Source: Emiliania huxleyi CCMP1516
Lineage: Eukaryota
Reading direction: 5' to 3'
DNA: 64,000 nt
Assembly (NCBI RefSeq): GCF_000372725.1
Contig: NW_005201192.1
Span: forward strand, 880,758 to 944,757
Shown here: in pieces, positions 1 to 64,000 of the stretch
How positions within the stretch are numbered: the stretch's first letter is position 1
Layout: every line of letters begins with the position of its first letter
The notes under the pieces: generated by a model
The model's database searches: none
Told to the model about the DNA's origin: nothing
What the model saw: only the letters and a program-made list of their open reading frames with translations
Made by a program: the position numbers and the translations under genes

Positions 1-3000
1 GTGCGAGGCGGGAAGCCACTGCGCTGTTGGCGCGGCGGCGGCGCTGCCGTGCGAGGCTGGCAGCTACTCGAGCGCCACCAACCTCACCGACGCGAGCGAG
101 TGCACCGACGCCACGCCGGGCCACTTCGCCACCACCGGCTCCACCGAGCAGACGGCGTGCCGCGAGGGCAGCTTCGCCAACGGCACCCGCAACGACGCGT
201 GCGAGCTGTGCCCCGAGGGGTACTACCAGGACCAGCCCGCCGCCGCCGCCTGCGTCCGCTGCGCTGCTGGCAAGTTTTGCCCGGTGGGGTCGTCGCGCGA
301 GCTGGACGCGCAGTGCGAGGCGGGCAAGTACGCGAGGCTGACCGACCGGAGCGGCGACCCCGAGTGCCTCGACTGCCCCGCCGGCTCGTCGTGCGGCGGC
401 GGGGCGGCGCCGCCGTCCGAGTGCTCGCCGGGCTCTTTCGCCGCCACGGCCGGCCTCTCCGAGTGCGCCAGCTGTGCGGGCGGGACGTACCAGGGCGAGT
501 CGAACGCGACGAGCTGCCTTCCGTGCGTGGAGGGCAGCTACTGCGCCGAGGGCGCGTCGGCGCCGCTGCCGTGCGTTGCGGGCAGCTACTCGACCGCCAC
601 CAACCTCACCGCCGCGGGCGAGTGCACCGACGCCTCGCCGGGCCACTTCGCCACCACCGGCTCCACGCAGCAGACGGCGTGCGCCAAGGGGTCGTACACG
701 GACGCGTACGGGCAGGGCGCGTGCACGCCCTGCGCCGGCGGCACGTACCAGGACGAGGAAGGCAAGACGGCGTGCGAGCCGTGCGAGGCGGGCAGCTACT
801 GCGCTGTTGGCGCGGCGGCGGCGCTGCCATGCGAGGCTGGCAGCTACTCGAGCGCCACCAACCTCACCGACGCGAGCGAGTGCACCGCCGCCTCGCCGGG
901 CCACTTCGCCACCACCGGCTCCACGCAGCAGACGGCGTGCCGCGAGGGCAGCTTCGCCAACGGCACCCGCAACGAGGCGTGCGAGCTGTGCCCCGAGGGG
1001 TACTACCAGGACCAGCCCGCCGCCGCCGCCTGCGTCCGCTGCGCTGCTGGCAAGTTTTGCCCGGTGGGGTCGTCGCGCGAGCTGGACGCGCAGTGCGAGG
1101 CGGGCACGTACGCGAGGCTGACCGACCGGAGCGGCGACCCCGAGTGCCTCGACTGCCCCGCCGGCTCGTCGTGCGGCGGCGGGGCGGCGCCGCCCTCCGA
1201 GTGCTCGCCGGGCTCTTTCGCCGCCACGGCCGGCCTCTCCGAGTGCGCCAGCTGTGCGGGCGGGACGTACCAGGGCGAGTCGAACGCGACGAGCTGCCTT
1301 CCGTGCGTGGAGGGCAGCTACTGCGCCGAGGGCGCGTCGGCGCCGCTGCCGTGCGTTGCGGGCAGCTACTCGACCGCCACCAACCTCACCGCCGCGGGCG
1401 AGTGCACCGACGCCTCGCCGGGCCACTTCGCCACCACCGGCTCCACGCAGCAGACGGCGTGCGCCAAGGGGTCGTACACGGACGCGTACGGGCAGGGCGC
1501 GTGCACGCCCTGCGCCGGCGGCACGTACCAGGACGAGGAAGGCAAGACGGCGTGCGAGCCGTGCGAGGCGGGAAGCCACTGCGCTGTTGGCGCGGCGGCG
1601 GCGCTGCCGTGCGAGGCTGGCAGCTACTCGAGCGCCACCAACCTCACCGACGCGAGCGAGTGCACCGACGCCACGCCGGGCCACTTCGCCACCACCGGCT
1701 CCACCGAGCAGACGGCGTGCCGCGAGGGCAGCTTCGCCAACGGCACCCGCAACGAGGCGTGCGAGCTGTGCCCCGAGGGGTACTACCAGGACCAGCCCGC
1801 CGCCGCCGCCTGCGTCCGCTGCGCTGCTGGCAAGTTTTGCCCGGTGGGGTCGTCGCGCGAGCTGGACGCGCAGTGCGAGGCGGGCAAGTACGCGAGGCTG
1901 ACCGACCGGAGCGGCGACCCCGAGTGCCTCGACTGCCCCGCCGGCTCGTCGTGCGGCGGCGGGGCGGCGCCGCCCTCCGAGTGCTCGCCGGGCTCTTTCG
2001 CCGCCACGGCCGGCCTCTCCAAGTGCGCCAGCTGTGCGGGCGGGACGTACCAGGGCGAGTCGAACGCGACGAGCTGCCTTCCGTGCGTGGAGGGCAGCTA
2101 CTGCGCCGAGGGCGCGTCGGCGCCGCTGCCGTGCGTTGCGGGCAGCTACTCGACCGCCACCAACCTCACCGCCGCGGGCGAGTGCACCGACGCCTCGCCG
2201 GGCCACTTCGCCACCACCGGCTCCACAGAGCAGACGCCGTGTCGCGAGGGCAGCTTCGCCAACGGCACCCGCAACGAGGCGTGCGAGCTGTGCGCCCAGG
2301 GCTACTACCAAGACCAGCCCGCCGCCGCCGCCTGCGTCCGCTGCGCTGCTGGCAAGTTTTGCCCGGTGGGGTCGTCGCGCGAGCTGGACGCGCAGTGCGA
2401 GGCGGGCAAGTACGCGAGGCTGACCGACCGGAGCGGCGACCCCGAGTGCCTCGACTGCCCCGCCGGCTCGTCGTGCGGCGGCGGGGCGGCGCCGCCGTCC
2501 GAGTGCTCGCCGGGCTTTTTCGCCGCCACGGCCGGCCTCTCCGAGTGCGCCAGCTGTGCGGGCGGGACGTACCAGGGCGAGTCGAACGCGACGAGCTGCC
2601 TTCCGTGCGTGGAGGGCAGCTACTGCGCCGTGGGCGCGTCGGCGCCGCTGCCGTGCGAGGCTGGCAGCTACTCGACCGCCACCAACCTCACCGCCGCGGG
2701 CGAGTGCACCGACGCCTCGCCGGGCCACTTCGCCACCACCGGCTCCACGCAGCAGACGGCGTGCGCCAAGGGGTCGTACACGGACGCGTACGGGCAGGGC
2801 GCGTGCACGCCCTGCGCCGGCGGCACGTACCAGGACGAGGAAGGCAAGACGGCGTGCGAGCCGTGCGAGGCGGGAAGCCACTGCGCTGTTGGCGCGGCGG
2901 CAGCGCTGCCGTGCGAGGCTGGCAGCTACTCGAGCGCCACCAACCTCACCGCCGCGGGCGAGTGCACCGACGCCTCGCCGGGCCACTTCGCCACCACCGG

Positions 3001-6000
3001 CTCCACCGAGCAGACGGCGTGCCGCGAGGGCAGCTTCGCCAACGGCACCCGCAACGAGGCGTGCGAGCTGTGCCCCGAGGGGTACTACCAGGACCAGCCC
3101 GCCGCCGCCGCCTGCGTCCGCTGCGCTGCTGGCAAGTTTTGCCCGGTGGGGTCGTCGCGCGAGCTGGACGCGCAGTGCGAGGCGGGCACGTACGCGAGGC
3201 TGACCGACCGGAGCGGCGACCCCGAGTGCCTCGACTGCCCCGCCGGCTCGTCGTGCGGCGGCGGGGCGGCGCCGCCCTCCGAGTGCTCGCCGGGCTCTTT
3301 CGCCGCCACGGCCGGCCTCTCCGAGTGCGCCAGCTGTGCGGGCGGGACGTACCAGGGCGAGTCGAACGCGACGAGCTGCCTTCCGTGCGTGGAGGGCAGC
3401 TACTGCGCCGAGGGCGCGTCGGCGCCGCTGCCGTGCGTTGCGGGCAGCTACTCGACCGCCACCAACCTCACCGCCGCGGGCGAGTGCACCGACGCCTCGC
3501 CGGGCCACTTCGCCACCACCGGCTCCACGCAGCAGACGGCGTGCGCCAAGGGGTCGTACACGGACGCGTACGGGCAGGGCGCGTGCACGCCCTGCGCCGG
3601 CGGCACGTACCAGGACGAGGAAGGCAAGACGGCGTGCGAGCCGTGCGAGGCGGGCAGCTACTGCGCTGTTGGCGCGGCGGCGGCGCTGCCGTGCGAGGCT
3701 GGCAGCTACTCGAGCGCCACCAACCTCACCGACGCGAGCGAGTGCACCGACGCCACGCCGGGCCACTTCGCCACCACCGGCTCCACCGAGCAGACGGCGT
3801 GCCGCGAGGGCAGCTTCGCCAACGGCACCCGCAACGACGCGTGCGAGCTGTGCCCCGAGGGGTACTACCAGGACCAGCCCGCCGCCGCCGCCTGCGTCCG
3901 CTGCGCTGCTGGCAAGTTTTGCCCGGTGGGGTCGTCGCGCGAGCTGGACGCGCAGTGCGAGGCGGGCACGTACGCGAGGCTGACCGACCGGAGCGGCGAC
4001 CCCGAGTGCCTCGACTGCCCCGCCGGCTCGTCGTGCGGCGGCGGGGCGGCGCCGCCCTCCGAGTGCTCGCCGGGCTCTTTCGCCGCCACGGCCGGCCTCT
4101 CCGAGTGCGCCAGCTGTGCGGGCGGGACGTACCAGGGCGAGTCGAACGCGACGAGCTGCCTTCCGTGCGTGGAGGGCAGCTATTGCGCCGAGGGCGCGTC
4201 GGCGCCGCTGCCGTGCGAGGCTGGCAGCTACTCGACCGCCACCAACCTCACCGCCGCGGGCGAGTGCACCGACGCCTCGCCGGGCCACTTCGCCACCACC
4301 GGCTCCACGCAGCAGACGGCGTGCGCCAAGGGGTCGTACACGGACGCGTACGGGCAGGGCGCGTGCACGCCCTGCGCCGGCGGCACGTACCAGGACGAGG
4401 AAGGCAAGACGGCGTGCGAGCCGTGCGAGGCGGGAAGCTACTGCGCTGTTGGCGCGGCGGCGGCGCTGCCGTGCGAGGCTGGCAGCTACTCGACCGCCAC
4501 CAACCTCACCGACGCGAGCGAGTGCACCGACGCCACGCCGGGCCACTTCGCCACCACCGGCTCCACCGAGCAGACGGCGTGCCGTGAGGGCAGCTTCGCC
4601 AACGGCACCCGCAACGACGCGTGCGAGCTGTGCCCCGAGGGGTACTACCAGGACCAGCCCGCCGCCGCCGCCTGCGTCCGCTGCGCTGCTGGCAAGTTTT
4701 GCCCGGTGGGGTCGTCGCGCGAGCTGGACGCGCAGTGCGAGGCGGGCACGTACGCGAGGCTGACCGACCGGAGCGGCGACCCCGAGTGCCTCGACTGCCC
4801 CGCCGGCTCGTCGTGCGGCGGCGGGGCGGCGCCGCCCTCCGAGTGCTCGCCGGGCTCTTTCGCCGCCACGGCCGGCCTCTCCGAGTGCGCCAGCTGTGCG
4901 GGCGGGACGTACCAGGGCGAGTCGAACGCGACGAGCTGCCTTCCGTGCGTGGAGGGCAGCTACTGCGCCGAGGGCGCGTCGGCGCCGCTGCCGTGCGTTG
5001 CGGGCAGCTACTCGACCGCCACCAACCTCACCGCCGCGGGCGAGTGCACCGACGCCTCGCCGGGCCACTTCGCCACCACCGGCTCCACGCAGCAGACGGC
5101 GTGCGCCAAGGGGTCGTACACGGACGCGTACGGGCAGGGCGCGTGCACGCCCTGCGCCGGCGGCACGTACCAGGACGAGGAAGGCAAGACGGCGTGCGAG
5201 CCGTGCGAGGCGGGAAGCTACTGCGCTGTTGGCGCGGCGGCGGCGCTGCCGTGCGAGGCTGGCAGCTACTCGACCGCCACCAACCTCACCGACGCGAGCG
5301 AGTGCACCGACGCCACGCCGGGCCACTTCGCCACCACCGGCTCCACCGAGCAGACGGCGTGCCGCGAGGGCAGCTTCGCCAACGGCACCCGCAACGACGC
5401 GTGCGAGCTGTGCGCCAAGGGGTACTACCAGGACCAGCCCGCCGCCGCCGCCTGCGTCCGCTGCGCTGCTGGCAAGTTTTGCCCGGTGGGGTCGTCGCGC
5501 GAGCTGGACGCGCAGTGCGAGGCGGGCACGTACGCGAGGCTGACCGACCGGAGCGGCGACCCCGAGTGCCTCGACTGCCCCGCCGGCTCGTCGTGCGGTG
5601 GCGGGGCGGCGCCGCCCTCCGAGTGCTCGCCGGGCTCTTTCGCCGCCACGGCCGGCCTCTCCGAGTGCGCCAGCTGTGCGGGCGGGACGTACCAGGGCGA
5701 GTCGAACGCGACGAGCTGCCTTCCGTGCGTGGAGGGCAGCTACTGCGCCGAGGGCGCGTCGGCGCCGCTGCCGTGCGTTGCGGGCAGCTACTCGACCGCC
5801 ACCAACCTCACCGCCGCGGGCGAGTGCACCGACGCCTCGCCGGGCCACTTCGCCACCACCGGCTCCACGCAGCAGACGGCGTGCGCCAAGGGGTCGTACA
5901 CGGACGCGTACGGGCAGGGCGCGTGCACGCCCTGCGCCGGCGGCACGTACCAGGACGAGGAAGGCAAGACGGCGTGCGAGCCGTGCGAGGCGGGAAGCCA

Positions 6001-7380
6001 CTGCGCTGTTGGCGCGGCGGCGGCGCTGCCGTGCGAGGCTGGCAGCTACTCGACCGCCACCAACCTCACCGACGCGAGCGAGTGCACCGACGCCACGCCG
6101 GGCCACTTCGCCACCACCGGCTCCACCGAGCAGACGGCGTGCCGTGAGGGCAGCTTCGCCAACGGCACCCGCAACGACGCGTGCGAGCTGTGCCCCGAGG
6201 GGTACTACCAGGACCAGCCCGCCGCCGCCGCCTGCGTCCGCTGCGCTGCTGGCAAGTTTTGCCCGGTGGGGTCGTCGCGCGAGCTGGACGCGCAGTGCGA
6301 GGCGGGCACGTACGCGAGGCTGACCGACCGGAGCGGCGACCCCGAGTGCCTCGACTGCCCCGCCGGCTCGTCGTGCGGCGGCGGGGCGGCGCCGCCCTCC
6401 GAGTGCTCGCCGGGCTCTTTCGCCGCCACGGCCGGCCTCTCCGAGTGCGCCAGCTGTGCGGGCGGGACGTACCAGGGCGAGTCGAACGCGACGAGCTGCC
6501 TTCCGTGCGTGGAGGGCAGCTACTGCGCCGAGGGCGCGTCGGCGCCGCTGCCGTGCGTTGCGGGCAGCTACTCGACCGCCACCAACCTCACCGCCGCGGG
6601 CGAGTGCACCGACGCCTCGCCGGGCCACTTCGCCACCACCGGCTCCACGCAGCAGACGGCGTGCGCCAAGGGGTCGTACACGGACGCGTACGGGCAGGGC
6701 GCGTGCACGCCCTGCGCCGGCGGCACGTACCAGGACGAGGAAGGCAAGACGGCGTGCGAGCCGTGCGAGGCGGGAAGCTACTGCGCTGTTGGCGCGGCGG
6801 CGGCGCTGCCGTGCGAGGCTGGCAGCTACTCGAGCGCCACCAACCTCACCGACGCGAGCGAGTGCACCGACGCCACGCCGGGCCACTTCGCCACCACCGG
6901 CTCCACCGAGCAGACGGCGTGCCGCGAGGGCAGCTTCGCCAACGGCACCCGCAACGACGCGTGCGAGCTGTGCGCCAAGGGGTACTACCAGGACCAGCCC
7001 GCCGCCGCCGCCTGCGTCCGCTGCGCTGCTGGCAAGTTTTGCCCGGTGGGGTCGTCGCGCGAGCTGGACGCGCAGTGCGAGGCGGGCACGTACGCCAGGC
7101 TGACCGACCGGAGCGGCGACCCCGAGTGCCTCGACTGCCCCGCCGGCTCGTCGTGCGGCGGCGGGGCGGCGCCGCCCTCCGAGTGCTCGCCGGGCTCTTT
7201 CGCCGCCACGGCCGGCCTCTCCAAGTGCGCCAGCTGTGCGGGCGGGACGTACCAGGGCGAGTCGAACGCGACGAGCTGCCTTCCGTGCGTGGAGGGCAGC
7301 TACTGCGCCGAGGGCGCGTCGGCGCCGCTGCCGTGCGTTGCGGGCAGCTACTCGACCGCCACCAACCTCACCGCCGCGGG
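1..7380 (+). repeat. 780-bp coding tandem array, one unit shortened to 522 bp
   Basis: Homologous shadow ORFs start at 474, 1254, 2034, 2556, 3336, 4116, 4896, 6456 and 7236 (period 780, one step of 522). Units differ by only a few substitutions. Confidence 0.95.
2..7380 (+). CDS. Giant Cys-rich tandem-repeat surface protein (GCC2/GCC3 / ephrin-receptor-like CxxGxY..CxxC repeats); 5' end lies outside the window
   Basis: Frame of ORF 284..8224 is open through about 9.8 near-identical 260-aa units ([34 protein letters not shown]), each with several N-x-T sequons (NAT, NLT, NGT). The repeat stops abruptly at ~7380 with no normal C-terminus or TM anchor. Confidence 0.8.
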
Positions 7381-8265
7381 CGTCGCCGGGCGCGCGGCAC
7401 GCGCCGCGCGTGCGGCGCGACGTCTCCATGGTCATCGGCGAGCAGGCCACGTCCGTCGGGCCGGCGCAGCTGCTGCGAAAGCTGAAGCAGGATCTGCCGC
7501 AGTTTCCGTGGCTCGCCGAGGGCGAGGGCAACCCGGCGAACAAGGTGGTGTGGACATGCCGGAGCACGTGCGCGAGATCCTCGTGCAGCCGGTCGCGCCC
7601 AAGCGCGAGGCCGAGAGCGAGGAGCGCACCCACCGCATCCGCTCGCGCTTCGAGGAGGCGGCCGCCGACGCGCAGGCGCTGCGCGGCATGCTCATCGGCG
7701 AGGAGGACGCGACGGCGTGGTGGCGCACGCCGCGCGACGTGGCGCCCGGCGGGCGCGAGGTCACAAAGGACGACCCGCTCACCGTCCTCGTCGCCGGCGG
7801 CGGCCTCGGCGGCCTCGCCGGCCTCATCACCGCGGCGGCATGCCACGCCAAGGGGATGAAGGTCGCGCTCTTCGAGCAGGCGTCGTCGTACGCGCCGTAC
7901 GGCGGGCCGATCCAGATCCAGTCGAATGCGCCTGCGCGCCATCGAGCGCATCTCGCCCGAGTGCTTCCAGGAGCTCGTCGCCGCGGGCACCGTCACCGCC
8001 GACCGCGTCTCCGGCCTCAAGATTGGCTACAAGAAGGGCAACAAGCTGGCGGGGCTGTACGACCGCGGCGACTGGCTGGTGCGCTTCGACACGATCGGGC
8101 CGGCGCTCGAGGCGGGGCTGCCGGCGACGGTCGTCATCGACCGCCCGGTCATCCAGCAGATCCTCGTCAAGCACGGCTTCCCGGACGGCACCGTGCGCAT
8201 CAAGTCGCGCGTCGAGTCGTTTGAGGACCTCGGCGACGGCCGCGGCGTGTGCGCGACGCTCGCGG
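7381..8265 (+). pseudogene. ZEP1: Truncated, frameshifted zeaxanthin-epoxidase-like (diatom ZEP1-type) fragment
   Basis: Across three frames: ..[51 protein letters not shown] / [60 protein letters not shown]. This has the FAD GxGxxG motif and the [12 protein letters not shown] signature. Frameshifts near 7550 and 7930; no signal peptide; ends before the DG motif. Confidence 0.8.
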
Positions 8266-8888
8266 CCAGTCCCGGGCGACCTTCGTCGCCACGGAGCCCT
8301 GAGGGACCGTGGCGTACACCAGGTCGCCGAACCCGCTGCCCCCCTCGGGAGGCAGCGAGTATGCGACCTGAATGTTGGACCCGGTGGTTGCGCGCCGCCT
8401 GCGTCGCAGCCTCCAGGCCCTCCATCACGAACTCGACGTTCTCGCGCAGCTGCGCGTGCGGGTAGTCCGCACGCTCGGCCTCGCTCGCGGCGCGCTCGCC
8501 AGCCTCCTCCGCCCGGCGCGCCTTCTGCCGGGCCTTCTTGGCCTTGCGTGCCGCGGCTCGAGCCGCGAGCTGCTCCTTGGTGGGATCCTTCTTCTTCGGC
8601 GCGGTGCGCTCGATGTACGAGCGCTCCGCCGCCTGCACGTGCTTCAGGTCGACCTCGATGGTCGCGTAGCCAGGCTTTATCACCCTGACACAAGAAACAC
8701 CGAACAACCCGCTTGCGACACTCACTGCGTCCTCCAGTTGCGCGCGATCGGAGCCATTCCAGGGTCCGCTGCGCCTCCCCGCCCCGGCAGCACGACGGTG
8801 GCCGGCGCTTGCGCGCCAGCCCCGTCCGCCGCCGGTGTTCCGCGGCCGCGGTCCCTGTCATAGCTACACGTGCGCGCCATGCCCATGG
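8266..8888 (-). pseudogene. 5' fragment of an unidentified Lys/Ala/Glu-rich coding sequence, possibly transposon-derived
   Basis: Minus-strand frame [42 protein letters not shown], preceded by a short GT-AG intron (~8685-8725) and a possible ATG at ~8888. It runs convergently into the ZEP fragment without its own stop. Confidence 0.3.
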
Positions 8889-9138
8889 GCCGACGTGCCC
8901 GCCGACTCCGAATGTGCACTGTAGTGCGAGGTGTGAAGAGAACAGTCCGACATTTGGGAGTTTGATACATTTTGGGAGTTTGGTTTTCTGGGGGGGCACG
9001 GGGAGAGGGCCGCTTATACAAACAAACGGCTGCCACACCAGAGTAGAGTCTTGCCACACCGGCGTCACTGGCGACCCGCAGCTGGTATCACAAGGAGTCG
9101 GACCACTGGTAGCCCCTCGCCAAGGCATCCACACACAG

Positions 9139-12100
9139 TCACGCGGCCCTCGCGCCTCCTCCCCCTCTGCTACGTCCGGAGCCGAGCACGTGCACGAAAT
9201 CGCTGAGACCGAGCGGCGCGTGCCCGGAAGCGGAAACCGCGCCCCGCGCGAGGCGGCGGCTCTGCCAGAGCAGGATGTTTGGCTCGATCGATTCCTGGAC
9301 GATGAGCCGCACCACCTTGGTCGCCCTCTCCTGCCCCAGCCGGCAGATGCGGCCCACCGCCTGCGCCTCGATGCCCGGCTGCAACGACGGCTCGAGCAAC
9401 ACAGCCACGCTCGCGACCTGCAAGTTGAGGCCCGCAGCGCCCGAACCGCCCGCGCCCGATGCACCCCCAAAGAGCGGCACCAGCAGCGCGTCGCACGATC
9501 CGGCGCCGGCGCCGCTCGCCCCCGCCGCAGCAGCGTCGCGTGAGACGTCGCCGTCCGCAGCCGCAAGCGGCAGCCCGCCCGCCGCCCCGAAGCGGCGGAG
9601 CGCCTCCTGCTTCGCCGCCGCAGAGCCGACGAGCGACGCGCACGCGATGCCCGCAGAGGCGAGCGCGTCGGCGGCGAGCTTGAGCAGCCGCGTCCACGCC
9701 GAGAAGACGACCACCTTCTCGCCGCGCTCGACCGCGGCCGCCACCACCTGGTGCAGCGCGGCAATCTTGGAGCCGTACTCGCGCACGAGCGACTTGTCGA
9801 GATCGCGGCCCAGCGGGACGCCGCACCCGCCCGGCGAGGCGGAGGAGGCGGAGGCGGAGGAGGCAGAGGCGGAGGAGGTTCCCGCCGCCCCGCCCGCCCC
9901 TGAGCTCCCGAACGAACCTGGCTGCCGGCCCACGCCGCTTCCCGCGGCGGCCGCCTCTGGCGGCGGCGGAGGAGGCGCGGGTTCAACCTCGAAGAGTGTG
10001 CCGGCGGTGAGCCCGCCCTGCTTGCAGACGGGGCAAGTGACCCGCTCCTCCACCCACTGCAGGATGCACTCGTAGCACCCGGCGTGGCCGCACGGCGTCA
10101 CAACCCACGCGCCTGAGGCGCTATCGTGGACGCGTCACGGACACGTCTTGGCGCGGCGACGGAGGATGTGCTGTTGACGCGCCATCGCCGCGGTCGTCGA
10201 AGCATATCGGACAAGTCTCCGCCTCGAGCGCCACCACCTAATCGATCGACACTCACTACAGACCAAATGGTCCGCTCATGGGCGATCTGTACACCTTGCG
10301 CGCCGCCACCTGCGCAGCCGCCGCCGCGCCCTCCGCCTCCGCCTCCGCCCCATCCTCTGCGCCGCCCACGCCGCCGCCCACTCCGCCGCCCGCCGCTCCC
10401 GCCGCCCCGTGGTCGTAGCGGTCCAACTTCGCCTGCAGGAATGACTCGTTCGACTTCTTCTCGCGCAGCACCCTCGCCGTGCCTTCGACGGCCGCTGCGC
10501 CCTCGCGCAGCGCGGCATCCACGCCGCTCCGCCGCCAGGCGGTAAAGATGGCGGCGAGGGCCGGGTGCCGCTTCGCAGGCCGCCCCCATCCATCTGGGGC
10601 CGCACTGGCGGCAGCGGCCGCCGCCGCCGCCGCCTCGCTCTGCGCATCCTTGCGTCCTTGCCGCCGCGACTTGACCACCTTGCCGTCGGCGTCCTGAACA
10701 ACCTTGCGTCGCTCGGCCGCCGCCGCCGCCTTGGCCTCCCGCTCGTCGTCCACGTCCCACGGCGCGTCCTTGCCAAGATACAGCTTCTTGAGCGCCGCCC
10801 GCAACACCGCCCATCGACGCGGCGCAACCACGCGAAAAGCGTGCGAGCCGCCCTTGCTGCACGCGCCGCCCGCCTCCGCGCAAGCCTCACCGACACCGTT
10901 GCCCTTTTCGCCACCCTCGCCGCCCCCGCCCCCGCCGCAGACCGCCTCCTCGGCGACCGACGCTGCCACCGTCGCCCCTGCCGCCTCTGACGCCGCCTCT
11001 GACGCCGCCGCCTCTGACGCCGCGGCCGCGGCCGCCGCCGCGCTCTTGAGCGCCGTCCCCGGCGTGCGTTGGCACTTCGCGCACTGCCGCCGCACCTCGA
11101 GGATCCGCTGCACCGCCTCGTCACTCGACGCGGCGGCGCACCGCTCTTTTGAGCGGGCGACGAGGTCGTCGAGCTCGGCGAGGACCTTCTCCTGCCCATG
11201 CAGGCCCGCGAGCGGGCCTCGCGGGGCGGGCGGCTTCGCCTTGCCAGCTTTGGTCTTGCCGCCAGCCTTGCCCTTGCCAACCCGGGTCGAACCGCCGGCC
11301 ACGCCCGCCGCCTTGCGCTTGCCCCTGGCCTTTGCGCTCGCTACCGGCGCCTCCGCGTCCGCAGCCTCCTCCTCCTCCGCCTCCGCCGCCTCCGCCGTCT
11401 CGGCAGCCACCGCGCCAACCTCCGCACCCGGATCCTCCTCCGCCTCCACCTCTAGGGTGTGCGGCGCGAGCGCCACGTGCGCCACGTACCTACAGGGAGG
11501 CTCGGACAAGCTCAGAGAAGGCTCGGAGGAGGAGGAAAAGCGCCACTTGCGCGGCGCACAGCGCGGCGCGAGCGCGCAGATGCGCCACCGCCGCGTTGTC
11601 GCGGTCGCGCGAGGCTTGCGCCACAAGCCGCTCGAGGATCGTCCGCTGCGGCAAGCGGGTTGCGGACGCGAGCACGGCCGCCTCGCCCTTGCCCAATCCG
11701 CCCCCAACCTTCTCAGCGTTGACCGCGAACGGGGAGCAGAGCATCTGCCGCACGCGGGTGAGCGTTCCGTTGAGCTCGCCCATCTTGCGCGCCTGCACCA
11801 GCGACGAGAACGCGCCCGCGCTCTCAAAGTCGCGTGCGTCCAAGCCGCGCCGCCGACGCGCCTGTGCAAATTATCGCGTTGGATAGCCCGGTGCTGTCTG
11901 TCTGTCCGCTCTCGACCTTCCGTGCGTGTGTGAAGGGCGGCCGTGCTCAAAGCCGCCGGAGAGAGGGGAGGGCGGAGGCGCTCGCGCCTCGTCAAGACGG
12001 CGCTGTGCGCCTCGCGCGCCGGCCGCCGCCTCGACGACGCGCGCGAATGCGCCGTGCGATGCGCGCAGGTCGGCGAGGGCGGCGTCGTAGGCGGCACGCT

Positions 12101-15030
12101 CGGCAACCTGCGAGAAGGTTGCCGGAAGGATCGGCGAGTGGCTCAGGGACGGCTCCGAGAGGGCTCCCGCGGCTTCGCTCGGCAACCTCGAGCTCGATGC
12201 CGACCGTCACCCACTCGACCGGAGGGAGGCGGAGCTGCTTTGCGACCGCCGGGTCCGCCTTGGTGCGGCGCAGCAAGTGCGCCGAGAGGAGGGTCCGCAT
12301 GCGAAGCAGCGCCGCCTGCGGGGAGGAGGCTCCGAGGAGGCTCCGCTCCAGGCTCCGAGAAGGCCCCAGGGGAGGGACTGCATGCGGGGCATACGCCGCC
12401 TCGTCGGCCCGACGCTCGAACGCATGGTGGACCTATGCCATGAGTACACCGAGGTCGGGGCGGGAACGCGGTCTCGTGCAGCGTTTACAGAGCACCGCGT
12501 GAATACGAGGGGTGCGAACCGACACGGCTGACAACGGCTGAGAACAGCTGAACACGTGTCCTCTCGAGTGCCCGTCGAAACACAGGGATTCCGCTTCTAG
12601 GGGTGGCGGACGAGCGCGTTGAAGGAGGCCGGCTCGGAGAAGGGGCGCGCGTCGAGGAAGGCGAGGAGGCCCTGAAGCTCCGCCAGCCGCGAGTTGACTG
12701 GGGTCCCCGTCACCACCCACGCCTGCCGCCTCCAGAGCGCGGACGCCATCACCGCCGCGGCCGACGCGCTGTTGCTCACCACCTGAAGAGACGCTGTGCC
12801 TCACCCCGAGGACGCTGTGGGACGATCCAACGCGATCTCGGCTGGATCTCGGCTGGATCTCGGCTGGATCTCGGCAGCATAGTCGCCGCCTGGGCCTCGT
12901 CTAGCACGATGCGCCAGAAGCCAAGCGTGCCAAGTGGCGACGCCCCCATCCCGCCGCCGCCGCCCGCACCGCCTCTTGCGCTGCCGCCGCCGATGCCGCC
13001 CCCCCTCCCGCCCCTGCCGACGACCTTGAGCTCGTCCCGCAGCGTCTCGAACGAGCAAAACACGACGTCGCACTCCTCGACGGCGCACGCCTCCCCGGCC
13101 CCACACACGAAGAGGCCCGGCCGCGTCGAAGCGAGCACCTCGACCGCCTCTTCCTCCCCCCCGTCCGCCTCCCCCGCCGGTGCCGCCGCCGCGGAAACAC
13201 CGCCTGGCTGGTAGCGGCTCACGCTGCTGCGGGACCGCTTGGGGCGCCGGACCTGGCTCTCCCCCTCCGCCGCAACGGACTCCTCCTCCTCCTCCTCCTC
13301 TTCCTCTGGCGGAGGAGGCGGCGGAGGCGCGCTGCCGACACCAACGTACGTGGCGGAGCGGAGCGCCCCTTGGACCGTGTGCTTGTGCAGCTCGGCCTCC
13401 CATTGCGGCAGCAGCGCCGCCGGCGCGACGAGCAGCGACGCTTTGACCGGCAGCACCGCCTTGGTGGCGCGCGGCAGCGGGTGCGGCGCCGACCAGCCGG
13501 CAGGCGGAGGCCTTGCGAGGACCAGGCCGAGCACCTGCGAGAGTTGTGCACCGCGTCTCTTCACAGCTATGGGCAAGGAGGACACCGAACGCCCGCACTG
13601 GCCTGCCCTGGCCGACCACATCGCGGCTACATCGCGGCTACCTCCCGGCTGCATCGCGCCGAGCGCCTGCACCGACTTGCCCAGCCCAACATCATCGCAG
13701 AGCATCCCGCCACATGTCGTGGGCGGCGGCGCGGCGAAGAAGCGGGTCGACGCCTCGCCCGTGTGCGCGTGGAGGTAGAAGCTCTGCCTAGGGGGTCGCT
13801 CTCCGGGCCAGGGTCGGGGGAGAGGGGCTAGGGCGAGGGCTAGCGTGGAGGGAGAAGCTCTGCCCCTCTGGCGCGGCGAGCCGCATCCAGGCGGGGTGCA
13901 GCGTCGTCGGACAGTGGCCCGCCGACTCCTGCGCGACCATGTGGCCGAGGTGTAGCCGAGGCGTAGCCGAGGCGTAGCCGAGATGTAGAAGTGTCGCCGA
14001 GATGTGAGTCGAGATGTAGCCGAGATGTGAGTCGAGATGTAGCCGAGATGTGAGTCGAGATGTAGCCGAGATGTGAGTCGAGATGGAGCCGACTCCTGCG
14101 CGACCATCCACGCGACGCCGCGCTGCTGGAAGGGGTACCTACTCTCGGGCAGACGTCGCCGTCCTCTCGGGCAGCCCCACGCGCCGCTGCCGCTGCTGGG
14201 AAGGGTGTGCAGCGTCGTCCGCATCTTGGGCGCGATCGCCGCCAGCGCCGCAACGCCCGCCGCGTCTGTCGGCGGCTCCGCGTTCATCGCTCCTCGCTGC
14301 GAGACCGACTCGAGCAGGGCAGAGACGGAGAAGCGGGCGGAGGAGGCCGCCTCGCCACCGCCTCCCTCGCCTCCTCCGCCCTCGCCACCGCCTCCCTCGC
14401 CTCCGCCTCCCTCGCCGCCGCCTCCCTCGCCGCCGCCTCCCGCGCCGCCGCCCTCCACGCTGTCACGGCTCACGCCGCGGTAGCCGTTGAGCGTCGCTGC
14501 GCACGAGACGCAGCGCAGACCGCCGCCATCCTCCACCGCGGGATCGGACTCCGCCGCCCGCAGGGAGGCCCGGGAGGGGTCAGAGCCGCGCTTCCCCTCC
14601 CTGCTGACTCCCGCCACTGCAGGCTCCGCCGCCGACAGCAGCCGCCCGACCAGTGCCAGCAGCTCGCGGCGACCGCCGCGCTGGCTCAGAGGCCGCTCGC
14701 CCCGCTCCGCCTGGCCGAGAGGTAGCCGGGGGAGATAGCCGGGAGATAGCCGGGAGACAGCCGGGAGATGGCTAGGGGTAGCTGAGGGATAGCCGAGAGG
14801 TGGCCACGAGGTCGTCGGGAGATCGTCGGGAGATCGCCGGGAGATCGCCGGGAGATGTGCCTGCGCGAATGCCTCGGCCGGCGAGCCTCCGGAGAAGTCC
14901 GCGCGCACCGCGCCTGGTAATGAAAGAGAGCAGACATCGCATGAGAGCCGCGCCCTGGAGGTGTCGCTGCCACGTGCGTTCTTTCGTGAGGGGAGGGAGA
15001 GGGAGAGGTTGAGAGAGTCTCTCAGAGAGT

Positions 15031-15122
<92 letters not shown>

Positions 15123-15846
15123 AGAGAGCGGCGCCCGCGTCCAACCGCGCGTCGAGGTCGAAGGCCGCCGCCTCGAGGTAGACGCACAGGGACGCACGGA
15201 GCGGAGCCGCCTCTCGCCGCAGCTGCGCCCCGTCGCCTCTCTCCGCGGCCGCTTGGCTGCCATCCGCTCCTCCTCCATCAGCGACGAGCTGCACCTCACA
15301 CGACGCGAGCCGCAGCGTGCGACACGACGGCCCGCAGCAGCGCGCGAGCGGGCGCAGCTCCGATCCAAAACTCCGCGGCAGTGGCGCCTCGGACGCAGAA
15401 CCCGTATCCTCTGGTGGTGGCTTCGCGGCCCTGTTGCACCTGCAGTCGGGGCTGTGGCTGTCGCACGGCCCGAGCTCGTCTTCGATGCCGTCCACGCCGC
15501 CCCACCACTTGTGCTCTGGCCAGCGCGTGAGGTGCTCTCGGTAGGTTGTCACGACCCTCAGCAGTGTGAGGTCGGTGGCTGAGAGAAGCCCACCACCGCT
15601 GGCGCTCGGCATCGAAGGCTGCCGGATCTCGGCGGCCGCCAGCGCTAGCCACTCCGCCTCGTTGGCCGACTCGTTCGCCTCGAGCGTCTCCACCCGGTGA
15701 CAGACGATGCTCCCGCTCGCAACAAAGCTGGCGACCAGGCCGGCAGAATCCGCCACCGCGGCCGCGGCCTCGTCGCGGTTGAGGACGTGCAGCCAGCCTC
15801 GAGGCACGCCGAGAGAGCCGAGTGGCAGCGGGAACTCGACCTTCAT
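9139..15846 (-). CDS. SNF2-family helicase with RING finger (Rad5/Rad16/SHPRH-like E3 ligase-translocase), multi-exon
   Basis: Motifs in order on the minus strand: YPFQQRGVAWM, GGMLCDDVGLGKSVQ (I), LLVAPAALLPQW (Ia), WRIVLDEAQ (II), WVVTGTPVNSR (III), LLRRTK, RING (..TPCGHAGCYECI..CPVCK), VVVFSAW (IV), GAAGLNL (V), EAQAVGRICRLGQ (VI). Likely ATG at 15846; stop at 9139. Confidence 0.88.
15031..15128. repeat. (GA)n microsatellite in an intron of the SNF2 gene
   Basis: About 90 bp of GA dinucleotide seen directly. Confidence 0.95.
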
Positions 15847-15990
15847 GGCCCGCCAAATAAATAAATAAATAAAACGCAAACAAGGGGTGGGAGAAGGACA
15901 GGCCCCGCCAGTCGGCCGCAGCGTCATCCGAATTCTTTAGTGCCTGCCGCCAGCGAACGGGCCCGCATTCCGGGTTTCCTGGCCTCGACC
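15847..15990. promoter_or_regulatory. Putative bidirectional promoter between the SNF2-RING gene and MRE11
   Basis: Only 144 bp separate the divergent ATGs; contains an (AAAT)n tract at ~15855-15874 in otherwise very GC-rich DNA. Confidence 0.55.
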
Positions 15991-17168
15991 ATGGCCGAAG
16001 ATGGCGACGGCGATGTCCTTCGCATCCTAATCGCCTCCGACATGCACCTTGGCTACGCTGAAAAGGCCCGCAGGGCCACGCCGCATGCGCCGGCTGCACC
16101 CAAGCCTCTCGACTCGCGCGCCTGCGGCGCAGCCTACCGTCCCACGCCACATGCCTCTCCCGCAGCCCTCCCTCCCCGCCGCATCGTCACCACTCGCCCA
16201 GCAGCCACAATCGCAACCGGCGCCCTCAGGACCCGATCCGCGGCGAGGACTCGTTCAACACGTTCGAGGAGATCTTCATCAAGGCGAACGAGCAGCAGGC
16301 TGACATGGTCCTCCTCGCGGGAGACCTCTTCCATGACAACAAGCCCTCTCGCCGCGCCCTCCAGCGGTGCATGGAGGCGCCCGTGGCTCTCGCTCCCACC
16401 TTGAGACCTCGCACCCTCGACGCCGGTTCACACGCTCTCGCCGGTCCACAGGCCCTCGCCCCGTCTCCGCGCCCTCCTCCCTCGCCCCGTCTCCGCGCCC
16501 TCCTCCCTCGCCCCGTCTCCGCGCCCTCCTCCAGCGTCCACACCCCTCCTCCACCCTTCCCTCTCCTCCTCCCCCCCCGCTCCCCCCCCACCCCACCAGG
16601 TCCTGCGTGACCACTGCCTCGGCCAGCGCGAAGTGCACATCGAGGCGACCGACGGCCCCACGCTCTGCCACTCTCCCCCCACCCCAGCCGCCCCCGCCCG
16701 CCCACCCCCCGCCCGCCCTCCCGCCCGCCTGCCCAGCTGCTTGTCCTCACCGACGCCGCCCAGCATCATCGCCACCCCCACTCTTTCTCCGCCCCGCCGC
16801 TGCCCCGCCCGCCGCTGCCACGCCCGCCTCCCGCCCTCGCCTCCGCCGCCCTCACACCACCGCCCTCACACAACCACCGTCCTCACCGCCCGCACCGGCG
16901 CAACCTTCCTCGCCGTCGCCCTCGCACTGCCGCCGCCGCAGGTCGTCTCGGACCAGACGGCAAACTTCCACGACACTTCCTAGACACTTCCACGACACTG
17001 CCTATGTCTCTGGCCGCAGGTCGTCTCGGACCAGACGGCAAACTTCCACGACAAGTACAAGAGCGTCAACTACGAGGACTCAAACTACAACGTGCAGGTG
17101 CCGCTAGCAGTGGTGGTAGTCCTCACACAACACTCATCCGTTCCCTGCTACCTTCCCCCCCCTCTGCC

Positions 17169-17219
<51 letters not shown>

Positions 17220-20200
17220 CTCCCCCCCCCACCCCCCCCCGCCCCCCGCAGCTGCCAGTCTTCTCCATCCACGGCAACCACGACGACCCCGCCGGCGACG
17301 GTGGGCTCGCCGCCCTCGACCTGATGTCGACGGCGCGCCTCGCCTGCTCCTCTGTCCAGCCAGACACTTCCTAGACACTTCCTAGACACTTCCTAGACAC
17401 TTCCTAGACCGCTCCTCCGGCCAGCCGCGAGGAGGCCGCGAGGAGGCCGAGGTGTGGTCGAGAGTAGGCTAACCTTGTCAACTACTTTGGCCGAGACACG
17501 GCCTAGACACTTCCTAGACACTTCCTAGGCTAACCTCGTCAACTACTTTGGCCGCGCCAACGACATCGCTTCGGTGCGGCTGTACCCGATCCTGATCCAA
17601 AAGGGAATCACAAAGCTGGCGCTCTACGGACTGGGCCACCTCCGCGACGAGCTGCACGGGAACCTCCTAGAGCCTTCTCGGAACTGTCTGGGAACCTTCT
17701 AGGCCACATCCGCGACGAGCGGCTCCACCGCGCCCTCGAGCGGAAGGAGGTGAGCGTCGCTCGGCCGTCCAAGGACACCGACCAGTGGTTCAACCTCCTC
17801 GCGCTGCACCAGAACCGGCACCCCTCCCCCTCCCTCCCCTCCCCCTCCCCCCCCCCCCCCACTCCCCCTCCCCCTCCCCCACTGCCCCCTTGCCCCTCTC
17901 CCCCACAGCCCCCCACTTCGCGACCCGCTGCTGAACAGGCACGAGCGCGGCGCGGGCGACGGCAAGAAGGGGTACATCAAGGAGTCGCAGCTGCCGAGCT
18001 GCATGGACATCGTCGTCTGGGGGCACGAGCACAAGTGCGAGATCGGCTCGGGCGCCGGCACCGAGGCGGTCGGCAACAACTTCGTCGTGCTGCAGCCGGG
18101 CTCGACCGTCGCGACGTCGCTGGTCGAGGGCGAGTCCGAGGACAAGCACGTCGGGCTGCTCGAGGTGATTCGCCGAGATTCGCCGAGATTCGCCGAGATC
18201 AGCCGAGGACAAGCACGTCGGGCTGCTCGAGGAGGCTCACCTCGGCCCGTCTGCTGTAGGTGCGGGGCGACCAGTGGAAGTTCACCGCTCTGCCGCTCGA
18301 GACGGTGCGACCCTTCATCCTCAAGGACGTGGTGCTGCAGGACAGCTCTGCCCACATCTCCCCACACCTCCCCACATCTCCCCACACCTCCCCACATCTC
18401 CCCACATCTCCCCACATCTCCCCACATCTCCCCACATCTCCCCTTCACCCTCAAGCACGGGGTGCTGCAGGACTACGAGCAGGAGTACGACTTCAACGAC
18501 GAGCCCACCCTGATGGCCTTTCTGGAGGAGAAGGCGAGTCCTCTCCCCCCCCTCGACCCCGACCCCCCCCCCCGACTCCCCACACCTCCCCTCTTGGCCC
18601 TTCCCCGAACCTTCCCCGAACCTTCCCCGAACCTTCCCCGAACCTTCCCCGAACCTTCCCCGAACCTTCCCCGAACCTTCCCCGAACCTTCCGCGCAGGT
18701 GGAGGCCGCGATCTTGGAGCTGCGCGAGCGGCACACCACCACCGCTCTCACCAAGGCGGCCGAGAACCGCGCTAAGTTCCCCCTGGTGCGCTTGCGCGTC
18801 GACTACTCGGGCTACGCGACTTGCAACCCGCAGCGCTTCGGCCAGCGCTTCGTCGACAAGGTGGCGAACCCCTCCGACATCCTGCTCTTCACCCGAAAGG
18901 CGAGATCTCCCGAGATCTCCCGAGCTCACCCGAGCTCACCCGAGCTCACCAGAGCTCACCAGAGATCGCTCTCTGCTCTCCACGTCAAAGGCGCGCAAGA
19001 AGGCCGAGGCGGCAGCCGCAGCCGAGGCGCGCGACGAGGGGACGTACGACGGGGGCGAGCCCGACGACGCGCGCACGCAGATCCAGTCGTTTGTGGGCGC
19101 GCCTCCCCGCGTATCTCGGCGAATCTCGGCGAATCTCGGCGAATCTCGGCGAATCTCGGCTCGTGTGGACCGGACGGCGGCCAGCAGACGGGCTGCGAGG
19201 CTGCGAGGCTGCGAGGAGCGGCGGCGGTTGCACGGCCACGCGGCACGACACGCTCCCCCGCCCCTCTCCCTCCTCTCCCGGACAGGCGAGTTTCTGCAAA
19301 AGGGGTCCAAGGAGCAGCTGCGGCTCCTCGCCGAGCACGAGCTAAACACGGCCGTCTTCGAGGGGTACGTCGAGAAGGAAAACAAGTCCGCCATCTCGGC
19401 GGCGGTCGACGAGAAGTTGCGCCAGGCGAGCGAGAGGAGCCGAGAGGACCCGAGATCGGGCGAGATCGGGCGAGATCGGGCGAGATCGGGCGAGGTTGGG
19501 CGAGATCGGGCGAGGTTGGGCGAGATCGGGCGAGATCGGGCGAGATCGGGCGAGGTTGGGCGAGATCGGGCGAGGTTGGGCGAGATCGGGCGAGATCGGG
19601 CGAGATCGGGCGAGATCGGGCGAGATCGGGCCCGAGGTTGGCCGACAGGTGCGTGAGCTGCTCAACGGTGAGCGCGCAAAGGGCTTCGACGAGGGACCCG
19701 ATCGCAAGGTCCGAGAGTAGCCGAGAGGAGTCGCCAAGATTGGCCGAGATTGGCCGAGATTGTCGCCGACCGCACGGCGTTTTCCCGCGTCTTGCCTCAC
19801 GCCGCGCCGCTGCCGCCCCCGCACACCCACGCACCGCACACCCGCGCACCGCATACCCGCGCACCGCACACCCAAGGTTGGCACGCCCGCGCGAGAGGTG
19901 GACGCTGGCCCGCTCGCCCACGCCCCCCCCTTCAGGCCAAGGAGACCTTCATCGAAGACATGCTCGCCAAGCAGCCGCACCGCACCGCCCCTGCCGCGGG
20001 CGCCGCCTCCTCGTCCGCCGCGGGCGGCGGCGCGTCCGCGCCGCCGGCCTCTTCTGCTCTCAGCGACGCGCCGGACGACAGCGACGACGACGCGCCCGCT
20101 CCTCCTCTGCCGCCGCCGCCCCCCTCTCCATCTTAAGATAAACGTAGATACTGGCGGTATTTTATTCAACTTAACGTTTCACTGATTNNNNNNNNNNNNN

Positions 20201-21998
20201 NNNNNNNNNNNNNNNNNNNNNNNNNNNNNNNNNNNNNNNNNNNNNNNNNNNNNNNNNNNNNNNNNNNNNNNNNNNNNNNNNNNNNNNCTCGGGAGGGGCG
20301 CTGGTCACTCCTTGGCGGCGCCTGCGGCCGGAGGGACGTGGGCTTCGGCGTGGCGAGCAGCGCGGGCGAGAGAGGGACGGCGCGCGGCTCCCAAACGAGC
20401 CGCACGGGCTTCGTCTGGGCCGCCGAGGCCAGCTCCTTGGTCGCGGCGGCGGGCGTGATGGCGAGGTGGGCCGAGGCAAGCGTTGAACGTGCCGCCTTGC
20501 GCCCCTGAGGAGGGACGTGCGTGCGTGGGGTGCCACGGGCGGGGGGGGAGCGGTGAGAGGAGAGCGGTGGGCACCCCCACGAGGGCTGCGCGGACGCCGC
20601 CTGCCCCCCCGACCCCGCCACTGACGGTGTGGGGGCGGCACGGTCGAGGGCACTGGCCGAGCGGGCCGTCCGAGTCGCCAGAGCGGTGCTCTGCCGGCCG
20701 GCGGACGCGCCCGAGAGTGGCCCGATAGGGCTCAAATTACGGAGCCGCTCCCCGGCCGTCCCGGGCGCCTGTCACGCGGGCCGATGGCCCAGCCGTCCTG
20801 TGAGTGGCTGGAGCAAAGGGGGGAGAGCTCAGGAGGGCGACGGGGCAGGGAAGGTGGCGGTGATGCGGTGCGGCGGGGTCTACTCGGCGGCGTGTAGAGA
20901 GGAGGTGCTAAAAGGCGACTATAAAGAGGCGTCTACGGGTCGTATGGTGCGCCACGACGGCGGGAGAGCTCTCTCCCGCCGCCCCGCGGGCCGCCCCGAG
21001 GGGCCTCGCAGCCCATGCCCTCAGGCGCCGCTGTCGCGGGCAGAAGGGCCGCCGTGAAGGTGTCTCGGCCGCCATCTAGAGGGAGCCGACCGGTCGGGTA
21101 GGGGAGGCAAGCGCGAGCGGGTGGAGGGCAGCCTCGACCCACCTACGGCGTTGTCGTGTTGGAGGGTGTGTGGGCGACCTTCCATTGAGTCAGAAGCGTC
21201 GCCGCGCGCCGCCATCGCCCGCCGTGTGCTTCTTTGCCGGTGAGCGCGCGACGCAGGCACCTATCGTCAGAGGGGGGGAGGGTGAAACGCGAGCGTTTCG
21301 TCGACCTAGGAGCCGCGGCAAGCGGCATGTAGCCCACTGATAGCCCCGACCCAGGCCTCGTAGCTTCAGATCCCGAGCGCCGGGTCGAGATAGCCGTCAT
21401 GATTTCCCTATGCGCGANNNNNNNNNNNNNNNNNNNNNNNNNNNNNNNNNNNNNNNNNNNNNNNNNNNNNNNNNNNNNNNNNNNNNNNNNNNNNNNNNNN
21501 NNNNNNNNNNNNNNNNNCCGCCGGGGGAGGAAGAGGCCGCGGCCCCGGCAAGGCGGCCGCAGCCCCGGCCAAGGTTCCGGCGGGCCGCGGCCGCGGTCGC
21601 GCCCGTGGCCGCGCCGCCTCCTCCGGCCGCGCCGGCGGCAGGCAGGCTACGCTCAACATGTCGGGCGGCGGCGGCGCCGACTCGGACGACGACGACGACA
21701 CGCTCTTCGATGAGCCAGCCAAGCCCGCGGGGCCGGCGGCGGGCAAGAAGCGGGCTGCGCCGAAGCGCAAGGCAGCGGCCGCCCCTCCGCGCTACGCCGG
21801 CGCCGACGACGACGACGTGAGCGAGGCGCGGAGTCCCCGCCGCACTCCCCCGCTCCCTCTCCCACCAGCCAGCCCGCCCCCCCCCCCCCCCCCCGCCCCA
21901 CCTCACCCCACGCTCCGCCCCACTCGCAGGATGACGACGACGCGTCGGTCGCGGCGAGCAGCAAGCGCTCCTTTGCGAGCAAGCGCCGAATGAAGTAA
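15991..21998 (+). CDS. MRE11: Double-strand break repair nuclease MRE11, multi-exon, interrupted by two assembly gaps
   Basis: [125 protein letters not shown]. An RG-rich GAR-like segment and acidic/basic tail follow the gap (21518-21998, ending ..SKRRMK-stop). Confidence 0.95.
17170..17218. repeat. (CA)n microsatellite in an MRE11 intron
   Basis: Seen directly. Confidence 0.95.
20288..21398 (+). repeat. 1.1-kb near-identical copy of 23634-24745, on a small contig between two gaps inside MRE11
   Basis: Sequence matches 23634-24745 apart from one G in a homopolymer that I could see; identical shadow ORFs at 20629/23976 and 21021/24368. Confidence 0.92.
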
Positions 21999-22402
21999 GG
22001 TCTGCCGCGACTGCGCTCAACGGCCGGGAGCTGTGACCACCCTTCCTTTCCCGCCGACGCGTGAGGACGGGTCTGGACGTGGGATGCCACAACATGTACA
22101 TGTGGCTCCAATACCTGTACGTACACGGCCATCGCATCGGCCGTTTTGGTCGCGTGTCGCCCGGAGCCTCTGCTGTACTCCGCTCCCGCGTGACAGTTCA
22201 CTGTCCGCGCCCTTGTTTTTTTCTGACATCCCGACTGTGTACCGACCGACTCCTACAGTATGTACTCGGGTCTCAAGATACTGTTGTTGCACAGGAGTGA
22301 GTGTGTGACTTAGAAGCTAAGACCTAAGTAACTTACTTTATCTATTATCTTTTTGTTTATAATTGTTCATCTGGAAGTAAAAGGTAAACTGAAAACTCGA
22401 AG

Positions 22403-25209
22403 CAGGTCATGCAAAACGGGCCCTGAGTGTCACCGAAACGCGTACACCGGCACATTGTCGGCCGATGCGCGGCTCGCCGCCCACCCCACGCGGTCCCTAG
22501 GTGTTATATAGCATAAACACCGTCCGTGCAGGGCTCCTAGGCCATCACTGGGTCCACAGTGGACGGACACACAGCCTCAGCCGGCCCGGCGGGCTCCCGA
22601 CCAGAGCCCGTCCGGAGGCCACAAACGGACACTCTACCGACCTTTACACCCCTATACAATCCACTCCGACTAGCATACGGTGTCGTCCCGACCGCCCTGC
22701 GGCCCCAGCTACCAGCTGGCGCCGCTCGGCCCGGCTGGAGGCGCCTGGGACGCCCAAAATCGCGGAGCCGGCGACGTCCTCCGGCCAGCAGCCGGATCGG
22801 GCGTCCGACCCGCCCCCTCGGCGACCCGAGATGGTCTCCCCGACCCCCGAGGCTTGGCGCACCGCGGGAGGGGGGCAGCCCAGCCACCCTGCACCGCCCA
22901 GGCCACCCTCTGCGAGCCCAGGCGCGCCGTAGAGAGTGCCGACGCGATGTCGACGATTTTGGCCTGCGAGACGGGGGCGAGGAGCGGTGTGAGGGCGCCA
23001 TGTGCCCGGGCGACGGGCTAAGGGGCCGCTACACGGGCCGCAGAGCTCACCAGCGCCGGCACGGTGGCGCTGGTAGCGATGGTGCTGCTTGTGGCCGCCT
23101 TTGTCAGTACCTGACCGAGGGCTGACTCGCGACGGCAACGGGGCGGCGAGCCGGGTGGCGGGGTGCGGGGAGGAAGGAGGGGACGCGCCACGAGAGGGAG
23201 GGAGGGGCGCTCTCACGTCTGGCTGGCCCGCCCCGGCCCCCACGGGGTCGGGATGGTCGATGATGCTGCTCTAGGCGGTCGTCCCGGGTCGCCAGACCGG
23301 TCCTGCGGCGGAGTAGGAGTGTGAGGGGCAGGGGCACGGCCGTGCGGCGGAGGGGACTCGCATCGCGCAGCTCGCAGCAGCCCGAGAGGGCCCGAGCCCG
23401 GCCAGAGAGTTGCCCACCACTCGGGCCAAAGAGACAGCCTCGCTGGAGCTGCGCCCCGCGGCCATTTTGTACGCCCGATGCACGCCTGACCCGGGAGGGG
23501 GGGGGGTGGTCAGAGAGACGCGGCGGGCCGGGGAGAGCGGGGACGCGCGCGCCTTCGAATACTCACTCGTGGCGCCGGCCGGCTCGCAGGGGCCGCCAGC
23601 GCCGCTACGGAGGCGCTGCCCGCCGGGAAGGTGCTCGGGAGGGGCGCTGGTCACTCCTTGGCGGCGCCTGCGGCCGGAGGGACGTGGGCTTCGGCGTGGC
23701 GAGCAGCGCGGGCGAGAGAGGGACGGCGCGCGGCTCCCAAACGAGCCGCACGGGCTTCGTCTGGGCCGCCGAGGCCAGCTCCTTGGTCGCGGCGGCGGGC
23801 GTGATGGCGAGGTGGGCCGAGGCAAGCGTTGAACGTGCCGCCTTGCGCCCCTGAGGAGGGACGTGCGTGCGTGGGGTGCCACGGGCGGGGGGGGGAGCGG
23901 TGAGAGGAGAGCGGTGGGCACCCCCACGAGGGCTGCGCGGACGCCGCCTGCCCCCCCGACCCCGCCACTGACGGTGTGGGGGCGGCACGGTCGAGGGCAC
24001 TGGCCGAGCGGGCCGTCCGAGTCGCCAGAGCGGTGCTCTGCCGGCCGGCGGACGCGCCCGAGAGTGGCCCGATAGGGCTCAAATTACGGAGCCGCTCCCC
24101 GGCCGTCCCGGGCGCCTGTCACGCGGGCCGATGGCCCAGCCGTCCTGTGAGTGGCTGGAGCAAAGGGGGGAGAGCTCAGGAGGGCGACGGGGCAGGGAAG
24201 GTGGCGGTGATGCGGTGCGGCGGGGTCTACTCGGCGGCGTGTAGAGAGGAGGTGCTAAAAGGCGACTATAAAGAGGCGTCTACGGGTCGTATGGTGCGCC
24301 ACGACGGCGGGAGAGCTCTCTCCCGCCGCCCCGCGGGCCGCCCCGAGGGGCCTCGCAGCCCATGCCCTCAGGCGCCGCTGTCGCGGGCAGAAGGGCCGCC
24401 GTGAAGGTGTCTCGGCCGCCATCTAGAGGGAGCCGACCGGTCGGGTAGGGGAGGCAAGCGCGAGCGGGTGGAGGGCAGCCTCGACCCACCTACGGCGTTG
24501 TCGTGTTGGAGGGTGTGTGGGCGACCTTCCATTGAGTCAGAAGCGTCGCCGCGCGCCGCCATCGCCCGCCGTGTGCTTCTTTGCCGGTGAGCGCGCGACG
24601 CAGGCACCTATCGTCAGAGGGGGGGAGGGTGAAACGCGAGCGTTTCGTCGACCTAGGAGCCGCGGCAAGCGGCATGTAGCCCACTGATAGCCCCGACCCA
24701 GGCCTCGTAGCTTCAGATCCCGAGCGCCGGGTCGAGATAGCCGTCGCGAGACCTAAACTCGAAAATAAAATGGTGAGTTCGCCGACTCGAGTACGGTGCC
24801 TAGTTTCAAACCATGCTGCGGGGTCGCAAAAGCGCGTATGCATTTTTGCACTTTCCGCATCCATAGCGGCCCGGCCACCGCTGACCGGTGGTCGACGGCT
24901 GTCGCGGAGCCCGACAGCCGCGACAGCGGCGGCCGGGCCAAGGAGGCGGCCGAGAGGGTGCTGCTCGTCGAGCCAGCGGCTGCCGCTGGCGACGAGGGGG
25001 GTCCGGACCCGCGTTTGGGGGCGGGTGGTGCACCGGCTCGATGCCGGGCGAGCGCAGCGCCCTCCAGTCGGAGCGGCTCGGGCGAGCTAGGCGGTGGCGC
25101 TATGGGCGTTTAGAGGGGCGCCCATCGCTTCTCGCAGCTCTGCAACGCTGACTTTGGGGTTTCGACGATACGCTCGCGAATATTTCTCAGATTTATTTTG
25201 CATGACCTG
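22403..25209. mobile_element. Putative non-autonomous TIR DNA element (~2.8 kb)
   Basis: Perfect 14-bp inverted repeat CAGGTCATGCAAAA (22403-22416) / TTTTGCATGACCTG (25196-25209). Interior has no recognisable ORF and is partly duplicated at 20288-21398. No clear TSD. Confidence 0.45.
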
Positions 25210-25255
25210 TAGAGTTATCTGAAGCACCACGAGAACAGAGCTGCTCTCTGGTCCC

Positions 25256-25666
25256 CTAACCTCCGTCCTCCCGTTCACGCACGTGTGACGCAGCGGCCTG
25301 GTCGTCGTGGAGCAGAGACTGCGGTCGGGTGCCCAGTCTGCCCAACGCTGCTGCCTCCATCACCGCCTGCCGCTCGGCGCGCTCCTCCTCCGTGTCCGAG
25401 AAGGAGCAGCCGACGCCAAACTTGTTGAAGCTCCCGCCGGCGTGGCGCAAGGCAGCACTCGGCTCTCGCTGGAAGCGCTCCCACGCCGCCTGCAGCTCGA
25501 GAAACGCAGGCTCCGGGAGGCCCGAGCGGCCGCCTGCAGCGTGTGGCTGGGCGTGGTCCGGGTGCAGCTCTTTAATCCGCTCGTAGTATCGCCGCTTGAC
25601 GGTGTCTGCGCTCGCGGCGCGTGCGAGGCCGAGGAGCTTCCGCAGCTTGGAAGCCGCGTTGCTCAT
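25256..25666 (-). CDS. Small DnaJ (J-domain) protein
   Basis: MSNAASKLRKLLGLARAASADTVKRRYYERIKELHPDH..FLELQAAWERF: J-domain helices with the HPD motif, followed by FNKFGVGCSFSD. Confidence 0.8.
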   Translation of the reverse strand: MSNAASKLRKLLGLARAASADTVKRRYYERIKELHPDHAQPHAAGGRSGLPEPAFLELQAAWERFQREPSAALRHAGGSFNKFGVGCSFSDTEEERAERQAVMEAAALGRLGTRPQSLLHDDQAAASHVREREDGG

Positions 25667-25765
25667 GCGGCAGCAGCAGTGCGGTTCGTGCCTGCAGTGC
25701 GTGCAATGGTTTATCCCACGCCACAAACCCTGAGTGCGCCGACCTGGCGCTGAAGCTCAAGGCGC

Positions 25766-26992
25766 ACTAGTTTCACTCGGATTCACTCCTATGCACCTTC
25801 GGTGAGGGTACATTGGCGCGTAAAAGGAGAGTCACGGAATCGCGCGCGCCTCCACCAGGAAGGGCTACGCAGTATCCCTGACATCCCCTGGGATCCTGCC
25901 ACTGAAGGCGGAGGGTTGGGACTCAAACGGCTTGGGTTGCTACAGGTACGGAGGGGACCTCAACGTCCTGTAGCCGCCCGCGGCGCCGTAAGGGATCGCA
26001 CCTCGGACCAGATAGAGAGAACCACACCCCAAAGCCACCAGAGAGTAGGCAGGATAGGGTGGGTGGGGAGAAGAAAGAACTGATGCAGCCGAAGGGCTGG
26101 CGCAGTAGGAAGGAGAGCCTGGCGCGGCCAAGGACGAGGAGCGGCGTCATGGCCAGGTGAGCAGGAGAGAGCAGCGGAAGCCGCGCTCATCAGAGCAGCG
26201 AGCGGCGGGAGCGCCCGACACGCACGGAAGTTCAAACTTCCGTAAAAGATGAAGTAAAAGATGTCCACGGAGAGTCCGTGAAGGACGCAGAGGCAGAAGA
26301 AGAGGTAGGAGAGGAGAGGGTGAGTCTCCTGCGGGAAACTAGTGGCCTATCACGAGTTAGGGCCCCTACCCCAATCGTTATCGGCGGACTAGTTTCACTC
26401 GGATTCACTCCTATGCACCTTCGGTGAGGGTACATTGGCGCGTAAAAGGAGAGTCACGGAATCGCGCGCGCCTCCACCAGGAAGGGCTACGCAGTATCCC
26501 TGACATCCCAACGCGCAGTGGAGGAGGAGCGAGGGCAGGTGGCCCGGAAAGCCCAATGAACCCCACAGAAGGGGCAACTGGCCGTGGCATGGAGCCACAG
26601 AGGCGACAGCCAAATCACGAGAGGGGTGAGGCCGGTCGCCGAGCGTCCAGAGGCCGCCGGGAATCGAGCCACCACCGTCAAGGCGGCGAGGGAGAAAACA
26701 CCACCCCACACCGCCGTCGAGGCGGCGAGGGAGAAGCCTAGAGAAAGGCGGAGGCAGGAGCCGAGGGAGCCACCGACTCGGGTCTCCAGGTGGACGAGGC
26801 CGCTGTGGCAGGGCCGAGGCGACCGCAGAGCATCGCAGGCAAGCAGATGAGGCCATCGCCCATCGTGCACTGCTGCCAAGGACAGTCGCCAGCAACAGCA
26901 ACAATGGCGCAGACGCACAGATCCTGCACGGAGAAGAAAGAACTGATGCAGCCGAAGGGCTGGCGCAGTAGGAAGGAGAGCCTGGCGCGGCC
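25766..26992 (+). repeat. Interleaved direct repeats A-B-A-B, probable retroelement termini or remnant
   Basis: 122-bp repeat A at 25766-25887 and 26388-26509; 63-bp repeat B at 26067-26129 and 26930-26992, the latter cut by a gap. Confidence 0.7.
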
Positions 26993-27797
26993 NNNNNNNN
27001 NNNNNNNNNNNNNNNNNNNNNNNNNNNNNNNNNNNNNNNNNNNNNNNNNNNNNNNNNNNNNNNNNNNNNNNNNNNNNNNNNNNNNNNNNNNNNNNNNNNN
27101 NNNNNNNNNNNNNNNNNNNNNNNNNNNNNNNNNNNNNNNNNNNNNNNNNNNNNNNNNNNNNNNNNNNNNNNNNNNNNNNNNNNNNNNNNNNCGCCTGTCG
27201 TTCGACTCGGGCGCCTTGGGCGTCGGGGTGGCGAGCAGGGGACGCGGCTCTGAGCGCCCAGCGACGCGTGCCGGATGGAGTCCGGCCGCGGGTGACTAGG
27301 GGAGTTTGCTCAGGATGTGTGGCAGCCACGTTGGCTGAGTGTCTTGTCTTGTGGTTCTGTGTGTCGCTCCTGTGTGACCGTCATCGCTCGTCTAGCGTCC
27401 ACCCATACCGCGTTGGTGTCCCAGTCGTTGGTCGGACTGCGTTTCGCCTTCCCATCAATCAATCACAACACTGGGCACGGGACTGGCGCGCACTGGCACT
27501 AATACAGGTACACCAAAAGAATTTTCTCTCCGTCGCACACAACCCCGTCTCCCATCCCTCACTTAGTTGTCTGTTTTCTTTCTTTCTTTCTTTACAACCC
27601 CGAGGAGTCATGCACACAGCCCACCTGTGTGATGCACGCCCTGCGAGCAGGGCGGGGTGCGCACTGTGCCTCTGTGTTCGTGCACCGCCCATCTCCACAG
27701 GCGTCTGAGACGCCTGCTCTGGATTGTGAGGTTTTGGTGTGTTCGTATCCAGTCCGAGCCGCCTCGCTGACTATTCTTCACCTTCCTAACTTTGTAC

Positions 27798-30529
27798 CTA
27801 ACTAGGTTTTGCAGGTCTGTCACAGATCGAGCGCAAAGAAATGCCCGCCATTTGGCGCACCCTCAAACGGGTAGCTGGCTGCGCCACAGCAGCTTCCGGC
27901 TCACCGAAGCGTGAGAAGGCAAACTGCGTGGAATATGGGGAAGGCATCTCGTACATTGCGGCCTCCCCCTCGATCGCGCCCTCTGCCATGGCCGAGGTTG
28001 TGAACTCGCCCGCCTTGGGGTACTCGTCTCGCAGGCCGTACCTTGGTTCTGCTGATGCAAAGGACTGCCCGATGATTCCGTGCGCGAGTGATCGCACGGG
28101 GGCGTCGCCCCTCGCACTGAAGCTGACATCAATGCGGTGTTTGGGCCCCGAGATCCAGTTGTAAACATGGTTGCCCCGTGCAGTGACCGTCCAGTTGCCA
28201 AGGGTAAAGGTGGCCGTGGAGAACGTCATTTCAACGCTAAGACGGTCACACTGCTTCCTTCCCCACTTGCCGATCTTAAAGTAGTGGCGCTTGCAGGTCC
28301 CGTTGACAACATTCCAACCCCAATTCTCCGGGTTCAGCTCCTCAGCCCAAAAGGAGGCGAGCGCAAGGGCCGTGCTGCTAGTGGAGCGGGCGACCACGTG
28401 AACCTCGGTCAGAAAGCTCCCGTGGACTAAAAGCTTGCCACCGTGGAGCCAAAAGGACGCATCTTGGGTCTTGACGTTCACCGCCAGATAAGGGCCAGAG
28501 TAGAAGGCATAGTACACACCATTACGACCCCTGAAATCAGCCTGGCCCCCATGCGCGAAGTGTAAATGAGGGTCCTGCCGAACAGAGGCAGACGGCGGCG
28601 GGGATACGCACGCGGCGGCGACGGCCACGTTGATGGCCGACAGGTCCGTGACGGTGATGGTGCACGACGCGGAGTTGGTGGACCTGGACTGGAAGCCAGC
28701 GTTCACGGTGCCCGTCACACTCACCGTGTCCGTCGCCGAGACGCGGACGTTGACGGCGTTGGCGGGGACGGTCACTTGAAAGTAGCCGACCCCGCCGCCC
28801 TCGAAGCCCAGGTTCTGGCTCGAGCTGCACGTCGAGGTCGCCGTCATTGAGACGGTGTACTCGTCGCCGATCGACCAGTAGGACGCCAGCTCTGACAGGT
28901 CCGGGGTGAGGTCTTCATACAGCCCCCACGTGCCGCTGATGCTCGCGCTGGTGTACGCGGCGCCGGTGGCGCCCCACACCTCTCCGCAGACAGGCGGCGG
29001 CGCCGGAGGCGGCGGCTGCGCCGGCGGGGCTGACGGCGGCGGGGATACGCACGCGGCGGCGACGGCCACGTTGATGGCCGACAGGTCCGTGACGGTGATG
29101 GTGCACGACGCGGAGTTGGTGGACCTGGACTGGAAGCCAGCGTTCACGGTGCCCGTCACACTCACCGTGTCCGTCGCCGAGACGCGGACGTTGACGGCGT
29201 TGGCGGGGACGGTCACTTGAAAGTAGCCGACCCCGCCGCCCTCGAAGCCCAGGTTCTGGCTCGAGCTGCACGTCGAGGTCGCCGTCATTGAGACTGTGTA
29301 CTCGTCGCCGATCGACCAGTAGGACGCCAGCTCTGACAGGTCCGGGGTGAGGTCGTCGTACAGCCCCCACGTGCCGCTGATGCTCGCGCTGGTGTACGCG
29401 GCGCCGACGGTGGCGCCCCACACCTCTCCGCAGACAGGCGGCGGCGCCGGAGGCGGCGGCTGCGGCGGCGGGGCTGACGGCGGCGGGGATACGCACGCGG
29501 CGGCGACGGCCACGTTGATGGCCGACATGTCCGTGACGGTGATGGTGCACGACGCGGAGTTGGTGGACCTGGACTGGAAGCCAGCGTTCACGGTGCCCGT
29601 CACACTCACCGTGTCCGTCGCCGAGACGCGGACGTTGACGGCGTTGGCGGGGACGGTCACTTGAAAGTAGCCGACCCCGCCGCCCTCGAAGCCCAGGTTC
29701 TGGCTCGAGCTGCACGTCGAGGTCGCCGTCATTGAGACGGTGTACTCGTCGCCGATCGACCAGTAGGACGCCAGCTCTGACAGGTCCGGGGTGAGGTCTT
29801 CATACAGCCCCCACGTGCCGCTGATGCTCGCGCTGGTGTACGCGGCGCCGGTGGCGCCCCACACCTCTCCGCAGACAGGCGGCGGCGCCGGAGGCGGCGG
29901 CTGCGCCGGCGGGGCTGACGGCGGCGGGGATACGCACGCGGCGGCGACGGCCACGTTGATGGCCGACAGGTCCGTGACGGTGATGGTGCACGACGCGGAG
30001 TTGGTGGACCTGGACTGGAAGCCAGCGTTCACGGTGCCCGTCACACTCACCGTGTCCGTCGCCGAGACGCGGACGTTGACGGCGTTGGCGGGGACGGTCA
30101 CTTGAAAGTAGCCGACCCCGCCGCCCTCGAAGCCCAGGTTCTGGCTCGAGCTGCACGTCGAGGTCGCCGTCATTGAGACGGTGTACTCGTCGCCGATCGA
30201 CCAGTAGGACGCCAGCTCTGACAGGTCCGGGGTGAGGTCTTCATACAGCCCCCACGTGCCGCTGATGCTCGCGCTGGTGTACGCGGCGCCGGTGGCGCCC
30301 CACACCTCTCCGCAGACAGGCGGCGGCGCCGGAGGCGGCGGCTGCGGCGGCGGGGCTGACGGCGGCGGGGATACGCACGCGGCGGCGACGGCCACGTTGA
30401 TGGCCGACAGGTCCGTGACGGTGATGGTGCACGACGCGGAGTTGGTGGACCTGGACTGGAAGCCAGCGTTCACGGTGCCCGTCACACTCACCGTGTCCGT
30501 CGCCGAGACGCGGACGTTGACGGCGTTGG
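27798..30529 (-). CDS. Extracellular-type protein with tandem 147-aa beta-rich repeats, Ser/Pro-rich linkers and a C-terminal DPH-initiated VWD-like domain; 5' end in the gap
   Basis: ORF 27798..30668 has about 4.4 copies of [52 protein letters not shown] (441-bp period, one of 444). These are followed by DPHLHFAHGGQADFRGRNGVYY..HGIIGQSF..EGAIEG. Confidence 0.75.
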
Positions 30530-30858
30530 NNNNNNNNNNNNNNNNNNNNNNNNNNNNNNNNNNNNNNNNNNNNNNNNNNNNNNNNNNNNNNNNNNNNNNN
30601 NNNNNNNNNNNNNNNNNNNNNNNNNNNNNTTCCGCGCCCCCCCCGCAAGGCGCGCGATACACACACAAGCTGACTGAGTGAGCAGCTGCCCCTGCTCCTT
30701 CTCGGCTTGGCCTCGGCCTACCTGCACCGCAACCGCGCGAATCCAGTCACCTATATAATAAAAAGAAAACCAACGAAAGAAGGGAGACGCACTTCGACGG
30801 TTCCGGCGCTCATGGAAATTCCAATCGAGAGCTCGCTTTGTCACGCTACGACCGACCG

Positions 30859-33082
30859 ATGGCCCTGCTGCTGCTCCGCCTCTCGGCCCAGTCCTTCAAC
30901 CAAGGCGACACCGGCGGCTTCGTCGCGTCGTGGCCCCAGCTCATCGCCGACTCCTACTCGGCGCCGCTGCCCGCCGCTCTCGAGCAGCAGTGCAAGGGCA
31001 AAACAGGCGCTGCAAGCTTGTCGACGGTCAGGCTCTCGAGCAGCTCTGGCGCAGCGGCGGCGCAGGCGGCCTGTGGCTCGCAAAGCCACTGCGTCGTCCC
31101 GCCGGGAGTCACGCTGACGATGGATGGCTCTCTCGACGTGGGTGCGCTGACCGTCCAAGGCACGCTGCTGTGGTCCGATACGAGCCAATCGGCGGCGGAG
31201 CAGTGGCTCTGTGCAGGTTTCGTCGCCGTCGAGACGCGCGGCGTCTTTGAGCTCGACGTGACACGCGGCAATGCCTTCATCTTCATCAAAGACAACGGCG
31301 CGGCGCATCCTGACCTCGGCGTCCGCTCGTTCGGCGGGTCTGGCGTGCCCGGGCTTCCTTGCCTGGACGCTGCCGGTTGCGGCGACGGCGGGCCGCGGGT
31401 AGTTGTGCGCGGCCGTGCGCTGCCACGCACCTGGTCCCTTTTGTCCTCGCCCCTCCCCGCTGGGTCGGCCGTGATGCGCCTGCTGCATGACCCAGAGGCA
31501 ATGGGGTGGCGGCTCGGCGACAGAGTCATGCTCGCGCCGACGGCACGGCGCAGCTCCGCGGGAACCGCTGACGCCACGTACATCACCGCGTTCGCGCCCG
31601 ACAACGGCGTCGTCCTGGCTGCCCCGGTGCGAGAGTCGTATGCCGCCGATCTGAGCACAGCCGGAGCCGCCCTGTCCGCCGAGGTCATCATGCTGAGCCG
31701 CTCCGTGGTGCTGACAGGGGACGACTTCCGAGAGTCCTCCCCCTGCCCCAGCGGAGCCAACCCGGGTGTGCCGAGCTGCACCCTCGGGCTGCATACGGCC
31801 ATGCGCCATAGCGGGGTGATGCAGATGGAGTACACTCGCGTCGAGAAGTGCGGCCAGCGCGGCCTCCTCGGCAAGTACTGCCTTCACCTGCACATGCTCG
31901 GCGCTTGCCCAGCCTGCCTCTTCAAGGGCAACGCCGTGGAGTTTGGAGTGCAGCGCGGCCTCATCGTCCACGGAACGCACCTCTCGACGTCGAGCGAGAA
32001 CGTCCTGGCCGACGTTCGAGGCGCGGGTATCTATCTCGAAGACGGCAACGAATGGGGCAACGCCGTGAGCTACAATGTCGTCATCTGCCCCTGGTCGAAG
32101 AACTCAGTCAAGCAGGGTTGCACCGTGCCCGGCACCGACAACGGGGCGGGAGCAGACACGGACGGGAACCAGGCGGGCCTCTGGGCGCTGGGTAGCGCCA
32201 ACCACCTCATCGGAAACCGCCTCGCCAACGCGTACAACGGCTTCTTCATCCAAGCGCAGTTTGCGTTCCAGGGCCGCGGCGCGGCGCAAGGCCGGCTCTG
32301 TCTTCCCGCGCAGCCCTTCGGCCGGATCGAGGGCAACACTTGCCACGGGTCCTTCCGCTTCGGGTTTTACATCGGAGGCCCCAACTTCCCGCGACACACC
32401 GACGAGAGTCCCGCGACCAACGGGCTGGTCGTCGACCGGAGCAGCTGCGTTCCGTTCGATTCGGCGACAGGCAGCGACCGAGGGATGCCCACGCGAGTCG
32501 TGCGCAACGTCGACTGGGCCAACGCCTTCGTCGGCACGTACAACATGGGAGACGTGCAGTTCGAGGACCACGTTAGCGTCGACAACCAAGAGGCGATCTA
32601 CTGGAAAGAGACCAAGAGCTTCGCTGATGGCTGTGCCGCGCACGTCAAGGGCGGCACCTTTGTCGGAGGAAACATGGCGCTCCCGGATGGGACGGCCTTC
32701 ATCATTGAGGAGGCCGCGTTTCGAGGAGACCTACGCTTCGAAGCCAACCACCACTGCGGCGAGAATGGCAACACGGGGGCCCTCTGCTCGCCGACGTACA
32801 TCTTCCACAAAGTCTCCTGGCAAGTGACTAGCAACCGTTGGCTGTACTTCCGCCCTGGCAACCAGTTTGGCGGCGTCTTTGCGCTCTCGCCTCCTGAGGC
32901 GGCGACCGGCAACCCAACCGGCAACATCTTCCCCCCTGGGTATGTCGCGCTGGCTTCCGCCACCTTCTCATACCTCCTCTCTGTTGACGGCGGCACCTCT
33001 TGCGCGACCGCCGCCTCCCTCGGGGTTCCTTCGCGGTACGACAATGGCGGCAACATCCTGTGCAAGCGCACCCTCCGATCGG
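30859..33082 (+). CDS. G8-domain + parallel beta-helix protein (CEMIP/TMEM2/fibrocystin-like); 3' part runs into a gap
   Basis: Short hydrophobic N-terminus; G8-like VPPGVTLTMDGSLDVGALTVQGTLLW; WSLL..GWRLGDRVMLAPT; AEVIMLSRSVVLTGD; EKCGQRGLLGKYCLHLH; GLIVHGTH; GIYLEDGNEWGN; AGLWA..NHLIGNRLAN. Confidence 0.82.
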
Positions 33083-33182
33083 NNNNNNNNNNNNNNNNNN
33101 NNNNNNNNNNNNNNNNNNNNNNNNNNNNNNNNNNNNNNNNNNNNNNNNNNNNNNNNNNNNNNNNNNNNNNNNNNNNNNNNNN

Positions 33183-34742
33183 TCCACGAACGGCTTCCCC
33201 GCTTGCGGCGGCGACCCCTCAGTCCACGACACGCTCCCCTCGTGGGAACACCCCGACCCAAACGCGTACGCCGACCCCGTCATGCATGAGGAGTGGTGGG
33301 GCCTACTCACTGTCGGGCGGGAGAAGAAGCTCGCGTACGACACGTTCGCCAGCATCGAGAGCCCGGCGACTGGCGGGCTATCGCCAAGCCCCTCGACCGC
33401 CCCTCCGCCCTCCGCAGCCCCCCCGGGCGCTTGCTCCATCGCCGGTTCGGACCGCTACGCACCCAACCTCGGAGGATGCTGCGCCGGGCTCTTAGTGTGC
33501 GTCGAGTCGAGACAAGGCTTGCCCGACTACTGCGCCATCGGATCTCCGGGCTTCGGAAGCAGTTGCTGGGCCGACATTCACATCTGCCACCAAGGCTGCG
33601 GCCCGACCGGCGCACCACCCCCGCCTTCGATGTCGTCGTCGCCCCCGCCCTCGTCAAAGCCGAGCCCAGCACCGACATCAGTACCCCCGCCGCCGCCGCC
33701 GCCGCCGCCGTCACGGTCACCGCCGCCGCCACCGCTGCCGCTGTCGCCCGCGCCCTTGGTATGGCCGCCGCCATCGCCATCGTCGGCGCCCGAATGCGCG
33801 GCGAGGTGCGCCGACACCCACTGCAACGCTGCAAACGGATACCCCTACTGCTGCGGTGACAACGGGAACTGCTACAACAGCGCGGCGCAGGTCTCGTCTT
33901 CGGGCTGCGCGGTCCCCTGCGGGCCCTACCCTAACTCGTCGCCAGAGCCTGCGTCCTCACCGCCGCCATCGGCATCGCCGCAATCGGCACCGCCGCCATC
34001 GCCATCACCGCGGTCGGCACCACCGCCTTCGGATGGAGCGCCACCGCCCTCACCGCCATCGCCTGTGACAATGCCAACGCCCTCGCCGTCTACGGCGCCC
34101 GAATGCGCGGCGAGGTGCGCCGACACCCACTGCAACGCTGCAAACGGATACCCTTACTGCTGCGGTGACAACGGGAACTGCTACAACAGCGCGGCGCAGG
34201 TCTCGTCTTCGGGTTGCGCGGTCCCCTGCGGGCCCTATCCTAATACCACCGGGCTCTCTCCGCCCTCCCTCCTCTTTCCGCCGGCGCCAGCACCGGCGGG
34301 CCAGTCGCCGGCGCCAGCGCCAGCTGGCTTGGAGCAGTCCGAGTGCGAGGCGACGTGCGCCAACACCCACTGCCACGAGGGCAACGGCTACCCGTACTGC
34401 TGCGGCGATCAGGGCAACTGCTACAGCTCCGAGGTGCAGAGTCGAGGCGAGCTCCCCCCTCGCGCATCGCCCTCGAGGGAGTCGCTGCAACCCTCAATAG
34501 GAGCAACTGGCTGCGTCGGGCTGCTCCGCGATGTGTGGCCCGTACCCTCGCCCTCCACAAAAGTGTGTGACCCGAGCAGGGCCAACGCCTCCCCGCATTC
34601 ACTCGACTCATCACCGATGGTTGTACATGGTAGGAGCTTTAGCTTTGGCGACGGCCTCGGCATCGAGATGGCAGGAGACGGCTTGCAGCGAGTGCGACGA
34701 CGGGCGAAGCAAGCCGCCTCCTCACGTCGCGCGCTCTCCTGA
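33183..34742 (+). CDS. C-terminal coding segment: end of a putative glycoside-hydrolase barrel, Pro/Ser-rich linkers and three Cys-rich modules; possibly the continuation of the G8 gene
   Basis: HEEWWGLLTVGREKKLAY resembles the last strand/helix of clan-A GH barrels. Two copies of ECAARCADTHCNAANGYPYCCGDNGNCYNS plus a third variant. The 3' end is probably spliced, so the end coordinate is approximate. Confidence 0.55.
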   Translation, partial: STNGFPACGGDPSVHDTLPSWEHPDPNAYADPVMHEEWWGLLTVGREKKLAYDTFASIESPATGGLSPSPSTAPPPSAAPPGACSIAGSDRYAPNLGGCCAGLLVCVESRQGLPDYCAIGSPGFGSSCWADIHICHQGCGPTGAPPPPSMSSSPPPSSKPSPAPTSVPPPPPPPPPSRSPPPPPLPLSPAPLVWPPPSPSSAPECAARCADTHCNAANGYPYCCGDNGNCYNSAAQVSSSGCAVPCGPYPNSSPEPASSPPPSASPQSAPPPSPSPRSAPPPSDGAPPPSPPSPVTMPTPSPSTAPECAARCADTHCNAANGYPYCCGDNGNCYNSAAQVSSSGCAVPCGPYPNTTGLSPPSLLFPPAPAPAGQSPAPAPAGLEQSECEATCANTHCHEGNGYPYCCGDQGNCYSSEVQSRGELPPRASPSRESLQPSIGATGCVGLLRDVWPVPSPSTKVCDPSRANASPHSLDSSPMVVHGRSFSFGDGLGIEMAGDGLQRVRRRAKQAASSRRALS

Positions 34743-35339
34743 GCCTTAGGCATCTGGCTTGAGCGCCTCTTTCAGACGACGCAGACGCGTGACCGCGTGC
34801 GGGCGCAGACGCGTGAGCGCCTCGTTCGGACGGCCCATTCGCAAGACGCGTACGACGACGCAGCGTGACCCTGTGACAGGCCGACCATGTCAATGTGCAT
34901 TCGCTCAGATCACAGGTTAATTACTTCGGGCGATCTCCGCCGCGACGAGCACTATCCTTCTCGATGGCGTCGACCCGGTGACTTCCCGCAGCCGCTCAGT
35001 CCGAGACCACGAGATGGACCGCGCCTCCACGGCGGCCAGTATATCTTGCGCAGGCACGTTGCATGCCGGCAGTCACGCGGGCCCCATGGCCATGCGTGCG
35101 CGAGCTAGACCGAGAGAGTGAGAGGGATCAACTCCGCCATCTCGTCGAGAGCAGACTCCCCCCTAAGCCCTGTCCACTACCGACGCCTGTGTGAGCTCCT
35201 GTCCACTACACGCCCCGTGGCCCGAGTGCAGTAACCAGTCAGTGTAAGGTGTAACACTAATTGAATCAGAGAATTCAGAGAATTGTTTTTGAGAGCGCGT
35301 TCGTTGTTAATAAGAAACAGGAGGGGTCCCTTGTCGCAG

Positions 35340-35340
<1 letters not shown>

Positions 35341-35423
<83 letters not shown>
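35341..35423. repeat. (CA)n microsatellite
   Basis: Seen directly. Confidence 0.95.
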
Positions 35424-35424
<1 letters not shown>

Positions 35425-35578
35425 GCACCGCACCGCGCGCACGCCCACCGCCCCGCCTAGGTGGGAAAGAGATGAGGAGATGGGACAGACAGCGAAGCCC
35501 ATGCCGTGTTCGTTCGCCCAGCGTGTCGTCGTTTGGTCTCTGCGCCCCCGCCGTGTTCGCGATGCCCGTGTTTTCACC

Positions 35579-35774
35579 CACTTGGAGCACTTGGAGTGCA
35601 GTTATCAGCCTCACATCCAGGGCCAGGGAGCTAAGAAGCGCACCCAGCAGGCCGGATGATCGGGATCGGGTTGCGGGCAAGAGAGCCCTAGCCCAGGGGG
35701 TGCGCGTTCGCAGGGAAGGGCACTTGGAGCACTTGGAGTGCGGTCATCAACCTCACATCCAGGGCCGGGGAGCT
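35579..35774 (+). repeat. ~142-bp dispersed repeat unit with a partial tandem copy; a diverged copy lies at 59320-59480
   Basis: CACTTGGAGCACTTGGAGTGC..CCTCACATCCAGGGCC..AGAAGCGCA.CCAGC.GGCCGGATGATCGG..AGAGAGCCCT..TTCGCAGGG is shared by both sites. Confidence 0.8.
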
Positions 35775-36095
35775 GCGGTGCCCGTGTGTCGTGAGAGTTG
35801 CATCGTGTGTGTGTATGTCGTATGTGTGTGGACTTATAGTTGTGTATTGACGGCCTCTATCCATGATTAGTAGACCGTACTCGGGTTTGGATGGTAGCGG
35901 GGGGCCCCGCCGGAGGCTGGTTAGTGATTTATTCTTCACTACCCTGAACGCCTTGCCTTCATCATGGTTGCAACTGACTGAAAAAACCTCAAACAAAGCC
36001 CTGGGAGCCCTCCGCCTACTGTAGATATTTCACGTTGTAGAGCGCCTCTACTATAACGGAGGCAGTTCGTCACGCGGCGGATATGTATGACGTAG

Positions 36096-37650
36096 AAAGA
36101 TTTGGGTTTGGGGCAGGGCGAGTGGGAGAACTTTTCGGCGGTCGTGGAGGTCGTGGAAGTCGTGGAGTGGCGAGTCACGCTCGTGCGGACAGCATCGATG
36201 CCGTCACCGGACGCGGCGGCGAGGCACACGGGCGCCGGCGTGGCGCGTCGGCAGGCCCACCACGAGCGGATGCGCGACGAGCGCGCTCGGGAAGCGGCCG
36301 CGGGCGACGCGGAGCTTCCGCCGGAGGACGACGCGGTCGAGATGGCGAGCGCCGTCCACGTGCTGGACTGCGTGGCGGAGGTGGGCCCGAACTACACCCT
36401 GCTGCGCAGCAAGGAGACGAAGGCGGAAGCGACAGCGCGAGGAAGCCAGGGCGGCGCTCGACGGCCACACTGTCCTGCCCACCGGATCCCGCCTCGAGAT
36501 CTTCTGCGACAGTGAGCGGTGGTACCCTGCGACCGTCATGGCGCGGGAGGAGGACGCGGACGGACGGATCGTGCACACCAGGTCGAGTACGACGGCTACT
36601 CGGATCGGCGGTGGTGGCACATGCTGGACGACGAGCGGTGGCGCGCCGTCCCAGAGCAGGCCGGCGCGGGCGCAGGCGGCGCTGCCGCAGACGGGGATGG
36701 GGATGCGGCGATGGACCGCGCGGACGGCGAGCAGGGCGCCCGTGCCGTGGGCGACGCCGAGGCGGCCGAGGTGCGGCCGGCGCCGCCTCCCGCGCGCCGG
36801 GGTGTGCGGCGCAGCGCGCTGGCGGACGTCCTCGAGGCGGAGGATGACGAGCGGCAGGACGAGGCTGCGCGTGGCGATGAGCAGCCGATGCTAGCGCCCC
36901 ACGGGCCGGCGCTGTCGGTGCAGCTTCGGCGCGTGCGCCTGCGGCTGCGCGAGTTCCTGGCGACGCAGGCCGCGGCGGGGAAGAGCGTGCCGATGCAGCG
37001 GACGGCCCTCGGTCTGCACCCGACGGTGCGGTGGACGATCCGCTTCGGCAAGTGGCTGGCGACGACGCGAATCATCGCGCCGAGGGCGAGCCGGTGGCAC
37101 GCGACCGAGCGGGGCGATGCGCGGGAGGAGGAGCCGACGGTGCGCATGGGTCGCGGCGAGAACACGATCTACGTCGCGCTGCAGCACATGAAGAACCACG
37201 TGTGGCGCGAGATCTGGCCGGCGATGCCGGACGACGCGAGGCAGTACTGGCGGCTGGTGACCAAGCAGGTGATGTCGCTGTACGACGGCGGCGGCGGCGG
37301 GATGAAGGACGCGGCAGGAGCCGCCGGCCGGGCGGCGGGCCGCGAGGCGGCGCGGGAGAGCGCGTCGCACGGGCAGAGTGAGGCGGCGCAGCGGGCGGCG
37401 AGCGAGAGGGCGAGCGCGGTGGCGAGCCGGCGGACGATGGCCGAGCTGCGCGAGGCGACGACGAAGCCGTGCACGAAGCAGCACCTCTTCCAGGTGGGAG
37501 AGTACCAGATGCAGGACACGCAGCTGCTGGAGCCGTTCGAGGTGAACGTGGCCTTCATCATGAACGCCTACTTGTGCTTCGCGCGGCAGACCGGGTGCCG
37601 GCCGGGGATGGCGGTGAACGACGCGGCGGACGGGCCGATTCGGACAGCCA
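36096..37650 (+). mobile_element. Degenerate tyrosine-recombinase-type element fragment carrying a Tudor/chromo-barrel-like domain
   Basis: Frameshifted GSRLEIFCDSERWYPATV..H/QVEYDGYSDRRWWHML (Tudor-knot-like). Later AFIMNAYLCFARQTGCRPG resembles tyrosine recombinase box I (TGxR), and coding character is lost right after it. Intronless, no clear start. Confidence 0.4.
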
Positions 37651-40477
37651 CTGGCGCGCATCTCCCGCTGAGAGAGAGAGAGTGGGACAAAAGCGTCGAA
37701 AATGTCCCAAAAAAGCGTGTCTCGAGTTTGTGCGCTCCGCAGCCAGCGCGGGCTGCCGGGACGCACCGCTCGCGCGTTCTGCACACTCGGTGGACCCCAC
37801 CGAGTGTGCAGAACCAACTGGAGTGGGTAGGCTCGACGCCGTACTCGAGATGTAGCGGACACAAACTCGCCGCCGAGCGTGCCACCGACGGCGTCCCGTC
37901 GGAGGTGATGGAGTGTGAGACCTGAGGCTGCGGAGGTGACGCCTGAGGTACCGGTCCGTGCACAGCGACTCAGCCGGCGACCGCCACGGGCTCAGACGAG
38001 ACCTGTCGACGCGTTCCGGCTCAGCTTCACCGTGGTCCTCGGGCGTCTGTCGACGTCAGGACCACCCATACAGCTCGCGGGTTTGAGGTCGCAAGAGCCA
38101 AGATGGTGGCGTTTGGACATCCCAACCATCACACAAGACAGCCTGTAGGTGATGACGGGACGGCGCAGTGTTTGTGGCACTCGGCAGTAGGCACCCGCGG
38201 CACGGCCCCGCTGTCGGCTAGCCCTGTGGAGCCCTCCCGACGCCGATCCGACGGGGACCTCTCCAGCCCTGTGGGCTGGCGAGCCCTCCGGGGTCGGAGG
38301 GGTGGAAGTGGGAGGGCTCGAGGACGGATCTCTCTCGCTCCGGGAGGGTGGAGGCTGGAGGGGTGCAGGGCGGGAGGGGTGGAGGGGTGGCTGAGCCCTC
38401 TAGCTCTTCCGATATAGCCCTACCCCTCCCGCCGTTTTAGGGCTTGCTGACCCGCTATGCAGCGGATCCTTTTTGCAGACATAGGAATTATAATTCTTCC
38501 CCCAGCGTTCAACGCAGAAGCTCTATCATCGGCGGGACACGCAATTCAAGTTTTCAGTGTCGAAAAATCACTTTCTAGATGTAAACAAGTCGGCTTTCTG
38601 TTTTGGTTTAAAATATTCTACAGAAAACCCACAGGAGATGTGAGTAAAACATTCGGCTTTCGGGTCGCGCTCCTCATCGGACATCTCCCCCCCGCACAGT
38701 GCTGGCGATTTACTGGTATAGCGGCCCCCCACGAGAACAATCAAACACTCTTACGGCCAAAACAATCAAATGGTGGTAAGATTTACCACGACTTCTGAGG
38801 CAAAATCTGACAAAAATCGGAAAAATCGGAAAAATACCCGGTATTTCCCAGGTATACCCGCAAAATACCCGGTATTTTGCCAATTTGGCTGAATTTGCGG
38901 GCCGCAAACCAGCCTCAGACTCGGCTCAGATCCCGAAAAAAAAACTGTTCAGTTTTCAAAGGCAAAACACAACGCTCTGCGGTTGGTGCACCCCTCACAC
39001 TGACACATTCCCCTCATCCCCGACCCTTGGCTGAGCACATCTACCTGCGAGCTAGCATCTCCGCATTTCCTCTTCCAGTCATCCGCCCGCGCCGCGCGCC
39101 ATCACTGGGCGTCTAGTGCAGCCACTGACAGAGCTATTCCGAAGGAGTGGTCGACGCCTCGCCTAGAGTTCGGGTGGACTTGCGCACTGCTTAGCCCTGA
39201 GGGGGGAGTGTGTGTGAGGTGGTGTAATGTTGTCCCGTTTCAGGCGGCAGGTCAGGGGATTAGCCGGGAGGATTCGGCAGCTCAGCCAGGGGCTGAGCGT
39301 CTGCAGGCAGCCTTCCGCCCGCGCTGAAATTCACAGCCCTCCCGGGCCGACGGGGTGCTCCTTGGATCGGGCCCCGCTCCCCGCTTTTCCTGTACCTGGA
39401 CTGTCCGGGTTAGGAGGGTGAGAGTATTGGGTGGGCGAGGGCAGTACATCTGGCGGGTGGCGATTGAGGGACAGCGTGGGTTGATTGGGGGGTAATGGGC
39501 GCGCGGGCGGCGCTTCGTGGTCCTGGGCGAGCAGGGGAAGTGGTTAGGAGTCTTGGGCCCCCCAGAGATGAGGATTGTCGAGATGTCATGCGAGAGCGGT
39601 GGGTGGGCGAAAGTAGCGCGGCTGGAGAGTGGTGTCCGAGGGACAATGGTGAGTTGTCAGTTGGGGCGCGAGACGCGCGGGAATCATACTGTATAGGGTG
39701 CTGATTGTGAGCTGAGTGCATGGGTGTATGGGGTTCAGAAATTTGTGGCGTCGAGGTTTGTGCATTGGTGGCTGGCGTAGCGGTCAGAGGTTCGCATTCG
39801 GGCCGGTTGGCTGCGGGTTCGAGGCCGGGCGGGGGGGGAGGGGGGGGGCACACCTCACCCTCACCCCTCACCATCCTCAAATCCTCGAATCATCGAGATC
39901 ATCGAGAGCGTCGTGAGCGTTGATTCCGTGCTGATTTTTGCGCGCGAGCGTCGCGATTTTTGGTCTGGTTGGTCCGTCGTGGCCGGTGCGCGGGAAACTC
40001 GCCGAAAACCCGCGCAGCCGGCCGATTGTACGACCGAGGTCGCTGAGCCTTGGCGACGCGGCGCGCGTCGCCAAGGAGTTCGTAAAATGTCAGAGTTTTT
40101 TCCGGCTCAGATCCCGAAAAATTGATGATTCCACTCATACCATACCACTCCCTAGGAGAATCAAATAAGTGGTAATACCACTCTCATTTACCAGTAAATC
40201 GCCAGCAGCAGCACTGGCCACTGCCGCCCCGCAAACCCAAACGCGAAACCGCAATTCCCTGTCAGCAGAGACCAGAGTCCAGAGTGCAGAGAGTCCTCCT
40301 ACGCGGGAATGTACGGAAGAGCCACACATACAACAAAAAAAACTCTTGCGACTTGTAGCGGCTTTCGGTTTGATTACAATAATCTACAGACAGAGATAGG
40401 GGCAGCCGCCCTCGAAGTAGACCTCAGATGATCCTCCAACGGGATGGCACACACCACCAGGAGCGTGGCTGCACCAT

Positions 40478-43458
40478 CTACTTGCCCGCCTTGGAGCCCA
40501 TATCGCACTTGTCGGTCATGGTCTGCCCAACCACCTTAGACTTGGTGAGCGACTCGAGCGAGTTGCCCGCTGCAACGTATGCGTCGACCTGCTCGCTGAT
40601 CCAGCTGTAGGTGTACCCCAGTCCCTCCCGCAGCGACACGCTCGGCGCCCAGCCCAGCACCTATCAGGAGTGGGGTGGGGGGGTTGGGGGGTGGGATGGT
40701 GTTTGGTGAATCAGTCACGAAGCTCCCCACAGACGACTAGTTCCATCGGTTGGTTCGCTCCAGAGACAACCACCGCGGAAACGCCCGCCATCATCTGCCA
40801 CNNNNNNNNNNNNNNNNNNNNNNNNNNNNNNNNNNNNNNNNNNNNNNNNNNNNNNNNNNNNNNNNNNNNNNNNNNNNNNNNNNNNNNNNNNNNNNNNNNN
40901 NCCCCTTTTGGTTGGGGTTTCCCCCCCCCCCCCCCCCCGCCCCCCCGCCCGCCCTTTCCGCAGTGCCTCGTGGCTGGTGGCTAGCTCTCCGCAGTGCCTC
41001 GTGGCTGGTGGCTAGCTCTCCGCAGTGCCTCGTGGCGGTGGCTAGCTCTCCGCAGTGCCTCGTGGCTGGTGGCTAGCTCGCCTGCTTGATGAGCGTGTTG
41101 TCCGAGTTGCGGCCACGAACGCCCTCGGGGCCCGGGATATGGTTGATCGGCAGCTTCTTGTTGCCGATCTCCATGACCATCTCGGCCATCTCGTTCATGG
41201 AGACCTGGCGGAGACGAGGAGGGGCCTCAGCCGAACCCAAAGCTACAAGTTCCAAGGGCGGCGTGGCGAGGCCTATGACTAGCCGCTACCAGGGGCTCTG
41301 GGAAGGGGCCCGGTGGGTGCTCGGGCTCTGGGAAGGGGGGTCGGACCTGCTCGTCCGAGCCAATGTTGAGCGGCTTCTTGTAGTCGGACACCATCAGCCG
41401 GATGATGCCCTCGACGGCGTCGTCAATGTAGCAGAAGGAGCGCGTCTGCTTCCCGTTGCCCCACATCTCGAACTCGCTCGTCGCTGTGATGCCCTGCGCG
41501 GAGCGGACGCTCAAAGATGTGTGCGGCCACACAAACCATGCGGCGGCCGAGCAAAGGGGGGGGGGGGGGGGCGACACCTTGCGGCAAAATGCGGCGGGCG
41601 CCTTTTCGCGCCCTCCCTTCCAAGTGCCGAACGGGCCGTAGATGTTGTGGAAGCGGCCGATGCGCGCCTGCACGCGCGGCGCAGCGAGGGGGCGTGGGGC
41701 CGAGCGGCGGGGCGTGCAAGGGTCGGGCGGCGCGTGCCTCCAAACTGTCTAGGAAGTGTCTAGGAAGTGTCTAGGAAGTGTCTCGCCTCCATGCCAAAGT
41801 CGGTGTCATAGTGCATGAGCAGCTCCTCGGTCATCAGCTTCTCGAGGCCGTAGGCGTCCTGCAGACAGCGTGCGGCACGCCGTGCTCGTGCTGTGGGTGG
41901 GCGGGGCGTGGAGGCGAGCGAGGCGTGTCGCGGGCTCTCCACACAAGAAGATCGTCACGGGGCGGCGGCGGCGGCGGCGGCAGCCGCGACGGAGTGGCAA
42001 GCTGGTGGCTGCGAGGCAGGAGGCGGGGCGGTCTCGCGGGCACTGGCGCTGGGAGGTGATGCGTGGTGGGAGGTGTCCGCATCCCGACGAGCCTGCGGCT
42101 GCGCGGGCCACGCGTCGTCCTCCTTGAGCCCGCTCGCGCCTGAGGCCGAGTGCAGCGGCGGGCGTCAGCCGGCAGGAGCAGGAGGGGGCGCGCCTTGTGA
42201 GGCGCTCGCGCGACGTCCGTGGATGCGCCAGCGGAGGGGGCAGGAGGTGGCTGTGGAGGTTGACACGGCAGCAAGTGCAGAGGCAGTTGCAGGGGGGGAA
42301 AGCTTGGTGTGCACCGGCAGAGTGGCAAGTGGTTGCTACACGCGGCGGGGCAAGCACGCTGCGCCGGACCAGCGAGGTCTGGTCAGAGGTGGCCGTCTGG
42401 GGAGTACCGCAGGTGAGTACCGTCTTGTGTGCGACGGCAGCGTCGTTGCCGTGTCTATGCGGTGTGTGTCGCGCCGTCGAGGTCCTCGGTGAGCTGCTTG
42501 TGCTCCGGGTAGATGCAGGCCGAGGACGCATACCAGAAGCGCTTGACGCCCGCGACACGCGCCGCCTCGGCAACCTGTCACGGGCCGCCGGCGCGGGGAT
42601 TGGTGCTGCAGCGCGCACGTCGTGCAGAGGTCGGACAGGGCGCTGCGCGCGTGTGGTGACGGTGAAGGCGGTGGCGATTGTGACAGCCTGGCGTCTGGTC
42701 GGGTGTGGCCGGCGTCCCCAGCATGGTGGCGAAGGGGGTGGGGATGGGATGGGGGGGAGGCAACGGTGACAGGGGTGGCGGAGGGTGGCGCATGACGCAC
42801 GTTGAAGCTGATCATGGTCGAGTTGTACAGGATGCGCGAGTGGTTCGACTGGATGAAGCCCATGCCGCCCATGTCCGCCTGTACCCACGCCGGCAGCTAA
42901 GGCTACCGCTGCAGTCCGCACGCTCCTGTTGCGGTGAGCGGGGCGCGCACCGCGAGGTTGAAGACCCAGTCCATGCCCTCGCACGCGGGCTTGCAGTTCT
43001 CAGCTAGCCGCAGGTCAAGGTTGAGGAACTCGTCACAGAAGGTGCCCTCCTTCATGTACTCGTTCTCCTTCCAGTCGACCGCGCGGATCCAGTGGCCCTC
43101 CTCCTTGAGGCGCTTCGCGAGGTGCGACGCGATGAAGCCGCCCGCGCCAGTCACGCAAATCTTGAGCTTGGGGAAGTCCTTGGTGAACTTCTTCTCGGAG
43201 ACGGGAGGGAGCACCATCCTGTGCGGACGGGGACGGGGACGTCGGCGGGGAAGACGGGCGCGGCGGCAGTGGGGCGGCGGGGTCACGGTGGGGACGGCAG
43301 ACGTCGGAGTCGGCGTCTACACAGGGGGCGGCGGCCTTCCGCGCGGAAATTCAAGGGCAGCAAGAGGCCGCGGCGGCGTGGGCGGCGGAAGAAGGCGGCG
43401 GAAAGGCGAGCGTTTGCATGCCACAGAAGGTGTTGAGAAGGTCGGCTGTCGCGACCAT
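40478..43458 (-). CDS. GME: GDP-D-mannose 3',5'-epimerase, multi-exon
   Basis: KICVTGAGGFIASHLAKRLKEEGH, WVFNLA/ADMGGMGFIQSNHS, YASSACIYPE, QDAYGLEKLMTEEL, RIGRFHNIYGPFGTWKGGREKAPAAFCRK, EMWGNGKQTRSFCYIDD, PLNIGSDE, HIPGPEGVRGRNSDN. Start at 43458, or the internal Met at ~43217. Confidence 0.95.
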
Positions 43459-44069
43459 CTCGAGAAGGTGCGAGTGGGCGGTCAAATCGGGAGGTGTGGC
43501 CGGCTTCTACTAGCACAGCAGAATAAGGGTGCCTTCAGAGCAAAGGTAGCGGGACGTGGGTGGTGAGCTCCGTTTGGGAAGTCTCCTCGGGCGAAAAGAA
43601 AAAGGGCGTATTTTTAAAGGTTGCCCGGCCGGGTTGCTGCGCAAATCTCGCGCTGCGCTAGGCTCAGAGCGAGTTCGCGCTGCGCTAGGCTCAGACGGCG
43701 TGCGTGCGCGGGCCGCCGGGGTGACGGCGGGTGTGAGGAGGAGGACCCCACCTCCTTCGGGCTCGGCAGCTTGTCGGGCTCTACCACTACCACTACCTCA
43801 GCCCTCAGCCGAAGCTGGGGCCGGTCCCGTAGGCCGTCCGCAGCCGAGAGAGCCCCCGCCGCCCGCGTCCCGTGTCCCGATGAATTCGACGGCGGCAGGA
43901 CGGCGGACGGGCGCGGGCGGCGTTACCGTTAGGCTGTATAAGGTTTTCCTCTCGCACCCCGTCTGTTTTCCTTTCCTTTTTTCTCTACAACACCCTCTCT
44001 TTTCCTCTCTCTTTTCCCGGGAAAACTCCGTGGAAATCGTCAAATTTTGGGCTCCACGCCGAGTGCGTG

Positions 44070-44746
44070 CGCGTCCTCGAGGAGCGTGCGGTGGCCGAGG
44101 CGGCGGCCGAGAAGGCGGCGAAAGAGGCGGCGTGGGCTGCGGGGGCGGCGGAGAGGGAGGCGCAGAGGGCGGCGGAAGAGAAGGAGGCGGCGCGGCACGC
44201 CGAGGAACTGCTGGCGGAGGTCGAGGCGGAGAAGCGCGCCAAGGGCAAGAAGGGCAAGAACAAGAAGAAGAAGGGCGGCGGGAGCGGCGGCGCTGGGCCG
44301 TCGCAGCCGCAGCCAAGCCCGCGCCGTTGGACAGGGAGGGGCTGCTCCGGCTTCTCGCGGAGCTCCACGAGGACAGGATCCGGTTCGGCATCACGCCGGA
44401 GACGTCGGTCGCGGGGCTGGCAGAGGCGCTGGGAGAGACCGAGGCGGCGGGCGAGGCGAGCGAGGAGGAGGGCGACGAGGAGACGGCGGAGGCGGCCGAG
44501 GAGGAGGGCGAGGAGGGGGGCGAGGAAGAGGGCGAGGAGGAGGGCGAGGAGGCGGCAGCGGAGGCGCGCCGGCAGGCTGCGGCGGAGGCTGCAGCTGTGG
44601 CAGCGGCAGAGGAGGAGGAGGCTGCCGCAGCGGAGGAGGAGGCGGAGGAGGCGGCAGTCGCGGCGGCAGAGGCGGCGCTCGCCGCAGCCAAGGCGAGGCG
44701 CGCGTCAGGTGCCGCTGCGAGGGCCAGGGCGCGGGAGGTGGCCTAG
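44070..44746 (+). pseudogene. Start-less, frameshifted Glu/Ala/Lys-rich coiled-coil gene fragment
   Basis: ..AARHAEELLAEVEAEKRAKGKKGKNKKKK in one frame; LDREGLLRLLAELHEDRIRFG..EEEGEE..-stop in another. No ATG or clear splice acceptor upstream. Confidence 0.35.
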
Positions 44747-45295
44747 CCCGCGCGCAAGGACAGCTGGGCGCAGTGGCAGCCATGGGGAAGGGTCTCTCGT
44801 ACTCTGGGGTGCGTTCTCTGTGAACGATCGTGGCTGTGGGCTGGGCCCCGCGCCGCGCGGGTGCGCGTGCGGTCCCTCGAGGTCCCGCCGGGAGCTGCTC
44901 ACACAGCGGTACGTAGGGTGGGTGGTGGCGCGAGAAAGTCGCATAGAGTGCGAGCATCTCTCAGACAGCGCAGAGTGTGGGCTGGACAGCCTTTTGACAG
45001 AGCAATCGCGTGGGCTCCGGGCTTCGCGCCGGTGTGGGGACGCGACATTTCTTACTTACTCCGAAAAGAGGGGCGGGGCCTACCTACCGATCTACGAAAG
45101 AAATACATGTATGCAACAAAGAGACAGCACAGGTGGAATGCGTGGGCGTGTTCGAGAAGACACGGTGCGGCTCGGACGCTAGCTTGCTGCTTGCCCGCCG
45201 TTCCAACCCTGCAGCCTGCACCCTGCTCCCTGGTGCCCGGCTGTGTGTAGCAGTGTACAATCCGCAGGGCGGGGCACGATGCACACGCCCGGCGC

Positions 45296-48200
45296 TCATT
45301 CGAAGAGGTCCTCGAGCGTGGGGTTGCATCTGACAAAGTGGCGGAACTCCTCGGCCGTCTTGCGCCACACCGCCAGGGCGGCGCTCGCGCGCTCGCTCTT
45401 GCCGCCCGCCGCAAGGATCTCGAGCGTCTCCGAGGCGGCAGCCAGGCGCGAGGCGCACACCTGCAGCGCGTTCCCCTTGGCGGTGTGAGCGATTCCCATG
45501 ACGCTCTGCGTGCCGGCCTCGTCCCAAGGCGCCCCCTCCGCCTCGACCATGCTTTCCATGCCCCTGCCCAGGGAGAGGTCCATCTGAACCACCAGCGCGG
45601 CCGCGGTGTCCTTCGGGATGCCAATCACCGCCACAAAGTCGCGCGCGTTGAAGACCGAGTCGGGCAGCGCGGCGAGCATCTCCGCCTCCGTCTCACAAGC
45701 CGCCCCGCTCGCAGCCCCGCTCGCTGACACGCTCGCAGAGCCAGAGGCGAGCGTGGAGGAGCCCGCGGCGGGCGCGGCGGGCGCGGCGGCCAGGCCGGTG
45801 GCGGGTGCGCGCGCGGCTGCGCCGCGGCCGACGGCCTCGGAGAGGGTGGCTGGCACGCCTCGCGGGGCCTCGGAGAGGGTGGCTGGCACGACCCGCGGGG
45901 GCGAGGCGGGCGGCGGCGCGGCTCCCGCGGCGGGCAGCGCCGCAAACACCTCCTCGCATATCCGGGAGAAAGCGAGCGGGTAGACGGGCTTGGCGAGGAT
46001 TCCGTCGAAGCCGTCCACACGGAGCTGCTTGCTCATCGCGGCGTTCGTGTCCCCGCTCATCGCATACGCGCGCAGCCGCGGCCGCGCGTGGCCTCGCTCC
46101 CACTCGCGGTACCTGCGCGCGCCTCGAGCCGGGCGTCAGGGGAGCCCGCGGGGAGGGTGAGCGGGGCAGCAGCTCCCGCGGGCGGCGCCTCCGGATCGCC
46201 TCGTCGCCGCGCATGAGGGGCATGTTGATGTCGACGAAGGCGACGTCGATCTCGTGCGAGTGGGCGCGCAGCAGCTGTAGCGCCGCCTCCCCGTCGGCGG
46301 CGGTGTGCGAGATGGTGTGCCCGAAGTAGGCGATCACCTCCGACACGCTCTTCAGCAGCAGCTCGGAGTCGTCGACAAGCATCACGCGCAAGCGGCGCCC
46401 CGCCGCCGGCGGGCTCACCTCGAGCGACTCGGACGAGCCGCGCGAGCCGGAGCAGGTCGAGCCGCCCCGCTGCATCCGCACGGAGAAGGAGCAGCTCGTG
46501 CCGCAGCCGAGGCCCTCGCTGCGCAGCTCGAGCTTGCCGCCGAGCTCGGCCACCGCCTGCTCACAGCTGCAGCCGTCAGGACGCGCCGTCCCCGCGCCGC
46601 CCGCCCGCCGCTCCCCGGGCGACCGCCTTCGCGGCGATGGCGAGCCCGAGCCCCATCCCGCCGCCCTCCGCCGTCGAGGAGCGCGAGTACGGGTGCGTGG
46701 CGCGCTGCAGCTCCTCGGCCTCCATCCCTGCGGGGCGGCGGAGACGGGCGGCGGGGGTTGGCTCGGGAGGGCGCCGCTGCGCCGGCCGGTTGGAGCCGAG
46801 CTTGCGCGCCCCGGCCGGTGTCTGCGACCTCGAAGTGCGCCTCGCACAGCCCTCCGACGGGAGGCGGCTCGCTGAGCAGCTTGACCGAGATCGTGACCGA
46901 GCCTGCTCGCAAGCGGGGGCGTGTGTGAGGGGCGCTTCTCCACACAAGCCCCCGCCCAGGACGCCGCCCGCGCCCGAGGTGGTGAACTTGATCGCGTTTG
47001 TGAGGAGGTTGAGCAGGGCGCGCATCAGCCGCGAGGCGTCGACCCGCACCTACCAGAAGGTCCCTGGAAGGCTCACGGAAGGCTCCTAGCGACCGCCGCG
47101 AGGTGGTGTGATGGTGTGATGGTGTGATGGTGTGATGTGTGGTGGTGTGATGGAGGGGGGATGGTGTGATGGACGTTGCGAGCCGCACACATGCGGCAGG
47201 CGAGGGTCGAATAGGAAGTGTCTAGGAAGTGTCTAGGAAGTTGCGAGGCACACATGCGGCAGGCGGGGGTCGAATAGGAAGTGTCTAGGAAGTGTCTAGG
47301 AAGTTGCGAGGCACACATGCGGCAGGCGAGGGTCGAATAGGAAGTGTCTAGGAAGTAGGAAGTGTCTAGGAAGTTGCGAGGCACACATGCGGCAGGCGGG
47401 GGTCGAATAGGAAGTGTCTAGGAAGTGTCTAGGAAGTTGCGAGGCACACATGCGGCAGGCGGGGGTCGAAGCACGACTTGAGCTTGACCTCCGCCTTTGC
47501 GGTCGGCGAGGCGAGCAGCAGCCCGACGGTGCGCTCGATCTCTGTGACCAGGTCCACCTCCTCCTCGGCGAAGGAGGGCATCAGCAGCGCCTCGTTGCCT
47601 CCGCCCGCCTGCTGCTTGCCCTCGCCCGCCTGGCCGAGCTCCCACATGTCTGGGAAGTGTCTGGGAGGTGTCTGGGAAGTGTCCGCCCGCCTGGCCGAGC
47701 TCCCACATGTCTGGGAAGTGTCTGGGAGGTGTCTGGGAAGTGTCCGCCCGCCTGGCCGAGCTCCCACATGTCTGGGAGGTGTCTAGGAGGTGTCTGGGAA
47801 GTGTCCGCCCGCCTGGTCGAGCTCCCACATGTCTGGGAGGTGTCTAGGAGGTGTCTGGGAAGTGTCCGCCCGCCTGGTCGAGCTCCCACATGTCTGGGAG
47901 GTGTCTGGGAGGTGTCTGGGAAGTGTCCGCCCGCCTGGTCGAGCTCCCACATGTTGGAGACGACCTGCGTGGCGGGGACGCGCGGGGGTGGGTGGGGGGG
48001 GGGGGGGCGACACGCGCACAGCGGCGGGTGGGGGCGAAGCGATACGCAACCACCGCCGCCGCCGCCGCCGCCGCCGCCACCGCCGTGTGGGGGGAGAGGC
48101 GCACCAGGGAGAGCATGTGCGTGCAGGACTGCGCGATCTGGACGTGCTCGAGCAGGGACTGGGCGCGGGACTCGGCTGCAGACTTCTCCTCGGAGGCGCC

Positions 48201-49855
48201 GGCTTGCGAGACGAGGGCGGTCGCCTGCGCATTCCCCATGTGGCAGGAGAGGACCAGCCCCTGTGGGGGAGGGGGGTGGCATGTCGTCGGCACGGGTACC
48301 CCCGCGCCCGTGAGTGCCGGACCACCCGGCAGCAGAGGGGAGAGGGCACAGCAAAGGGGAAAAAAAAGGTGGGGGGGGGGAGGAGGAAACACCCAAGGGG
48401 AAAAAAAAAGTTGGGGGGGGGGGGGAGGAAACCCCCAAAGGGAAAAAAAAAGTGGGTGGGGGAAAGGGCCCCCCCAAAGGGAAAAAAAAAGTGGGGAGGG
48501 GGAAAAGGCCCCCCAAAAGGGAAAAAAAAAGTGGGGGGGGGGGGGGGGCCCCCCAAAGGGAAAAAAGGGGGGGGGGGGGGGGGGGGGGACCCCCCAAGGG
48601 AAAAAAAAAGGGGGGNNNNNNNNNNNNNNNNNNNNNNNNNNNNNNNNNNNNNNNNNNNNNNNNNNNNNNNNNNNNNNNNNNNNNNNNNNNNNNNNNNNNN
48701 NNNNNNNNNNNNNNNTAATTAAACCTTTTTTCTGTGGCACAAAACACTCATCCAACAGGGTTTGGGATTGGTATCAATCAATCGCATGATTCAACAAGCT
48801 GGGGGGGGTGGGGGGGCCTGCAGCGGCGTGCGCAGGTCGTGGCCCATCGTGCGCGCGAAGGTGCGCAGCGCGTCGGCGCGGATCTGCTCCCGCTCGAGGC
48901 GCTGCGAGAGCTGCAGCCGCTCCAGCTGGCTGTGGCTCTCGGCGGCGTGCAGCAGCAGCGAGACGGAGGAGAGCATCTTTGCGCAAAAGTCCGCGAGCGC
49001 GAGGAGCGTGAGCTCTGCCGGCTGCGAGAGCAGGTCCGTCTGGGAGGCGAGCCAGAGGGCGGGGAAGAAGCTCCACGAGAGGGCCGTCAGCGTGCTGATG
49101 AGTTGGCCCGTGAGCGGGTGCGTCGCCTGGCTCAAGATGTTTGCACACACGCGCCGCAGAGAGATGACCATGTACCCAAAGCTCGTCCCCAGCCAGCCGA
49201 TGCGCCAAGCCCAAAGCGCGGCGGCTCCGAGCCTCGCGACGGGCTCCGGCACCGCCGCCGTGGCGAGAAAGCCGGCCATCATGATGCTAACGATATTGCG
49301 GTGCAGTCGCCGCCCCGCCTTGGTGGTGGAGAGGCTGCTGCCCGAGATGAGGGCGAGGCCGGGTGTCGTGTGCGCCCACAGTACGTATCGCAGTGGCGAG
49401 AACGGCCTCCCATACGTCGAGAGGACCCCGACGCCGTCCGCGAGGGACCAGTACGCGACGCACGCCATCGCCGCGATAGCCATGCCGAGCGCCGACAGCC
49501 GCCGGCGATCCGCCGAGGTAGAGAGGAGGCAGGCGATGAAGTTGATAGTCGCGAGCGAGGCGAATGAGGACGCGGAAGCGACACTGACGGCGTCCATCGG
49601 CGCGAAGGCAGTGTCGACCGGCGGAGAGGTGGTGATAACGGCCGGCCCAAGCCAGCCAGCCGACACGGTGAGCAGCTCCTCGTAGCCGAGCGTGATGCAG
49701 CAGAAGGAGAGGAAGAGCCAGCCGGCCTCGGCGGAGGGGCGGCACTCCTCAAGCCACTGAGGCAGGCTGAGACGGTCCAGCCCACCATAGAGGAGCAGCA
49801 CGTCGGCTACGATCGCGTGAGCCGCAATCAGGCCACGCGCGCCGAGCAGAGCCAT
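45296..49855 (-). CDS. Histidine kinase rhodopsin: type-1 rhodopsin + HisKA + HATPase_c + receiver + HPt, multi-exon
   Basis: Exon 1: helix C RYVLWAHTTP, helix F SWSFFPALWL, helix G LADFCAKML (Lys codon 48977-48979), coiled coil, H-box GHDLRTPLQ. Later exons: N-box LLNLLTNAIKFT, G1 FEVADTGRG, G2 GMGLGLAI, GGKLELRSEGLGCGT; REC VMLVDD..AFVDINMP..AMSG..LAKP; HPt IAHTAKGNALQVCASRLAAASETLE; stop at 45296. Intron 1 spans an N-gap. Confidence 0.88.
47180..47950 (-). repeat. Two intronic tandem arrays, each unit being an exon-end copy plus GACACTTCC(T/C)A repeats
   Basis: 47623-47952: six copies of ATGTGGGAGCTCG(A/G)CCAGGCGGGCG at a 61-bp period. 47185-47470: five copies of TTCGACCC(C/T)CGCCTGCCGCATGTGTGC. 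Confidence 0.9.
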
Positions 49856-49958
49856 GGCCGGGGCAGGGGTAGGGATCCCGGCCCCCACCGGCACCGCCCC
49901 TGCCTTTGACCCTTGACCTAGACGCGGAAAACGAATCCGGCGGGGCCGCGCGTGGCAT

Positions 49959-50510
49959 CTAGGGATCCGCATCCGTCACCGTGAGAGCGTCGGCGCCGTC
50001 CTTCTTGTACATCTCCATTGCCGACGCCGCCACCGTCTCCAGGCCCGCCAGAACCTGCACGGCAGTGCCCGCGCCGGTCTGGGTCTTCCGCTGCTCGCGC
50101 CGCTGCACCATCTTCCAATCTTTGCCATCGCGTCGGGAATCGAAGATGCTCTTGACCATGGCGGAGGTGCCCTTCACCGGCGCTCCCGCGACCTCGTTCG
50201 CAGTGAGAGCCGCCTCGTCGAAGGCTCCCCGCTCCTTCGCGGCCTGCTGCGTCCGCACCACCTCCATCGCGTTCGCCGTCTGCGCCTTGAGCTTCGCCAC
50301 CTTCGCCTTCCTCTCCCGCTCCGCCGCCGCCTCCCGGTCCTCGCGGCGGTCCGCCAGGGGGTCGTCGCCGCCGTCGTCAGCCACGATCATGGCCGTGACG
50401 GCCTCGCCCGCCATATCGTTCTCGCCGGTCGATCGCGCGTCCCAAAAGTCGCCAAAAGTCGCCAAGAAGCGGCGGCGAGTCGCAATCACCCGCCCGCCGT
50501 CCCGGCGGTC
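49959..50510 (-). pseudogene. Start-less coding fragment, probably transposon-derived
   Basis: Open frame ..RFLATFGDFWDARSTGEND..ERERKAKVAKLKAQT..; no ATG context; family not recognised. Confidence 0.25.
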
Positions 50511-51098
50511 CCGCAGCTCGCGCGAATCTCCCTCTTAACCCACACTTAACATCTATATAAGGGATCCCTACGAGTATAGGGTCGATTCCGCGTGGTACGG
50601 GACCCCTCGATCGTCTCGCCCTCCCTCACTGGTATGTTCATTGGGGGGGGTCATAACAAACACGGTACAGGATCGAGGTGCACGCTGCCGAAGCAGTGTC
50701 GTCTCCCCCCTCTCCCCGACGGCGATGGCGGTGTGACCGATCGAGCTCCAAGAGGAGCTTGTTCAGCATGATCAGGGTGAGCCGAGCAGTTCTCACTCCC
50801 TTAGAGCTCGCGGAGGAGCAAAGGGCGCCCGATTAGCGCTGCGCGCGGCCGGGCAAAAAGCACTTCGAGCGTGCGACTGAGCCTGCCGCGCTCGATCTGG
50901 GAGCCACTCGGCGCCAGGTCGAACGGCGGTCGGCTCGGCCACCGGTGGGTGCGACGCAGGAAAGAGCATCCTGGGCGCCGCATCAACCATCATCTACTAC
51001 CGCTCCACGCCAAGGCGCGGGCGGCGGTGCTCGCCGGCGCGCGGCGCTTCGGTGCTCGGGCGCGCTCACCATGTGGTCGTTCGGGGCGGCTCGCACAG

Positions 51099-51106
<8 letters not shown>

Positions 51107-51166
<60 letters not shown>
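51107..51166. repeat. (CA)n microsatellite
   Basis: Seen directly. Confidence 0.95.
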
Positions 51167-51168
<2 letters not shown>

Positions 51169-51813
51169 CATGCATGCATGTATGCACAGACACACAGCCC
51201 CTTCCCCTTCAAGACCTCAAAGGACGAGGCGCAACAACATCTCTCATACGCAGGCCCCGCACCTCTAGCGAAGCCCACAGAGTGGGAGACTCCTATCACC
51301 GCCCCTGCGCCCTGCCACCCAACGGCGTGAGCCTTGCCCTTGGCCGCCTCTGTCAGTGTGCCCGTGATTAGTGAGAGACTGCCAGTGAGAAGCCGGAGGA
51401 AGGTCGCTAGTCGAGAGAGATCGCCAGTGCAAAATACGAATAGGGAGTCCACCGTGCTGCGAGCCTGTCGCTGTCCCTTGTCGGGAGCAGGAGAACTAGG
51501 AGAGCGCAACCAGTAGGAGGCCCGCGCCTGCCCCGCCGGGTGCCGCCGGGTGCAACCTGTCCTATACGAGAGGGGAACTCCTGGGACCCTGTCGTGTGGG
51601 TGAACCCTGCCCAGCCCCCCCCCTCCGTGTCGGCTGTCGCGATGCGCTCCCCGCTCCCGTGAGCCGTGACCCGTGTTTGGTTCTCCTCGTCTCCCCGCCT
51701 GTGGGTCCGGCCCTGATCCTTACAACGAAGATCCTCTCGGCTCGTGCACAGGTGGGGACCCTGTCCTTAGCTCCCACCCCTCGTTTGTTGTGTCCGCTTT
51801 TTTTATTTATTCA

Positions 51814-52896
51814 TTAGCCGCGGAGGAGCGCGGCTCGCATAAAGCTGCGAGCGCGCGCATCTCGCAGGTCGACGCGGTGGGCGCACTCCTGCTTCCCGAG
51901 CACGAGCGCCGGGTCGATTGCCGGCTCGAGGTCGCAGCAGCAGCAGCCGAAGCACCCGTCGAGCACCTCCTCCTCGCGCGAGCCGCCCGAGAGGATGTGC
52001 AGGATCGACGGCACGGCAACCTCGTGGAAGACGCGCTGCCAAAAGTAGAGGTGCATCAGGTCGCCAAACGCGGCGGCCAGGCGCATGGGGACGTAGTACA
52101 GGTCGCTCCACCCGGCGCACACCGTCCCCGCGCCCACCGCCGCCCACGCTCCGTCAAGCGACGGCGCGCTCTGGCGGTAGCGGCCGAGCAACGCCGTCGC
52201 GTTGTGCAGCTGGTGGGAGGCCCGCATCCCCCTTCGCCACGAGTCAAAGCCGAACCACGGCGCCGCCGCTCGCTCGCCGGCGCCGCTCCGGCCATCCTCG
52301 CGGAAGCAGCGCTCCCGCCAAAAGAGCTCGTCTCGCCCCGCCCGCAGCGCGGCCAGGTCCGACACCAGCAGCCTCGGCGGAACCCTGGAATGGCCCGCAA
52401 ACGTCGCCACGCCTGGCCGGGCTGGGACGGCGCGTGGAGGCGCGCTCTTCTGCCACGCCTCGCCGGGGAGGCCCGGCCCGAGCCGCCACACAAAGTCTGC
52501 CCGCCGGCGGCGGAGGCGGGCCGGGTCGACAAAAAAGTCCATGTGCATCAGCAGCACGCCGGACGCCGTCTCGAGCTTTCCGCTCGCGCGGCGCGCCAGC
52601 GTCCGCAGCCAGCCCGGCCCCTTGGACCTCTTCTTCTTTGGGCTCCCTGACGCGGCGAGGGAGAGCATAACCTTGCCGACCGAGTAGAGGTGGCCCTCGC
52701 CCGGGTACGAGTCGCGGTAGTGGAGCCGGCAAGCGATGCCGCCGTGCTCGTCAGTCACGTTGAGGCAGGCCGGGAAGAGGTCTCCCGTGACGATGTGGAC
52801 GAGGCCCAGGAAGTGACGCTCGTAGAGGCGCGTCGTAGGGTAGCGCTCCGGCCGCCAGTGATCCAGGAGCGCAATCACGCGGCCGGGCGCCGCCAT
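51814..52896 (-). CDS. Single-exon DUF288/STELLO-like putative glycosyltransferase-related protein
   Basis: GVLLMHMDFF (possible degenerate DxD region) and WSDLYYVP..F..F..VFHEVAVPSIL, resembling the STELLO/DUF288 C-terminal motif; AHRVDL near the end. Confidence 0.55.
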   Translation of the reverse strand: MAAPGRVIALLDHWRPERYPTTRLYERHFLGLVHIVTGDLFPACLNVTDEHGGIACRLHYRDSYPGEGHLYSVGKVMLSLAASGSPKKKRSKGPGWLRTLARRASGKLETASGVLLMHMDFFVDPARLRRRRADFVWRLGPGLPGEAWQKSAPPRAVPARPGVATFAGHSRVPPRLLVSDLAALRAGRDELFWRERCFREDGRSGAGERAAAPWFGFDSWRRGMRASHQLHNATALLGRYRQSAPSLDGAWAAVGAGTVCAGWSDLYYVPMRLAAAFGDLMHLYFWQRVFHEVAVPSILHILSGGSREEEVLDGCFGCCCCDLEPAIDPALVLGKQECAHRVDLRDARARSFMRAALLRG

Positions 52897-53320
52897 GTGG
52901 GGCGATTGGACCGCTTGTGTGTTCGGCGGGAGGAACAAAAAGAAGGGGAGCAAAGAAAAAGAAAAAGAAAATTCCGGAGGCGCAAGCGGCTGGCCGGATC
53001 ACCATCTCTCAAGGCCCGAGCTTTACGCCGGCGGAGAGAAGAGCCGCAGCCATGGCACTCGGGCAGCCGGGGGGTCGGCCGATGGCCGCTGGCGGCGCCG
53101 TGGCGGCGAGGGCCCCTCGTCGTCGCCCCGGAGGCGCGGCGGCGGCCGGCCGGGCGGTCGGGACGCCATCTGTCACGGGCAGGGCCGTCGCCGAACGAGA
53201 GTTTTACCAATATCTTGTTGCCCAGCGTGTTTCTTCCTGTCGCACGCAACGCTCAACCAAAAGTCGGGTGGGCTGCTGTGGAAGCTCTAGGGTCAAGTGA
53301 GCTTGCCGCGCGGCTGCCAG

Positions 53321-56300
53321 ATGGACGTCGCTGCGTCTTACAATCAGCGGCTGCCCTGGCCCGCGGTTATGGACGTCTCGCCCGAGGACAGGCCCGTCGC
53401 CATCCGCACGTCGTCCATGGGAAGCACGCCGCTCGACACGCACGCAAAGCGGCTGCGCAGCGAGGCGGAGCTCGACTCGTGCCCGCTGCACGAGCCCGAC
53501 GAGCCCCCGCTGAAGCGGATGGAGTTCACGCCGTGTCACTCGCCCACGCGCGCCGAGCAGACGCCGCCCGAGGACATGGCCAGCGTCATGCCGCCGAGAC
53601 GGCTCGCCAGCGTCGGCTTTGGCACGCCCATCTCGGGCCACCCCATCTGCTGCCCGCTCGTGAGCGAGCTGCGCCTGCGGTACGGCATGCACCAGACGCA
53701 GGGCCCGAGAAAGTGCGCGCTCCCGCCCCACACCCCTTCCCCTCCAGAAAAGCTGTCCCCTGCCCTCCCATGCCCTCCCCTGCCCTCCCCTGCCCGCAAC
53801 CTGCACGCATGCTGCGCGCCTCACCCCTCTCTCACCGGCCGCGGCCCGCCCCGCCCGCGCAGCTCGATGGAGGACAGGACGGTGTGCAAGCTCGAGCGCG
53901 CCAATGGCGGCTTCGCGCCTTCGCACGGCTTCTTCGCCGTCCTCGACGGACACGGCGGCTCTGCAGCCGCGGTGTGCGCTCCCCTCCCCCTCCCCTTCTG
54001 TGCGCCCCTCGCTCCCAGCCACACCCAGCGCCTCGCCGCCCGCCCTGCAGGAGCACTGCGCAGAGCGGCTCCACGCCAACCTGGTCGGATCGCACCACTT
54101 CCCCGACTTGGTGCCCACCACCACCCGCTCTCCCTCCCGGACCGCACACACCCCAGTCCCAACGCTGCTTCTGAAACAAGCTGCCCTCCACACCCGACGC
54201 GGACGTACATGCCGCGCCGCCGCAACGCCACTCCTCCGACTCCTCCCCCACACCAGACCCTTCCACAGTGCTTCCACAGTGCCACCACAGCCCCTCCCCG
54301 ACCTCTGCCCGCTTCACCACCCTCTCCTGCATCCTCTCCACCTCCAGACGCCGCCTGCTCTCACGCCCCCCCCCCCCCCCCTCCCCGGCAGGTGCCTGCG
54401 CTGCAGGACGCCTTCCTGCGCACCGACGCCTCGTTCCTCTCCTGGGCCGCCTCGCCCGGGCGGAGGGCAAAGGCGCGCCGCTTGTCGGAGCCTCGGCACA
54501 CCCCCCTAACCCCCCCTTCCGCTCTCTCGCTCCCCTCCACGGCCCACCTGCAGAGAGCAAACGCCAAGCAGTGGCGCCCGCATCTCTGCACCGCATCTCT
54601 GCACCGCGGCTCTCAGCTCGACGGCCCCACGGCGCAGGAGTCGCACGCCGGCGCCGCAGCCGTCGCGCTCGTCGTCACGCCGAACCACTTGACGGTCGGG
54701 CGCAGCCCGACGCCCCCACTTGCACGCTGGCCACGCGAGGTGGTGTGACCCGGGAGGAATGGGCCTGCCTCAGGTTGCGCACGCGGGCGACTGCCGCGCC
54801 ATCCTTGTCAAGAAGGAAGGGGCGACCCGCTCGTTCGAGGCACCTCCTCCACCTCCTCCACCTCCTCCACCTCCCGTCCTCTCTCGCTCTCTCGCTCTCT
54901 CTCTCTCGCTCTCTCGCTCTCTCGCTCTCTCTCTCGCGCGCGCTCTCTCGCTGTCGCGCACTCTCGCACTCTCTCCCGCCCCTCTCTTCACTACTCCCAG
55001 TCCGCTCCCGCTGCAGGCCCTCACGCACGACCATGTGGCCGAGAGGTCGATCTGCGCCGAGGAGGCTGACCGCGTCGAGCGGGTGCGTGCGCCTCCCCCC
55101 CTCCCGCCCTCCTCGCCCCTCGCGTGCTGCCTTGCTCAGCACCTCTTGCTCAGCACCTCTGTTGCCGGCGAGCAGGCGGGCGCCTCGAACGTGCCCGGCA
55201 GCGTGCGGGTGGGAGAGCACGATTTGCCGATGACACGCGCGTTTGGCAACTTGCGGCTCAAAGTGGCTGCAGGCAGAGACTGGACGCAGGAGGCGGCCAA
55301 TGCGCAGGTGACGCCGCTGCCAGACCTCTCCACAGCTCACCACACGCGATCGGCACGGCCACGCCGCCACGACCCAAGCAGGTCGTGACGGCGCTGCCGG
55401 ACGTGTCCGTCTTTGCGCGCGGTCCGGACGACCTCGCCGTCGTGGTCGCCTCGGACGGGCTCTTCGGCGAGGTGAGATGCTACCTAGACACTTCCTAGAC
55501 AGTTCCTAGACATTTCCTCCTCCTCGGACGGGCTCTTCGGCGAGGTGAGATGCCGCCCGGAGTGAGGACTGCCTAGGACGGGCCCCTCACACAAGAACAC
55601 ACCCCCGGACCCAAGACGCACAAGCACAGACAGTCGAGAAGCAGCCGGGCCCTCACACCGCAGCCTCTGGAGGCGGCGAAGTCACCGCCCGCCGACCGTC
55701 GGAGACACTACCTAGACACTTCCTAGACATTTCCTCCTCGCCTCCCCAGGTGCTCTCGTCCGAGCACGTTGCCGAGTACACCCGCGCCGCCCTGCAAGAG
55801 AACGCTGCGACGGGCGACGCAGAGGGCATGGCTGCGCGCAGGCTGGTGGAGCGCGCCATCCACCACCAGTCGTCGGACAACGTCTCGGTGGCCGTCGCCT
55901 CTGGAGGGTCGAGAGCGCGTGACAGGATTGCTCAGCACCGCATCACCGCCTCTCAGGTCGTCGTCGTCTCGCTCGAACCTTCCGAGGGCTCGGCGGTGCC
56001 GCCGCAGCTTCGCCACACCTTGCCCCACCGCCAAGCAGCGCTCTGCTTCAACCCGCCTCGCCATGACCAGGCGTCGCCGGACCTCGCGCAGGAGAGTCCG
56101 GACTTGCTGCGCGAGGACTCGACGGCGACGCAGTCTTTCTCGCCCGGCCGGCGCGTCGCGTCTAGTCGAACACACCACGTCAAGACTCAGTCCCGCGCTG
56201 AGTCTCTAGGCCCCCCCCCCCCTTCTTCTTCCACACACTGCTCCAGCCCCCCTCTCCCGCCTTTCCTTGCTTGGCTCTTGCTCAGCCGTGACACGTCCAA

Positions 56301-56512
56301 CGGCGATCGCCACGCAGGCCGACGGTGCTCGAGAAGCTGTCGCTGCCTTTCGGCGCCGCGCGCCCTATTGAGTCGCGCCCGCCTAATGGAGCCCTTATGA
56401 CACGCCCCCACGCCGCGTCCCCGCAGGCGAAGCCTATCCGGAGGAAGTGCGGGCGAGACGCTCGCTGTCCCCCGAGGAGGAGCGATCGTGAGGCGGAGGT
56501 TGCTCGGCTCTG
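53321..56512 (+). CDS. Protein phosphatase 2C (PPM family), multi-exon; 3' end approximate
   Basis: QGPR../SMEDR, FFAVLDGHGG, AFLRTD, GAAAV, VAHAGDCRAIL, LTHDH, LPMTRAFGN, VTALPDV, VVASDGLF, SSDNVSVVVV. Confidence 0.88.
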
Positions 56513-56897
56513 AAGAGAGCGCGAGCGCTTACGAGGACCCGTCGGAGGGAGTCGGCGCGGCGAAGGGGGGGGGCGCAACCTTCTACTTTGGGTGTGGTGC
56601 GCACAGTCCAGTCTGTGCCCGCCTTTGCCGCCGCGGAGAGTGTGAGAGAGAGGAGCGGAGCCGGAGGGTCTGCTTGTGCAGGTTTGTGCCTGCCCCGTCC
56701 GAGCTTGCTGCGATGGACGAGGGCGCACAGGGGGCACTTAGCGTACTGACGTACAGGGTTAGGTCGCTCGCGGGCGGTCGCCGCCCCGCGTTGCGCTCAC
56801 AAAAGCATGGGTGAACCCAGCGGGTGAACACGATTTCTCTTCCTACACATCCTAAAATACAAAAATGGAGTTGGTACTCTAAAAACTAAATCGGAAG

Positions 56898-59260
56898 AAA
56901 ATAAATAAATAAAAACGGACACCTCTCTACTGTGAGATGGGTAAAAAGGAACAGGTCCCCGCCCTTGCGATCTTTGAGCAGGGTTCTTTGTGGGTGTGGT
57001 CGGCGACTAGCCGGGGTCGTCCTCCCGATGGGGGACTAGCGCACTAGCCGTCTCTTCCACATGCGCGATGCGGCATGGACATGGTCCCTCGGGTCCCTGC
57101 TGCTCCTAATCTCTTCGTACATCCTCCTGCTGATCTCCGCAAAGTCCTGCTCCCTCCCTCGTCTCGCCCTGCGCGTCTGCTCCGCCTCACCGTCTTCTGC
57201 CCTGCGTCGTCTGGCGACGGGTCCTCCATAGTCGGTCGAGGTCGCCGCCCTCCTCGTGCCTCTTCCCAACGTTCCCTCGGCGGCCGATGCCGTCTGCTCC
57301 GGCTCCCCAGTCCCCGGCTCTGCCCTGCTCTCGTCTGCGCTAGTATTAAAGAAAGCTGGGCTAGAGACCGCTATTAATATGAGTATGAGCTATGACCTAT
57401 GAGAGTCCGGCGTGTACGCGCCCCCCCGGCGCCCGCCGTGCCGATCGAGAGCGCATCACACGAAGGGGGCGTGTGTGAGGATATACGATTGGGTGTCGCA
57501 CACGCTTGTCGCCAATGAGCAATGTCGGGGCGGCCGCTGTCCCGCTGGCGAGCGACGCGGCACACGCGCTCACGCTCTGAACATGAACAAACAGTACACG
57601 TACTCACACACCTGTGCGCTGTGGAGCCAACCTTGACCTTGTGTCCGGCTACACACCGGCAGTCTCTCTCCCTCTGAAAATCGCTCGAAGGTTGCTGCGA
57701 GGCCGAGGGTGCTCCCGCCACTTCTTCTTCTCTCTCGAACACATTGTCCGTCGCTGCCCGGGGATTGATCTCCCACTCTTGTGTGTCATTACCCATTCAA
57801 CACTCCACGTGTGTCTTTACTCGATCCCAATTATTGGGAATTGGGTTCGTATATTCGGATACGACGTAGTCTGCACTCCACTGCCCAGGCTCGTCGCCAG
57901 GGACGGCGGGGTTAGACCGGCCTCCCAACTACGTTGTGTCCGTTTGAAGGGGTGGCGCGCCTGCAGGTGAAACAAAGAAAAGGGAGGCCCCATCGATCGT
58001 GTGCTCCGATTGCGCGGTGGGCCGCCCCGCTGTATAGGTGGAGGCCCGAATTCTCTTTCAGCCTGCCGGCACCAAAAAGAAACACGGAAGGCCTCCCGTG
58101 CCGTATAGGTCCAGAGCGCCCCTATAGGGGCCTCAGCGCACGCACGCCATGCGATTGCTCCCACGCTGCGCGCTGCGCTGGCCTGCCGCGCGCTCTCTCT
58201 GCTCTCTGAGGCGCCGGGGAAGTCGCCGCCGCCTCGTACATCGGGTCATTCTCGCAAAAACGGGGTGATTTTGGCGGCATTTGAAGATGTGCCCGGGGGA
58301 TTCTTCCCAAACCCAGCATGGGCGTAGGTTAGCCCTGAGCAAAGAAACCAGCACCTCATCAGTCTTCCCCGAGCGTCAGAGCTCGATGATCGCGCCGGCC
58401 GGACACACCCGCCACTGAGACGGCCGTTCCAGGCATTTGAAAAAATTAGATATTCTTATCTTTTTGCCCCCCTCCGAGACTGGAGACAGTCACACCCCAG
58501 TATCAGACCAGGGGGAGTGCCCCCCTCCCCCGCTTGCCCTGCCTGCGCAGGATAGCGTGCCCCGATAACGGCGACACTTAGCGAGGGTCACTGCGCAAGG
58601 AGGGGGTGCGAAGCCTTTTCTTTTGTCCTCTCGGGGGAATGCTCTCTCGGCGCCCATGGCCTTCTGAGGTTTCGTACTGATGACGTCCTTCTTGGCACTT
58701 CGGGCGTCGGTGTGTGCGTATCTGTGGTGTCTAATTCTTCCGGTATGCTACATAGGTTTCCCGAGCTGAGACCTCCTTTCAATCCAAGCGTATCTTGCTG
58801 GAAGCCTTCCCGCTGGCGGGAGGTCCCCAGTTCGAAACCTGGTCGACCCTTATATCTTTTGTTCACACCTGAGCGGGCTCAATTTTGCTCAGATGCTCCT
58901 ACGAATTCGAAATCGTGTCCTCACGCTTAGCGCTTGGTGTGTGTTCGTTTTTCGTCACGGGTGTTCCGGGCATTTGAACGCGACCATCGGGGGGGATGAC
59001 ATGCGCTCCATGGCTCAGACTCGCTTGGTCCCTTCTGATGCCCTAGGCCACACGTTCACTTGGGGGCTGGGGGCCTGTACTCTTACGTTTTATAATAGAG
59101 TACTCATCTCTTAGACTTCGATACGACTGGCTGGGCCGCTGCTCACAATTACGGTAGGGGCCGGGGGCAAAAGCGAAAAGGGTTTGCCCCGGCCCGAAAC
59201 TGGCACATGTCCCTAAATCCCATCTCGTCTCAGAGTTTGACCGTTTTATTTATTTATTTC
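56898..59260. mobile_element. Putative non-autonomous element bounded by ~55-bp imperfect inverted repeats
   Basis: Left end AAATAAATAAATAAAAACGGACACCTCTCTACTGTGAGATGGG..AGGAACAGGTCC. Reverse complement of right end AAATAAATAAATAAAACGGTCAAACTCTGAGACGAGATGGG..AGGGACATGTGCC. GC hairpin at 59158-59195. Confidence 0.35.
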
Positions 59261-59319
59261 GCACCGCGCGGCCGCGGGGGGACTTTGAGAGTGGTGACTG
59301 GTGTGTGTGGTATGCGAGT

Positions 59320-59480
59320 ACTTGGAGCACTTGGAGCACTTGGAGTGCAGTCGGTAACCTCACATCCAGGGCCGGTGAGCTGAGAAGCGCATCCAGCGGG
59401 CCGGATGATCGGTATCGGGCTACGGGCTAGAGAGCCCTGACCCCTAGCTAGGGGGGGGGCGCGCATTCGCAGGGCAAGGG
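59320..59480 (+). repeat. Dispersed repeat copy, homologous to 35579-35720
   Basis: Shared blocks as listed for 35579-35774. Confidence 0.8.
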
Positions 59481-59621
59481 CCTTAAAGTAAACACGGGTC
59501 TCCGAGGGTTAGTTCTGCGCTTTGGGTGTCCCCTAGCGGCGGAACGCCCCCTCTACTCGGAGCTAGTAAACACCAGACACTAGACACGAGCATGACGTAC
59601 ACTCTCACCCGACATCGCCAC

Positions 59622-60870
59622 TCAGGGCTCCTCCGCCCGATCTCCCCACCCCCCATCCGAGGGGGCTCCCCTCTCCTCCCGGTCCTCCCTCCTGTTCGAT
59701 TTCCGATGGTTCGGCGTCGGCTGCGGAGCCCGCCTTCCCCTCTTATACTTCTTCGACCGCGGCCTCGCCGCCGTCTCGTCTTCGGGGGCTATTCTTGTTG
59801 CCTCCGCCTCCGGCGATCCCGTGCCCGACTCCTCGGGTGAGGGCGGCGGCATTCGATCGCCACGCCGCCCCTCCCCGGGAGGTGGGGCCAGCTCTCTTCG
59901 GTCGAGGACTCGCGCCCGCCCCCGCGCCCCCGCGGTCTCTCTATCGTCCTCGGCTCTTCCGTCCGTCCCGACTCTACTCGCAGAGGCCGCGTCAGCTCGT
60001 CTCTCGCCTCCTCCGACAGCTGACCCCAGGCCCCCCCCGGGGCCCTCCGGTCTCGGCCCTCCGGCTCGCCGGCGGGTTCGTTATCGTGTTGCGGCAACTC
60101 CCCCCTCCCAGCTCCTCCTCCCGGGTACACCAGCCTCCGGCGGGGCGGTCCCGGGTCCCCCAGGTTATTCCGAGCGGGTCCATACGGTGGCGGCCCCGCC
60201 GGCGGCGGGGGTGGAGGCGGTGGCAGGGGCGGCGGGTATGGTGGCGGCCCTTGCGGTCCAAACGCCTGGTGTGGAGCCGCTGGGGCGGCCCCACGACCCT
60301 GCAGCCGTCCCAGTGGTGGGGGCGGGAGTGGCAGTGTGGGTGGCGGAAACGATGGCAGCACTGGCGGCCGCACCGCTTGGTGTGGAACCTCAGGGGCGGC
60401 TCCTCGACCCAGCGGTCGCTCCAGCGGCGGGGGCGGGTACGGTGGTGGTGGCGGCGGGCCTGGTGGCGGTACCGGCCGCCGCAACTCCTGAGGCGGGGCC
60501 TCGGAGGCGGCCCCCTGCCCCTGCGGTCGTTCTAGCCGGGGTTCCACGCGTCGGCCGTCCACCCCGCTCGTGGGGGGGGGCCTAGCTCTCGTCCCCCCTC
60601 GGGGAGGGGGGGGGGCAGGGCCCGGATCCGTCGACGGCCCCGCCTCTCCCCCCCCCCCTGTCTCCGCATCAGGCCGTAGACTGCCCAGTAGTCGCGTCGC
60701 CTCCCCCCTCGCCCGGTCCTTCTCGATTCGGTCCCGCACCGCCCGGATATCAAAGGCCGAGTTGTGTTCAGACAGCGGGCCCGCCGATGCCACCCGCCTC
60801 TTCACACAGCAGGCGTACGCCTTCAGCGCCTGCCCCCCCGGGACTGTGTCGGTCCCGGTGCGATGTCGTT
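59622..60870 (-). other. Pro-rich low-complexity ORF remnant, probably from a mobile element
   Basis: GGQALKAYACCVKRRV..FDIRAVRDRIEKDRARGEATRLL followed by three PLERPxGRGAAPxxP repeats; no recognisable domain. Confidence 0.25.
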
Positions 60871-61000
60871 GACGAGGTAGTCCTCCCCCTCCCACCGGAA
60901 AACCTGTCCTGAGTAAAAAGACTTTCAAAAAGCTCATTTTTGCGAGGACACACCGAGTCTCACGTTTTCTCTGGCTCTAGGTCAGTAATTTGTCGCTCAA

Positions 61001-64000
61001 TCAAACCCGCCCACGTGGACCGCTCCACCCCTGCGCCATGTCATGTAGCCGCTTGGCGTGGCATTTGGAGCAGAGCCCGTCGAACGCCGGCGATCCAAAG
61101 AATCCGCACTTGCCGAGGCACTTCTTTGTCGATCGGGGGGCGGCGGCAGGATCGGCAGCGACGGGAGGAACTGCGGGCGCTGTGGCAGAAATGGCCAGCG
61201 CGGGGGCGTCGGACGGGTGGAAAGGCACGGCCTGTGCGGGCGCTACGTCTTCCAGCGCGAACTGTGAGGGCCGATCGGGCGGCGGCGGCTCGCTGAGGAG
61301 CGACGGGGAGGCTGCCGCGGGCGACGCGGGCAGCCGCGGCGACCGGTGCGGCGACGCCGGTGGGGCGTGCAGAGTGGCGGCGGTGGCGGCGGTCGTCGCC
61401 GGCGGCGGTGGGGGGCGGCGAGGGACAGGACCCGCCTACGGCGCGGGAGGGCTCCGTGAGGGAACGAGGCCGACTCTCCCTCTCTCTGTCTGTCGAGTGG
61501 GTGAGGAGTCGCCTCATCCAACACCTTCATCCGCATCTTCTTCTTCGGAGGCAGTGCCTCCTCCGCCATGGCCTCCGCCATGGCCCCCTTGTCGCCTCCC
61601 CCCATCTCGCCGCTCGCGTCCATTTTGCCCGATTCCGCGCCTCGGCGGTGGTCCTCGCCATCGCGCATCACCACCGCCCCCCTCCCTGCCACCAGGCCCT
61701 TGGCCTCTCCAGAATCCGCCTCTGCACTCCCCCTTGCACCCGCCTCTCCCGCCGCAACCAAACCACCCGCCGTGTGAGGGCGTGCTGCAGAGCCCAGACC
61801 CGTGCCGCATTGAGCGCAACCACACACCCACTCGCCGCTGTACCCGGCCTTGACTCCCGCGCACCGCAAGCACGCCCAATGCTCGCAGCCAGCGACGTCG
61901 CACTCGCCGACGGCGCGCCTGCGACGGATCCTCGTGTCATCTCGATCAATCTCGGTGAATCGCAAACCGCACGTCGAGTCGCGCCGAACGGTCACGCCCT
62001 CCTGCGGGGAGGGGAGAGCGGGGAACGATACGTAAGGGGGGGGGACATGGGGTGAGAAGCAGCATGAAGGAGAAAACGCCTCGTCATCAAGCACAGCGCC
62101 GCAGCGGCAGCAATACACCGCAAGACTTGACCCACCTGCACCGCCGCCCTCGGCGGCCGCCGCATCCTCTACCGCAACCGCGGCGGGCTCAGCTACCGCC
62201 ACCGCCGCCGCCGCCGCAATCGTCGCCGCCGCTTTGCTTGGCGCCACCGTCGCCGCTGCTTTGCTTGGCGCCGCCGCCGCTTTGCTTGGTGGCCTTCGAG
62301 ACGCGGCCGAAGCCGAACGGCTCGGTTGACGCACTCTGCGCGCGAGGCGGAGCACGGCATCAGCGGTTGCGTCGTACGGAGGAACGCCTACGGCAGAAGT
62401 CCAGAGACGTTCGGGAGGGCCCCTCTGCGCCGGCGAACCCCGTGGCGGCGAGATGCCGACGCCGAGCCGCGCAGCCAGCTGGGTCAGCACCTATGGGCGC
62501 GCAAGGGAGCGCGTCCAAGTCTGCTGTGAAGCAGGGAAGGGACGGAGTGGAGGGAAGCGGGCACGTAGTCTGCGCGGCCGCGCACGACGAGCTCCGCGAC
62601 GCGGTCCTAACGATCGCGTCTCCTTGCTTGCTTCCCTCTCCTCTCGGCCTCCCGGAGACGCGCAGCGGCGCGATCCTTCGGAGTCGGCTGCAAGTTGATG
62701 ATTGCGAAACGCTTGCGCCCGCGCCCCGGCTGCTGCCAGATGTACTTGTAGTGCTGCAGCACCTGCAGGGCATGTCCAAGCGGAGTCCGCACTCTGCCGC
62801 CAAGTGCGACTCTTGCCGCGCTGCGGCACCTTGAGCGAAGAACCAACGAAGAGCGACACGTCGGCGCGACCCGCGGCCTCTTGCGCCGACTCGAGCTGCG
62901 TCTGGCGGTGACAGGCGGGGGAAAGGTGAGGAGGTACGCCCACCCTCGCAGCTCGCCGAATGTGCGGGTACGCGCGTCGCGCCTCGTCGATCTTCTCCCC
63001 AAAGTAGACGATTGTGTCGTGCAGTGGCGCGCGGCAGCTGCTGTCGTCACATTTGCGCATCGTGGTGTGCCGCCGGTATGAAGACGCCTCTGTCACGTCG
63101 AAACCACGCAGAAACTCGCGGCCACACGCGCGGCATCGCTCGCGAAAGACGTTGCCGTGCAACTCCGTCAGCGCCGACGGCGGCACCTGTCCACACAGCG
63201 CGCGAAGGTCTGCCGTAGCAGGAGCTGCTGCTGCTCGCGCTACTCCTACTACCGTGAGTTGCACCGTGAAGCGAGGCATGTGAGTTGACGCTGGCTGCAG
63301 GAGTCCAGGACTACAGCTGTCGCCAGGCGGCACTGCTACAGTGACGTTATACTACTGCTGCACCCCCGAGCGCATGTGCAGGCCGTCGATGTTTTGAGAG
63401 ACGACAGCGGCGACGCGGCCTGATAGCGCGGTCATGAAACGGCAGCTTGAAGAGCGGTGCGTGTGGCAACGTTGGGCGCCACGTGCGGCGAAGTTGCTGC
63501 GCAGGCCGTCGGCGCCGTGGGAGTAAGGCGGGGACTGAGTGAGGGCTTCGAGTCGCACCGGCGCGCACGAGGGCAGCGAGCGCCATGTGGCCCTCGGTTG
63601 GCGTGACGCCGAGCTTGTCGACGCCGCCGGCGCGAGAGCCGCTGGAGAGGGAGCCGGCCTTGCCCGCGGGCGCCTTTTTCTGCTGCGTCCATATCCCCTG
63701 CGGCCCGCGGTAGTCGGGGATGTTGGCGGCAGTCGAGATCCCAGCGCCGGTGTACACAACCACGTGACGCGCTCCAGCCAGCATCTCGCTCAGCGCGTCG
63801 ATCTTGCCGCGGAGGACTTCGGCGTCGTCCTCCGTTTCCACCATGCTCGCCGCCTCGGCCGCCTTGCGCGCTGCAGTCCGCTCCTGCGCTGCCTGCAGCC
63901 GGCGCGCCTCCTCTGGCCGCGCCTCCAGCAGCGCGAGGTCGGCGGCGGTGCGCTCGTCGACTGGCGTGCGGAGCGCGGCCTTGAGCCGACGCTCCACCTC
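61001..64000 (-). CDS. SIRT7: NAD-dependent deacylase sirtuin, class IV (SIRT7-like), with C-terminal Cys-rich domain and A20-type zinc finger; 5' end outside the window
   Basis: EDDAEVLRGKI..VVVYTGAGISTAANIPDYRGPQGIWT, PTEGHMAL, VVSQNIDGLHMRSG, ELHGNVFRERCRAC..FDVTE..RHTTMRKC, LHDTIVYFGE, GSSLKVLQHY, INLQPTPKD. Tail KKCLGKCGFFGSPAFDGLCSKCH is joined in frame via a GC-AG intron at 61436-61512. Confidence 0.88.

Follow-up and report, generated by a model that had tools for sequence, protein, structure and literature searches.

Does the minus-strand locus at positions 45296–49855 of the window (the whole 64,000-nucleotide stretch of Emiliania huxleyi CCMP1516 contig NW_005201192.1 that was analyzed) encode one protein that joins a rhodopsin to a complete phosphorelay? 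E. huxleyi is a major bloom-forming calcifier, and the gene is a concrete, testable candidate light input for haptophyte gene control. The haptophyte source, proposed beforehand by a sequence-only reading of the DNA, was borne out. All coordinates below are window positions, and all features lie on the minus strand.

Joining nine exons resulted in a single chain of 952 residues with no internal stops, which comprises rhodopsin, kinase, receiver, and HPt. The order along the model is rhodopsin (K293), H-box (H339), ATPase, receiver (D667), linker, and HPt (H890), and the intron borders are six GC-AG and two GT-AG. Based on sequence, Pfam, and AlphaFold, exon 1 (48818–49855; residues 1–346) carries two extra N-terminal helices, a seven-helix rhodopsin core, the signalling helix, and the H-box. 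The start at 49855 was preferred because the homologues P0001, P0002, and P0040 begin at this position; an upstream in-frame methionine at 49972 was rejected. Exon 2 (48105–48260) supplies the remainder of the DHp domain and is followed by exon 3 (47935–47964), of 30 nt, and exon 4 (47450–47629). The N-box lies in exon 5 (46974–47049), the G1 box in exon 6 (46810–46902), and the F and G2 boxes in exon 7 (46627–46727); exons 2, 5, 6, and 7 are supported by the model and contigs. Exon 8 (46189–46556), supported by Pfam and contigs, holds the end of the ATPase and the first half of the receiver (D620, D621, and D667). Exon 9 (45296–46112) is one open frame in the DNA and contains the second receiver half (S700 and K722-P), an Ala/Pro linker, the HPt, and the stop. 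Every motif named in the sequence-only reading was found at its given position.

For the splicing evidence, eight of ten gene-bearing public runs, from three studies, were aligned; none is recorded as RNA, and the evidence consists of contig-bridged joints only. Seven of the eight predicted intron lengths equal skips in these spliced contigs. The joints of introns 2, 4, and 8 were present in all eight runs (for the 400-nt intron 4, with a short side of at least 31 letters in two of them), and that of intron 7 in seven. One contig of 964 nt runs from exon 4 through into exon 9; the longest reach falls below the whole gene, with no single contig spanning all exons in the eight runs. The contigs also leave a hole at about 45725–45874, at a 33-nt tandem repeat where the DNA frame is open, and this hole is neutral as evidence. 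Intron 3 (47630–47934; GC-AG, 305 nt) equals five copies of a 61-nt unit that includes a copy of the splice junction, and its joint, inside this tandem array, is listed in none of the eight runs. We infer its placement from the frame, an ungapped match to P0001, and the contig end points.

The joint that matters most is intron 1 (48261–48817; GC-AG, 557 nt as assembled), which contains a 100-N gap. Rhodopsin and kinase exons could thus belong to separate genes brought together by the scaffold gap, and the named models do lack exons 1–3. Moreover, three near-identical named loci exist, and therefore the contigs could derive from other copies. However, the splicing of exon 1 to the kinase exons, named beforehand as a test, appeared as a 557-nt skip across the gap in four of four runs (short side of 156 letters in one and 27 letters in three), and in four of four further runs a loose end reads the end of exon 1. 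One contig that joins both sides of the gap matches exon 1 over 1,050 nt with no mismatches. In addition, His339 (48839–48841) lies within exon 1, so that rhodopsin and H-box share one exon, as had been claimed, and the homologues are single chains. The published partial transcript from PMC8017926, as tabulated there, also reads through exons 1–3. The two-gene explanation is largely refuted and retains hardly any probability.

Three named E. huxleyi models, all near-identical to the window gene, begin after exon 3, in agreement with the earlier expectation that predictors would split it. The reference annotation hides this candidate light input, since all three models lack the rhodopsin sensor and the H-box.

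For the kinase part, the Pfam scans covered single exon stretches of the window gene, as well as P0007. HATPase_c (E 3.9e-9) and Response_reg (39.1 bits, E 9.5e-10) were above their cut-offs, each on a single exon stretch. HisKA, likewise on a single exon stretch, reached 13.4 bits, below the cut-off, because intron 1 cuts the domain. The H-box GHDLRTP places the phospho-acceptor His339 46 residues past K293, and this spacing is 46 in all five HPt-bearing full-length proteins. The N, G1, and G2 boxes lie at 47010, 46822, and 46659, and the receiver set comprises the DD pair (D620 and D621), D667 (46230–46232), S700, and K722-P. In the open 952-residue model, the H, N, G1, G2, DD/D/S/KP, and HxxKG motifs are all canonical. 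H339, D667, K722, and H890 are kept in five of five HPt-bearing full-length proteins, which are 27–41% identical to the window protein. Both the spliced contigs and the single-chain homologues show the rhodopsin fused to DHp, ATPase, and receiver in one chain. Neither exon 9 nor any scanned full-length homologue matched a cyclase family in Pfam; the claim that no cyclase follows the receiver therefore stands, and the protein falls outside the 2c-Cyclop definition.

The membrane domain was recognized by Pfam as Bac_rhodopsin (49.6 bits, E 4.6e-13, above the cut-off, single exon stretch), with RYVLWAHTTP at 49390 and WSFFPALW at 49075. The helix G motif D289-F-C-A-K293 (48977–48991) provides the counterion Asp and retinal-binding Lys positions, with K293 at 48977–48979. 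The lysine is present in six of seven full-length family proteins, and the same six have an acidic residue at 289. Leu159 (49379–49381), which lacks a carboxylate, occupies what we take to be the bacteriorhodopsin D85 position, using bacteriorhodopsin numbering with alignments as a guide; it is Leu in all five full-length HPt-bearing proteins. The D96 position is Ile170 and the Y185 position is Phe in the window protein, and therefore the D85 and D96 carboxylates of bacteriorhodopsin-type proton pumps are absent. The retinal-pocket positions W160, W261, P265, and K293 are kept in five of five full-length HPt-bearing proteins.

These substitutions bear on whether the domain binds retinal at all. 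It could be a rhodopsin-fold sensor without retinal, the relay then reporting a lipid, salt, or redox cue, and the altered D85, D96, and Y185 positions are compatible with this. Two relatives point the same way: P0090 has lost the helix-G lysine, which means that retinal binding can be given up within the family, and P0202 has no Pfam rhodopsin match. Nevertheless, the window protein, P0001, P0033, and P0207 all retain K293, D289, W160, W261, P265, and W268 at about 40% identity, and known algal rhodopsin kinases without D85 are photoactive, according to PMC7693036. A retinal-free sensor is accordingly quite improbable for the window protein.

The AlphaFold model of exon 1 (pLDDT 78.7) predicts an unbroken helix at residues 278–340. 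Its best fold match was the Salpingoeca rosetta rhodopsin phosphodiesterase (Rh-PDE) 7d7q (Z 23.4, rmsd 4.1, 258 aligned), which also ranked first in two other searches. The domain is predicted to carry TM0, the extra helix of type Ib enzymerhodopsins, at residues 39–64 (49664–49741), inside the ranges aligned to Rh-PDE 7d7q (27–317) and bestrhodopsin 7pl9 (31–315). A further hydrophobic helix is predicted ahead of TM0 at residues 6–22 (49790–49840; block pLDDT 83–86), with a hydropathy peak in both the window model and P0001, and it lies outside the Rh-PDE aligned range, which starts at residue 27. This conserved helix could be a ninth membrane crossing, versus eight in histidine kinase rhodopsins (HKRs) with a cytosolic N-terminus. 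An ESM Atlas search with residues 1–345 of P0001 returned scores all below 0.9, and a metagenome scan found four short loci, none extending to the kinase.

After the receiver, a low-complexity Ala/Pro/Ser linker (45710–45949; residues ~736–815) leads to the HPt domain (45299–45679), with His890 (45485–45487), Lys at +3 (K893), and Gly at +4 (G894). Identity to P0001 is 19/80 in the linker, 49/137 in the HPt, and 61/126 in the receiver. The His and Lys are invariant in seven of seven aligned sequences and match the HxxKG of solved HPts. The window HPt scored 16.8 bits in Pfam (E 0.008) against a cut-off of 24.6, the weakest kind in the family by this measure, and the Hpt cut-off (PF01627) was passed by 4 of 13 scanned HPt-bearing family sequences, two of which share a 90% cluster. 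With the family profile against PDB, seven of eight matches at E<=10 were chains bearing an HPt or histidine kinase name, led by 7c1i (E 0.002), and a two-row profile put two plant HPts on top (E 0.8 and 1.1); a single-sequence PDB search with the window HPt gave no useful match. In the ESM Atlas the domain scored 0.94 with Hpt clusters. The HPt model, from the two-row alignment, is all-helical at low confidence (pLDDT 49); its fold searches returned only generic bundles at the top and were uninformative, with a rice HPt at Foldseek rank 42. Thus, family profiles place the C-terminal domain among the HPts: the HPt of the sequence-only reading is upheld by these matches and by HxxKG, although the window score itself stays under the Pfam cut-off.

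The role of this domain is a separate matter. The kinase may be light-regulated with the HPt acting mainly as a sink or a reverse-flow port, which would drain a regulator or accept phosphate from other kinases, the output residing in the receiver itself. ArcB-type kinases provide a precedent for backward phosphate flow via a fused HPt. An HPt-less sister form (the P0196 cluster) exists, and hence the kinase family can do without the HPt. Furthermore, a 126-nt in-frame skip (45442–45567) deletes the His890 helix in four of four runs of one study and in none of the four runs of two others, which suggests that a product lacking the His may be tolerated. This skip may, however, be an artefact, because its short side counts only 25 letters, it lacks an AG acceptor, and it shows 5-nt microhomology. 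No scanned full-length member has an effector domain past the receiver, which makes forward transfer the simplest way out, and we consider the sink reading unlikely.

We consider it likely, instead, that the chain is a light-regulated phosphorelay from His339 to Asp667 to His890 and then to a separate response regulator. One protein joins a retinal-type domain to all three relay stations, and for this reason a self-contained light sensor is likely; a receiver and an HPt are a textbook pair. Retinal would be bound at K293, where D289 alone would serve as carboxylate counterion, as in a sensor and not a pump. Isomerization would shift helix G, which is predicted to run unbroken into the His-bearing helix, thereby switching the dimeric kinase. 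The phosphate would then pass from H339 to D667 to H890 and on to the separate response regulator. The long linker may let the tethered HPt swing from its own receiver to the partner regulator and back, and tethering may shield the relay from other kinases. Analogy with Cr2c-Cyclop1 slightly favors a kinase that works in darkness and that light inhibits. Downstream, the relay would most likely adjust gene expression to day-night or spectral cues; no partner regulator was found among the 20 window ORFs scanned.

The family was found by a full HMMER search, while word-index protein searches gave one relative each. The single-chain homologues P0001, P0033, P0207, and P0202 have the same five-domain order, P0207 is above all five Pfam cut-offs, and one full-length homologue is from Prymnesium parvum. 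A kinase-domain tree of 34 rows (10 family members and 24 other HMMER matches by rank, with no green-algal HKR) placed the family on one side of a 92/89 branch. No origin was drawn from it, because the branch is unstarred, the bootstrap is unsettled, and green-algal HKRs are absent. With this gene, histidine kinase rhodopsins come to include a family found in Emiliania and Prymnesium. A bolder reading, less likely than not, is an undescribed haptophyte photoreceptor family with a nine-helix rhodopsin, a neutral D85 site, a fixed 46-residue helix to a one-chain phosphorelay, and HPt-less and retinal-less sister forms. In that case, a coccolithophore would for the first time have a described route by which light enters a nuclear two-component pathway. 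If it works as predicted, the protein would be a one-chain light-switched phosphodonor with which optogenetics could drive response regulators from a single gene.

Part of this gene is already on record. A partial E. huxleyi transcript is tabulated as an enzyme rhodopsin of clade A.2 in supplementary Dataset S3A of PMC8017926 (2021). This gene's models are absent from the eukaryote-wide survey PMC6324907, whose three E. huxleyi kinases have other accessions. The largely open-access literature searched held no description of this family or of a rhodopsin kinase with fused HPt. Within that literature, the claim of an uncharacterized architecture stands for the fused HPt, while the rhodopsin-kinase part is already tabulated. 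The lack of a cyclase cannot count as new either, as PMC7693036 lists cyclase-less Rh-HisK-RR proteins from Ostreococcus, Micromonas, and others.

Among known systems, the Salpingoeca rosetta Rh-PDE (7d7q and 7cj3) matches the membrane domain best in both sequence profile and fold, with TM0 and the long helix G included, but it carries another enzyme, shares 16–18% identity, and leaves helix 6–22 outside the alignment. BvgS is an unorthodox HK-REC-HPt kinase, and such kinases (ArcB and BvgS; Physarum and Albugo) likewise hold His-Asp-His in one chain, although the descriptions consulted give none of them a rhodopsin sensor. A fused Hpt is reported for the Physarum and Albugo kinases in PMC6324907, and HPT matches occur in LOV proteins of one diatom and one haptophyte among the rows listed in Dataset S6 of PMC8017926.

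Closer are Rhod-HK (Ot-HKR) of Ostreococcus tauri and its counterparts in other Mamiellales, which are likewise rhodopsin-HisKA-HATPase-REC proteins without a cyclase in the accounts of PMC12704426 and PMC4343026. A relay from Rhod-HK through a separate HPT to TOC1 is proposed there for O. tauri, whereas the HPt of the window protein is fused. The target should also differ from TOC1, because haptophytes lack canonical clock components according to PMC8017926. Among the rows listed in that source, helix C of the Mamiellales type has the motif R(Y/F/H/Q)LEW, in which Glu takes the D85 position; the window protein has RYVLW, where Leu takes it and a conserved His follows the Trp by two residues. 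Chlamydomonas Cop5/HKR1 and Cop6/Cr2c-Cyclop1 likewise combine a type Ib rhodopsin, kinase, and receiver with the Lys, His, and Asp and no D85 (PMC6284317, PMC7693036), and both function without D85, as described in PMC7693036. PMC6284317 reports that Cr2c-Cyclop1 needs its corresponding Lys, His, and Asp and that light inhibits transfer; the Lys-to-His spacing of this protein is 54 (K298 and H352), versus 46 here. These two proteins end in a cyclase-like domain, whereas the window protein ends in an HPt, a new output module among enzymerhodopsins. The protein is a variant of the histidine kinase rhodopsins, and what is new is the HPt fused to the rhodopsin kinase.

The rhodopsin-kinase gene lies on the minus strand at window positions 45296-49855. 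In the spliced model, nine exons (49855-48818, 48260-48105, 47964-47935, 47629-47450, 47049-46974, 46902-46810, 46727-46627, 46556-46189, and 46112-45296), with six GC-AG and two GT-AG introns, give 952 residues without an internal stop; the second half of the receiver and the HPt form a single open frame in the DNA. The motifs on which the sequence-only reading had based a rhodopsin-histidine kinase-receiver-HPt fusion were all found where it had placed them. The Pfam check of that architecture, run on single exon stretches, put Bac_rhodopsin (49.6 bits), HATPase_c (37.4 bits), and Response_reg (39.1 bits) above cut-off; HisKA (13.4 bits), a domain interrupted by intron 1, and Hpt (16.8 bits against a cut-off of 24.6) scored below theirs.

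Exon 1 was present in ten public runs, and the contigs of eight of them, from three studies, were aligned. The skips in these contigs coincide exactly with predicted introns, which suggests that the contigs derive from messenger RNA. Intron 1 spans the 100-N assembly gap, and the idea that this gap brought two separate genes together is highly improbable, as a spliced joint was found in all four runs of the first set, with a short side of 156 letters in one run and 27 in the other three. In all four runs of the second set, a loose end reads the end of exon 1, over 255 letters in one run and 22 in each of the others. The proposed linkage of exons 1 and 2 is thus borne out. Joints were found in 8/8 runs for introns 2, 4, 5, 6, and 8, in 7/8 for intron 7, and in 0/8 for intron 3, which lies within a 61-nt tandem array. 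Intron 3 was placed by the reading frame, the ungapped alignment to the related protein P0001, and the end points of two contigs; both start three unaligned letters before the last copy of the 61-nt repeat, the pattern expected of a spliced form. One 964-nt contig extends from exon 4 to exon 9, and none of the contigs of the eight runs covers the entire gene.

Introns 4 and 3 are packed with tandem units of 63 nt (47171-47470) and 61 nt (47623-47954), respectively; every unit combines 11-nt repeats with a duplicate of the exon end beside the splice site. The window contains 30 occurrences of the 11-mer, compared with an expected 0.06, including at 16973-17528, 41749-41781, and 55488-55726. Contigs over these regions reach depths in the thousands, marking a repeat of intron ends that is spread throughout the genome and leads gene callers astray. 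A 126-nt in-frame skip at 45442-45567, which deletes the His890 helix, appeared in 4/4 runs of one study and 0/4 of the two others. It has 5-nt microhomology, no AG acceptor, and a short side of only 25 letters, and is either a deletion allele or an artefact.

The haptophyte host suggested earlier was confirmed, since the HPt frame falls in a 90% cluster with Emiliania huxleyi EOD35535.1, EOD05949.1, and EOD21609.1, each named 'putative sensory transduction histidine kinase'; the adjoining window gene clusters with EOD35536.1. The three named models are 97-98% identical to residues 394/403-952 of the spliced model and have neither rhodopsin nor H-box, so gene predictors did split the gene, as anticipated. 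Upstream, a 151-aa open frame (49959-50414, minus strand) ends 104 nt before the rhodopsin-kinase start codon, falls on separate contigs in two runs, and matches DUF3422 weakly, below cut-off. A 2740-codon frame with long Cys-rich repeats (2-8221, plus strand; Ephrin_rec_like within its first 266 residues) is probably a giant surface protein. A NAD-dependent epimerase (41076-43316), a RING/helicase C-terminal protein (9142-10134), and a DnaJ-domain frame (25259-25756), all on the minus strand, are ordinary neighbours.

A HMMER search with P0001 against 1.84 billion representatives returned a set of close relatives. Full-length rhodopsin, kinase, receiver, and HPt chains were found in P0001 (1040 aa, 41% identity to the window model), P0033 (1005 aa, 40%; 7/13 cluster members full length), and P0207 (1040 aa, 39%), which passed all five Pfam cut-offs. 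Prymnesium parvum KAL1512198.1 (P0202, 1063 aa, 27%) has the same domains with a diverged membrane domain, and one family fragment belongs to Prymnesium polylepis. In a sister form, the P0196 cluster, the chain stops after the receiver, without HPt, and the Lys-to-His spacing in P0196 is 37 residues. Ten family kinase domains stand together on one side of a 92/89 branch in a 34-row kinase tree whose bootstrap had not settled; near them lies P0044, a hybrid kinase of 1593 aa that has two receivers and, at its N-terminus, a TauE/SafE-like membrane domain. The window gene is real, spliced, and conserved.

The exon 1 structure was predicted from a 13-row alignment (pLDDT 78.7), with long helices at 6-22, 39-64, 89-111, 115-138, 154-172, 179-199, 211-243, 247-272, and 278-340. 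Salpingoeca rhodopsin phosphodiesterase was the top match to the membrane domain by profile, Foldseek, and VIA-align (Z 23.4, rmsd 4.1, 258 aligned, range 27-317), and on this match the predicted helix 39-64 would be TM0. The additional helix 6-22, hydrophobic and conserved, is possibly a ninth membrane helix. In bacteriorhodopsin numbering, the W86, W182, P186, and K216 positions are retained in 5/5 HPt-bearing full-length proteins; the D212 position is Asp in four and Glu in one, D85 is Leu in all five, and D96 is Ile or Leu. This residue pattern fits a one-counterion sensory pigment, not a pump. In the related P0090, a rhodopsin-like domain fused to a kinase has lost the lysine; that the membrane domain of the window protein, with its K293, is a retinal-independent sensor is quite unlikely. 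A short metagenome locus (L003, 61-1140) encodes a related rhodopsin with the same WAHT helix C and the lysine kept, its helix G leading into a low-complexity tail without an H-box. Helix G of the exon 1 model is predicted to be continuous with the helix that carries the His, and in 5/5 HPt-bearing full-length proteins the Lys and the His are separated by a spacing of 46, which argues for rigid coupling.

The HPt assignment was the weakest link of the architecture. Only 4/13 family sequences scanned passed the Pfam Hpt cut-off, and the HPt model (pLDDT 49, 2-row alignment) matched generic bundles only. The His and Lys+3 are invariant in 7/7 aligned domains, and the domain is conserved far above the preceding linker (49/137 versus 19/80 identical to P0001). 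Hpt clusters scored 0.94 in the ESM Atlas, where 10/10 named matches fell within one family or clan. A 7-row profile retrieved eight PDB sequences at E<=10 (best E 0.002). Seven are annotated as HPt or histidine kinase, and where the alignment is displayed the His is matched; the eighth, BRIC1, is a designed protein derived from a CheA HPt domain. From these comparisons, the C-terminal domain is taken as a true HPt. Beyond it, P0001, P0033, P0207, P0042, P0045, and P0049 share about 30 conserved residues that finish approximately as LEKIAAAL and are absent from the window protein.

The relay residues H339, D667, and H890 are present in the window protein, the fold being predicted. The most likely mechanism, which we consider probable, is a retinal-controlled His-Asp-His relay: retinal on K293 would act via helix G on H339 autophosphorylation, or on transfer from H339, and phosphate would pass to D667, H890, and a separate regulator. 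We infer retinal binding, light control, and the partner regulator. No regulator was found among the 20 window frames scanned. An HPt serving as a sink or reverse port is unlikely. In the available text of PMC6284317, the Cr2c-Cyclop1 kinase is active in the dark and transfer is inhibited by light, and by this analogy we lean slightly towards a dark-active, light-inhibited window protein.

Partial E. huxleyi sequence of this gene has appeared before. Dataset S3A of PMC8017926, in the portion available, holds a partial 730-aa transcript in clade A.2, labelled 'Enzyme.Rhod_Prot.Kin_CYC' and placed beside Mamiellales Rhod-HKs; its first 400 letters cross the exon 1-2-3 joints, and a transcript of this size would be expected to stop near residue 739, upstream of the HPt. 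The adjacent row matches L003. The main text available does not describe the transcript. PMC7693036 reports Rh-HisK-RR proteins without cyclase from Ostreococcus, Micromonas, and others, and its main text nowhere mentions HPT, phosphotransfer, Emiliania, or haptophyte. Physarum and Albugo have HK-REC-Hpt chains in the available text of PMC6324907, where the three E. huxleyi kinases surveyed carry accessions other than those of the window gene. No description of a rhodopsin kinase with a fused HPt was found in the openly accessible literature searched.

By every feature that could be tested, the window protein is a histidine kinase rhodopsin, and it is not a 2c-Cyclop. In the relay proposed for O. 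tauri, Rhod-HK to free HPT to TOC1 (PMC4343026 and PMC12704426, as far as available), the HPT is a free protein, whereas here it is fused. The window protein differs from described histidine kinase rhodopsins in this fused HPt, in the Leu at the D85 position with a conserved His nearby, and possibly in a predicted ninth helix.
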